DNA of 62,569 nucleotides, counting the filler, from Asterionella formosa (Eukaryota): assembly GCA_002256025.1 (NCBI GenBank). It is 28 parts of 28 records of this genome, joined end to end, with 100 filler letters (N's around TTAATTAATTAA, not from the genome) between each part and the next. Parts side by side here need not be neighbours in the genome. Positions count along the whole stretch, not along the records: positions 38,100 to 40,235 come from NKIB01000353.1; 27 more parts are not named here. One strand, given 5' to 3'. Below the pieces are notes generated by a model, which ran no database searches, was not told the origin of the DNA, and was given only the letters and a program-made list of their open reading frames with translations. Below, one piece after another: positions 1 to 62,569 of the stretch (position 1 is its first letter; each line of letters starts with the position of its first letter). The position numbers and the translations under genes were made by a program.

Positions 1-863
1 ACGGGAAAATGCCCCGATTGGCTTTTCTACGGCTTTCAGCCTAAGATTTATCCTCACCTGATTCAGTTTGGCAGGGTGGGGTGGGCCACGATTCGGACGC
101 CAAGGCAGAAACTAACCCCAAAAAGTGTCAAATGTGTCATGCTTGGATACAGCCATGACCACGCCGGTGATACCTACCGCATGTACAACGTTGCTACGAA
201 AAAGGTCTTCAACACAAGAGACCTTAAATGGGCTGACTGGCATGGAAATGCCAAACCGACAGCGGACATGGACGAATTCACCACAGACGGATCCGGTATA
301 GATGAGGAATTTGACACTCCTACTAAACCCTCCAACGCAATAGTACCTCCTGACGAACAAGGGGCTGATACGCAACTACCTACGAAACCGGACGATCCCA
401 GTACTCCCACGAGAGTGAGCTTTGCAGATTCCGTCGCAGGTGGTATGAGTACGAACGAGTATCGTACGAATTATGCTACGAAATCTACAAAGCTAGATCG
501 AGAAATGAATAGGCTATCAACAGGCCTTGTGACCTCGCCTACACCTACTCGTGCATGTACACGTCAGCAATCATCCGCAGCACGCACGCTTAATTTGGAT
601 GACAACACGAATGAAAACCTCCAAGAGCACGAACCTAACGAGGAAGCACATTCAACGAGCCTAGCTTCCGACCCACTGGAACCCAAGAGCTACAAGCAGG
701 CACTACTAAGTAACGAAAAAGACGAATGGACCAAGGCAATCAAAGCTGAAATTGAAAACTTCTACTCCCGCAAAGTGTGGAAGCTACATCCTCGTAAGAA
801 TCTAAATGGACGAAAGCCACTTGGAGCAAAATGGGTATTTAAAAAGAAGAATGAGCACGACAA
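1..863 (+). mobile_element. Ty1/copia pol fragment (integrase C-terminus, linker, start of RT), cut by an LTR insertion
   Basis: KLTPKSVKCVMLGYS..YRMYN..KVFNTRDLKW, then EPKSYKQAL..WTKAIKAEIENF..VWKL..KPLGAKWVFKKK. The frame runs into the LTR at 864. Confidence 0.9.
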
Positions 864-1284
864 TGTTAAAGTGAGCTCATCTACGTAGTTAGGACTCGGA
901 GTCAAACGAGTCAAACGATTCGAATGAGTCCACTTTGATGTACCAAGCTCTCATCAACCACACATTATACTTTGCTACTCCGAATATAATGAGCCGGACA
1001 ATATAAGCTATTTCAGAAGACCGATAGTTTGAAATGAATGATCATGGTTAAATACCTATGATCAGTAAGTGTGAGATAGACATGGGTCTATCTATGATTG
1101 TATGTTCCTAGAAATGCAAACAGCATTTGGAGAATAGTTCGTTTGTTTTGTTCAAACAGAACAACCTAAACTAGATTAGTAAACTCACAATAAGAATATA
1201 GAAACGGAAAGAGAAACGAACGTCTCTATCTATAGTCTTCTTTGTCTAACGATATAGATCTATACTAAAGGTAATACTTTAACA
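864..1284 (+). repeat. 5' LTR (421 bp) of a copia element
   Basis: TGTTAAAGT...ACTTTAACA 9-bp inverted ends; a gag ATG follows 29 bp later; a close reverse-complement copy lies at 61540-61965. Confidence 0.92.
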
Positions 1285-1313
1285 CGTTTATAAACGGACT
1301 TAAGTGTTTTAAC

Positions 1314-2146
1314 ATGTCTACAGAAATGTCTGAAGAGAGCATGAGGCTCATCAAGTTTGATGGCAACGAAACGAACTGGTACCAGTGGAGCGTTAAAACG
1401 CTCGCTCTGGCGAAGGCAAGAGGATTCCGAACGATGTACTCCAAGAACCATAACCCGTGTTCTGACGAAGAGTACGAAGTCGAGACAGACAAAGGAGTCA
1501 GGGCTATCTACGAGGCCAACGACAAGGCGTACCAGTTGCTCATCATGAGCTGCACCGGAATCGCCTTCGGACTCGTAAACCAAGCCAAAACGAAAACGTT
1601 GATCGATGGCGATGCATACATGGCGTGGAAGAACCTCGAAGCGAGGTATGCCCCCCATTCTGTGTCGGACCTGATCCAGCTGGCAAGCGATTTCAACAAA
1701 TGCAAGCTGAACGATAGCTCCTCTGATCCAGACGAATGGTTCATTGAGCTCGATCTAATACAAAGCAAGATGATGGCGATCGACCCGTCATTTGAGAAGA
1801 AAGAAATGGAAGTGATTGCGAACGTTATCGACAAGCTTCCAGTGGAGTACAGCGAGGTTGTTACAGTCGTCGAGGGCATGACAACAATCAGCCTCAACGA
1901 ATTGAAAGGCAAAATCCGAGCATTCTACAAACGAAAGCTAAAGGGCACGAAGAGCACAAAGGAGATCGCCCTATTCACGCAGAAATACAGAGGTATCTGC
2001 AAGAACTGCGGCAAACAAGGGCACAAGGCCGACGTGTGCCGATCGAAAACGAACACAAGCGGAACGAATGCAAACGGTACGAACGAAAAAAATGAGATAA
2101 AGTGCTATAATTGCAATAAATATGTCGGGCATATTGCAAGAGACTG
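1314..2146 (+). CDS. gag: Copia Gag (UBN2-like region, one complete and one partial CCHC zinc knuckle), 3' truncated
   Basis: KFDG..NWYQW, AWKNLEARY, DPDEWFIEL, KLPVEYSEVV, CKNCGKQGHKADVC, CYNCNKYVGHIARD. Confidence 0.9.
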
Positions 2147-2246
2147 NNNNNNNNNNNNNNNNNNNNNNNNNNNNNNNNNNNNNNNNNNNNTTAATTAATT
2201 AANNNNNNNNNNNNNNNNNNNNNNNNNNNNNNNNNNNNNNNNNNNN

Positions 2247-2760
2247 CCTTTCCTTCTATTTCTATATTGTACTTGCTCGACTTATTGCTGTAGACTATTT
2301 GTAGCTGCTCCGAAACGGAGAAGGCCATTGCGGCACATCTCAATTTTGACTCACTACGGCGACATGCAAGGTTAAAATATGCAACAGCTGTTTCTGAACG
2401 AAATAACGGATTCAATTCCTTATTGTCAGCTACTCAGCATCCTTTCCTTCTTTTTCTATATTGTACTTGCTAGAGTTATCGCTGTAGACTATTTGTAGCT
2501 GCTCCGAAACGGAGAAGGCCATTGCGGCACATCTCAATTTTGACTCACTACGGCGACATCCAAGGTTGAAATATGCAACAGCTGTTTCTTAACGAAATAA
2601 CGGATTCAATTCCTTATTGTGAGCTACTCAGCATCCTTTCCTTCTTTTTCTATATTGTACTTGCTCGACTTATTGCTGCAGACTATTTGTAGCTGCTCCG
2701 AAACGGAGAAGGCCATTGCGGCGCATCTCAATTTTGACTCACTAGCTACGGCGACATGCA
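2247..2760. repeat. 194-bp tandem repeat, about 2.7 copies
   Basis: Units beginning CCTTTCCTTCT start at 2247, 2441 and 2635. Confidence 0.9.
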
Positions 2761-3171
2761 ATGCTAAACGATGCTCAACGAGGACCAACAGTGCTTTATT
2801 TCCAATCTGGCAGGCTATTGTAATCTCTACAATCAACAATGACTTAATTATGTGTCTACAACATCAACTACTACTACTACGTGTGCTGAATTCTACAGTG
2901 TGAATCTTCCTCTTGCATGTGTTTTTCTTTGCCAGTTCAGATCAAAGTGATATGTCGGAGCGGAAAAAATAATAAGTGTATCGGAATTGGCGACTCTTTC
3001 GTTCATTATATGGTGAAAGCAGCATAATATTGCGGCAGAGCAGCATAATTTCGCTTTTAAACTGTTGCGATGGCTAGTTGGTCAACATATATTGTCACGA
3101 ACACACATAATTATTGGTGTGATCACATAATTATTCGATAAGTGAAATAAATTTTTGTTTAACCCGAATAA

Positions 3172-3466
3172 ATTAGGGAAAAAGTAGCATAATATTTCAA
3201 AAAAGTAACATAATATTTTAGAAAAGTAACATAATATTTTAAAAAAGTAGCATAAATACGTCACTTTACACATAAATTCGAAAAAGTGCCGTAAACGGCG
3301 TCTTAGATGTAGGGAAAAAGTAGCATAATATTTCAAAAAAGTAACATAATATTTTAGAAAAGTAACATAATATTTTAGAAAAGTAACATAATATTTTAAA
3401 AAAGTAGCATAAATACGTCACTTTAGACATAAATTCGAAAAAGTGCCGTAAACGGCGTCTTAGATG
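3172..3466. repeat. Two head-to-tail copies of an unclassified TE terminus (~21-bp AAAAGTARCATAATATTTT repeats, GCCGTAAACGGC hairpin, CTTAGATG end)
   Basis: Copies end at 3309 and 3466. The same end is at 14170-14253, and a related inverted end starts at 35521. Confidence 0.7.
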
Positions 3467-3622
3467 GGCCAGCTTGAACCTGATTACATCATCAGCAGCC
3501 TGAACCGCTTTCCCGCAGCATTCATGTTGCTCACATGAGCGCCCATTGCTGGAAGCATTCAGTCCAAGCAACTCCCCATCTCGGCGGCTGTTGATTGTTG
3601 CTGATCTTCTTGTTGGTGACAT
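3467..3622 (-). pseudogene. Truncated 5' part of a small Cys/His ORF (GLNASSNGRSCEQHECCG..DVIRF), possibly a TE accessory protein
   Basis: ATG-started frame with an NGRSCxxHxCCG motif, cut off by the CTTAGATG terminus. Confidence 0.35.
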
Positions 3623-3804
3623 GATTAATATGTAGTATGCATTGGTAGTACCGATATTACCAGTAGTTTATAATGGTAGCGTCATTCAATTTCCGCCACA
3701 AAAATCAGAATTATAGCACGTTACTTTGTCTATGTCTAGAAATTTATTGGGTGTTTGGTGCCACCTCGAAAAATGTACAGGGGGGGGGGGNNNNNNCACC
3801 CCCG

Positions 3805-3900
<96 letters not shown>

Positions 3901-3954
3901 ACACCCCCCCCCCCCCCCCCCCCCCCCCCCCCATCCAGGACAATGAAGTATACG

Positions 3955-4290
3955 GTAGTGCTCCTTGTTTGACCGGGCACATGATGGGTTTGTTTGTGTG
4001 GCTGAGAGTGATGGTCTCGTCCTTCTCCCCGTTTTTTTGATCGCGGAATGTGATGCAGATAATGTCGGCCTGATGGAGCTAGTGCCGATTCCCAGTGATG
4101 TCTTGGTCTGCCTCGAAGAACTTCAAATCATGCACCCTGAGTTGTTTTGTACGTCGTTCGCCTTTGATGGTGAGGTTCCATCCTTTGAAGGTGCAATGTG
4201 TCAAATCCACAATGTTTTTCGTTATTGCGTAAACTTTCCTTGTTATATTCTTTACTTTGATATTTGAATTCATGGGAATTCACATGCATT
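3955..4290 (-). pseudogene. Degenerate tyrosine recombinase fragment (DIRS/Ngaro-like)
   Basis: GERRTKQLRVHDLKFF..*..ADIICITFRDQKNGEKDETIT..TNKPIMCPV; the T-F-x-x-Q-K-N and CPV motifs are present, with an internal stop. Confidence 0.6.
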
Positions 4291-4529
4291 GTCTTCAATC
4301 CTCACGCTTGTACACGCGGGACAAAAGTATAGAGCAGTACGGTAATTTGTACTAGACTAGTAGAAATTGCCTAATAAGAGTAGACAAAGCTANNNNNNNN
4401 NNNNNNNNNNNNNNNNNNNNNNNNNNNNNNNNNNNNTTAATTAATTAANNNNNNNNNNNNNNNNNNNNNNNNNNNNNNNNNNNNNNNNNNNNTTGCATTG
4501 CTCACGGCCTTGTGACATCAGTTCTGAAA

Positions 4530-6413
4530 ATGGACAACTCTCGTCCAAGGAGCATGTCATCAGAAGGGACGGTCAGCACATCCTCGACTGCTTCTTCGAG
4601 AGAAGCTTCACCCCAGATGAATGAAGAGGAGGAGAACGACTGGCAAGAACGCGTAGCTCGACCGTTGAAGCAAGGGTTCTACAACTTCTTCTTCCCGAAG
4701 CAGACCCACACTCCGGTGGTATCCAGTGTGGGAGTGCAGCTCTCGGAAGATGATGAAATACTGCAAGATCGCCTCTTTGTCGAGCACTTTTGGAAGACCT
4801 ATGACGATTTAGTCATCATTTCCCTCTTTACCCAAGTTGGTATTGTCCTTCGACTGTGTGCGGCCACTTGGTTTTCTCACGTTGGCAATACCTTTCGAGT
4901 CGACGATGCACTCTTCGTCAGCCTTCCTCTCAATTGCTTGTCTTGCTGGATTTTGGGACTAATATCAAGTGGTGAGGACCTTATGGATATTATCCATACG
5001 CGGTTTACACCCTTGGAACGGCAGAAGATTGAACTGCACGTAATTGACGAAATGGAGCCGATTCTCGACACTGACAGCATTCTACGACGACGATCACAGA
5101 TGCACAAGGAACAAAAGCTAGGAGAGGACGAGCTCAGAGAAGTACAATTGCTATATTTAGAACGGAGAATACGAGGATCACAATCCCTGGCATTGTTTCC
5201 CGGCGTTAAGCAAAGCAATGACGTGATGGAGCACTACTCACAGCATGGCAGCAGCCAAGACCAAGGCTCGTTAGGCGACTTGGAGCTTCAAGTGGAAAAA
5301 GAAGGCGATAGACAAGTCGATGAACCATTGTATCAAGAGTACGAAATGGAAGATGTGCCCATTTCTCGTGACACTCTTGGAGGAGAAGGAACGATGGAAA
5401 AAGGCTCGTCCATTCTAAAAACCGTGACCGAATTGGAAGCGAACATCCTGTCAAAAAGGAATCAATCGGAATCTATTTCCGAAAGTGTTACTAATATTCA
5501 ACAGCAGATCCTTCAAAATGTTGGTCGGGACATTTCGCGAATGCGACGAGTTACGTTGGCAGACGGTTGGGATGTCGGAACTGATGCACAAGCAATGAGC
5601 GACGATCTGATGCTTGGCCTACGGGATGGATTTTGCGGAGCTCTTTCTTCTTTTTCGTCTTGGAATTCATCCATGGTTAATTTACTTCAAAATGGTGAGA
5701 TTGGTGAAGCTATAGTTGGGTACACGATTGGTCTCCAGCTTCCCATTGTCGCATATCGATTCGGCCAGCACATGGCAGTGTATTTGTTTGTTTGGAGGAC
5801 CCGGAGGGAAACTCGAACCGATGAAAGACGAGGGTATGGCCTTCGATTGCAGCAACAGGAAAATTCACTGGATGTTGAAGACGACGAACTTCCTCCTGAC
5901 TCCAAAGACCAATCTAGCGAAGCAACGGATCAAGAGACACCGTCAGTACGAGCGATTGTGACTGCTCTATTTACGCTCGCTATTGTCGCTCAGATCACGT
6001 CACTATTCTTTTTTAAAGACCCCCAACAGCATCAAATCGCATTGAGTCTTCTTTTTTCACCTTTTGGAGCACTGACAAGGTGGCGGTTGTCTCGGTACAA
6101 TGTGGGACGTAAAGGATTTCCCTTGGGAACCTTTACTTGCAATCTTCTAGCTTGCGCCTTGTCTGGATCGCTGGGTACCATCTTGGCTGGTAGTCCAGGC
6201 CCCCGTGAACGGATTGTATTGGTCAGCATGATTTCCGGCTTTGCTGGGTCGCTGAGTAGCCTGGCTGTGTTTATTGTCGAGACTCTCCGCGGGATCGACC
6301 CCCTTCTCTTTCGATTTGATGGTTTTTTCTATGCTATCTCAACAGTGTTTTGGGCCATGGTGATTGGATTGATATCAAATTCAAGTGTCGATTGGGCTGA
6401 ACGATCGAATTGA
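4530..6413 (+). CDS. FEX: FEX-type fluoride exporter (two fused CrcB/Fluc domains), intronless
   Basis: Domain 1: QVGIVLR..LPLNCLSCWILG..GLRDGFCGALSSFSSW. Domain 2: SPFGALTRWRLS..FPLGTFTCNLLAC..GFAGSLSS. First ATG is at 4530. Confidence 0.82.
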   Translation: MDNSRPRSMSSEGTVSTSSTASSREASPQMNEEEENDWQERVARPLKQGFYNFFFPKQTHTPVVSSVGVQLSEDDEILQDRLFVEHFWKTYDDLVIISLFTQVGIVLRLCAATWFSHVGNTFRVDDALFVSLPLNCLSCWILGLISSGEDLMDIIHTRFTPLERQKIELHVIDEMEPILDTDSILRRRSQMHKEQKLGEDELREVQLLYLERRIRGSQSLALFPGVKQSNDVMEHYSQHGSSQDQGSLGDLELQVEKEGDRQVDEPLYQEYEMEDVPISRDTLGGEGTMEKGSSILKTVTELEANILSKRNQSESISESVTNIQQQILQNVGRDISRMRRVTLADGWDVGTDAQAMSDDLMLGLRDGFCGALSSFSSWNSSMVNLLQNGEIGEAIVGYTIGLQLPIVAYRFGQHMAVYLFVWRTRRETRTDERRGYGLRLQQQENSLDVEDDELPPDSKDQSSEATDQETPSVRAIVTALFTLAIVAQITSLFFFKDPQQHQIALSLLFSPFGALTRWRLSRYNVGRKGFPLGTFTCNLLACALSGSLGTILAGSPGPRERIVLVSMISGFAGSLSSLAVFIVETLRGIDPLLFRFDGFFYAISTVFWAMVIGLISNSSVDWAERSN

Positions 6414-6819
6414 CGCAATGCAAGGAACAATGACATGGGAAGCAGCAAAGATTTGTCTGTTTATAACGGCACCCATGGAAGGTTTCGACGGTACTTGTGC
6501 AGTGCACCATTCTCAAACTTACTCCGATTAAACGTCAAATGGTGTGTAGCAAAGATTTAGGTAAAACCAGCAGTTACAAATGGTATCATTACTACAGCAT
6601 AAGGGCTTAGAAAAGATGTAATTAAATAGTGCACCANNNNNNNNNNNNNNNNNNNNNNNNNNNNNNNNNNNNNNNNNNNNTTAATTAATTAANNNNNNNN
6701 NNNNNNNNNNNNNNNNNNNNNNNNNNNNNNNNNNNNACAAGCGGACAATTGAGAGTCCGGAGACAAGATCTGAGGGTACCAGACCATCCAGAGTCTGAAG
6801 AAGTCGCACAAGGCGCATC

Positions 6820-8880
6820 ATGAGTGGCAAAGGAAAGTTTACCAAGAAGGCTCAAGCCAAGGGCAAGTTTCAAGCCAAGGGAGGGAGCAATATTGCTTCT
6901 CAATCAATCAAGAAGTCAGTCAATGACTATAACTACTACCTCGGATCATCGAAGCAGGCATCTGATTATGAGACTACTACTGAGTACCTCATCAATCATA
7001 TCAAGAAAGTGTTCGACTATGGCAACGACATAGGAACCGCGCTCGAGTTATTAGAACCAATGAGCACATCGGTATGGAAGCCAAGAATGCAAGTGAGCAT
7101 TGCAACAACAGAAGAAGATCGCGCTGCAGAGAATCGACAATATGAGATTGAGTTCAAGGCTGACTATGACACCTACAGTAAAAGGGTACAGGCCTACGAA
7201 AATAATAATACCAAGGCATATGCGTTGCTCTGGGAAAGATGCAACAAAGCCATGAAGAACAAGATTGAAGCGAGATCCGATTACAATAGGATCAAAAATA
7301 ACCCAATAACATTGCTTATGGCAATTAAAGAACACGCATTAAATTTTCAGGAGAATCGATATTCAATGTCGATCATTTTAGATGCAATGAGAACGCTTTT
7401 ATTCACAAAGCAGAAAGAAGGAGAAAGTCTACAAGACTACACCAAGAGATTCCGTGTGGCACGTGATGTGCTCAAGTCACACATGGGAGGACCCATTATC
7501 CTCACCAAGTTCGTTGAAGCCATGGAAGGATACAATGAGAATGACATCAAGCTATGAGATAAATTTCGTGAACAAGCTTTCAGTCAATTTATGGCATATT
7601 TATATCTCGATAATGCCGATAAAGCTAAATACGGTTCAATTATGACCGGGCTGAACACTCAAGAATCACTCGGCAACGATCAATACCCAAAGACCATCAC
7701 CGAATCAAATAATGTTCTCAGCAACCATCGATTTGACGTAACAAATAAATCTGCCTACAAGAAACCAGGAGATAATGATAAAGAGAGGAAACATAAGGAT
7801 GCAGGCAAGGAAGACGAAGACGTGAACTTATCGTTTGCACAGTTAGAAGGAAAATGTTACTGCTGTGGAAAACCAGGTCACAAATCCCCTTCGTGCCGAG
7901 ACAAGAATAAACCCAAAGAGGAATGGGCTATCAACAAGGCCCAAAGCCATGCACAGGCACATCCGACACAAGTACAGTTACCTCTGTTAATTCCAACAAC
8001 CCGCCGTCATCACAAGCTTCACAACAAGCAAATGCCAATCAATTTGGATGGACGGGAGCTCATATGAAACTACAATTTTACCAAGCATCTGAGATGCGTG
8101 ACTGGATACTATTGGATAATCAATCAAGTGTCACAGTCTTTTGCAATCCAAAAATGGTTAATAACATTCGAATGTCAACCAACGGAAGCATGCACCTGGC
8201 CACAAATGGTGGATCCATGGTAACTAATATGAAGGCTGATCTTCCAGAATGGGGAGAAGTATGGTTTAATGAAAAGGCAATCACAAACATCTTCAGTTAT
8301 GCCGAAATGGCAGATAGGTACAGAATTACCTATGACTCTGAGAAAGAAGATGCATTCATTGTTCATTTGCCTGACAAAACAGGTCAATTTGAAAGAATTG
8401 GGATGAACTTATATGTTTTCAAGCCAACTACAATAATTAGAGTGGAGAATGCTCAAATGTTAAATACACTTGAAGAAAACAAAACATTTTACACTGAACG
8501 TCAATTTCAGAGAGCTAAGCAAGCTCGTGATCTATTTCATGCCTTGGGTACACCATCAATTAACGATTTCAAGGCAATAATTCGTATGAATACGATCAAC
8601 AATAATCCAGTGACTACCGATGATATCAAAATTGCAGAGAAAATTTTTGGACCTGACATCGGAACACTAAAAGGCAAGACAACTCGTCGCAAGCCGCTGC
8701 CAGTCGTGAACGACTACCTCGAGATTCCTAAGGAGCTTATCCAAGCTCAACGCGAAGTGACTCTTTGCATGGATGGAATGAAAGTCAATGGACAATCATT
8801 TCTCACAACAATTTCTCGAAACATTATGTATAGGACAGCGCAATGGGTCAAGAATCAGACAGCTGAAGTCTATCGAGATG
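6820..8880 (+). pseudogene. Diatom CoDi-type copia gag-protease region, disrupted
   Basis: QKEGESLQDYTKRF, CYCCGKPGHKSPSC, protease WILLDNQSS, ITNIFS, KIAEKIFGPDIGTLKGKTTR. In-frame TGA at 7555-7557 and a frameshift near 7960. Confidence 0.85.
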
Positions 8881-9193
8881 NNNNNNNNNNNNNNNNNNNN
8901 NNNNNNNNNNNNNNNNNNNNNNNNTTAATTAATTAANNNNNNNNNNNNNNNNNNNNNNNNNNNNNNNNNNNNNNNNNNNNGGGGGGGGCAGCGCTTTGAC
9001 TTTCACAGCCTCTCTACAGAGCTGCGACAGAAAATAATAGGGAAAAACATAGTACCACCATAACCGTAGGTGCTGATAAAAGATGTAGACGTACTAAATG
9101 GTACCGGTAGTAACTCGTCAGCCTGGCTAATTATCGCGCCAGTTAAATTCATAAAAGCACTATTATGATAACTACCGGGTAGGTATGCCAGAA

Positions 9194-9510
9194 CATATGG
9201 TGTTCTGTTGCTCGCTTATTACTCAATTGGTTTTTAGTTTTACGATCATACAATCCTAGAACTATGATGATTTATTGACCCACAGTAGTAGCAACAGTCC
9301 TGAATATATGGTATTCTATTGGTTTTTACTTTTACGATCATACGATCCTAAAATTATCATGATTTACTGTCCCGCTGCAATAGCAGCAGTCATAGACATT
9401 TCGTGTTCTATTGGTTTTTAGTTTTATGATCATATTATCCTAAAACTATGATGATTTACTGTCCCACTGCAGTAGCAACAGTCCTGAACATATGGTGTTC
9501 TGTTGCTAGT
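9194..9510. repeat. Imperfect ~92-bp tandem repeat, about 3 copies
   Basis: ATTGGTTTTTASTTTTAYGATCATA..ATCCTA recurs near 9226, 9318 and 9409. Confidence 0.75.
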
Positions 9511-10380
9511 TTACTACTCCGACTACCCCCAGTATATCAGTTACTACCTGCTACTGGTACCCTGTATATATATATGATACATTGTTATTGTCATATGATG
9601 TACCGGTACACATGAAGAGCTCCCGCCCAAAAAAGGGGCTTGAACAATTTGCTACCAAAACCCTTGCGGCATTTGAACGGTCTAAATAAATAGTTTCAAC
9701 GGACGTAGAAAATATCGATGCAAACAAATTTCAGAGATAACACCGGTACACGTAGTCTTGGAAAACAATGGACTTATAGTGCATTGAGTATTTTCGAATT
9801 ATGTATATGCGAGTATGATCATCTCAACCCTATCAGATGTTCCATATCGAGAGCGCCTTTGAATTTTATAAATGTATAACACTTAATATATATATATATA
9901 TATTTACAAATTTTATTACTATATCCATGGCATATATATTTTTGAAATCGTTCTGTCATGTTAACAAACAATTCCTGCTGCTTCATGAAAAGATACATCG
10001 TAGTAAAGCACATGACAAGAAAAGAAAAGAAAGTTTACGCAATACATAACGAAAAACATTGTGACTTCGACACATTGCGCCTTCGAAGGATGGAGAATGT
10101 TTAAGGTAATGAAGCCATCAATGTGGTACTTGGATGACAATCGTTGGGAGACAGGCAGCACAACAACAAATTGTTAACTAAACACAGCCACATTTCCTTT
10201 TTTCTCAGTTGATTCAACAGCTCGTTTCGCTTGTTGGGGAGCACCAATGTAAAACAAAACAAAACCAAATTGCGTAAGTGCTCTTGTCGCTCGTTGGACC
10301 TATTCACTTCTGTTGGAACAAAGCTGACAAAATGTTTACCTTCTCTCAAAGTTAAGATGACAAAAATGAACCGGTAAGTT

Positions 10381-11123
10381 TTATTCGACAACATTGGATA
10401 CCTGAAACTTACTTATGCATCAGTTGCATTGCGTTGTGGTAAGTGAAGCAAGAGGATACGGTGGAATTGTGTGTCGTTGTGTCAATGTAACATGACTAGC
10501 TATTCGACAACATTGGATACCCGAAACTTACTTATTCAAGAATTTGGCTTACTGACAAGTTACTATAACAGACTTATGCATCAGTTGCATTGATTTGTGG
10601 TAGGTGAAGCAAGAGGATACGATGGAATTGCGTGTCGTTGTTTCAATGTAACATGACTACTAGCTAACCAATCATTCCTTCTCATTGTTTCTGTAACTGC
10701 ATAGGACCATAAAACCAATCAAACAACGGAATAGACGGCGAAAAATGCTAGTATGGCTTGTCAGCTCATGCATTGTTGTTGACAACAGGCAGGGACAATG
10801 AGGTCCGGAATGGAAGTTGTTCTGGTAAGATTACTGCGCTATTTTGACGGCTATATGAGCAACGCTACTGATTACTCACACTGATCTTCCTCTACATTCA
10901 ATTGACATTGCAGCAAACCCTTTCAATTCAGGAGCATTTGGATGAAATCCAAAAGAACTCTGCAATACAGTTGAATGGTGAGTGTGTTCTTGTTGTGTAC
11001 CTAAATGCTAGTATGGCTTGTCAGCTCACGCATTGTTGTTGACAACAGGCAGGGACAATGAGGTTCGGAATGAACGTTGTTCTGGTAAGGTTACTGCGCT
11101 ATTTTGACGGCTATATGAGCAAC
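10381..11123. repeat. Two local duplications (10381-10500 vs 10501-10665; 10744-10863 vs 11004-11123)
   Basis: Direct repeats starting TATTCGACAACATTGGATACC and AATGCTAGTATGGCTTGTCAGCTCA. Confidence 0.8.
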
Positions 11124-11231
11124 NNNNNNNNNNNNNNNNNNNNNNNNNNNNNNNNNNNNNNNNNNNNTTAATTAATTAANNNNNNNNNNNNNNNNNNNNN
11201 NNNNNNNNNNNNNNNNNNNNNNNACTTTCCC

Positions 11232-11531
11232 ATGGCCTTGACCCTGCAGGACGCCGGGCGCATTGCGCACCTGGCCCGCCTCGAGCTGTCGCCCGAGGAG
11301 ACCCCGCCCATGCTGGCGGCGCTGAATGATTTCTTCACCATCGTCGAGCAGATGAGCGCGGTCGACACCAGCGGCGTCGAGCCGTTGTACACCCCGTTGT
11401 CGGCCATCCAGGCGGTGCAATTGCGCCTGCGCGACGATGTGGTGAGCGAACGCAACGAACGTGACGCCAACCAGCGCAGCGCGCCGGCCGTGGAAGACGG
11501 CCTGTTCCTCGTGCCCAAGGTGATCGAATGA
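11232..11531 (+). CDS. gatC: Asp/Glu-tRNA amidotransferase subunit C (bacterial)
   Basis: [42 protein letters not shown]-rich contig. Confidence 0.97.
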
Positions 11532-13030
11532 GCGGCGAGCTGCACCAACTGGGCGTGGCCGCGCTGGGCCGCGCGCTGGCCGACAAGTCGGTCTCCAGCG
11601 CAGAAGTCACCGCGCACCTGCTGGGCCGGATCGGTGCGCAGCAGGCGTTGGGCGCCTTCCTTCAGGTGGATGCCGAAGGCGCCGTCGCAGCTGCCAAGGC
11701 GGCCGACGCCCGCCGCGCCGCCGGTGAGGCCGCGCCGCTGCTGGGCGTGCCCATCGCGCACAAGGACATCTTCGTCACCACCGCGCTGCCCACCACCGCC
11801 GGCAGCAAGATGCTGGCGGGCTACCGCAGCCCGTTTGACGCCACCGTGGTGGCGCGGCTCGGTGCGGCCGGTGCCCTCAGCCTGGGCAAGCTCAACTGCG
11901 ACGAGTTCGCCATGGGCTCGGCCAACGAGAACTCGGCGTACTTCCCCGCCCACAACCCCTGGGATGCGGCCCGCGTGCCCGGCGGCTCGTCGGGCGGCTC
12001 TGCGGCGGCGGTGGCCGCGCGCCTGCTGCCGGCCGCCACCGGCACCGACACCGGTGGCTCGATCCGCCAGCCGGCCAGCTTCACCGGCATCACCGGCATC
12101 AAGCCGACCTATGGCGTGTGCAGCCGCTACGGCATGATCGCCTTCGCCTCCAGCCTCGACCAGGCCGGCCCGATGGCGCGCAGCGCCGAGGACTGCGCGC
12201 TGCTGCTGTCGGCCATGAGTGGCTTTGACCCGCTGGACGCCACCAGCGCCCAGCGCCCGGCGCAGGACTTCCATGCCCAGATGCTGGCCGCCCGCCCCGG
12301 CGCCAGCGCCGCCAAACCGCTGCAAGGCCTGCGCGTGGGCCTGCCCAAGGAGTTCTTCCCCGCCGGCCTGAGCGCCGACGTGGACGCCGCCGTGCGCGGC
12401 GCGCTGGCCGAGCTGGAGAAGCTGGGCGCCACGCTGGTGCCGGTGAGCCTGCCGCGCACCGAGCTGTCGATTCCGGTGTACTACATCATCGCCCCGGCCG
12501 AGGCCAGCTCCAACCTGAGCCGCTTCGACGGCGTCAAGTTCGGCCACCGCGCGGCCCAGTACACCGACCTGCTGGACATGTACAAGAAGACCCGCGCCGA
12601 AGGCTTTGGCGCCGAGGTCAAGCGCCGCATCATGATCGGCACCTATGTGCTCAGCCACGGCTACTACGACGCCTACTACCTGCAGGCACAAAAGCTGCGC
12701 CGCATGATCGCCGACGACTTCCAGGCCTGCTTCACGCAGTGCGATGTGATCGCCGGCCCGGTGGCGCCCAGCGTGGCCTGGAAGTTGGGCGAGCAGGGCG
12801 ACGACCCGGTGGCCGCCTACCTGGCCGACATCTTCACCCTGCCCGCCAGCCTGGCCGGCCTGCCCGGCATGAGCGTGCCCGCCGGCCTGTCCTACAAGGA
12901 AAGCGCCAACGGCCTGCCCGTGGGCCTGCAGCTGATCGGCAACTACTTTGCCGAAGGCCAGCTGCTGCACACGGCGCACGCGCTGCAACAGGCCACCGAC
13001 TGGCACCTGCAGGCACCGGCCGGGATCTGA
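11528..13030 (+). CDS. gatA: Asp/Glu-tRNA amidotransferase subunit A (bacterial)
   Basis: Amidase signature [44 protein letters not shown] overlap with gatC. Confidence 0.98.
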
Positions 13031-13037
13031 CACCACC

Positions 13038-13365
13038 ATGAGCGCACCCCAACTGATCCGCGGCTTCGAAGTCGTCATCGGCATCGAAACCCACGCCCAG
13101 CTGTCCACCGTCAGCAAGATCTTCTCGGGCGCCAGCACCGCCTTTGGCGCGGCGCCCAACACCCAGGCCTGCGCGGTGGACCTGGCCCTGCCCGGCACGC
13201 TGCCGGTGATGAACCGCGCCGCCGTGGACCGGGCCATCCGCCTGGGGCTGGCGGTGGGCGCCAAGGTGGCGCCGCTGTCGATCTTTGCCCGCAAGAACTA
13301 CTTCTACCCCGACCTGCCCAAGGGCTACCAGATCAGCCAGTACGAGATCCCGGTGGTGCAGGGCG
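13038..13365 (+). CDS. gatB: Asp/Glu-tRNA amidotransferase subunit B, 5' part (bacterial)
   Basis: [43 protein letters not shown]. Confidence 0.97.
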
Positions 13366-14254
13366 NNNNNNNNNNNNNNNNNNNNNNNNNNNNNNNNNNN
13401 NNNNNNNNNTTAATTAATTAANNNNNNNNNNNNNNNNNNNNNNNNNNNNNNNNNNNNNNNNNNNNGGGTGGAATAGTAGTTGTTGTGGAGTATCTGCTAG
13501 CTGGTATGGGACTCCAAACTGGTAGTGGAGGTTTGCCAAGGCTTGCTGGTACGCTATTTTGTGGTGGTCATCATGGTTTGCGGTATGATAAGAATTGTTG
13601 ACTTGGGGATTTGGGGGGATCATGGGTATTCCAGAGAGCCTCGGGGGTTGTTGGTGTTGGTCTCGGTGTAATGTAATGGTTGTGGGTAGTTTCGTTGCTG
13701 GGAGATGTGGTTGGAAGGGTGGAGTTGGTGTGTTGGAGTGACTGTTGGGGGAGGTGCTGGTGGTGTGGTGTATGTGTTTGCTGTTGGATAGGATATTAGG
13801 TACGGGAATCCTTGTCCTGTGTTGAAAAGGTGGATCTTCCTGCACCAATTTTTGGGTTGGGGTTGCTGGTGTTTGGTAGGTCCGTTGGGATGAATATGGG
13901 TCAACCGGTGCTGGGTTGTGGCCAGTGTATTCCACAATATCGTCCTCCGGGTCAGAAATTACGGAATCTAATGTGTCAGTTTGGAATGTGAACTGGTTGG
14001 GGGGTGCGAGATGTGGCAGTGGAGGTAGACTGAGAATCTTTTTTCTTGGGATTGGTGGTGTGAGGAGTGGCAACATTGTTGGTGTGGTGGTTGGTGGATG
14101 GGGTGCTGTATCCTCGTCTCCAGCTCCTGTTGCATTGAGATTGTCTGGGTTGGTTGTTTTGGTGCTGGGGTAGCATAATATTTTAGAAAAGTAGCATAAA
14201 TAAGTCACTTTAGACATAAATTCGAAAAAGTGCCGTAAACGGTGTCTTAGATGT

Positions 14255-15058
14255 TCATGCTCCTCCAATACACAGCCAGGGCAGCTGCCACCTTGGCATC
14301 AGGATATGGAGAAGGAGATCAACATCAAGAATGTAAGTTTCTACTTGCTTTGTGTGCCGTTTCCAGCAAGTGCGGAAAACTATATCATCGCGGGAGCATC
14401 CATTCCTTCATGCACGGTGGGCTGGGTTGAGGGATATTTGCGAAGGCTGTGTGTTCCAATTAATTCAATGATGCCAAGCTTGTTGAACTCACTAACTGAC
14501 CAAACTTCATCATGCAGGATATGGTATGCCTTATTTTTTGCATTCCGACGAGTAAGAAAAATCGGTGGCTTCCATGAGGAAAAACCCAGTCATTCTCCGG
14601 TCCAGTGAGCTGCCATCGGAGCGACATTCCTTCTGTCTCCAGGTGAATTGCCAAGTTAAAGTAGTACACAATACTGTGGCTCGCTTCATTGCACCCATGA
14701 GGAATTGATCTGGTGCATCCCTCTCATGATCCTTGCTTGACATTCTTGGACCAACACAGCTTGATGTCTGCTAGCTGCTCTAGACTAAACTCATAGTCAG
14801 TAGCATATTCTATCCCATGCATCTTTGTAGTTCGCTCATCATAGCCAATAGAATCCTCCTGTGCGTGTATCGATGGCATTGCAAAAGTTGGTTCATTCTT
14901 ATCAACATGGTCTAGATTTGTATTGCTTTAATTTAAACTAGATATATATGATGTATATGTAGCTATATATCAGTCTATATTACTACCTGTAGTCTATTCA
15001 GGAAGCCTTCTATAAATATTGGTGTGTGGCTGGGGGCAACCATCTGCCGGTATTATGG
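14255..15058 (-). pseudogene. Internally deleted, decayed copy of the CryptonS element at 55973-57322
   Basis: Colinear homology (ERDAPDQFLMGAM; GTHSLRKYPS) with many micro-insertions; homology ends at TATGG. Confidence 0.85.
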
Positions 15059-15707
15059 TATCTGGTACCAGTCAAAAACTGCTTAAGACCACTATGAACT
15101 GCTTAGACCACTATAACGGGGTAATCTTACTTTTTGTACTACAAATTTTTTCAATTTTACCAATACGACAATATTTACTATGAACAAGTCATTTGTTTCA
15201 CGCATCTACATATAGGATGTCTTGACGCCCGATCGATGTTGTGTTCCAGTTGTTGAGATAAACGACCACGAAAATGTTGAGTGAGGCACATCGGAAGAAA
15301 ATAAAATTACCTCGTTTAGCTGGGCCGACATTTTATCTTCATATACGATATTCGCTAAAGTTTTATACTCCAAATTAATATAGCTTCCTTTAACGCTTTT
15401 CTTCCGGTGGATATTACTATGGCGCGATTGTGTGCAACATCCCAATCCAAACATGCACGATAGTTCGCACCATAGAAATTGAGTGATTTTGTACTGTCAA
15501 CATATGTACCGATATGCATCCTGAAATGCTCTTGAGACAATCAAAAAATACCACATCTATTTTCATATTTTCGGATCTTTCTACCGGTACTTACCGGTAG
15601 TACTATTNNNNNNNNNNNNNNNNNNNNNNNNNNNNNNNNNNNNNNNNNNNNTTAATTAATTAANNNNNNNNNNNNNNNNNNNNNNNNNNNNNNNNNNNNN
15701 NNNNNNN

Positions 15708-17431
15708 TCATCAAACTTGTCCATTTGGATTTCCCTACTCACACGGAACTCTGGGATACTGAGAGTGGCCTCCATATTCTTGCTGACAGCCCGTTGCATT
15801 CCTGTGAATGGGACAAATCCATCGGGCATCTCAACAGCAGCAGCAGCACCACTGACTGGAGCCTTTTTGCGTTCCACCTTTTTCTCACCGTTGGCAATCA
15901 TGACATCGTCCAACGTCACTCTACCAAATTGCCCTGTTCCTGTAATAGTTGCTAAATCAATCTTAGACTTTTTGGCAAGCGCTCGAGCTGTGGGGGTCGC
16001 AGCAATTACGCCAGCAGCTGGAGTCCATGCCTTTGTGATTGTAGTAGCCGCAGCAGCCTTGGTGGAGGACGCGCCTGATTTCGGTGCTGACGACGCAAAG
16101 CTTTCCACATCGGACGCTGTCACACGTCCATTTGGACCAGTTCCAACAACCGCGGAAAGATCAATTCCCAATTCATCAGCTCGTTTCTTGGCGAAAGGTG
16201 ACGCCACAATACGGTCACCACCATTAGCAGGAGTTGCAGTTTTGGGTGTTGGGGTTGCCTTGGCAGCAGCAGCAACAGCAGGAGGTGCCATTGCTGCTGC
16301 AGGGGGAGGGTTTCCTGAAAGGGTCGCTGCATAGGCTTGGAGTGCTGGAATGTCCGCCTCGTTCATTGCAATCAATGCCACTGGAGCGCCAACTGCTCCA
16401 CTCTCTCCTTCTTGGGTAATAATGGCCGCTAAGAATCCATCGTCAAAGGCTTCGACATCCATGTCCGCCTTGTCTGACTCCACCACCATGATGGCTTCAC
16501 CCGATGATATGGCGTCACCTTCTGCCTTGAGCCACGACACAACCTTTCCTTCCTTCATGGTGGAAGAAAGGGCCGGCATATCGATTTGCGAAAATTCACA
16601 ATCTGGGGCAGCACCTATAGGAAGAGTCACGATGGGATCAGTCGTTGTTGAGTAGGACATAATATCGGCTTGGTTTGTAACAAGGGTAGCAAGAGTCTCT
16701 CCGACTATAGCTGTCTCGCCTGCTTGCTTGAATATGGCAGCCAGATAGCCGTCCTCGAAGGCTTCTACATCCATATCCGCCTTGTCAGATTCAACCACCA
16801 TAATGGCTTCCCCGGCTTGAACATAGTCGCCCACATTTTTCAGCCACTCCACGACTTTTCCCTCACTCATAGTAGAGGATAGGGCTGGCATGAATATATC
16901 CATGGTTGTAGACTCACCTCCTGTTGTTGCTGCTGCTGTAGTAGTCTCCGCCGCTACTGGCGCAGCACTAACTGCTCCTCCGCCCCCTTGTTGCTGTGCT
17001 TCATAGGCCGCAATGACAGTAGGAATTTCTGATTCCATGGCAGCAATCAGTGCCACCACTTGTCCCACAGGAGCCATATCTCCTTCTTGAGTCAAAATCT
17101 TGGCAAGGAATCCTTCTTCAAAGGCTTCGACATCCATGTCTGCCTTGTCCGATTCCACCACCATGATGGCTTCACCAGCATCAATGGCGTCACCTTCCGA
17201 TTTGAGCCAGGACACGACACGCCCTTCTTTCATAGTAGACGATAGAGCTGGCATGGTGATGGGTTCCGCCATGAGGACAACGTGATGATTGTTCTTTGCA
17301 CGGGAAGCAAATCGAAGTGTCGTTGTCGTTGGGACAAGGCCAAAGCAGTTCGCCACTGGAGCCGATGCCAAGACAAACAGGAGAGCTGATGCGGCAAGCC
17401 CGCGAGTACTACGGAGCGTCGCAGTCGTCAT
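15708..17431 (-). CDS. Plastid pyruvate dehydrogenase E2 (dihydrolipoamide acetyltransferase), 3' truncated
   Basis: Signal peptide ending ANC-F; three MPALSSTM..VESDKADMDVE lipoyl domains; two ASP/ATP..GTG..GRVT PSBDs; start of catalytic domain PFTGMQRAVSKNM. Confidence 0.93.
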
Positions 17432-17948
17432 GGTGTGTGGGTGTATGGGTATGTGTGTGTTGCAATTCAAACAATCCTGCACCTAAACAATGCCATATGC
17501 ATATGCATAGAGTGAGTGAGTGAGTGACGAGCGAGAGAGTGAATGATCATTAGTACCGGTAGGTGATTGATGTCATAAAACGAGAAATCCAACATCCAGC
17601 ATACCCGGTACCAGGTAGTAGTATCCCATGAAGATAAATATACAGCGCACACACAAGCACGACAAAATCAAAGGATGATGTCGCCAAGTGCGTGTTGGCT
17701 GGCTGGAGGAAATACATCCTGGTACCACTGCCTGTACGATCTATTGTAGACTATTACTGGTACCTTCTAGCCTGTGGACGGTACGGTAATCTGGAGATTT
17801 AGCTTCATCTTTCCTTAAGTAAAACCGTGTTTTACCTGACCTTCCTTCNNNNNNNNNNNNNNNNNNNNNNNNNNNNNNNNNNNNNNNNNNNNTTAATTAA
17901 TTAANNNNNNNNNNNNNNNNNNNNNNNNNNNNNNNNNNNNNNNNNNNN

Positions 17949-18752
17949 TTTTACATATATGATAGTTTTTCGATCAAAAATATGATCAATGTATCATATA
18001 GTTATGATCATGCAGTAAACTTTTACCGAGCTTGAAGTATGATGATACTATCATAGTTATAATACCATTGCATCATAAAATTAGTTAATCATGGTCAAAT
18101 GATGTGTATATTTTTGTCATTCATCTATCTTAGCATGATCATAATTCTCATCGATATCTCTGTCTAAAATAGGATGAAATTGATCGAAATTTACAACTAT
18201 ATTTAAGAATGATTTTATGTTGCTTTCTATATCTTGAGTGGCTACAGAATGTTCTACAATGCTCTCAACGCAATGATAGGTGCTTCAGCTTTCACTTTCA
18301 CTTCCACCTTCCCCCCAATCCAATTCTGAAGGTTGTTGTACTGGTCGCCATTCCCTACATTTATGATAGTTTTTCGATCAAAATTATGATCAATGTATCA
18401 AATAATTATGATCATGCAGTAAACTTTTACCAAGCTTGAAGTATGATGATACTTTCAAAGTTATAGTTATAATACCATTGCATCATATAATTAGTTAAAT
18501 ATGGTCATATGATGTGTATACTTTTGTCATACATCTATCTTAGCATGATCGTAATTCTCATCGATATCACTGTCTAAAATAGGATGAAATTGATCGAAAT
18601 TTAGAACTATATTTAAGAATGGTTTTATGTTTCTATATCTTGAGTGGCTACAGAATGTTCTACAATGCTCTCAACGCAATGATTGGTGCTTCAGCTTTCA
18701 CTTCCACATTCCCCCCAATCCAATTCTGAAGGGTGTTGTACTGGTTGCCATT
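17949..18752. repeat. ~400-bp tandem duplication of an AT/ATGAT-rich repeat
   Basis: ATGATAGTTTTTCGATCAAAA..CCAATTCTGAAGG..GTTGTACTGG occurs twice. Confidence 0.85.
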
Positions 18753-20912
18753 CACTGCCGTTGTTCCCCTGCTTTGTTCCATTTACTCCTGACTGATCTG
18801 AGTTTGCATTCATGCATTTTCCTATTACTATTGAATCCGTTTTGTTGTTCCAATCAGCCATACTAACAAAGAGAAGCAATTCATGATTGTTAGCTGTTCA
18901 TGTTTTGCTTACACAACAACATGCATTTCGCTTCTATCTTCACTTACCACAAATTGAGGAAGTAACTGATGCATATTTCTGCAAAATAATGTATTTGTTG
19001 AATATTGAATAAGAAAGTATCGATCAATAAATGGGCTCCAACACTGCTGTTTGTAACTTACAAATACTGATTGTCTACCATTAGCCTGAAAGAAGCAACA
19101 CACATGTGTCAGTTTTTCTTACAGTTGTTGATTGATCCAAAGATGATAGCACTTACCGATTTCTTTTTTCCGCATTGATGGTTGGCCACCAAATCGAAAA
19201 GGACCTATTGAATCACTGAAAGGGGACGAGTCATTCCGTATTTTGAATCCCAACAATTGATCATCCTGCTGGCATTTGCGCTTGACAAACCGTGATACTA
19301 TGCACAGTTTGTTGATTCCGCTCTTCTCCATCATATTCACTTCTTCTTACTAGCAGCATGGTGTATCATCGTGCTGTATTGTCACTTCAGTTTTTCGCAT
19401 CATGTGTTACTTGAGATCCTTCTTCATTTAAGGAAGTGGATGCATGATAAGGAACATGAAAGGCATTTGCTCTTGACTTACCATCAATTGATTCCGCCCT
19501 TCTCTTCAAAGCCGCAAGTTTTGTTTTATTATCACTTTCGTTTTCCGCGCCATCATGTGTGATGATCCTTCATTTCAGGAGCAAAGTGTATGCATGACAA
19601 GGAACATGAAAACATGATTTCAAATGTTTCAGCCATGAATACTACATATATATAAAGATTTGTAAGTTTAAATGTACTATACACAGTTGAACATTTTTTG
19701 CATAGTTTTAAACACGCTCATTATATGGCACATCCTGTGTATACTAGCTAATATCAATTTTGAATATACATAATTCAAATATATACAATGCATGATGAGT
19801 TCATAGTTTTCCACGACCTGTTGAGTTTTTTCAATTTGTTTTGTGTCAATTCTTGTGCCTACCAGTCAGTGGCTGACTTAATTAAGCCTCTTAATAAACG
19901 GGAGTCATCACCAATTCTTCAAATGGTCGAAATCATACATTTATGCAAATAGACATATTGACCAAAATTCAAATGGCCTACCGGTAGTACTGTATACTTG
20001 CTGGGAATTTTTTCTATCATGGAAATACCACAATAGTGCAGCGGAAAACTGAATATGCTCATGTGTTTAGGATCATTTGATCATATTTTNNNNNNNNNNN
20101 NNNNNNNNNNNNNNNNNNNNNNNNNNNNNNNNNTTAATTAATTAANNNNNNNNNNNNNNNNNNNNNNNNNNNNNNNNNNNNNNNNNNNNCTCAGGAGGAC
20201 TTAAGGGGACCAACCAATAGCGTTGAGGGAGAAAGGACTCATTCTCATACGCGTTTATTGATTCTATTTGATTCCTGTATTAGAATTTCTTGGTAGGATA
20301 ATGTACCAGTTCAAGTTTCCATCCGTCATCACTCCGATTTTTGCAACAACAACGAAATACTAGCGATGACAAGCGGAATGAATGTTTGCGAAAACATCTT
20401 CAATGTTTTTGGTCAAGTGATCATTATATCTTCGAGTAATCGTCATGTGCAGTAAACATTTGTTCATAATTATTCAAACAAACACATTCTACTTGTTCTC
20501 GTTGACATTTTCAATTCTCACATGATACTACATCTACTATTGAGATTCAGCATAGAAAGAGATACGAAAATGTGCGTAACAGACTACTGTCCACATAGCT
20601 ATAGCCTAGTTATAGAATGATTCTGATTAGAACGCATTTCATTTTCATATCGCTCACTCGTTTCTGCATTTGGCATACTGTACTTGAAATATCTATTGAA
20701 CTTGTCTGCATCTTTGATATCATCAAGAGAGCGAAAGCAAGTGGCTCTTTTCATTGTTCTTTGCTCGTAGGAAGAATTTGATATCTGTATCGTCATTTGC
20801 TTGTTGGAATTGTCCGTTGCCTCAAACCTGCTCGGCGTGTGCGTACACACACTGTCGACTTGTTTTCATTGATATGTTGTTCTTGTATTCACTGTTGAAC
20901 TTGTCCGCATCT

Positions 20913-21492
20913 TTGTTAACATCAATAGAGCGACAAGTGGGTTTCTTTATTGTTATTTGCTCCTGGAAATGTCGGTGTCCGTGTCATCCTCATCAATAGA
21001 GAGACGTCTTACGATGGAAAAATTGGAACTCATGGTATCATTATTCGCTCGTTGGAACCACTGTCCGTTGCCTCAAAGCTGAATCACGTGTGAGTATGTG
21101 CAATGTGCACTGTCGACTTTTGTACATTACAGGCAGAGTGACTTGTTAGGTACTAAATTGCGTGATTTAATAATATACCCTGTAGCACGATGCAGAATAC
21201 AGTTGCTTCCCAATCATCTCATCATGATTGATAAGATGATACTGTGATATCATGATAGGGTTACATCGATGCATACATCACCAAAGTATGATATGTAATA
21301 ATGAATAAAGTGCATCACATAGCTATGATGCATTGATCATAGAACTGTGATGATATCTTAAAATGTTTATGATGTAATTTTGATCAAAATATGATTATGT
21401 TAAAATAGTACAATGACAATAAAGTACAATAAAATATGTACGCAAGTGTTACCAAGACATCATAGAATATAAATCAAGCAATCATAAAGTAT
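20913..21492. repeat. Dispersed ATCATGAT-rich repeat, second copy at 48341-48941
   Basis: About 580 bp of colinear homology between two contigs. Confidence 0.85.
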
Positions 21493-21881
21493 CGGAGTCT
21501 TACAATCGAAATTGTAGCAACCGTGTTCTTTATGCATATGGTCACTGTCGACATTGCATGCAAGAACATCGAGTTCCTGGAATACATAGTGAAACTATAT
21601 TTTGCGGTAGTGCATCTAATCATTCAAGGAAAGAAGTTAATGATGGCAGTGTAACTGCTGCAGCATTCAGGGAGATTAGACAAGAAGAGATTATGTGTCC
21701 TATCCTTGATTCAAGTGAACACAATCATCCACTTCATGACGACAGCGACGATTCAGTTTATAACAATATTCATTCACAACAGGACGAACAATTGATACTA
21801 AAAGCTCTCCAAGGGTTGAATTCAGAAACCATGCAATAATCAGATTTTCAAGATCGCACCGGCTTTCTCCCCGAAAATGCA

Positions 21882-22329
21882 ATGGAAATGCCCCTTCCTC
21901 CTCAATTTCAACTTCTATGTAAATATTCTCTGAACATGCATCCAATTGAATTAGAACTGATGTTATTCTTCAACGAGAGTTATCTTCCACCAGTTTACTT
22001 CGATCATCTAATGAAATGGCTGTTCAAGGCAAAAGCAATGAAATATTTTGATGGAAGGTATCAAGCTCCATCCTACCAGACTTTGAAAAAACGCATGGAT
22101 ATTTCATTTCCACCAACATTAGCTGGTGGTCAACTGTTGACCAAACAAATAAAGATTGATAACAATTCAAATATGATCATCCCACGCACACTCCGTTATT
22201 TCGAACCAGTACAGCTCATGGCAGGATTGCTACGTGATTCCAATATCATGCAACATTTTGTATGTCACCCACAAGTGAAACTTACAACTTGTGGAGAACG
22301 CATATATGACAAAGTAACTTCTGCGACTT
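21882..22329 (+). mobile_element. Plavaka/CMC(CACTA-related)-like transposase N-terminal fragment
   Basis: FDHLMKW..PSYQTL..FEPVQLMAGLLRD..GERIYDKVTSA resembles the region before the Plavaka core; weak motif recognition only. Confidence 0.45.
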
Positions 22330-22429
22330 NNNNNNNNNNNNNNNNNNNNNNNNNNNNNNNNNNNNNNNNNNNNTTAATTAATTAANNNNNNNNNNNNNNN
22401 NNNNNNNNNNNNNNNNNNNNNNNNNNNNN

Positions 22430-22695
22430 CACTCCAAGAATCCGTACTGTGTATCAGCAAGCTTACTTTGCAAATCTTCAATCCAGCTTCGGACATGATA
22501 AACTCGAGGATATCGCACTCTCGCCCAGCAAAAGACGGAGAAAAGAACAAGAAAGGTAGACCCATAAACTTTGAAAGTGTTTCGAAGGACAACAGAATCA
22601 TTTGCAGTCGATGTACTACCTGTGGCATTAGCATCGACAAGACGGCGTTGGACGATTCCAAGGGTCTCGGTGAACAGGGCTGAGGTAACTTCCAT
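22430..22695 (-). CDS. OSCA/CSC1/TMEM63-like channel, N-terminal fragment
   Basis: Hydrophobic segment STFLVLFSVFCWAR, then YPRVYHVR...GFLEW (RSN1_TM-like pattern). Confidence 0.65.
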
Positions 22696-23156
22696 GATAG
22701 CCTTCGCCGACAAGCTGCGCAGTCAAATGGCCGTATGGAAGCAGTCCAGATGACTTCTTCCAACGGCAAACTGAGGCGGACTGAGAAAAACGAAGCGTAT
22801 CGCCCTTTGTGGCAGTGTTTCTTGCAATCGCAGGGTAATGTCCAGATTTACTTCTTCCTATTACCTATCGCCGTCGAAAATGAGCACTATGTCTGTTGTC
22901 CTCCAGCTCTTTCGTGTACGTCGGTATATCCTGTATGCAGAGGTCTCAGTCTCCTGTATCAGTTGCAGTGTGCACAATTGGGAATTTCGTTCCAAAAGTA
23001 TCACCTCACCTTGCACCTTGTACTCATTTTCAAAAACTTGAACGAGACGCCCTTCACAATCATGCTGATCACGATACAACCAGGATCATGAACATAGTAC
23101 CCTTTGCATACTACCGGTATACCAGGTACCAGGTACCAGGTACCACGTACCAGGTA

Positions 23157-24568
23157 CCACCTAAAACTGAGAGTCATATAAAGTTTACCCCATGTTTCGA
23201 CTTAAACTATTTTAGTCAAATTTCATGGTGACAACAAATCAAGTACATAGCTAAATTTAGAACAGGCTCTCCGCTTTCAATAGGTCTGTTTAATTAGTAG
23301 TGAAGCTTCATAATTCAAGAGATATGAAGTTTTTAAAGTTGATGATTATGGTCGTTTTGTATGACTATCAATACATATTTTTTACTACCTACCTGATGAC
23401 AATTTTATATTCAAATTCTGGTTTCGATTACCCTATTGTTCACTCTAAAGCTTTTTCCTGCCACAATATTATTTGTCCGTTGCATCATCTACCCATTTAT
23501 TATTAATTGTTTTCATTTTTTAAACCTTAAATAATAATGCGTTTGCCTTTTAACTCAAATATTATTTCAGTTTTTGTCTCAATAATCTTACTTTCATTCG
23601 TTTTGATGATGGTTTGATATAGATTTATATAGGGATTATTTACGTTTGTCACTAATTAGTGTTCTGCTTACATCAGGCTACTGGTTTGGTATTACTACTA
23701 TGACAGATGTCAGCCAAGCGAGAATTTTTTGTTTGATTGCTTGTTTGCTTCTCCACCTTCGCCTCCACCTTGCTCCACTTCCACTTCCTTGTTTCATCGC
23801 TTCCTTCATATTCCTCCTCTCAGCCAGCCACCCTTCATATTCTTCCTTGCCCGAAGCATGCAAGGCAGTGCGGCTGGAATGTTAATTTCCCCCTTATGTG
23901 TCAGCACAATTGTCAACTCCAGGCCAAGGGGGGAGAATAGGGGGGATGGTACTCGCAGCAAGAACCACAGCAGTTTTGATCTCTTCTGCTGGCGCCTGCT
24001 GGTCTCCTCGGTGTGAGGTCTCTCCCAAGCGGGTAAGTAGGGCTTGTCTTGTTTGTGGTACCGGGAAATCTCCGTTGCGTCGAAACCATCGCACAAGGAT
24101 CTTAATTTCAGGAACTGACAGCATATGCTCAGGCTTGTTGGCTGCGCGTAGAGCCATAAATTTGTTCCGTAGCTTCATAAATTCATGCTGCCTTTTGTTT
24201 TGACGCTCAGTAACCAGTTCCTCTGCCTTCTCTTTCTCACCAGTGCAGATGCAAGCACATTTGGTCCAAGAGCATGAATGCCAGCAGATGCCAATAGGCC
24301 GGCAGAGATTCTTTTCTTGTGGGAGTCGAGATGGGCTTGGGCAGTTTCCTTGCGTTGACGGGCTTGGGCATCAAGGTCGATTCCATTTCGAGCATCTTCA
24401 CGATTCCTGTATTCAACAACACGGTCAACTAGAGTGCCAGCATATCCATCTGACAGATTTAATTCTTGGGGAGAAGTAGCATTTCCAGTGTTGTTGTTTT
24501 GGGTGCCATTTTTCAATGTTGTCTTTGTAAGTTGGATTTCAGAGTGATTGAGAACATTATAGTTGAGT
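23157..24568 (-). mobile_element. pogo-like (Tc1/mariner superfamily) DNA transposon, 3' half with frameshifted transposase C-terminus
   Basis: TA|CCACCTAAAACTGAGAGTCATA terminus at 23157; minus-strand LNYNVLNHSEI..ELNLSDGYAGTLVD; the same end is at 28770 and 62199, always flanked by TA. Confidence 0.75.
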
Positions 24569-24668
24569 NNNNNNNNNNNNNNNNNNNNNNNNNNNNNNNN
24601 NNNNNNNNNNNNTTAATTAATTAANNNNNNNNNNNNNNNNNNNNNNNNNNNNNNNNNNNNNNNNNNNN

Positions 24669-26808
24669 CAAGTTTCTATCTTGCAGCACTGAAGGTTTTC
24701 GCAGTGCATTTCATGTTCTCTCTGGAGAAATTGACATCCAAGAAAAACGCCTCATTGGAAAAGACAATGCTGCAATGCTTCGCTTCCAATCAACAGATCT
24801 TGGTGTAAATGCATTGTGTAACATCGCTCTCCGCAACTACAAGCGTCTACTTGACAATGGTCGCTGGATTGCTGGCTTAAATCTTCCCAAGTCTCAGCCA
24901 GACTCCCTACCCGCCGCTTTCCAGGCTTCTTCCGATGCTGCATATCAAGCCATTGTTGCAGAGTTGAAGTCCCTCCGCAACTCAATCAAACCTGGCACTG
25001 CAGTTACTGATGATTCTGTCACCTTGAAACTTTCTAATAGCATCTGCTATCATTGTGGAAAGAAAGGGCACATGAGAAACAATTGTCCAAGTCCTACTAA
25101 GTGGACACACCTTCCTCCACCTGCTGGTGCTCCAACAACAATCTTCCGCCATAATACAAATTTTTACTGGTGTACCAAGTGCAAACGTTGGGTCAAAACG
25201 CATACTGATGCTACTCACATTGCTCGTGATCCCACCACTGTTGCCATTTCACCCACTGTGAAATTCACTGAGGACACTAAGAGTCCTACAGCGAAGTTGG
25301 CTTGCGAAACCGTCTCTCAAAATGAAAACAATGCTCTTGTTCCTCAATTTACAAGTTTTGGATTTATTGCTACTTGTGATGACTCTCATGTCACTTGGTC
25401 GGTCGATAATAATTTGTCTTTGATTGTTAATAATGATTTTATATCGCCCCTTGGGCATAACACTCATGCAGATGCCCTCTGTTGGACTGGTGGTACTGTG
25501 CCAGACCTTTCCAACTCTACCACCATTACTATGCATGTCGCCTTCCGATCCTCATCTCACTGACTCGCACTTTCTTATTCCTTTGACTTTGTCCATTGAC
25601 TCATCATTGAACCCTACTACCCCTACTACCCCTTTTGTTACCAGTCCTATGAATCCGTCTAATTGTTCTCCCAAGGTTGGTGCTCCTTGCTTCTTTTGAC
25701 AGACTTACCAACAGCGATGCGTCTCTGTTGGTATTTTCCCAATGTTTGATATCTTTGGTTGTCGGCGTGTCACCGACATTAAATTACAGGGCTACCCGAC
25801 AGTATGGTTGATTTTTGGTGGGATCATGATTAACAGGTGGTTTACTGCAATGTTTCTTGGTGGCGCATATGATAACATGGTCACCTCGCATGGTCCTTGT
25901 TCTCCATTCTTGTTGGATATTGCTCCCTTCTTTCTTTTTTTCTTTCCTCCTAAACCTCCTGATCCTTCGCCTGGGTTACCTGGGATTTCTTTTTCCCTTT
26001 TTACCATCCCTTATTCTACTCCTTTTCTGTCTTCCTTACGCAAATTTCTCCCCACTGGTACACAAAGTATTCTACGTTCTACTCCTCCCATCATGGCCCC
26101 ATCACTCTTTGCCTACACCATCTTCCAAGATTCATTTCTTGATTTTTAACCTCTTTCTGTCATTCTTGACTCCATCTGCACTCCCGCCATCAACATTCTT
26201 CCCACATCCAAACCTTTGCCTTCATCCTTGTTTCGTGCTATTGAAATGGACCCCATCTCCTTGTTTGGTGGCCTTGAACAACATTTCACCGTCATTTGGG
26301 ACACTGGTGCCTCACGTCCTGTTTCTGCCTATTCCACCGATTTTGTTGGTCCCATTCTTCAACCCTCCATTCCCCTTCATCTTGGTGGCATTGCTTCTGG
26401 TCTCACAGTTGCTGGCATCGGCACTGTACAGTGGACTTTCCTTTCTGACTCTGGTCGCCTCTTGACCCTTCATCTTACTGCATATTATGTGCCTCAATGC
26501 AAACAACGCCTTTTATCTCCTCAACGTATCTTCGACAAAGAAAATGGCCATGTGGGAATTTTCGAGGTAACCGCTGATTGCGCACGCCTTGTAATTGATG
26601 GATCACCCACCTTGACTATTCCCTATGATCCCATAAACTCTCTTCCTACCAGTCATGGCATTCGTGCTTCATCTGTGTGCGACAAAGAAGCCTCCCTTAA
26701 TTTATGTGTCACAGACGAAACAAACCAAAACCTTACTGAGGCTCAAAAGGAATATCTTCACTGGCACTTCCGTCTTGGCCACCTCTGCTCAGACACCATT
26801 CAATTTCT
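24669..26808 (+). mobile_element. Copia gag-protease region, copy 1 (4-bp insertion at 25531; premature TAA at 26147-26149)
   Basis: CYHCGKKGHMRNNC, YWCTKCKRWVKTH, protease VIWDTGAS, RLLSPQ, NLTEAQKEYLHWHFRLGH. Confidence 0.9.
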
Positions 26809-26908
26809 NNNNNNNNNNNNNNNNNNNNNNNNNNNNNNNNNNNNNNNNNNNNTTAATTAATTAANNNNNNNNNNNNNNNNNNNNNNNNNNNNNNNNNNNN
26901 NNNNNNNN

Positions 26909-28770
26909 TGAGAGTCATACAAACTTTCAGTTTTGTACTGATAGTCATAACAAAACGGGGTAATCACACGGTTTGAGACGAATATTTGTAATATTATAAA
27001 TCTGTATTAGACAAAGTCCTTCCTGTGCATATAAGGAACAGCATTGTTCGTACTTGAACACTGCAATCTCGTACCAGTTCTTTAGTTATAGTAGCCCAAA
27101 ATTGGCTGTCGACGGTTTTTGGTCCAAATCAGTTTTACCCCATTGAGCCTGCATGACTTTTTCAACACATAGGAGAAGCTGAAGCTATATAAATAATTAG
27201 CTTGTTTCAAGACTTTTCCGCATCATTACTATGGCATGTTTGCGCCATTGCAATTAAGTTGTGCGCCATAATAACTTGTTTATTTAGAGTTGTTTAAGTG
27301 CTGGTGCGCCAATCAATAAATATTATAACCTAGTGGTACCTGGTACTGGCATGATAGACTACTAGTAGACCATGAGGGAAACCACCGAATATCAAATACA
27401 AATAAACGTAGTTTAATAACCAATAAGACAGGATCAATATCGAACGAATCTATTTTAGTTATATGAGATAGTATCGTCATTTCCACAAAAGGCAACTCAT
27501 CAACCATCAGTTGGATCGCTCACAAAACGGCAACAAAAGAAGACCGGGAACATTCGAATATACATGAATGACACCTGGAACATCGCACATACCACCTCTC
27601 AAATCGATACTGAGATCGCCACCAAACATTGTCAAGGAGGACCCAGCAGCTTTGATGGAAACGGCATCGGCACCTGAAGCAAGTTACAAATCGAATCCAA
27701 CAACACACGAAAACAAACCCGGAAACCCATCAGATACTTTCATACCGGGATCGTAAGACTATTCACCCGTAGGAACTTCGAATATTCTCACAGACCAGCA
27801 CTGCTGAAATTAAGATCCTTGTGCGAAGGTTTCGACGCAACGGAGATTTCCCGGTACCACAAACAAGACAAGCCATACTTACCCGCTTGGGAGAGACCTC
27901 ACACCGAGGAGACCAGCAGGCGCCAGCAGAAGAGATCAAAACTGCTGTGGTTCTTGCTGCGAGTCCAATCCCCCCTATTCTCCCCCCTTGGCCTGGAGTT
28001 GACAATTGTGCTGGCACATAAGGGGGAAATTGAAATTCCAGCCGCACTGCCTTGCATGATTCGGGCAAGGAAGAATATGAAGGGTGGCAGGCTGAGAGGA
28101 GAAATATGAAGGAAGCGACGAAACAAGGAGGCTGAAGCGGAAGCAGAAGCGGAAGCGGAGCAAGGTGGAGAAGCAAACAAGCAATCGAACAAAAAATTCT
28201 CGCTTGGTTGACATCTGTCATAGTAGTAATACCAAACCAGTACCGGTAGCCTGATGTAAGCAGAACACTAATTAGTGACGAACGTAAATAATCCCTATAT
28301 AAATCTATATCAAACCATCATCAAAACGAATGTAAGTAAGATTATTGACACAAAAACTGAAATAATATTTGAGTTAAAAGGCAAACGCATTATTATTTAA
28401 GGTTTAAAAAATGAAAACAATAAATAATAAATGGGTAGATGATGCAACGGACAAATAATATTGTGGCAGGAAAAAGCTTTAGAGTGAACAATAGGGTAAT
28501 CGAAACCAGAATTTGAATATAAAATTTTCTTCAGGTACGTAGTAAAAAATATGTATTGATAGTCATACAAAACGACCATAATCATCAACTTTAAAAACTT
28601 CATATCTCTTGAATTATGAAGCTTCATTACTAATTAAACAGACCTATTGAAAGCGGAGAGCCTGTTCTACATTTAGCTACGCACTTGATTTGTTGTCACC
28701 ATGAAATTTGACTAAAATAGTTTGAGTCGAAACATGGGGTAAACTTTATATGACTCTCAGTTTTAGGTGG
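26909..28770 (+). mobile_element. Near-complete internally deleted pogo-like element (~1.87 kb)
   Basis: The contig begins inside the left TIR (TGAGAGTCATA). The right TIR TATGACTCTCAGTTTTAGGTGG|TA ends at 28770. From about 27800 onward it is the reverse complement of 23157-24110. Confidence 0.8.
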
Positions 28771-29659
28771 TACTCTGTATACATATGATAAAATGTTATG
28801 AGCATATGATGTACACAGCCAGCATGTACATTGCTTCATTACTCCCTCCAACTGAGGGGCTGAAATAATTAAGTTACCAAAACCTTGCGTAGCAGGAAAA
28901 GAGATGCGAAATTAGGCACTACCTGGCACAAGGGCGAGACAAGAATAGCTATACATTGAGACGAGTAGAGGAGAAAAACATTCCTTGGGTAGCTGTAAAA
29001 ACAGAAATAGCATTGCTAAATTTTATAGTTAAATTATGATCCATTTCANNNNNNNNNNNNNNNNNNNNNNNNNNNNNNNNNNNNNNNNNNNNTTAATTAA
29101 TTAANNNNNNNNNNNNNNNNNNNNNNNNNNNNNNNNNNNNNNNNNNNNGAATGTAGGTGAGGGCTTTCGGCTACTTTACTAAGAAGTGATACATGCCTTG
29201 ATTACCTTTTTAAAACGGCCTTTTCAGTAGAACAACGCTTAGAGGTATTTCATTTTCAAGGCGCGCCATACTTTTTTGAAACAGACAAGCGAATAGGGTA
29301 CGTCAAGTCGAGATCAAAGCTAACAACAATCCCAAAATTCCGATCAATCATTAGCTACTACCGGGTACCTGGACCAGGTACCGGTAGGCAATTTTGGTTT
29401 GGGAATAACAGCCAACCTTTCAATTTCTATTGATCCACCATGCTCCTACCCAGGTACCAGGTACCAGGAACCTGGTACCGAAGTTACAAGGAGTCGCATA
29501 CTAACAAATTACATTTATCCATTTTTCCCGCTAAAACCGAAACCAGATGGCACAGTGCAGGACTTTATCGCAGTAACATTCCAAATAATGGTCAACCAAC
29601 ATTCTCTCCCGTAAAAATCAGCTCTGGACTCAACAAAAATCAATTAACTTCACCTTCAC

Positions 29660-30915
29660 TCATACCTGAACTGTATTCTCCTCCCTTGGGTGGGCCGCTG
29701 TATGTGCTAGTTCGATTTCCTCTATTGCAACATTTTTGTGATTAACCATTTCGTCAGAAGGTGTTTTAAGATCTTCATCGTCCTCCTCCTCATCAGAGCA
29801 GTCTCCATTTCTCGGAGAATCATCTCCTCTAGTGAGCTTGCTCTTGTTCAGCTTTTCCTTGAATGCATTGCGCTGGGCATCGGTCATAACACGACCGGCA
29901 TCACTGCGTTTTTTGCGTTCCACTTCACCACGGCGTTCGCAAACGGAAGAAGCCAAGAGGTGATGGAACCCCTTTTCGCGACCCCATGCATGAGACAAGT
30001 CCCTGAAATTAGCGTATGGTGTGCCACCTGAGAGCAACAGAATTTCAACAAGTGCCTTGGGGTTATAGAAGCGATTTAATAATTTCATTAGTTCATTGTT
30101 TGGAATCAAAGCAATTGCACAAAATATGAAGCTTCATCGCACAAGAAACTTACTAGCTGACGCTCCCAAGGCTCAAGTTGAGAGCTTAAGGATGATACCG
30201 GATGCATACCACGAGCGCGGCGTTCGGCATTACGATGCCATCCAGCATCTTTGCCGTCGCCCTCACGCAAATGAGCGACAAGAGGCATCACAACTACGCC
30301 TTCAGGGGGTGGAGGAGGGTCGACGTCCGGTGATTCTTTCTCCATTTTAAACTTGTTCTTACCCATTGTGGGACGATAGGAGATGCTGGCAGGCACAATG
30401 GTGTCCCAGACAGAATCACCCTCTGGAGGAGGTGGTTGGTCCTCGGTCTTGGTGACAGGGGGTGGGAAGTGGACATGTTTCCAATGGCGTTTGCACATAC
30501 CGTCATGAGTTCCCTAGGGCAATGAAGAAGGCACGAGAAATGGACAAGACGGAAATTTTGAGCTGGTCAAGCTACCATTGCGACATGTGGCCAGAATTTG
30601 CATAAACAATCATAAGCACTGTACCTGAGCCTGCTTATCGCATCCATCAACTTTGCATCGCTTTGCCCTCGCTCCATGACGCTGACAATGTCCTTGTGAC
30701 TTGATCACCTTGGTGCATCCGGGATATCGACAAAGTCTGCGTTTTTTTGGCAACACTCTGATGTTGCCGTCTGCATCAATTTCAGTTTCATTGTCATTGT
30801 CATCATCATTCTCGTCAGTGATCGCTGAAACGGCTTCGTCGACAGCTTCATCAACTGCCTCTTCGACTTCTCTCTTATTGGCTCTTTTCACTTTCTTTGC
30901 ATCGTCACCCGACAT
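29660..30915 (-). CDS. Three-exon gene with CxxxxC..CxxH (WRKY19-like) zinc-finger repeats; introns 30514-30624 and 30056-30153
   Basis: CRYPGCTKVIKSQGHCQRHG..CKVDGCDKQAQ|GTHDGMCKRH; both GT-AG introns keep the frame (QL|ALVEILLLSGG). Confidence 0.8.
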
Positions 30916-31387
30916 GATTGAGTCGAACTACGCTCAGAACGAGAAGTCTCTGTCAATGATCAAATCTCGCATAGAGCGACCTCGATTGTTGGTCAAGCTC
31001 CGAGGTAAGTAAAGTGTGTTCGGTGTGATTCGGATGAGTAGCAAGCAATGTACCAGAGTCTACCAGAAGCTACACACCACAGTGGAGCTGCAAAACCCCT
31101 CCCACTCCTGGCGTGGTGGGCTGCGAACTCCGTCTATGATGGTCCTGGGGAAGACAATACTGTGCTACTTGGTACAGTCAGTACCTGGTGGTACTACCTG
31201 GTACCAGGGCAACAGCAAGTTGCGGTCATTTTCCTGAAACGTACAACGTGTGGCCGGATAGGGGCTTATTCAATCTTATAAAAAGAGNNNNNNNNNNNNN
31301 NNNNNNNNNNNNNNNNNNNNNNNNNNNNNNNTTAATTAATTAANNNNNNNNNNNNNNNNNNNNNNNNNNNNNNNNNNNNNNNNNNNN

Positions 31388-32029
31388 GTTGGATACCAAT
31401 ATGTGGAAGGGGACATTCAATGGGACGGTCGAGCCACAATTGTTTATCCTGCCGTTTGCTGCTTTGCGGGGTTCTTTGCAGGTATGTTTGATGAGGAGCA
31501 AAGGAATATGGAATGATTCGTTTATTTGATTTACATACACTTAATTTTTCTTGTGCCTACCTACTTACCATGGTGCTTTTGAAGGGATGTTTGGAGTTGG
31601 AGGAGGAATTGTCAAAGGTACGAGAATAGTAGTTTATTTGGTGGCCTGTTTATTTTCCTTGCTAATTTTTTTATTGCACAACCAGGCCCTTTAATGTTAG
31701 CTATGGGTATCCACCCCAAAGTGGGTTCAGCAACTAGTGCCTGCATGATTCTATTCACGAGTTTCACCGCAACGACATCATTTATGGTCTTTGGTTTATT
31801 GTTACCAGACTATGCGTTGGTGTGCGTCAGTGTGGGATTTTTGGCCACTTATGTTGGCCAGATTGGTCTCACGTATCTCATGAAGAAGTTTCAGCGAAAC
31901 TCTTTAATTGCTTTTTCTATCGGTGGTGTTGTTTTGCTAAGCGCATTCTTGATGACTATTCAATCATTGATTAGTTTGGCCGAGAAAAAGCATCATCACT
32001 CAGGTGGTATTTGTGGGAAAGGCGATTGA
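31388..32029 (+). CDS. TauE/SafE sulfite-exporter family protein, 3' part; introns 31482-31584 and 31618-31685
   Basis: Spliced product AGFFAG|MFGVGGGIVK|GPLMLAMGIHPKVGSATSACMILFTS. Confidence 0.85.
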
Positions 32030-32361
32030 AGCACGCCACTGATGTAAACATAGAAAACCTTTTGTAATGAGACTTATTTTTTTGTGTTTGCAACCATATC
32101 CCAACTATATCTTACATCCATGAAATGACTACTCAATGATCGATAAAAGAGTTGTTCAGATCACAGTATCGCCGTTTACGCCATTTGTATTATCGGCGCT
32201 ATAACAGCTTCTTAGTTTGCAAAGATGAAGAACACATCTTCTTCAGATTTCCCGTGACCACATTCGTTGTTTCAATGCAGACTACTCCAGCTTCAAATGA
32301 CACTGGCAGGATCTACAAATGTGCCATTGTTTCGGATTTGACGCACTATTCACTTCCCGAT

Positions 32362-33526
32362 CTATTCACCGTCATGCAACATTTGTGTCTCCCTCTCGGA
32401 CCAGTCCATTTCAACTTCGCTAAACTCATTATCAAATGGTGCAAGAAATGGGATGCCATCCGCCGAAGGATTTCTCATCCCAGACCCAAACTTGCCGGCC
32501 ATGCGCCCAGTCACTTCTTCTTCCAAATTTTCGACCAAAACGGCCAATACTACAACAACATTGTAGGCTCCTCGTCCAGCTGGTTCACTTAGCTCCTTGA
32601 TGATTCCCATGACCATTGTAACACCAAAGACGATAAACGACATGTAAATGGATTGCACGTGTAAAATCCCCGGCCCACCAATAGTTTGACTCCCAGCGCC
32701 AAGCAACGGGAAGGTGGACAAGACAATAGCAGCAAGTGACCACAACAAAGTCATTTGAATTGGAGGCAATTTCTTTTGCAGATTCCCCAAGCGCATTGCT
32801 CTAGCGTGTCGGAGGCTTCGTACGGTTTGATAAATCACACTGGGTTCACCTACGCTTGTAAGGTAGAATATGTCTTCGAGTGGGTCATCAACAGGCCGTG
32901 CACTAAGTAGTACAGATGGCTCTGTCGTGAACTGAATCAAGTCCTCTTTGATATAGCGTTCCATAGACTCGAGAACGTTGTGATACATATCTTCTCGTCC
33001 CTGACAGACAAGGGAAACTTGTTCCAAAAGAGAGCTAGCAACCGAAACTTCGTGAAACAGAGCGTTGAAAATAGCTTCTTGTTGCTTGTAAAGGAAATAG
33101 TATGTGTAACCCGTCATGATGGTGAACATCAAGCCGCATGTTGTCAGAATGTTTTGCACATATTGGCTGTAGTCATTCGCAATCACATCCAAGGCTTCTT
33201 TGGAGTTAATCAGCGAGGCAATGTTCATGGACAAATCCGGATATACGACAGAGGCAACGAATCCAGCAGCCAGTGACGGGATGCCCACTCGGATGACCGT
33301 CAGGATCTGAACGTATTTTCTTAGCTCTGCGTGGTTGGATGCATAGTCGTCAGAGACAAATCTTTGCGCCGCTGCTTCCCAGAAGGATAAATTCTGGGTG
33401 ACGATCTTTTGGGGACTGTCACTGTACGCAGCAAGCTGGGTGATGGGTTTTGGCCGGGTTTGTAGGATTGCTCCAAAGGATCTAAAGGGCACTGGAGCAA
33501 ACGAAACAACTTTTCGGGTACATGAG
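32362..33526 (-). CDS. Putative plastid-targeted four-TM membrane protein (DUF4239/bestrophin-like), 5' truncated
   Basis: The frame extends upstream to VVS-FAP (ASAFAP-like). GLMFTIMTGYTYYFLYKQQ..ALFHEV, RAMRL..LPP, IIKELSEP. Confidence 0.55.
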
Positions 33527-35863
33527 NNNNNNNNNNNNNNNNNNNNNNNNNNNNNNNNNNNNNNNNNNNNTTAATTAATTAANNNNNNNNNNNNNNNNNN
33601 NNNNNNNNNNNNNNNNNNNNNNNNNNTCTTCGTTTTCAAGTTATAGCATCAGTTACCGGTAGTTCACTTGGCCGAAGCTTATGGACCTGAAATACGAAGA
33701 TTGAATATTGAGAAGCTATTAATGCAAAATCGTTGTATTTCGGTATTCAGGAAATTTCATTGCCTCCTTATGGTCCTGAAGATTAAAGACTTAAATACCG
33801 GTAGTAGCGGCAGTACATCAACTCACATGTCAAATAACCTGATGTCATGATTTGATCTATAATTTCTACCAGTAGTCTAGTCTCATTTGTTGGTATATTG
33901 TTTGTAATTACAATGGAAATCATAGACACTCAAAATTACCATTGTCGTCATTGCTCTTGTTGGAATCAAAGGCCTTCACATTGGCCTGTCGCCTTTCTCC
34001 TTCTTCCCAACCACCTCAAGCAACGCCATATTGTCCCAATGGTGGTTCAAGCAAACGTTCGTGATCGTGATTGTGGTCATCGAACCTGATGTTGGTACGT
34101 ATCCTGAGGACTGATCTCATGGAATACCTTCTATTGTATTGTAGTTCTCAGCTAAGACAAGTATTGCACTCCTAATACTCACGTATCATTTCGTATCATC
34201 CATTGGACACATACAAATACTCACTACTGTTGGAAAGACCAAGAAGCGACGAAATGCCAGAAAATAAATGATGCTGAGCAGGAGGAAGCCTCCTTAATTG
34301 TGAAGGCGGTGGAGAGGCTCAAACTTCAACTGGAGCTTTATTAATAACCGGAACGTTCCCTCCTCACGAGGGCTGCTTGAGAGGGAGCTCAACGTTCATT
34401 TTCAAGCGCTTAGAGGTGGATCAGGAAGAGCGAAGAAGCATTCCAAAGACAATGCGGTATATCTGCAGGAGGAAGCCTCCTTAATTGTGCAGGCGGTGGA
34501 GAGGCTCAAACTTCAATTGGAGCAGGATCAGGAAAAAATTAATAATGTAATGCCATATTGGTAAATACCAATATAGAATAGCTTGTACTGATGTACCATG
34601 CGTCGTACCATCCATACAAGCAAATGCAATTATACTGCTGCTGTGGCCGCTGCTGTTGCTTGCCCATCAGGCAACATACAGTAAATTCTACACACGAGTG
34701 TACCACAGGACGGAATCCAGAATCCGTTCGTATGCCATCCTTGATGTCGAAATCGGCAGAACGGCGTGATAAATTATATTTTTAATTTTTATCATATGCA
34801 TTTATATATATGCCGGTATTATGTTCAAGGAGCATGGTGATATGGCACATTACCTGTAACCTGGTACCCTGCAAGTTGCGGTCATTTTGCCGAAAATGGA
34901 ACGCGGCGCCGGCAAGCACTCATATTTGACTCCCCGCTAATATTACTTGAGCATGTAGAAAACTTTAAAGGTTTCGCGCTGGCCAATATATTTCATTATT
35001 ATCAAAATCTAATTTTTAAGAATAATTTTCCGAACTTGCTACGAATTTTCCGAACTTGCTACGATTAGGGGGGTTTCCCCCCAATCACAATTTTGAGTTT
35101 CAAGACTCCTTATTCCAGAAATCTCCTAGTTTATATGCATTTCTATTTCGGTATAAGGCCCCGTCTTACGGCGCCCGAATTACGAAGATTCAGTCGCCCG
35201 GATACCTGTTGGGCGTTTAATCTTCGTATTTTCGTCCCTTGCGGACTAAATAACTCACAAATCCCCCCCCGATTACGAAGATTAATCTTCGTTTGCCCGA
35301 ATATTTCGAGGGTCATCCCCGATATTGACCCAATCTTCGTATTTTCTTGAACAATCTTCGTTTCCCGAAGATTAATCTTCGGGCAAACGATGATTGTCTC
35401 CACCAATCAGAATGGCGGAAACAATATATAATCGTCATCACATATACTGATGATATAGTATTCGATACTTCGATACTTCGATACTTCTATTGTAGTATTA
35501 TTGTCATTTTTATTACCGTACATCTAAGCCGCGAAATACGCCACTTTTCGAAATTTCGTCTACGTATGAGTGTTAATTATGTGGTACTTCACATGCATTA
35601 ATGCCACTCTTCACGTAAAAAAGATTACTTTTAACGGTTTCATGTGAAGTTTTAACTGTTTCATGTGAAGTTTTCACAATGAATTTTGAACGCGAGACTG
35701 AATTAGTTGATGTTTCAAATAATTCATTTGACTTTTCGAAATTTCGTCTACGTACGAGTGTTANNNNNNNNNNNNNNNNNNNNNNNNNNNNNNNNNNNNN
35801 NNNNNNNTTAATTAATTAANNNNNNNNNNNNNNNNNNNNNNNNNNNNNNNNNNNNNNNNNNNN

Positions 35864-37999
35864 CAAGTTTCTATCTTGCAGCACTGAAGGTTTTCGCAGT
35901 GCATTTCATGTTCTCTCTGGAGAAATTGACATCCAAGAAAAACGCCTCATTGGAAAAGACAATGCTGCAATGCTTCGCTTCCAATCAACAGATCTTGGTG
36001 TAAATGCATTGTGTAACATCGCTCTCCGCAACTACAAGCGTCTACTTGACAATGGTCGCTGGATTGCTGGCTTAAATCTTCCCAAGTCTCAGCCAGACTC
36101 CCTACCCGCCCCTTTCCAGGCTTCTTCCGATGCTGCATATCAAGCCATTGTTGCAGAGTTGAAGTCCCTCCGCAACTCAATCAAACCTGGCACTGCAGTT
36201 CCTGATGATTCTGTCACCTTGAAACTTTCTAATAGCATCTGCTATCATTGTGGAAAGAAAGGGCACATGAGAAACAATTGTCCAAGTCCCACTAAGTGGA
36301 CACACCTTCCTCCACCTGCTGGTGCTCCAACAACAATCTTCCGCCATAATACAAATTTTTACTGGTGTACCAAGTGCAAACGTTGGGTCAAAACGCATAC
36401 TGATGCTACTCACATTGCTCGTGATCCCAACACTGTTGCCATTTCACCCACTGTGAAATTCACTGAGGACACTAAGAGTCCTACAGCGAAGTTGGCTTGC
36501 GAAACCGTCTCTCAAAATGAAAACAATGCTCTTGTTCCTCAATTTACAAGTTTTGGATTTATTGCTACTTGTGATGACTCTCATGTCACTTGGTCGGTCG
36601 ATAATAATTTGTCTTTGATTGTTAATAATGATTTTATATCGCCCCTTGGGCATAACACTAATGCAGATGCCCTCTGTTGGACTGGTGGTACTGTGCCAGA
36701 ACTTTCCAACTCTACCACCATTAATATGTCGTCTTCCGACCCTCATCTCACTGACTCGCACTTTCTTGTTCCTTTGACTTTGTCCATTGACTCATCATTG
36801 AACCCTACTACCCCTACTACCCCTTTTGCTACCAGTCCTATGAATCCGTCTAATTGTTCTCCCAAGGTTGGTGCTCCTTGCTTCTTTTGACAGACTTACC
36901 AACAGCGATGCGTCTCTGTTGGTATTTTCCCAATGTTTGATATCTTTGGTTGTCGGCGTGTCACCGACATTAAATTACAGGGCTACCCAACAGTATGGTT
37001 GATTTTTGGTGGGATCATGATTAACATGTGGTTTACTGCAATGTTTCTTGGTGGCGCATATGATAACATGGTCACCTCGCATGGTCCTTGTTCTCCATTC
37101 TTGTTGGATATTGCTCCCTTCTTTCTTTTTTTCTTTCCTCCTAAACCTCCTGATCCTTCGCCTGGGTTACCTGGGATTTCTTTTTCCCTTTCTACCATCC
37201 CTTATTCTACTCCTTTTCTGTCTTCCTTACGCAAATTTCTCCCCACTGGTACACAAAGTATTCTACGTTCTACTCCTCCCATCATGGCCCCATCACTCTT
37301 TGCCTACACCATCTTCCAAGATTCATTTCTTGATTTTTCACCTTTTTCTGTCATTCTTGACTCCATCTGCACTCCCGCCATCAACATTCTTCCCACATCC
37401 AAACCTTTGCCTTCATCCTTCTTTCGTCCCATTGAAATGGACCCCATCTCCTTGTTTGGTGGCCTTGAACAACATTTCACCGTCATTTGGGACACTGGTG
37501 CCTCACGTCCTGTTTCTGCCTATTCCACCGATTTTGTTGGTCCCATTCTTCAACCCTCCATTCCCCTTCATCTTGGTGGCATTGCTTCTGGTCTCACAGT
37601 TGCTGGCATCGGCACTGTACAGTGGACTTTCCTTTCTGACTCTGGTCGCCTCTTGACCCTTCATCTTACTGCATATTATGTGCCTCAATGCAAACAACGC
37701 CTTTTATCTCCTCAACGTATCTTCGACAAAGAAAATGGCCATGTGGGAATTTTCGAGGTAACCGCTGATTGCGCACGCCTTGTAATTGATGGATCACCCA
37801 CCTTGACTATTCCCTATGATCCCATAAACTCTCTTCCTACCAGTCATGGCATTCGTGCTTCATCTGTGTGCGACAAAGAAGCCTCCCTTAATTTATGTGT
37901 CACAGACGAAACAAACCAAAACCTTACTGAGGCTCAAAAGGAATATCTTCACTGGCACTTCCGTCTTGGCCACCTCTGCTCAGACACCATTCAATTTCT
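35864..37999 (+). mobile_element. Copia gag-protease region, copy 2 (open except for the in-frame TGA at 36888-36890)
   Basis: Same motifs as copy 1; ORFs 35970-36890 and 36933 onward are in the same frame. Confidence 0.92.
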
Positions 38000-38099
38000 N
38001 NNNNNNNNNNNNNNNNNNNNNNNNNNNNNNNNNNNNNNNNNNNTTAATTAATTAANNNNNNNNNNNNNNNNNNNNNNNNNNNNNNNNNNNNNNNNNNNN

Positions 38100-38729
38100 A
38101 TATTGGACCGAAATCTTCAGCATCAACATCCATTTCTACTTTCTCAATTGAAGTAGATGATGAACCTTTGTTTACCTGTTCCCTCAATCATCCAATTTTG
38201 GCAGACAATATTCAATATCCTCTGGAATATTACTCAATACATGATAGACAATTGCTGGATATACAATTGATTCTCAATCAAACAACTCATCTCATTCTCA
38301 ATCAACAAACCAAACACATCTGTTAAATTTTCCCTCTATCAATTTTCATCATATACATTTCATGTATTTTGTAAAGAATCCAGGAGATACTTGACGTATT
38401 GTTATTCCTACATCACTATCGAATCCTATGGTACAGTTACTTTTCAACAAACTATGCATACAACGGAACGAATTAATATCCATTACATCAAACCTTTTCA
38501 AAGGTAAAAGGTTTTCCCTTGGTGTGGGAGAGTGAGCGATCTTGCGCATCAATACAGATGTATATAGGGTTAGTGTTATATCATATATGTATCAGAACTC
38601 AATAATGAGAGAACTCGACTAACCCTCATTGTATACTTTGGTGTCGACTTGGAGAACGAGTTACACACAAGGATTAACAAATAAGCTCATATATTCAACA
38701 AATACTACTACTTCTAGTTAGATACTTCA
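38100..38729 (+). mobile_element. Decayed Ty3/gypsy 3' end with 3' LTR (38533-38729)
   Basis: Integrase-tail remnant (ERINIHYIKPF), PPT GTGGGAGAG, then a TGAGC...CTTCA LTR homologous to 43458-43653. Confidence 0.8.
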
Positions 38730-39217
38730 CCAGGTACCGGTATATATACCTGTATTTCATAGTATATTTCATACCCATATTATCATGTACTGTTGTACCT
38801 GGTACTGGTACCCGGTACATAGACTAGTAGAGGCTCTACGAAGTATATATACTGCCCCATGATCACAGACATATCCAGGACAAGAAGAATACTGGTAAAT
38901 CGTGCGCAAGTCACCTTACTGACGTACTTGCGTCGAGACAGTCTTTTGGAAGTCAAGGGATTCATTCTTGTGCTCATCATCCCTCTCGTTTGTTCTAAAT
39001 GCGACTCACTCGATCGCTTTTTAATGTTGGTTGGAACGACTTTTGCTTGTCTGGTTTTGACTGCTTGCTGACGGTACCAGAGCAAATTGTGGTAAAAAAG
39101 CAATTCAGCTCTGTTTTCCTGATAGTAAAAACCCTATTATTCCGCAACTCGAAAGGTATACCATACATTCCCTCTCCTGGTGCATAGATTTCCCGCAACT
39201 CAAGTGCCAACAATCAC

Positions 39218-39465
39218 TTTGTAGGTATTGATGACTACACAAAAAGGTACTAAACTTGTAATGTGTGGTGCAACAGAGCTACCTGGTACAAAAAATGATC
39301 AAGGAGCAAGAATCACGTAACTGGTAGTTCAACAGCAATGGAACCAGATGCTGGTTTGGTAATTATGACTGATGCAGTTGCTAAGTACAATGCTATCTAC
39401 TCTACAATCATTTGTGATGATGATTCTACTATTAGAGCTGTCTCCAAATGGTGCTTGAAGGAGTA
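39218..39465 (+). pseudogene. Kolobok/Mutator-like DDE transposase relic
   Basis: KNHVTGSSTAMEPDAG..IYSTIICDDDSTIRAV (SSxxME plus DxDS motif). Confidence 0.55.
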
Positions 39466-40335
39466 GCACAGTTACAGTATTCGCTTCAGAAATAGAACCT
39501 TGCTTAAATCATGCAGAATTTTGGTGATGGAGAGCTTAAAGGACATTGATATGCCTGGTTTAGCTACTTTATGGAAATACCATGTACTTCTATAAATATC
39601 TCTTATCGTCTGTATCCAGCAAGTACTTTCACCCAGCATCCACTCCATGCACAGCGGGATCCACAAATGCTCCAAGGCATGAAAATTACATTAGGACCAA
39701 AATTAATCATGAAAGGATACGACGTTGGTGATTGATGAAGATATTCAGTAACCCATAGCTACTCAAAACGGAAACCAGAAATGTGCATTTGATGGGCCAA
39801 AGGGTATGTTACTCAAATTCGGGCACTACTCGAAAACAACCATGAATGCTTGGTATGAACAAAATGTGGTGCTCCTTAAGGAAACAAGTTATCAACTTGC
39901 TCACTCTCCTTTACCACAAGATCAGAGTTTTTATGCTAATAAAAACTTGATTTGCCCCCTTAAATGCAAATTGTTTTCATTGGAGCTTCATGATCTTCTT
40001 ATATGAAGACAAAACAACAAAAGTTAATGATTAGAAAAGGTTGATTTCTTGTATGCAGCATTGGCACAGCTGACATTACAAGGTCAACTCTAGATTCGTA
40101 AATCTTTGGATATTTAGGAACCACAGTCAAGACAAAATATACCACCTCAAGAGTGGTGGATGGCATCTGTAAAATCGGTGAAAAAATCTAGGAGTCAGGA
40201 GGGATCAAGGCGATTAGGGACACTGACAAAATCAANNNNNNNNNNNNNNNNNNNNNNNNNNNNNNNNNNNNNNNNNNNNTTAATTAATTAANNNNNNNNN
40301 NNNNNNNNNNNNNNNNNNNNNNNNNNNNNNNNNNN

Positions 40336-42470
40336 CAAGTTTCTATCTTGCAGCACTGAAGGTTTTCGCAGTGCATTTCATGTTCTCTCTGGAGAAATTG
40401 ACATCCAAGAAAAACGCCTCATTGGAAAAGACAATGCTGCAATGCTTCGCTTCCAATCAACAAATCTTGGTGTAAATGCATTGTGTAACATCGCTCTCTG
40501 CAACTTCAAGCGTCTACTTGACAATGGTCACTGGATTGCTGGCTTAAATCTTCCCAAGTCTCATCCAGACTCCCTACCCGTCGCTTTCCAGGCTTCTTCC
40601 GATGCTGCATATCAAGCCATCGTTGCAGAGTTGAAGTCCCTCCGCAACTCAATCAAAACTGGCACTGCAGTTCCTGATGATTCTGTCACCTTGAAACTTC
40701 TAATAGCATCTGCTATCATTTTGGAAAGAAAGGGCACACGAGAAACAATTGTCCAAGTCCTACTAAGTGGACACACCTTCCTCCACCTGCTGGTGCTCCA
40801 ACAACAATCTTCCGCCATGATACAAATTTTTACTGGTGTACCAAGTGCAAACGTTGAGTCAAAACGCATACTGATGCTACTCACATTGCTCGTGATCCCA
40901 ACACTGTTGCCATTTCACCCACTGTGAAATTCACTGAGGACACTAAGAGTCCTACAGCGAAGTTGGCTTGCGAAACCGTCTCTCAAAATGAAAACAATGC
41001 TCTTGTTCCTCAATTTACAAGTTTTGGATTTATTGCTACTTGTGATGACTCTCATGTCACTTGGTCGGTCGATAGTAATTTGTCTTTGATTGTTAATAAT
41101 GAGTTTATATCGCCCCTTGGGCATAACACTCATGCAGATGCCCTCTGTTGGACTGGTGGTACTGTGCCAGACCTTTCCAACTCTACCACCATTACTATGT
41201 CGTCTTCTGATCCTCATCTCACTGACTCGCACTTTCTTGTTCCTTTGACTTTGTCCATTGACTTATCATTGAACCCTACTACCCCTACTACCCCTTTTGC
41301 TACCAGTCATATGAATCCGTCTAATTGTTCTCCCAAGGTTGGTGCTCCTTGCTTCTTTTGACAGACTTACCAACAGCGATTCGTCTCTGTTGGTATTTTC
41401 CCAATGTTTGATATCTTTGGTTGTCGGCGTGTCACCAACATTAAATTACAGGGCTACCCGACAGTATGGTTGATTTTTGGTGTGATCATGATTAACATGT
41501 GGTTTACTGCAATGTTTCTTGGTGGCGCATATGATAACATGGTCACCTCGCATGGTCCTTGTTCTCCATTCTTGTTGGATATTGCTCCCTTCTTTCTTTT
41601 TTTCTTTCCTCCTAAACCTCCTGATCCTTCGCCTGGGTTACCTGGGATTTCTTTTTCCCTTTCTACCATCCCTTATTCTACTCCTTTTCTGTCTTCCTTA
41701 TGCAAATTTCTCCCCACTGGTACACAAAGTATTCTACGTTCTACTCCTCCCATCATGGCCCCATCACTCTTTGCCTACACCATCTTCCAAGATTCATTTC
41801 TTGATTTTTCACCTCTTTCTGTCATTCTTGACTCCATCTGCACTCCCGCCATCAACATTCTTCCCACATCCAAACCTTTGCCTTCATCCTTCTTTCGTCC
41901 CATTGAAATGGACCCCATCTCCTTGTTTGGTGGCCTTGAACAACATTTCACCGTCATTTGGGACACTGGTGCCTCACGTCCTGTTTCTGCATATTCCACC
42001 GATTTTGTTGGTCCCATTCTTCAACCCTCCATTCCCCTTCATCTTGGTGGCATTGCTTCTGGTCTCACAGTTGCTGGCATCGGCACTGTACAGTGGACTT
42101 TCCTTTCTGACTCTGGTCGCCTCTTGACCCTTCATCTTACTGCATATTATGTGCCTCAATGCAAACAACGCCTTTTATCTCCTCAACGTATCTTCGACAA
42201 AGAAAATGGCCATGTGGGAATTTTCGAGGTAACCGCTGATTGCGCACGCCTTGTAATTGATGGATCACCCACCTTGACTATTCCCTATGATCCCATAAAC
42301 TCTCTTCCTACCAGTCATGGCATTCGTGCTTCATCTGTGTGCGACAAAGAAGCCTCCCTTAATTTATGTGTCACAGACGAAACAAACCAAAACCTTACTG
42401 AGGCTCAAAAGGAATATCTTCACTGGCACTTCCGTCTTGGCCACCTCTGCTCAGACACCATTCAATTTCT
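40336..42470 (+). mobile_element. Copia gag-protease region, copy 3 (gag frameshifted)
   Basis: Same boundaries and motifs as copies 1 and 2; 1-bp deletion near 40698. Confidence 0.9.
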
Positions 42471-42570
42471 NNNNNNNNNNNNNNNNNNNNNNNNNNNNNN
42501 NNNNNNNNNNNNNNTTAATTAATTAANNNNNNNNNNNNNNNNNNNNNNNNNNNNNNNNNNNNNNNNNNNN

Positions 42571-42997
42571 TCCCAAAGAGGTTGTAGTAGCAGCCGAAGA
42601 ACACGTGCAATCCCATTTCAATATGGTTGCCATCTTTATCCAACCACGAGCTGACCTTGCCTCCAACCCAAGGTCGAATTTCGAAAATCTCAACCTTATG
42701 TCCAGCATCGGCAAGATCCATGGCAGCGACCATACCAGCCAATCCTGCACCGATGATACCGATATTTAGGGACTCCTCGTTGACCTTTCCAGGTCCATTC
42801 TGAGCCCTCGCCATGAGGTTCTTGTTGAGGAAGGCATCGTTTCCAACCTGATTCTTGGCCCCAGCTGATGTGAAAGTTCCCTCGGTGGTGCTCATTTTGA
42901 CGAGAGATGGACGGCGCACTCCAGACAGTGATACCGGGACAAAGGAGGAAGCCGTGGCAAATAAGAGGGCGATCGACGCAATGTGAAGGCGGACCAT
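42571..42997 (-). CDS. ZDS: Zeta-carotene desaturase, N-terminal part with bipartite plastid presequence
   Basis: [50 protein letters not shown] (ZDS-type rather than PDS-type). Confidence 0.9.
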
Positions 42998-43457
42998 TAT
43001 TTCGTTGCTTAGATTTATTAATTCACTGATTAGTATTTGGTCAATTAAGCAAATGAAGGTTTGACTGTTTGGACGACGATCTAGTCTGTGAAGTGACAAG
43101 AGAGGAACGGCTTGTGGCCTCCTTTGTTGTCGTCGAAATGGATACAAAATAAGGCGTCAGGTTCCAACAAGGACACATGTTGAATTTCCCTGCATCATCT
43201 ATCCTCCATGATCGAAAGAACCATCAAGCCAAAGTGCGTACCAGGTACCAGGTACTGGTACCCTGGTACCAGTATGTTAGTGTGTACAACCAGGTACCAG
43301 CAGTTCTTCCGCCCGTCAGTGATTGAATCGGAGGAATCATTTTTTTTTCGTACGATACCGGGGGTACCAGGGTACCAGTACCTGGTACCAGGTAACTGAG
43401 ATCTGAGCTGGCCAGATCTCAGTTCCAGGTACCGGTACCTGGTACCAGGGTACCTGG

Positions 43458-44705
43458 TGAAGTATCTAACTAGAAGTAGTAGTATTTGTTGAATATATGA
43501 GCTTATTAATTAATCCTTATGTATAACTCATTTCCTGAACTGACATCAAAAGTATAGAATGGGTGTTAGTCGAGTTCTCTCATTATTGAATTCCGATATA
43601 TTTGACATAACCCCAACTCTATATATATCTGTATCGATGTGCAGGATTGCTCACTCTCCCACACTTGAGGGAAAACCTTTTACCTATGAAAAGGTTTGAT
43701 ACGACGAATATTAATTCGTTCGGTAATATGCATAGTGCGTTGAAAAGTAACTGTACCATTGGCATGTACTTGAATAATAGTATAAGGACCTCGTCCACGA
43801 TCATCCAAAGTAGTAGGATTATCCAATAATATTAAAATCTCGTCACCCACTTTGTAATCATAAGATCGACGACGGAAATTTGCACGACGTAAACGTTCGT
43901 CAATTATCACCTGTCGACGTTGATGTATTAATTGTAAATCTGTAATCAAAGGAATATTTAATATCATATCACGTTGGAAAACCCATGCTCCTGGTGAAAT
44001 ACGTAATATACTATGAATAGTAGCTCGAGCTGCATATGACGCAGCTGCAAAACATGTATCCACAATATTTTGGGCTTGAAATTCATTGATTGGAGGATGA
44101 GCCTTTAACATAACTCGTAGACTATTGCTGATAGATTGATGGAAACGTTCACAGATAGCATTTGCTTGTGGATTCTTTACTGTGGTAGTCACATCTTTGA
44201 TTCCATTCAATACTAACATGTGTAAGAAAGGAGCACCAGTAAATTCACCTCCATTGTCATGTATACAACGTTCTGGACGGGGATATCTGGCTAACCAATC
44301 ATTTTCAAATTTCATTGCAATATATTCTGATGTTTTATTGATGATACGTGAAATTTCTGCTAAATTGGTGACTGTGTCAATACAAGTTAGAGCACGAAAT
44401 TCAATCGTTTGAGCAGCCACTGTTATCTTCCATGGACCAATTAGATCTACTGCGACTTCTGACCATGGTAATAATAATGCATTCCTGGGTGGAAGTTCAC
44501 CAAAACCAGTACCAGGTAATTTTGTACGTTGACATGCTTCACATACTCTTACAATATGTTCCACTCTTGTTTTTAATATAGGGTGATAAAAATGTGTAGC
44601 AATTGTAGCATTTAATCTTGTCATACCCACATGAGCTAACATCTGATGATACCAATTAATAATAGGATCCAATAATGATGTAGGAATAGCAATACGCCAA
44701 GTATC
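43458..44705 (-). mobile_element. Ty3/gypsy integrase (43680-44705), PPT and 196-bp 3' LTR (43458-43653)
   Basis: HHCC (YHQMLAH..CEACQ); DDE (VDLIGPW, HDNGGEF, NAICERFH); GPY motif; GTGGGAGAG|TGAGC..CTTCA. Confidence 0.92.
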
Positions 44706-44805
44706 NNNNNNNNNNNNNNNNNNNNNNNNNNNNNNNNNNNNNNNNNNNNTTAATTAATTAANNNNNNNNNNNNNNNNNNNNNNNNNNNNNNNNNNNNNNN
44801 NNNNN

Positions 44806-44870
44806 TTTATCATCACATGTACAGAGTCATCGACAGCATTGAGTCCGTCTTTACTAGCATTGCATCCCAT
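44806..44870 (-). CDS. N-terminus of an unknown protein with a predicted N-myristoyl/palmitoyl signal
   Basis: MGCNASKDGLNAVDDSVHVMI (MGCxxSK), truncated by the linker. Confidence 0.5.
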
Positions 44871-46157
44871 GATTTGTGTTTTCCTGCAGGAATGCTGGGT
44901 CAGAATAGACAAATGAGAAGTTAAGGAAATAACCGGTGGTCCTGTCAATGTAAAATCTCTATTGTATATGCCACGCCAATACTGCGTACGATTTTGTCTC
45001 CTGCAACTTGATGGCAACAGTTACTTACCAATCAGTATCACTGTAGGGCAAGAGTAGCTGATTGATTAGAATGAAAAGCAAGAAGATGCGCTCCAGTGTA
45101 AGTTTAGTTACCGGTAATAATACTCTGTGACATGCACAGGTTTTGCTACCGCTGCTGTCGTTGGTCGGCACACATCATTCGTTCATTCTCGTCTGATGCT
45201 CTTGTGCTTTTAAGCTTTGGCGCTGCATCTTGATTAATTATATACATGTACGTTGTATATGATATTTTATATATATCGTGTACCGGTAATCGAAGATTCG
45301 TGTGACGAGGAAGTTAGCCATATCTTCCCTTATACTACGTATAAGTGCCCTCTAAAAGTCTACACTTGCTGTAGAATGTCCGTACGTCAGTCCGTTATAG
45401 GCAGCTGTCGAGCCAGCATACCGGTATGTATTCATTTTATAATCTTAGTATCTACCGGGTAGAACGGTACCAGGTATGCTGGTGAGAATATTCCACTGGT
45501 GTGGTGCTATGTTAATACCGGTATGCATCCTATGATAATACCGGTATGCATCCTATGATACACAGCATCATATACACGCACCATGTAAAATGAAATACCA
45601 GGTACTCGGAGTACCTGGTACCAGGTACCTGGTACAGTTACGACTGTAGGATATGAGACGAAGCAACCAGTATTGTTTAGTCTCGCAAATGTGTAGAAAA
45701 GTATGGGTATCCAGCCAGATATATAATACACACCTAACCCATCTGCACCTAGATAATCTAATATACATCCCAGCAATTGAAGAGAAGAAACTCACCATTG
45801 CATTGTTAAATTTGCTGACTGGTGGTTTGCACACTGCCGACCTCGAAAGCAAGCAGCTCAACTGGCTGAGGAGAGGCAACAGTGGTGTGTTTTGTAATCC
45901 ATAAAAAGCCTTTAAAAAAACCCATCAGCCAGCCAGTAGTGCCCGCTGAAACTCTGCTGTACTTCTCACTTGCTTTTGACTAGAACATCTCTGGCTACAC
46001 CTCTTGTGTACCAGTTACTTGCTTTGAATAGTATATACATGATATGATATATATTTATATAAATATCCACTAGTAATTTCAAGGAGAATTGTGTCTCTGA
46101 CAAACTCTTCTTCTTTGATCAAGTACCTTAGGTGCAAGCTGGCGCCGCCGCTGCCGT

Positions 46158-46939
46158 TTATTGCTGTGGGGAGCATTGTGCCGATCTGGAGGCAGGTGGA
46201 AGATTGGCACGGTCATTAGTAAGAACTTCAGGTCTTGTTGAATGCTCCCAAACATATCCAGCTCTTGCCTTTAGATAATAAGTTCCCTGCAGAAATGATT
46301 GCTCAACAAATTCTGGTGTAACATTGTGTGACCCTGTTGGAATCTCCATGTCTGGTGCTTGTTCCATCATTTGGAAAATTGGTCTCCACTCTAATTTCAG
46401 TCTATCCAGGAGCTTCTTGTCAGGGGATAGTGACGGTGGATCAAGAAGGCGAAATGGTCTGACAATGCCTGGTTGTCCATTTAGCCATAGACTCCACCCT
46501 GTCCGGCGGAGAATCTTTTCAGGAAACTGCCAACCCCTTGGTACCTGCCAAAACTTTCCATCATAGTAGTACAAAGTATGATCTATCCCCTTCTGTTGAC
46601 CTTGTTGATGTTCTTGTTCAGGGAGTGGTCGAGTTACCTGATCATTTGTTATTCCACCTTGTTGAAGCTGATCACAAAGCACCTGTTCAAGCTGTTTGTG
46701 ATGCTCTTTCAACCGATTGTTTAGAAAATCGATTGTAATGACACCACCACAGATGTCATGCTCTTCAATTGCTTGAACTACAGAAGCTTTGATTTCCTCT
46801 GTCTGATGCATCATCATTGATGTTAACTGAGTGACTTTTAGAAGAATCTCACTCAATTTTTGTGAGTGATCAATATGTGGTGGGATCCCTGTGGCTTGGG
46901 GCATGTTGTCAGTTCTATCAAGTGTCACAAATTTTTGCA
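46158..46939 (-). mobile_element. Crypton-like protein, C-terminal half
   Basis: ATGIPPH..YYYDGKFWQVPRGWQFP..GWSLWLNG..VRPFRLL, which I recognise from stramenopile Crypton C-termini. Confidence 0.55.
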
Positions 46940-47039
46940 NNNNNNNNNNNNNNNNNNNNNNNNNNNNNNNNNNNNNNNNNNNNTTAATTAATTAANNNNN
47001 NNNNNNNNNNNNNNNNNNNNNNNNNNNNNNNNNNNNNNN

Positions 47040-48337
47040 TTTTTTTTCAGAACACACCATTTTGTCTGAAGAAGACCAAATGCCATTTCTATTCTTATCC
47101 TTAGCTGTGAAAGGAAAAAGTTAAATGTATCCTGTGTTGGATCATCACGTTGTGAGCCAACAAAGGGAACAAGCATTACATCAGACAATGTGTAAGCTGC
47201 ATCGCCGACCAGATAAAAACCTGTGTTGAATGCTGCAACTTGATCGAAAATGGAAGTTTTTTCAAAAGCTACTTGGTCACTGCATTTTCCCGGTGCAATT
47301 ACACCAAAATAAATAAATCTTGAGTCAGCATCACAAACAGCCTGGACATTGATTCCATAAGTCATGTAGTGACCGGAAAAAAATGAACCAGGGTTGTTGC
47401 CACTTTCAACTATAGTCGGGCGGTTGATGGTGGCAAGGAAGCCGTCAATAGCACCAACACATCCTCTCATCACGCCCTCTGAGCTTTTGCATTCAAAGCT
47501 GGAAGCCAATTTGATAAATTCTTCTTTTTCTTTTGGAAAAATAATTTCGAGTTCTTCACAGTTTAGTACAGCATCAATGAACAAATCACGACATCGATAA
47601 AGTGAAGCAATGCTACAACCGTAGGCATGACGAATGTCGATGTAACTGCCACCAGCCAGCCATCGCAAACCAATGGCTACCACAATTTCGGGAATTATGG
47701 GCTCAGAAGTGCCACATTTGGAATAATTCCCTGCAATCTGAATTTCCAGCATGGAGGTGAGTTTTTTGAATGCTCTGTGTGACATTCTGTATGTCTTCTC
47801 GAAAGCAATCTCGTGATTGAGTTTCTCGACATGTGATTGCCAGGAGATTCTTTCGTGGTGCCACTTGTGCCTTCGTTGTCGTCGTCGTTCAGATGACTGA
47901 AGCTGCCGTTTACAGCGTCGCCTTTGTCGTTTGGATGAGTGTTCTTTTTCCTCTGCTTCCTTAGTTAAATGACAGAGGAAGAAGAAATCAAGATCACTAC
48001 TGTCATCGTCATTATCATCAAGTAAATCAAATGGCGACGACATGATTCATGCAAATGTGTGTTTTTAATATTATATTTAGTTTCCCGGTAATTATATTTT
48101 GTTGTTGCTTGATATCAAGACCATCATTATATTCTGGAGGGATATACACATGATCTTCGCCAGCCTGTTGCCGTTGAAGATTCATTTTACTCCATGATAC
48201 AATGTGATCACAAATTAGTGATACAGTGACACTTTTGGAATGAATGAAATTCAGTTCAAATCGAGTTACCGTTGCTGATACATTTTCAAAAAAATTCAAA
48301 TTCCGTGATACACGAAAAAAAATGATAAGAACGACCC
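47040..48337 (-). mobile_element. PIF/Harbinger transposon: DDE_Tnp_4 transposase (48043 to 47040, truncated) and candidate left end GGGTCGTTC next to TAA/TTA
   Basis: FEKTYRMS, LRWLAGGSY, VGAIDG, INVQAVCD, VGDAAY, RIRIEMAFGLL..KW. Confidence 0.9.
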
Positions 48338-50393
48338 TTAGTTAACATGATCAATAGAGCGACAAGTGGGTCTCTTCATTGTTGTTTGCTCCTGAAAAAG
48401 TCGGTGTCCGTGTCCGTGTCCGTGTCATCCTCATCAATAGAGAGACAAGTTCTTTCGTTGGAAAAATTGGTACCGTATCATCATTCGCTCGTTCGAACCA
48501 CTGTCCGTTGCCTCAAACCTGATTAGCGTTTGAGTACCGGTACCCGGTATGTGCACTGTCGACTTTAGTACATTACAGGCGGAGTGACTTCGCTACTAAA
48601 TTGCGTGATATAATAATATACCCTGTACCGGTAGCACGATGCAGAATACAGTTGCTTCCCAATCATCTCATCATGATTGATAAGATGATACTGTGATATC
48701 ATGATAAGGTTACATCGATGCATACATCACCGAAGTATGATACGTCATATTGAATAAAGTACATCACATAGCTATGATACATTGATCCTAAAATTATGAT
48801 GATTTTATGAAATATATATGATATAATTTTGATCAAAATATGATCATGTAAAAATAGTACAATGATAATAAAATACGATAAAATATGTACGCAAGTGTTA
48901 TCGATACATCACAGAATATAAATCAAGCAATCATAAAGTATGTTAATTAATATATATGTTTGTCGCTTAATATATACAATTAAAGTCAACAGTTAATATG
49001 ATAGTATTTTACAGTGGATAGGATCTACCGTAAGTATACGGATGCATTGATATGTACATCACTATAATATGATTTGTGATATGGATTGATGCATATCACA
49101 TACCGGTATCCTCAACAACCAGCCATCACGTTCATTGTCGTGTCGTCTTTCCTTGTTTTAGCTATATATATGCNNNNNNNNNNNNNNNNNNNNNNNNNNN
49201 NNNNNNNNNNNNNNNNNTTAATTAATTAANNNNNNNNNNNNNNNNNNNNNNNNNNNNNNNNNNNNNNNNNNNNGTCATTCCACACTGTTGTTTTGTTTCG
49301 AATGTATCTATCTAGTCCATAAAAACCAATTTATTTATCAATTACTACTCTTTGATGACATATTGTTGTTGATCATATTTGTTGATTTGTATAGTCGTTT
49401 ACCATGATGTCAATATTGCCGCCAAGCAGTTCTTTTCTTGTACTAACGCACTTTGCTACATTTCTACTATGAGTTCGTATCACAAGCTGCATAAATACTC
49501 AGCTAGAGAGAGTCAATAGTGCTGGTGCAGCGTGGTGATCACGCTTGCTCAGAATGGAATGATCAGGGTTGCTTGTTTGGTGGCCGGAGGAATGACTGTG
49601 GCGGAAATACTGCTACTGGTGTAACAAGGCTACTACAGCGATGCGCATGGTTGCAGCAACCAGACCATTTACGCTACATAACGATGCAGGTCTAAATTGG
49701 GTTCAGCGTTTTTTCTTCTTCTTTTGGTCGTCGATTGTGTGGTGATGGAAAGTCAAGCAATGTTGCCTGTGTAAGTACTACAATGATTCACAATGCATGC
49801 GTCTCCATTGAAACTTCTATTTTTTACTTCATTTCTAACCCAAAACAATTTTTTCCATTACTTATTTGATGGAACTCATTACATCGCATTTCATACTTTG
49901 GTTGCTCCAAACATCATGTTCAATTTTCATTGATGTTGTATGTTGTTACAATCATTCTCTTATGTTTTACCCTTGTTGTACCACCTCTATGCAAATTACC
50001 GTTATTTTGGTTGTCAAGCTAAAATCGGTAATTTTATTCTTGCCGAAAAATTCGATGTGCCCCATATTGCATTTAAGGTTCCTGCATTTGAACCCCTAGG
50101 CAAAAAATAAAATATTGCTTAGGGTTGCCGAAATTCCCTGGAACTAAGAATTTTTATGAGTTAATTTTGAATGACGTGATTCCATTTGAAATATTTGAAT
50201 CACTGGAAATTTGCGCGTACATACATAGATTCCTTTTCGAATTCAATAAATATATACATAAACGTTCTCCATCGCTCAATGTTTATATAACCTATCATAC
50301 AATCAACATATATGTGTCAGACGAGCTGGTGGCAGCATGGCAAATATTGTTGATGACTACCGGTAAGAAACAAAAAAAAAGCAACAATCAACC

Positions 50394-50855
50394 ATGAGCG
50401 AAATTACACATCAAAATGATGACAATGGTAATGACAAATTTAACTACAGTCATGATACTAGTTGCCCTACCTGCCAAGACCGGTTGATTGTAGAGTCGTA
50501 TGTGGAGGGATGTGAGGATCGCATCTTCTGCGAATGCTGCGATTTTTGCTGCCTTGAATGTCAGTGCCGATGGGATGAAGTCGAAGAGTTGGTGGAGAAG
50601 TTTCTGGAAGGTGAATCCATTCTTACCAGGCTGAAGGATGAAGACATTACGGCATCAAGAGCCCGCAATCTTCTGTACAAGTTTCTAATCAGAGTTTTCA
50701 GTGGTCCATTGGGAAAAGGTGTTCGGATGCAACTTCCTGACTGTTGTTTGAAGGGGGTTCGATCTCTTTTGAAGAACAAGGACCCAAACGAAGTGTTCAC
50801 TGGTTTCAAACCAACTTCCAAACGTTCTAAATGTTCTAAATCTATTAGTGATTAG
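50394..50855 (+). CDS. Cys-rich TE accessory protein resembling KolX / P2X7 ballast domain
   Basis: CECCDFCCLECQC..RNLLYK..GPLGKGVRMQLPDCCLKGVR..FTGFK. Confidence 0.6.
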   Translation: MSEITHQNDDNGNDKFNYSHDTSCPTCQDRLIVESYVEGCEDRIFCECCDFCCLECQCRWDEVEELVEKFLEGESILTRLKDEDITASRARNLLYKFLIRVFSGPLGKGVRMQLPDCCLKGVRSLLKNKDPNEVFTGFKPTSKRSKCSKSISD

Positions 50856-51041
50856 TGTTTTTACGATTTTCATTTATTTCATTAGTAAATCAAGAACTTC
50901 AATCCACCTACGTACGATGTTTCAAAACCTTCTAGAAATGAGGTGGCATGAATGATAAAAATATTTTTTATTTTTACACAATCTAACGAATCAACCTGCC
51001 ATAAAAACAGGAACACCAGCCAACTATTATAAGACAAAATC

Positions 51042-51406
51042 ATGCCACGTTCCAGTGGTAGCCGTCTCATTTCCGAAATTGGTGTTGGTGGTCAAGGAGG
51101 ACGAAATATAGCGTCCGATGAAAATCAAAATTGGTGGACCTCTAAGATGCCTTCTTGTCCCCCTACAACAACCACTTCACCAATTGAACTAGCAATCACA
51201 TCGTCACCAATTAAAACAGACTGCTCTCAACTGAACACGAATCATATAATCGACTATAATACATTGTCGAAATTTCTGAAGGAAGATATGTATTGCAAAA
51301 GTTGTGTTAATAAATTTGTAAAAGAATATTGCAAACAATCACTTCGTGACTTTGTAACTTATTTTACATCAAATAGACAACAAAAGCTGTCCATTGAACA
51401 GCAATG
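51042..51406 (+). CDS. Possible N-terminus of a Kolobok/Mutator-like transposase
   Basis: NHIIDYNTL..MYCKSC directly downstream of the KolX-like ORF; truncated. Confidence 0.4.
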
Positions 51407-51506
51407 NNNNNNNNNNNNNNNNNNNNNNNNNNNNNNNNNNNNNNNNNNNNTTAATTAATTAANNNNNNNNNNNNNNNNNNNNNNNNNNNNNNNNNNNNNN
51501 NNNNNN

Positions 51507-52757
51507 CATTTTCGATTGATTGCCGAGATCCTGTTTTTACCAGAGTTGGCGCATTTAAAGAATGGATTATGTGCGTCTTGGAGGGATCATGTTTCCCGCC
51601 TCCCATTATATCCCTTCCTGGACCAAAAGAAATTGTCAATATTTCATTAACAACCGATGCCTATCCCAACCAAACGGAACTATTTGTTACCAATCTGTGC
51701 ACAAATCAAGTATTTAGCATCCCAGGGTTTCAGAGCAATTTGCTAGAGGCTGATACACACTATAATTTCTCGTTTTTACTACCAGCAGAGGGCGAGTACT
51801 TTCTAGCAGTACAAGATAACATGGAGGATGGTACGTGGGAACAACTTGAGTTGGATCAGTGCTATAACAACCACTAACAATTAAAATGTCCTTGCTTACC
51901 ATAATTTTGCATTCATGTGCGTTCATCAGGGTTTATTGGCTCAGGTGGCGTGATATTCACATCTTCAGATGGTATTGTGCTGTACGAAATCAGTTCCGAC
52001 CAAAAGTTTGCATTAAATGATTTTAAGATTGTTGTCGGTGATGATATATGCACTTCAATGCCGACACAAAGTCCGACAGCCCTTCCTCCTCCAATATTTC
52101 TTCCGGGGCCGATGGCAACAATAAACGTGACTCTGACAACAGATGCCTTCCCTAATGAAACACTCATTTCGTATTTCAGTTTTTGCACTGGAGAAAATGT
52201 TGTTCATCAGCCTGACCATTGGGAGACTCAATACAACTTTTCGTTTACACTAAAAAATGGCGAGTATGAAATCGCGATTAGTGATGTTGGGACAGATGGT
52301 ACGCACAAGCTGAATTCTGATCATGCTGGGAACAAATTTTATTTCTAACTGACTCTTTTTGTCAAAAGGATTTATTGATTCCGGCAGTGCATTGTTCACA
52401 TATGGTGGCATTGACATTGTAAGAATCAATTTAGGCGAGGTCTTTGTTAACAAGTTGATCACGATTGTTGTTGGTGATGGATGCACATCTGATTCTTTTG
52501 GTTCAATCGCTCCATTTGATTTTTCCCCTTTTTTCGTTGCTCCATCAACTTCTTCGTCTCCTTTAGGTTCTAATCCTTTTCTTACTACAACTCCGTTTCC
52601 GCCTGCAACGACTTCCCCTTTCGGTTCAGCTTCTTCTTCTGGTCCAGCTACTAAGTATCCTTTCCCAGTTCCTTCTTCGGGTGGAGCTTCCGTGTCGTAC
52701 TTAAATGCCTTTCTTGTACCAACATTGTATTATTTACTCTGCTGCGTACTACACTGA
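51507..52757 (+). CDS. 3' part of a secreted protein: trypsin-like C-terminus, two TDxF/YPxET..DG modules, S/T/P stalk and GPI-like tail; introns 51831-51929 and 52299-52368
   Basis: PVFTRVGAFKEWI; LTTDAYPNQT..QDNMEDG|FI; LTTDAFPNET..SDVGTDG|FI; SSGG + hydrophobic C-terminus. Confidence 0.7.
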
Positions 52758-53135
52758 AAAATTCTGGATCTGGCAATGCATACTGATACTCGGACGTTGG
52801 GGGTTTTCGTAACGACAACTCTTGGTGTCAAGTTGGGTTTATATCCCAAACCCACCATTTCGATCGAATCATATGCATGAGTTGCTAGTTTGATTGCGCA
52901 CTGCCGACTGAACAATTAATTAAATCTAGTATGGACAAACCTTCGGTTTGCTTTTGCGAATATAACGACAATATAGCAACACTCTACAAGTTCAAGAGTG
53001 TTAGGGTAATAGATATCCTTCATTATTGCAAATCCCCAAATCTGTGCCTAATGCACGAATCGAACCATTTTCAGATCAATCATTATATAAAAAATGAATA
53101 TTGAGCAATAATTTTTATAGCGCATTAGTACTAGC

Positions 53136-53639
53136 CTATTGACAGGATTGTATTCGTTGCGCTCCATAGCCCATAAAGCGGGGCGGTGGAGGAGGTTTGA
53201 TGATCACTCCCTCATGTAGAAGTCGTGGAAAAATAATTGTGGTAGCTGAGATCTTGGCCGGGATTGTCGAGAACGCTGGTGGTTCTTGCGGGTCACAGGC
53301 CTGGATGTTGAGTGTTGTTTGTCGCATATTGGCTGTTGGATTTATCAACACTTTCCTTGGGATCTCCTCCCTTCTGCTGGACACTTGACTAAAATGTTTT
53401 GTTATTGTTTGTTGTCCAGTAGCCGCCATTTTTTGGGATGCTGCTATGAGGTATTCTACGTGTTCCAGGAATCGCCATTTCTTGTTTCTCCTGGATTGTA
53501 GCATTGTGTCTAAATCTGTTTTGAAGATGTGCCTGTTGTCTCTGTTACATATTTCGCTTTGTAGTTTCTATATCTGTCGAATTGTTTTGTTCAGAGCGGA
53601 TTGCGCTTATCATCGTTTTTCCCGTTGTGTAGTTCGTCA
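53136..53639 (-). pseudogene. Possible decayed 3' end of a non-LTR retrotransposon ORF2
   Basis: DNRHIFKTDLDTML..KKWRFL..GQQTITKHF resembles LINE C-terminal tails; stops upstream. Confidence 0.35.
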
Positions 53640-54211
53640 NNNNNNNNNNNNNNNNNNNNNNNNNNNNNNNNNNNNNNNNNNNNTTAATTAATTAANNNNN
53701 NNNNNNNNNNNNNNNNNNNNNNNNNNNNNNNNNNNNNNNTACTCATACTACTCATACATGCACAGCATCATTGTGTTCGAATCGACTCTGATGCCTCAAC
53801 CATAGCTGTTGGAGCATATTGAGTGGACAATACAGAGGAGGGACTGGACGGCCCTATACAGGCGTTCTACGGCGCTGACATTTGATGATACAGAGCGCAT
53901 TTGCGCTCTTTGAACAATCACTCATCAACGACATTCACTCGCTCAGCATACTACATGATCATGTCAGAGCGGCTGGGCGTTTTCTTTTGGGTGCTCGCCA
54001 TCAATGAACTCGATCGATTCAACAGGACTCTCCCACTCCTCGATTTGAATCTGATGCGGCCAATCTATTCTTCCAGATAGAGGAACAGCTGAGAGGGTCC
54101 GAAGAACAGGATCAGCTGGAAATCTCCATTAATAATCATAGCGCAACGAAAGTAGCGTCGTTTCAGTCCATTGCTCAAGTTAAGGAAGAGACATGGCAAA
54201 AGGTTGCCAAT

Positions 54212-55872
54212 ATGGCAAAAAGTTCCAAGCTTCCCAAGCTCAAAGAGTGGGGTGATAAATACGGAAGGTTTCTTGGAAAATATCAAATGCAGGATCAAAA
54301 GCATTTGTCAGAGACATGCGTCGTTGTGTTTGGAACTGAATTGAACATTACTGGATCCACAGAAGAGACCAAGGTAGTGTTCAAGCTCTTCAATGACAGG
54401 TCTGCATTCCTGTGCGAATTGGAAAAGCGGAAAATGATCAGGAAAATTGATGGTGCAAACAAATTTATAATTGGTGTGAGGGCCGCATATACAGACAGCA
54501 TGGAAGGGTTGGATGAAACTGATCCTCTGGTTATTCAGATTGAGCCTCCACAGAGAGTCACATGGAAAGAAAAAGTCTTTAAAAATTTCGTAGTCATGCC
54601 TTTCGAGAGCAAGAATGACCTCAGTGATGTAATATCGCATGATTCCATTGCGGGCAAGGACGTGCATGCAGTGCATTCCATTGCAATCCAAATTGCCAAG
54701 TGCCTTCAGTTTCTTAATGAAGAGTGTAAAGTTATGCATGGAGATGTGAAGGCTCGAAATTTCGTGTCTCGTGGTGAGGGTTTTTGGATATGCTGCGATC
54801 GATCTTGATAACGCGGCATCCATTGGCAAATATGCTGGTCAGAAGACAACAAGTTCTAGATACTTGCCTCCTGAACAGCCTGAACAGGCTGCTGTTGAGT
54901 ACAATAAGCAGATAGGTCAGGTTGCTACAGAAAAAGTTAAAGCCAGTTCCCAATAAGACATGTGGTGCTTTGGAGTCCTTCTTTATTATCTCTGCACTGG
55001 TGAACAACTTTTTTATATGAATATTCGTGAAGAAGTAACATCACTGGTCGAGCTAGAGAAAATAGTAAAATGGAATGACCAAGTTTGGGAAGAAGAGGTT
55101 GAACGATGTTTTAAGAATGAATGGAGTCCCATGATACCTCTGCTTGTACAATTGCTTAAGAAAAAGCCAGAAAAGCGCTATTTTTGTTGGGATTATATTA
55201 TTAAGGATCTTAAAGAAGGTGAAGGTAATGACAAGGTTAATGCTACAAAATTGCAAAAAATTCTTGAAGGTCAGCAAGAAATTAAGGATGCCATGCTTGA
55301 AACCAGGGATCTTGTGCGTGAACATACTGTGACACTCCAATACCTAAAGTTGAGCATTGACCAAATCCCTCATTTGATGGTCGAACTTGAAAAGGTGAAG
55401 TTCCCATACATATTTACCCTTCTCAACGCCGATGAGTTTGAAAATTTCAAGAACACCTTGAAGCCCAAGCCCTCAAAGGATGAACAAATTGTGGATGCAG
55501 TGGAAGAAATGGTAGATAGAGTGAAGAAAGTGGATGAGATTATTCGTTGTTGCAAGAAGTTTCTTGATTCTTCGAAGAAGACTGCCACTCTACTAAAAGG
55601 GTCCTGGGAATATTTCAGTGGTAAGAAGACTGAAGTGGTATATCTTCAGTTGTTGTGTGGGTTGACGTTGCAACCCCTAGTCTCATACGAAACTCAAACT
55701 GCAACATACCCAAAGCAAATTGAAAATATGGCTGAGCTAGGGGCCAAGTTGTGTACCATTGTAGTGAGTGTTGCCATGCTATGGAATGTGGCTCGGGAAT
55801 TGGTAAATATATCAGGGTGTAAAATTCCAGAATTTCCAGAAGATGATCTGAACAAAGTCAAGAATTTTCTTC
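54212..55872 (+). pseudogene. Protein kinase pseudogene (frameshift near 54780, stop at 54954-54956) with a long helical C-terminal region
   Basis: VVFK, HGDVKARN, IDLD, YLPPE, *DMWCFGVLLY. Confidence 0.75.
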
Positions 55873-55972
55873 NNNNNNNNNNNNNNNNNNNNNNNNNNNN
55901 NNNNNNNNNNNNNNNNTTAATTAATTAANNNNNNNNNNNNNNNNNNNNNNNNNNNNNNNNNNNNNNNNNNNN

Positions 55973-57322
55973 CGCTCTGTCAGTGTATCTGGTAGGTAGC
56001 CCTGTAGGTGTGGCTCAAAAACGGCCCATAGTAGTGGCCGTGCTAGCGTCAATGCTACTTCACGTGGGAACTGCAGGAGAATATTTGGAGCAACAGTTTC
56101 CAAAAGCCAATCATCAGTCACACCGCAACTCTCTTTGAGCACATACTTACATGCTCCTCCAATACACAGGGCTGCTGCCACCTTGGCATCAGGATATGGA
56201 AGATCAACATCAATGTAAGTGTCTACTTGCTTTGTGTGTCGTTTCCAGCGACCGCGGAAATCTATATCATCGCGGGAGCATCCATTCCTTCGTGCATGGG
56301 TTGAGGGATATTTACGAAGGCTGTGTGTTCCAATTAATCCAATGATGCCAAGCTTGTTGAACTCACTACCTGACCAAACTTCATCTCGCAGGATACGATA
56401 TGCCTTATTTTTTGCATTCCGAGGATTATCGGTTCCAAGAGGAAAAACCCAGTCATTCTCCAATGAGCTGCCATTGGACATTCCTTCTGTCTCGAGGTGG
56501 ATTGCCAAGTTAAGTAGTACACAATACTGTGGGTCCATTGCACCCATGAGGAATTGATCTGGTGCATCCCTCTCATCCTTGACATTCTTGGACCAACACA
56601 GCTGACATATCAGGGTAAAAGGAAAACGAAGATTTGGTTTCAAGTTTTCCTTCTTCAATTGGACACAATCGTCGATCCGGCCGACCATGTGGAATTGGAA
56701 GGAACATAGAGAAACCATCTGGTAGCGGCGGATACTGTCTTTGCATCGTCGAAGTGCATTTATTGTGTTGGTTAATTCTTGGGCTTCAAGTGGACGACGT
56801 GCTGCTGATGCTTTTCCCTGCTTGCGGACCTCCTTTTTCTTTACAGCCTTGATTAGGTCAAGAACAAGCACAGATCTGGTTGGATTTCCACAGTTGATCA
56901 TGACATTCCAAGTCGAGAGCCGGAGTGGCATGAAGTACTAGGACAATGCCTTCTTGTAATATTCCAATGAGGTTGATCTACCATATGTTGGATTGTCGTT
57001 TTGGCTTGGGTTTGGTTTACCATAAGTCCATCCATTTTATATGTGTTCAGGCTTGATGTCTGCTAGCTGCTCTAGACTAAATTCATAGTCAGTAGCAAAT
57101 TCTATCCCATTTTTGTAGGTCATCATCGCCAATAGAATCCTCCTGTATCGATGGCATTGCAAAGGTTGGTTCATTCCTATCAACATGGTCTGCCTAGTTT
57201 TGCTTTAATTTAAAATATATATGATGCATATGTATATAAAAGTCTATATTACCTGTAAAAAGTCTATTCAGGAAGCCTTCTATAGATATTGGTGTGTGGG
57301 CAACCATCTACCGGTAGTATGG
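55973..57322 (-). mobile_element. CryptonS-type tyrosine-recombinase DNA transposon (YR core open, N-terminus disrupted)
   Basis: Catalytic set GRIDD, WSKN, THSLRK, GRW, DTYID; TATGG at the homology boundary (57318-57322). Confidence 0.85.
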
Positions 57323-58205
57323 CACCAGTTACCTGGTGGTGGTTCCTGGTCCTCCGAGTACCAGGTAGTGCTATATATAAATCTTACGTACATGGACAAA
57401 TAAGATTGATTTATGATGGTGCAGTGGTTGAATTTCCCAAGAGGTTACAACAATATACGACTAATCTGAGTTGAAAATTCAACCAAAAGAAGAGGAAAAA
57501 TTCAACCGCCAATGCAACCGGGTTGAAATTCTTGGAGGTCAGTACCTAATTTTACCACGGTAAAATGTTGTCAATACTGTCAAGGTACCATCATGTCCCG
57601 AGTAGGACAATACCAGGGGTCTACAGAAAAATACAACTTGGGTTGAATTTTACCAGTAACAGTAGGGGTATCGCAAAGAATGGAACAATTATCGTACCGG
57701 TAGTTCTTTACCAGTATGCTTCCTTGGCAATCTAAGTTTTCCCATCATGCTACCAGTATTACTATTACTAGCTGATGCTGCAGCTGCAAAGATGACAATC
57801 TTTCATGAAAGTTGGTCGTGGGGACCTTTCCTATGATAACAAAACTACTAACAAAACTACTGGTAGGGCAGTGCAGGTCTTGTCAGAAGTTCGCAAAATG
57901 GCAACAAGACTAAGAAGAACAAGAATACAATTAGGCAACAAGTATGAATGAGATTGTATACCATGCATCATGCCAGACTATCAGTTTAGTTATTGCATGA
58001 CTATAAGGATCACCACATGCATCTTTGCAGCAGTGCCTCTTGTGGAAAGCATACAATACTGGCAGCAGCCTAGCAAAAAGTAGACTTGTGAAGTGTAGGC
58101 TAGATNNNNNNNNNNNNNNNNNNNNNNNNNNNNNNNNNNNNNNNNNNNNTTAATTAATTAANNNNNNNNNNNNNNNNNNNNNNNNNNNNNNNNNNNNNNN
58201 NNNNN

Positions 58206-60338
58206 GGGCCTCAGCGACTGCAGGATGGCGCCAGAAGAGCAGCATCGCAGGGGTCCAACCGGTCCTTGGCCCGGATGGACGCCTGCTGACAGCTTTGACT
58301 GATATTCATCAGGCCTGGGGAGCGCACTATGCATCTCTAGCAGCAGATGAAACCGGTCATAGCCAGGAGGCCCAATATTGGGAGAAATTTGACCCGCACC
58401 CACAGGCAAATGAGGGGATCCGTTCGCTGGACGAACCCTTCACAACCTCCGATATTTGGACTGCCCTGAGGAAGATGAAGAGCCATCGTGCTCCTGGCGG
58501 TGACGGGATACCCACTGAACTGCTACAGGCATGTTTGGCGGAGGAACGGGCCCTACTTTCCCACCTTCAAAACTATCGGGAAGAGGAGCCCACCCCGCCA
58601 CCATCCACTCCAATGACGGACTCACTAGGAACCCTACTCAACTTTGCGTATGAGAGGGGACTGGTGGCCCAGTCATGGGCTGAGTCACTGGTCGTCTCAA
58701 TACCGAAGAAAGGGGACTTGGCTGATATGAACAACTATCGGGGGATTTCGCTCATGGCCACTGTCCTCAAGGTGGTGTGTGTGATCCTTGGTACCAGGAT
58801 AAATGTGGAAGCGGAATCTCGAGGGCTGTTTAGCCGAGCCCAGGCTGGCTTTCGCCAGAGAGAGGAATGTGTAACCCAGGTAGCCTGTGTCATGGAAATC
58901 ATACAACGCCGGAGGATAGTGGGAGAGCCGACCTACGTGGTATTCGTAGACCTCAAGAAGGCATATGATACGGTGCCCCACGAGGCGCTCTTTGCGAAAC
59001 TATCCCGGTTTGGGATCAGGGGACGTTGCCTTGCTTTTCTACGTGCCCTTTATCGCAGCAGTACAATCAGGGTACGAGTGGGGGGTGGCTTGACTGCCCT
59101 TTACTCGGACCCCTGCAGACTGTTGCGAGGTGTGCGGCAGGGTTGCCCTCTTTCGCCTATACTGTTCAACATCTTCATTGATGACTTGGCAGTGGGGACG
59201 GAGGAGAGCGGTGCCCTGGTACCAACTGGGGACAGTCGCACATGGCGGAACTCCACACCCACACTGACAGTAGGATGTACCCTCTTTGCTGATGATGCGG
59301 CCGGAATCTGCCCCTCCCTGGAGGCGGCCAAACGGTTCTGTACGCACGTTACCAACTGGGTTACAGCTAACGAGATGAGTGTGGGCATAGGGAAGTGCGG
59401 GCTGATGGAATTCCTACCGCCAGACCCAGGTTCGGCCACCGAACCGCTTGTCCCTGGACAAGATGTGGCTGGACTGGAACTGGAGGGACTTCCACTCCCT
59501 GTTGTGGACAGATATATGTATCTGGGTGTCCTCATGACACCAGGTCTGTCTATCTCGTCTATGGTGGACCATAGAGTCAAGCAAGGGCGGGCCACAGTTG
59601 CCACCTTGGTACCGTTTCTACGGTGCCCGGTGGTACCAATGGCCATGCGTTTGCTGACTGTTGCAGGAGTAGTTGCCCCCCGCCTCCTTTTTGGGGCTGA
59701 GCTGTATGGTATGAACCGTCACCTTACGGACAAAATGCAGGTTCTTCTGAACCGATGCCTTAGGGCTAGCATTGGAGCCAGGAGGGCAGGGGGTGTGCCA
59801 TCAGTAGGCCTTTGGAAGGAGGCACGGATGTTGCCAATGTGTGCCTTGGCGGGTGCCCGACGGGCCAGAGCTTATGCCAAGGCCTCGGGTCTCAAAACCT
59901 GGCTTCAGGAATTGGTCCTAAGACCATTCCGAAGTCAGAAATGGACATGGTGCTCAGGGGGTCCGCGCTGGCTGAAACGCTATGCGCTCCCCCATGCACC
60001 GGTGTCTATTGTGGAGAGGTACTTGGGTGCTGGATGGCAGAGCCTGGAACCAAAGGTACTGGCTGAGGTAGTGAAAGCATGCATCTTGGAGAGAGAGTGT
60101 GGGATCCGACGGAACTTGACTCGTCCGTCGGGGGCCCGCACAGTGTGGTATGAGGGAGCCGGATTTGACAAGCATCCACTCACACGGTCACGTGTGGGGG
60201 GCAGTCCCAACGACCAAGCAGGACTGGCTTTGATAGTTCGGTGTCGGATTGGGGCATTTGTAACTGTCCCCACCTTGGTGGGGTGGAAGCGAATGCCTCA
60301 TAGGTATTTGAGGAAGTGTCCATTTTGTGGTATGGATG
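58206..60338 (+). mobile_element. Non-LTR retrotransposon ORF2: complete RT domain and start of a C-terminal zinc finger, no stops over 699 codons
   Basis: APGGDG, PKKGD..NYRGISL, QAGFR, FVDLKKAYDTV, GVRQGCPLSP, LFADD, YLGV, CPFC. Confidence 0.95.
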
Positions 60339-61539
60339 NNNNNNNNNNNNNNNNNNNNNNNNNNNNNNNNNNNNNNNNNNNNTTAATTAATTAANNNNNN
60401 NNNNNNNNNNNNNNNNNNNNNNNNNNNNNNNNNNNNNNACTTAGAAAACTCTCTCTTGGGATTTTGACAGAGATAAATAAAAATTCGTCCCTAAATCCTG
60501 CACAGCGTGGACAACGCCAACCATCCTTCATCGTTCGAATCTGAAATAAATCGGCTTCTATTTCAATACCACATATCTGGTTATTGGACATGAAATCAGG
60601 GATTAAAAACATCGTTCATTGGGGTTTTGAATGAGATCAACAGAATGGAAGAGAGATGCATTAGCGAGTGCAGCAAAACTCAAAAACGATGATGGAATTC
60701 GCAAAGCATTTTATGTGACGAACCTTGCGAAAGTCACGCTCTCTAAAGCACTTGTACTTGCCAGGTCCGGTCGGGGTCGGCACGTGATAAATACCATACA
60801 ATCTTTCCCCAGGCTGTAGTTTGTAAAATTGCATTCTTGCGTTGATTAACAGAACAAAGCAATTGTGAACTTTTGTAACGATGCATACAATGAAATAATT
60901 ATGATGCGTTTGTAACACGTTTGACGAGCGATGTGCTCAATCGATGCGAATGCTGAACTATTCTTCGCGTGTGGTACCAGGTACCGTACCTGGTACCACT
61001 GGAACTATACCGTGTATGTGACCCATTGTTACCAAACCTGGAGGGAGTTGGGAGTTCCGGGAAAGTCCGAATATTGCAAAAATTTGTCAGCACATGCATA
61101 ATATACGATCAAACAATGTCCCGGGAGTTCCGGGAAAGTCCGAATATTGCGAATATTTGTCCGACGATGCATACGGGTACGGTATATACCGGTAATCAAA
61201 CAATATAACTGTACATAATATAAATACAGTATATAGGAGTATACCCGTAGTTAATTTTGTTTTATGATATTGTGTACATGTATTATGCCTTGTATCGGTA
61301 CCAGGTACCTGGTACCTAAGTGGATACATACGTAGTGCGCAGGGTTTCAACATGAATACCGTACGTTCCCGGTCTGGATACAGGTTCCTGGCCTTGTACC
61401 GGTATACACCAAAGATATGTGTAGATTTACAACGAGTATCTCTTACACGGTACAGATACCAGGTACCGGTAGTGCTCCGGGTGTCACTGTACACCCTCGC
61501 ATATAGATCACTCCCTACCGGTACCCGATCGTATCTCAA

Positions 61540-61965
61540 TGTTAAAGTATTACCTTTTGTATAGATCTATATCGTTAGACAAAGAAGACTATAGATAGAG
61601 ACGTTCGTTTCTCTTTCCGTTTCTATATTCTTATTGTGAGTTTACTAATCTAGTTTAGGTTGTTCTGTTTGAACAAACAAACGAACTTTTCTCCAAATGC
61701 TGTTTGCATTTCTAGATACATACAATCATAGATAGACCCATGTCTATCTCACACTTACTGATCATAGGTTTTTAACCATGATCATTCATTTCAAACTATC
61801 GGTCTTCCGAAATAGCTTATATTGTCCGGCTCATTATAGTCGGAGTAACAAGGTATAATGTGTGGTTGATGAGAGCTTGGTACATCAAAGTGGACTCATT
61901 CGAATCGTTTGACTCGTTAGACTCAGAGTCATAACTACGTACCGGTAGATGAGCTCACTTTAACA
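61540..61965 (-). mobile_element. Solo LTR of the copia family at 864-1284, flanked by a TCTCAA direct repeat
   Basis: Reverse-complement match to 864-1284; TCTCAA at 61534-61539 and 61966-61971. Confidence 0.92.
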
Positions 61966-62198
61966 TCTCAATACCAGCCAAACCACGCGCTAAAATATGG
62001 TACCAGGTACCAGTACATGCATATGATGGCCACATATATATAATGTGAATAAGGCACGATAATTGTGATTTAGTACCTGGTAGTTGAATGAATTGATACA
62101 TAACGCGATCTTCTGTATGTACAAACGACGACATTATAGAGTTGTGCTCCTAGCATGTATGAAATTTACAGGTATACACACCAGTTACAGTGATGATA

Positions 62199-62569
62199 CC
62201 ACCTAAAAACTGAGAGTCATATATAGTTTACCCCATGTTTCGAATCAAACTATTTTAGTCAAATTTCATGGTGACAACAAATCAAGTACGTAGCTAAATG
62301 TAGAACAGGCTCTCCGCTTTCAATAGGTCTGTTTAATTAGTAATGAGGCTTCATAATTCAAGAGATATGAAGTTTTTAAAGTTGATGATTATGGTCGTTT
62401 TGTATGACTATCAATACATATTTTTTACTACGTACCTGAAGAAAATTTTATATTCAAATTCTGGTTTCGATTACCCTATTGTTCACTCTAAAGCTTTTTC
62501 CTGCCACAATATTATTTGTCCGTTGCATCATCTACCCATTTATTATTCATTGTTTTCATTTTTTAAACC
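62199..62569 (-). mobile_element. Third copy of the pogo-like terminus
   Basis: TA|CCACCTAAAAACTGAGAGTCATA; matches 23157-23527. Confidence 0.88.

What the first reader, a model, noticed from the sequence alone, without database searches (positions are those of the whole stretch)
38721..38742. Two independent gypsy insertions both end exactly at CCAGG-TA: a retrotransposon that may target transposon footprints
Seen: the 3' LTR ends GATACTTCA|CCAGGTACCGGTA at 38729. A diverged copy on the minus strand ends GATACTTCA|CCAGGTACCCTGGTA at 43458. The flanks are unrelated beyond CCAGGTACC. The LTR has TGA...TCA ends, so CCAGG lies outside it. Established: LTR integrases make 4-6 bp TSDs and often favour palindromic sites centred on the TSD. 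Inference: a 5-bp TSD of CCAGG, centred in the quasi-palindrome TA-CCWGG-TA, would mean this family uses the scars as landing pads. The sample is only two sites.
Basis: partly seen in the sequence, partly recalled or inferred. Interest (0 to 1): 0.7.

Follow-up and report, generated by a model that had tools for sequence, protein, structure and literature searches.

The report
Retrotransposon lands on transposon scars
A Gypsy-type jumping gene in a freshwater alga, probably a diatom, inserts at one exact position in the short palindrome TA-CC(A/T)GG-TA, a word that looks like the scar left by a different kind of jumping gene, which is unusually strict site choice for such an element.

Summary
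Confirmed and extended genome-wide. The LTR (38533-38729, TG...CA) has 475 exact 3' ends in the genome. Of these, 199 run into the element's interior; 179 of the other 276 continue with CCWGGTA, about 1,400-fold over background. Solo LTRs carry the same pentamer on both sides in 14 of 15 cases, and off-target flanks pair up only at 5 bp, so the duplication is 5 bp and CCAGG is not part of the LTR. The preferred site is GGTA|CCWGG|TACC. The nearly as common TA-CCGG-TA word is almost unused, and a Copia family ignores the word. The scar idea is partly shown: TA-CCWGG-TA and TA-CCGG-TA arise as new insertions at plain TA sites, and pogo-like families with CCG, CAG and CCA tips are present. The maker of the CCWGG scar is not identified, and no insertion into a provably new scar was found. 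A Harbinger-like MITE and a TA-duplicating family use the same word in other registers. Direct readout by the integrase is my preferred mechanism; it is inferred. This scan noted the targeting three times, and the scars many times, on other DNA of this genome.

The parts
38100..38520 (+). Internal remnant of copy A: sequence upstream of the integrase joined to the integrase tail, with about 0.9 kb of the integrase deleted (non-autonomous form; contig starts here)
   Evidence: Two blocks, 80.6% and 83.8% identical, map to L078:3822-4122 and 5017-5320
38521..38532 (+). Polypurine tract of copy A
   Evidence: Purine-rich run directly before the LTR in 3' LTR copies; name from position
38533..38729 (+). 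3' LTR of copy A, 197 bp, TG...CA
   Evidence: 40 of 40 scored genome matches 100% identical, 955 candidates; ends fixed
38730..38734 (+). Right copy of the 5-bp target duplication, CCAGG
   Evidence: the left partner lies on another contig and was not identified
38735..38742 (.). Outer TA and the next scar-like unit, TA-CCGG-TA
   Evidence: Sequence; unit enriched 47-fold over a second-order Markov expectation
43363..43452 (.). Array of TA-separated CC..GG units flanking copy B
   Evidence: Sequence
43453..43457 (-). Right copy of the 5-bp target duplication of copy B, CCAGG
43458..43653 (-). 3' LTR of copy B, 196 bp, TG...CA
   Evidence: 167 of 198 columns identical to LTR A
43654..43665 (-). 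Polypurine tract of copy B
   Evidence: Sequence
43683..44705 (-). Integrase reading frame, open to the contig end: H2C2 zinc finger, D-D(35)-E core, short tail with a GPY motif, no chromodomain hit
   Evidence: PF17921 E 1.9e-10; D87, D150, E186, spacing 35; GPY motif read by eye, its name recalled
23157..23177 (+). End of 'element A', a TA-duplicating TIR family with CCA tips, next to a CCAGG array (other ends at 28770 minus and 62199 plus); candidate scar maker
   Evidence: transposase class is a lead only
31216..31235 (+). End of a family with 3-bp CWG duplications that uses the same word (second end at 34872)
61940..61947 (.). TA-CCGG-TA unit in a Copia LTR where related copies have one TA: a scar-type indel inside the window

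Best explanation
A recently amplified Ty3/gypsy family integrates with a 5-bp stagger, joining its CA ends between A and C of TA|CC on both strands of the palindrome GGTA-CCWGG-TACC (shown from junctions). The two-fold symmetric integrase complex most likely reads this word directly (inferred). The word is supplied largely by cut-and-paste traffic: TA-duplicating Tc1/mariner-type elements leave TA-filler-TA scars; CCG-tipped pogo families can account for CCGG, and a CCA- or CCAG-tipped family for CCWGG (insertions shown, maker inferred). Element A prefers GG|TA sites, so scars would stack into arrays (preference shown, growth inferred). The retrotransposon therefore has tens of thousands of renewable landing sites.
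For: 179 of 276 non-internal LTR ends exact against 4.7e-4 per strand position (156 of 328,540), about 1,400-fold. First 100 listed ends: 44 of 60 outer junctions exact, 50 within one mismatch. Junctions not chosen by flank: 28 of 38 (3') and 9 of 13 (5') exact, symmetric 13-bp matrix. Solo LTRs: 14 of 15 with identical pentamers, 7 A and 7 T; 15 of 15 with TA on the left, which the pattern did not demand. Two whole copies, CCAGG on both sides. Off-target flanks match 7 times at 5 bp, 0 times at 4, 6 or 7 bp, p=0.002. TA-CCGG-TA is nearly as common (121 against 143 in 301 kb) but used in 1 of 125 junctions. Copia control: 0 of 11 outer junctions. New TA-filler-TA indels between repeat copies: CCGG 13, CCAG/CTGG 4, CCWGG 3, C/G 38; TA 143 against AT 54 as the duplicated pair. 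Pogo-like families with TA-flanked TIRs. Element A ends follow GGTA in 30 of 50.
Against: About a quarter to a third of junctions are off-target and 5 of 60 differ at 4 or more of 7 positions. Three solo-like copies have unequal flanks (L038, L076, L125). New CCWGG units are fewer than new CCGG units (3 against 13) although standing counts are similar. Scars expected from element A's CCAC tip are rare (CCACG 4, CCACGG 0, CCATGG 1) while CCAGGG/CCCTGG (19) points to a CCAG tip that I did not find. No insertion in a provably new scar. Three unrelated families use the same word, which also fits a shared host factor. The preference for CC beyond the 9-mer (49 of 60 against 150 of 286, p=2e-5) fits either a 13-bp readout or attraction to arrays.
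Confidence: 0.6

Rival explanations
1. Host tethering: a host protein or chromatin state marks the GGTACC-rich arrays and draws the integration complex; the integrase only sets the register locally.
For: Three unrelated families converge on one word. On-target sites lie in array context more often than background sites. A similar word, TACCGGTA, is an over-represented promoter motif in Phytophthora (PMC3597505, passages). Tethering underlies targeting by Ty1, Ty3 and Ty5 (PMC5408687, passages).
Against: Inside arrays the element picks CCWGG units and skips neighbouring CCGG units (1 of 125). Off-target sites form a mismatch gradient. The integrase tail ends at the purine tract with no chromodomain hit.
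Confidence: 0.22
2. Sequence targeting is real but the word is not mainly a scar: it is a promoter or simple-repeat motif spread by slippage or template switching, and scars add only a minority of sites.
For: Only 3 clean new CCWGG units among 942 indel contexts of 3-12 nt. No CCAG-tipped TA element found in 807 kb. 175 of the 942 indels are pure tandem duplications.
Against: L032 and L033 gained whole TA-CCWGG-TA units at TA sites with no neighbouring unit to copy. Arrays mix CCAGG and CCTGG, which slippage does not give. The CCGG, CCG and CWG fillers match the tips of resident pogo families.
Confidence: 0.14
3. Insertion is loose, and selection or assembly bias keeps only the copies in harmless arrays.
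For: The assembly is fragmented (15,436 contigs) and breaks inside this repeat; arrays lie in non-coding DNA.
Against: Selection cannot fix the register to one base pair. The youngest copies, with identical LTRs, are 20 of 23 exact. The Copia control shows no such bias.
Confidence: 0.02
4. The cDNA is captured in the break left by an excising DNA transposon, or the LTR really ends GTGA...TCAC with a 3-bp duplication.
For: Both internal neighbours of the LTR are G and C, so on-target junctions alone fit either boundary.
Against: 26 of 475 LTR ends are followed by A, G or T; some 5' ends follow T; off-target flanks match at 5 bp; the central W agrees on both sides, as a duplication requires.
Confidence: 0.02

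Closest known systems
Drosophila errantiviruses and derivatives (gypsy, ZAM, Idefix clades)
   Same: Ty3/gypsy elements with a palindromic preferred target and fixed duplication length (PMC5408687 and PMC3276498, passages).
   Different: Their targets are 4-bp cores (TATA, ATAT, CGCG) and their LTR ends are described as distinctive. This family has TG...CA ends, a 5-bp duplication and a 9-13-bp GC-centred word matched exactly in about two thirds of copies. PMC5408687 calls sequence-specific integration exclusive to errantiviruses.
Diatom Ty3/gypsy elements (GyDi; Maumus et al., PMC2806351)
   Same: Same domain order (PR, RT, RH, IN); the only hit named to a eukaryote among 120 listed is a Nitzschia inconspicua integrase, 52% identical.
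   Different: The passages read give no target preference for GyDi. Additional file 1, with structural features, was not seen. No tree was built.
Harbinger3_DR of zebrafish
   Same: Highly specific for a palindrome with a CCWGG core, AAACACCWGGTCTTT (PMC3016246, passage).
   Different: A DNA transposon with other flanks; its 3-bp duplication is recalled. It is the closer model for the 88-bp MITE here than for the retrotransposon.
Tc1/mariner excision footprints (Sleeping Beauty TA-C(A/T)G-TA)
   Same: TA duplication around 2-4 terminal bases of the element, with a central A or T (PMC6943129, passages).
   Different: Fillers here are CCGG and CCWGG, stand at about 27,000 sites for one form and stack into arrays; excision was not observed.
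Tethered targeting by Ty1, Ty3, Ty5 (Tf1 recalled)
   Same: LTR elements of compact genomes that reach tolerated sites.
   Different: These target regions through host factors; here the sequence and register are fixed.

Membership tests
Ty3/gypsy (Metaviridae) | Domain order PR-RT-RH-IN between two LTRs | tested here: met
   L078: RVT_1, RT_RNaseH and rve hits in that order; the protease frame had no Pfam hit and is read by eye
Ty3/gypsy (Metaviridae) | TG...CA LTRs, purine tract, 4-6 bp target duplication | tested here: met
Ty3/gypsy (Metaviridae) | Integrase with HHCC finger and D-D(35)-E | tested here: met
Ty3/gypsy (Metaviridae) | Primer-binding site (tRNA or self-primed) | tested here: inconclusive
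   The 5' LTR is followed by CTTTGAAT, not TGG; an 8-base complement to the LTR was seen in one copy only
Errantivirus | 4-bp TATA/ATAT/CGCG target and distinctive LTR termini | tested here: not met
   5-bp CCWGG and TG...CA ends
Errantivirus | env-like third frame | tested here: not met
   The integrase stop lies about 15 bases before the purine tract; no frame follows in L078
Chromovirus | Chromodomain at the integrase end | tested here: not met
   No Pfam chromo hit at E 0.01
GyDi clade | RT phylogeny with GyDi1/GyDi2 | not tested
   No reference sequences in hand; only a diatom integrase hit
Tc1/mariner excision footprint | Insertion of TA plus filler at a single TA | tested here: met
   polarity is firm where many copies lack the unit (L032, L033, L125)
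Tc1/mariner excision footprint | Filler equals the tips of a resident TA-duplicating element | tested here: inconclusive
   Met for CCGG, CCG and CWG; for CCWGG only a CCA-tipped candidate, with a partial misfit
Tc1/mariner excision footprint | Filled, empty and scarred states at one site | not testable with these tools
   The one read-laying run was swamped by repeats
pogo (element A) | DDE_1 transposase | tested here: inconclusive
   No Pfam hit; profile comparison negative; Atlas neighbours with DDE_1 at 0.86-0.88, a lead
PIF/Harbinger (88-bp MITE) | 3-bp target duplication | tested here: met
   14 of 29 whole copies with direct 3-bp repeats, 1 inverted, 14 neither; both CTG and CAG in one orientation
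PIF/Harbinger (88-bp MITE) | Link to an autonomous Harbinger transposase | not tested
   A DDE_Tnp_4 frame lies in the window but was not linked to the MITE

The most novel reading that the evidence does not exclude
Succession among transposons: DNA-transposon excision keeps minting TA-CCWGG-TA scars in places already proven to tolerate insertion, and the gypsy integrase evolved to read that scar as a safe-site tag, as did a Harbinger-like family. One superfamily would then write the target of two others.
Probability: 0.35. Interest if true: 0.88.

Novelty: new variant of a known kind. Interest (0 to 1): 0.7.

Why it matters
Strict sequence choice by an LTR integrase has been described as exclusive to insect errantiviruses, with 4-bp cores. 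A TG...CA element in an alga that finds a 9-13-bp palindrome in about two thirds of insertions gives a natural case for asking how integrases read target DNA, with hundreds of on- and off-target sites already in one genome. If the word is a scar, target sites are made by other mobile elements, which offers a testable account of how transposons find tolerated sites and why they nest in compact genomes.

Tried and rejected
No empty allele of the window site in the assembly. Laying four runs on a solo-LTR stretch was swamped by repeats and showed no readable empty site; loose ends in run X5 end in the word but with only 0.43 agreement. A search of 77 on-target flanks for paralogues with a plain TA gave no clean case; two LTR-free homologues (L194, L226) hold the word but with different array units. 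PF13358 found no Tc1-type transposase. I first read the 88-bp MITE as a possible CCWG-tipped scar maker; its flanks are direct, not inverted, repeats, so it uses the word rather than makes it. The metagenome scan gave 8 loci, only one with a readable outer junction (L197, CCTGG then TG), too few to test relatives. The 3-bp/GTGA...TCAC boundary, break capture and selection-only readings were rejected as above. Nine literature searches listed no paper on a diatom gypsy with this target or on a retrotransposon that targets footprints; the library lacks most subscription papers and Repbase, and I read no supplements.

Full report
Observation. Both junctions are present as described. The window is a string of short contigs joined by artificial spacers, so the two copies come from different contigs. 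Copy A has a 197-bp LTR (38533-38729) and has lost about 0.9 kb of its integrase. Copy B has a 196-bp LTR (43653-43458) behind an open integrase frame with an H2C2 finger and D-D(35)-E. The LTRs agree in 167 of 198 columns. A whole but broken copy elsewhere (L078, 5.1 kb) has RT, RNase H and integrase hits in gypsy order. The host is probably a freshwater diatom: the holders are algal, freshwater and lake runs, and the only hit named to a eukaryote among 120 listed homologues is a diatom integrase.

Genome-wide targeting. A 23-base LTR end has 475 exact matches. Of these, 199 continue into the interior and 179 continue with CCWGGTA, that is 179 of the remaining 276; this remainder still holds some interior variants. 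Among the first 100 listed ends, 39 are interior, 1 is unreadable, and of 60 outer junctions 44 are exact, 6 differ at one position, 5 at two and 5 at four or more. TACCWGGTA itself is very common: 26,886 sites against 902 for the reversed control. Even so the half-site stands at only 4.7e-4 per strand position in 26 stretches, so the enrichment is about 1,400-fold. In junctions not chosen by flank and freed of duplicates, 28 of 38 right and 9 of 13 left junctions are exact, and the matrix is the palindrome GGTA|CCWGG|TACC. Copies with LTRs identical to copy A are 20 of 23 exact.

Boundaries. On-target junctions fit either TG...CA ends with a 5-bp duplication or GTGA...TCAC ends with 3 bp. Off-target copies decide: 26 ends are followed by a base other than C, and 17 left and 22 right off-target flanks share 7 words at 5 bp and none at 4, 6 or 7 bp (2 at 3 bp; p=0.002 against column shuffles). 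A solo-LTR search that forced CCWGG on the left and CC on the right gave 15 loci; 14 have identical pentamers, 7 with A and 7 with T. Two pairs are copies of one insertion, leaving 12 of 13. Two whole elements have CCAGG on both sides. Against: L038, L076 and L125 have unequal flanks.

Controls. TA-CCGG-TA is almost as common as TA-CCWGG-TA (121 against 143 in 301 kb) but appears in 1 of 125 junctions. A Copia LTR from the window has 0 of 11 distinct outer junctions on the word (10 matches). On-target half-sites are followed by CC in 49 of 60, background sites in 150 of 286 (p=2e-5).

Is the word a scar? Repeat copies served as a substrate of known earlier state. Single LTR copies carry TA-CCAGG-TA (L032), TA-CCTGG-TA (L033) and TA-CCGG-TA (L041, L125) where other copies have one TA, with no neighbouring unit to copy; L130 and L132 carry stacked units. 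Across 807 kb, 942 indel contexts of 3-12 nt were 175 tandem duplications, 390 without and 377 with a duplicated pair of bases; the pair was TA in 143 and AT in 54. Fillers included C/G 38, GC 14, CCGG 13, CCAG/CTGG 4 and CCWGG 3; polarity is not certain for all. This is the form of Tc1/mariner footprints (PMC6943129, passages). The genome has at least 100 DDE_1 matches, with TA-flanked families tipped CCG and CAG. Two CCG 3' overhangs can pair through CG to give CCGG (inference). Element A has CCA tips, TA on both sides of whole copies, and ends after GGTA in 30 of 50 cases, against 1 of 16 and 0 of 15 for the CCG families. Two CCA overhangs joined over one A:A mismatch would give CC(A/T)GG, and preference for GG|TA would stack the units (inference). 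But CCACG, CCACGG and CCATGG fillers are rare and CCAGGG/CCCTGG is common, which asks for a CCAG tip that I did not find; element A's transposase is pogo-like only as a lead. No gypsy copy was found in a scar whose paralogues keep a plain TA.

A third user. An 88-bp MITE (192 matches) has direct 3-bp repeats in 14 of 29 whole copies and inverted ones in 1; 10 left and 14 right flanks are exact halves of TAC-CWG-GTA. It therefore uses the centre of the word.

Mechanism. Shown: fixed register, 5-bp stagger, symmetric word, discrimination against CCGG, new scar-like units. Inferred: direct readout by a symmetric integrase complex (0.6 together with a mainly scar origin), host tethering (0.22), targeting of a word that is mostly not a scar (0.14). 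I put the reality of targeting at about 0.97.

Comparison. Palindromic target motifs are general for LTR and TIR elements, and strong ones occur in the Drosophila gypsy and Idefix clades with 4-bp cores (PMC3276498, passages). A review calls sequence-specific integration exclusive to errantiviruses (PMC5408687, passages). This family works like them but fails their membership tests. Passages of two diatom papers give no target preference for gypsy elements (PMC2806351; 10.1101/2025.10.24.684338). Harbinger3_DR targets a CCWGG-centred palindrome (PMC3016246, passage). Nine searches listed nothing on this target in diatoms; supplements, Repbase and most subscription papers were not seen. The scan's own notes already report the targeting and the scars on other DNA of this genome. 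They were read after and are not independent support.

Verdict. A real, strongly sequence-directed gypsy family: a new variant of a known kind. The landing-on-scars reading is plausible and partly shown. Interest 0.7.

Noticed in passing
whole window: The window is about 28 contigs of about 2.1 kb joined by N44-TTAATTAATTAA-N44 spacers; distances across spacers have no meaning.
   Followed up: yes
window 11224-13365: A GC-rich contig (about 61% in the 12-14 kb bin) with frames that look like bacterial GatA/GatB (recalled, not scanned): probably a contaminant.
   Followed up: no
L281 and L282; window 61540-61967: The Copia family of window 863-1284 appears to make 6-bp duplications (identical 6-mers in L281, one mismatch in L282), longer than the usual 5.
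   Followed up: partly
L078:434-465: The gypsy 5' LTR is followed by a short palindrome rather than a tRNA-type primer site; an 8-base complement lies in the LTR of this copy. Priming mode unknown.
   Followed up: partly
L163:6634-8705: A 2.07-kb TIR element with direct CTG/CCTGG repeats in the same word: a possible fourth family using it.
   Followed up: partly
L042:1709-2545: An 832-bp TA-flanked MITE with CTCCCTC tips, Stowaway-like by recall, beside a solo LTR.
   Followed up: no
L080, L036, L037: Gypsy copies inserted one or a few units from another copy in the same array.
   Followed up: partly
L194:3190-3340: One LTR-free stretch matches the flanks of two different gypsy insertions about 65 bp apart (L026, L065), one on and one off target.
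   Followed up: partly
many repeat copies: TA-C/G-TA (38) and TA-GC-TA (14) are the commonest scar-like indels; no element with matching tips was sought for the GC form.
   Followed up: no
window 24669-26808, 35864-37999, 40336-42470: Three near-identical (98-99%) pieces of a Copia-like element, unrelated to the finding.
   Followed up: no
window 47040-48046 (-) and 55927-56937 (-): A DDE_Tnp_4 (Harbinger-type) frame, and a frame without a Pfam hit that looks like a tyrosine recombinase by recall.
   Followed up: no
L195:2655-2723: The metagenome contig ends inside the LTR in what looks like a sequencing adapter (recalled).
   Followed up: no
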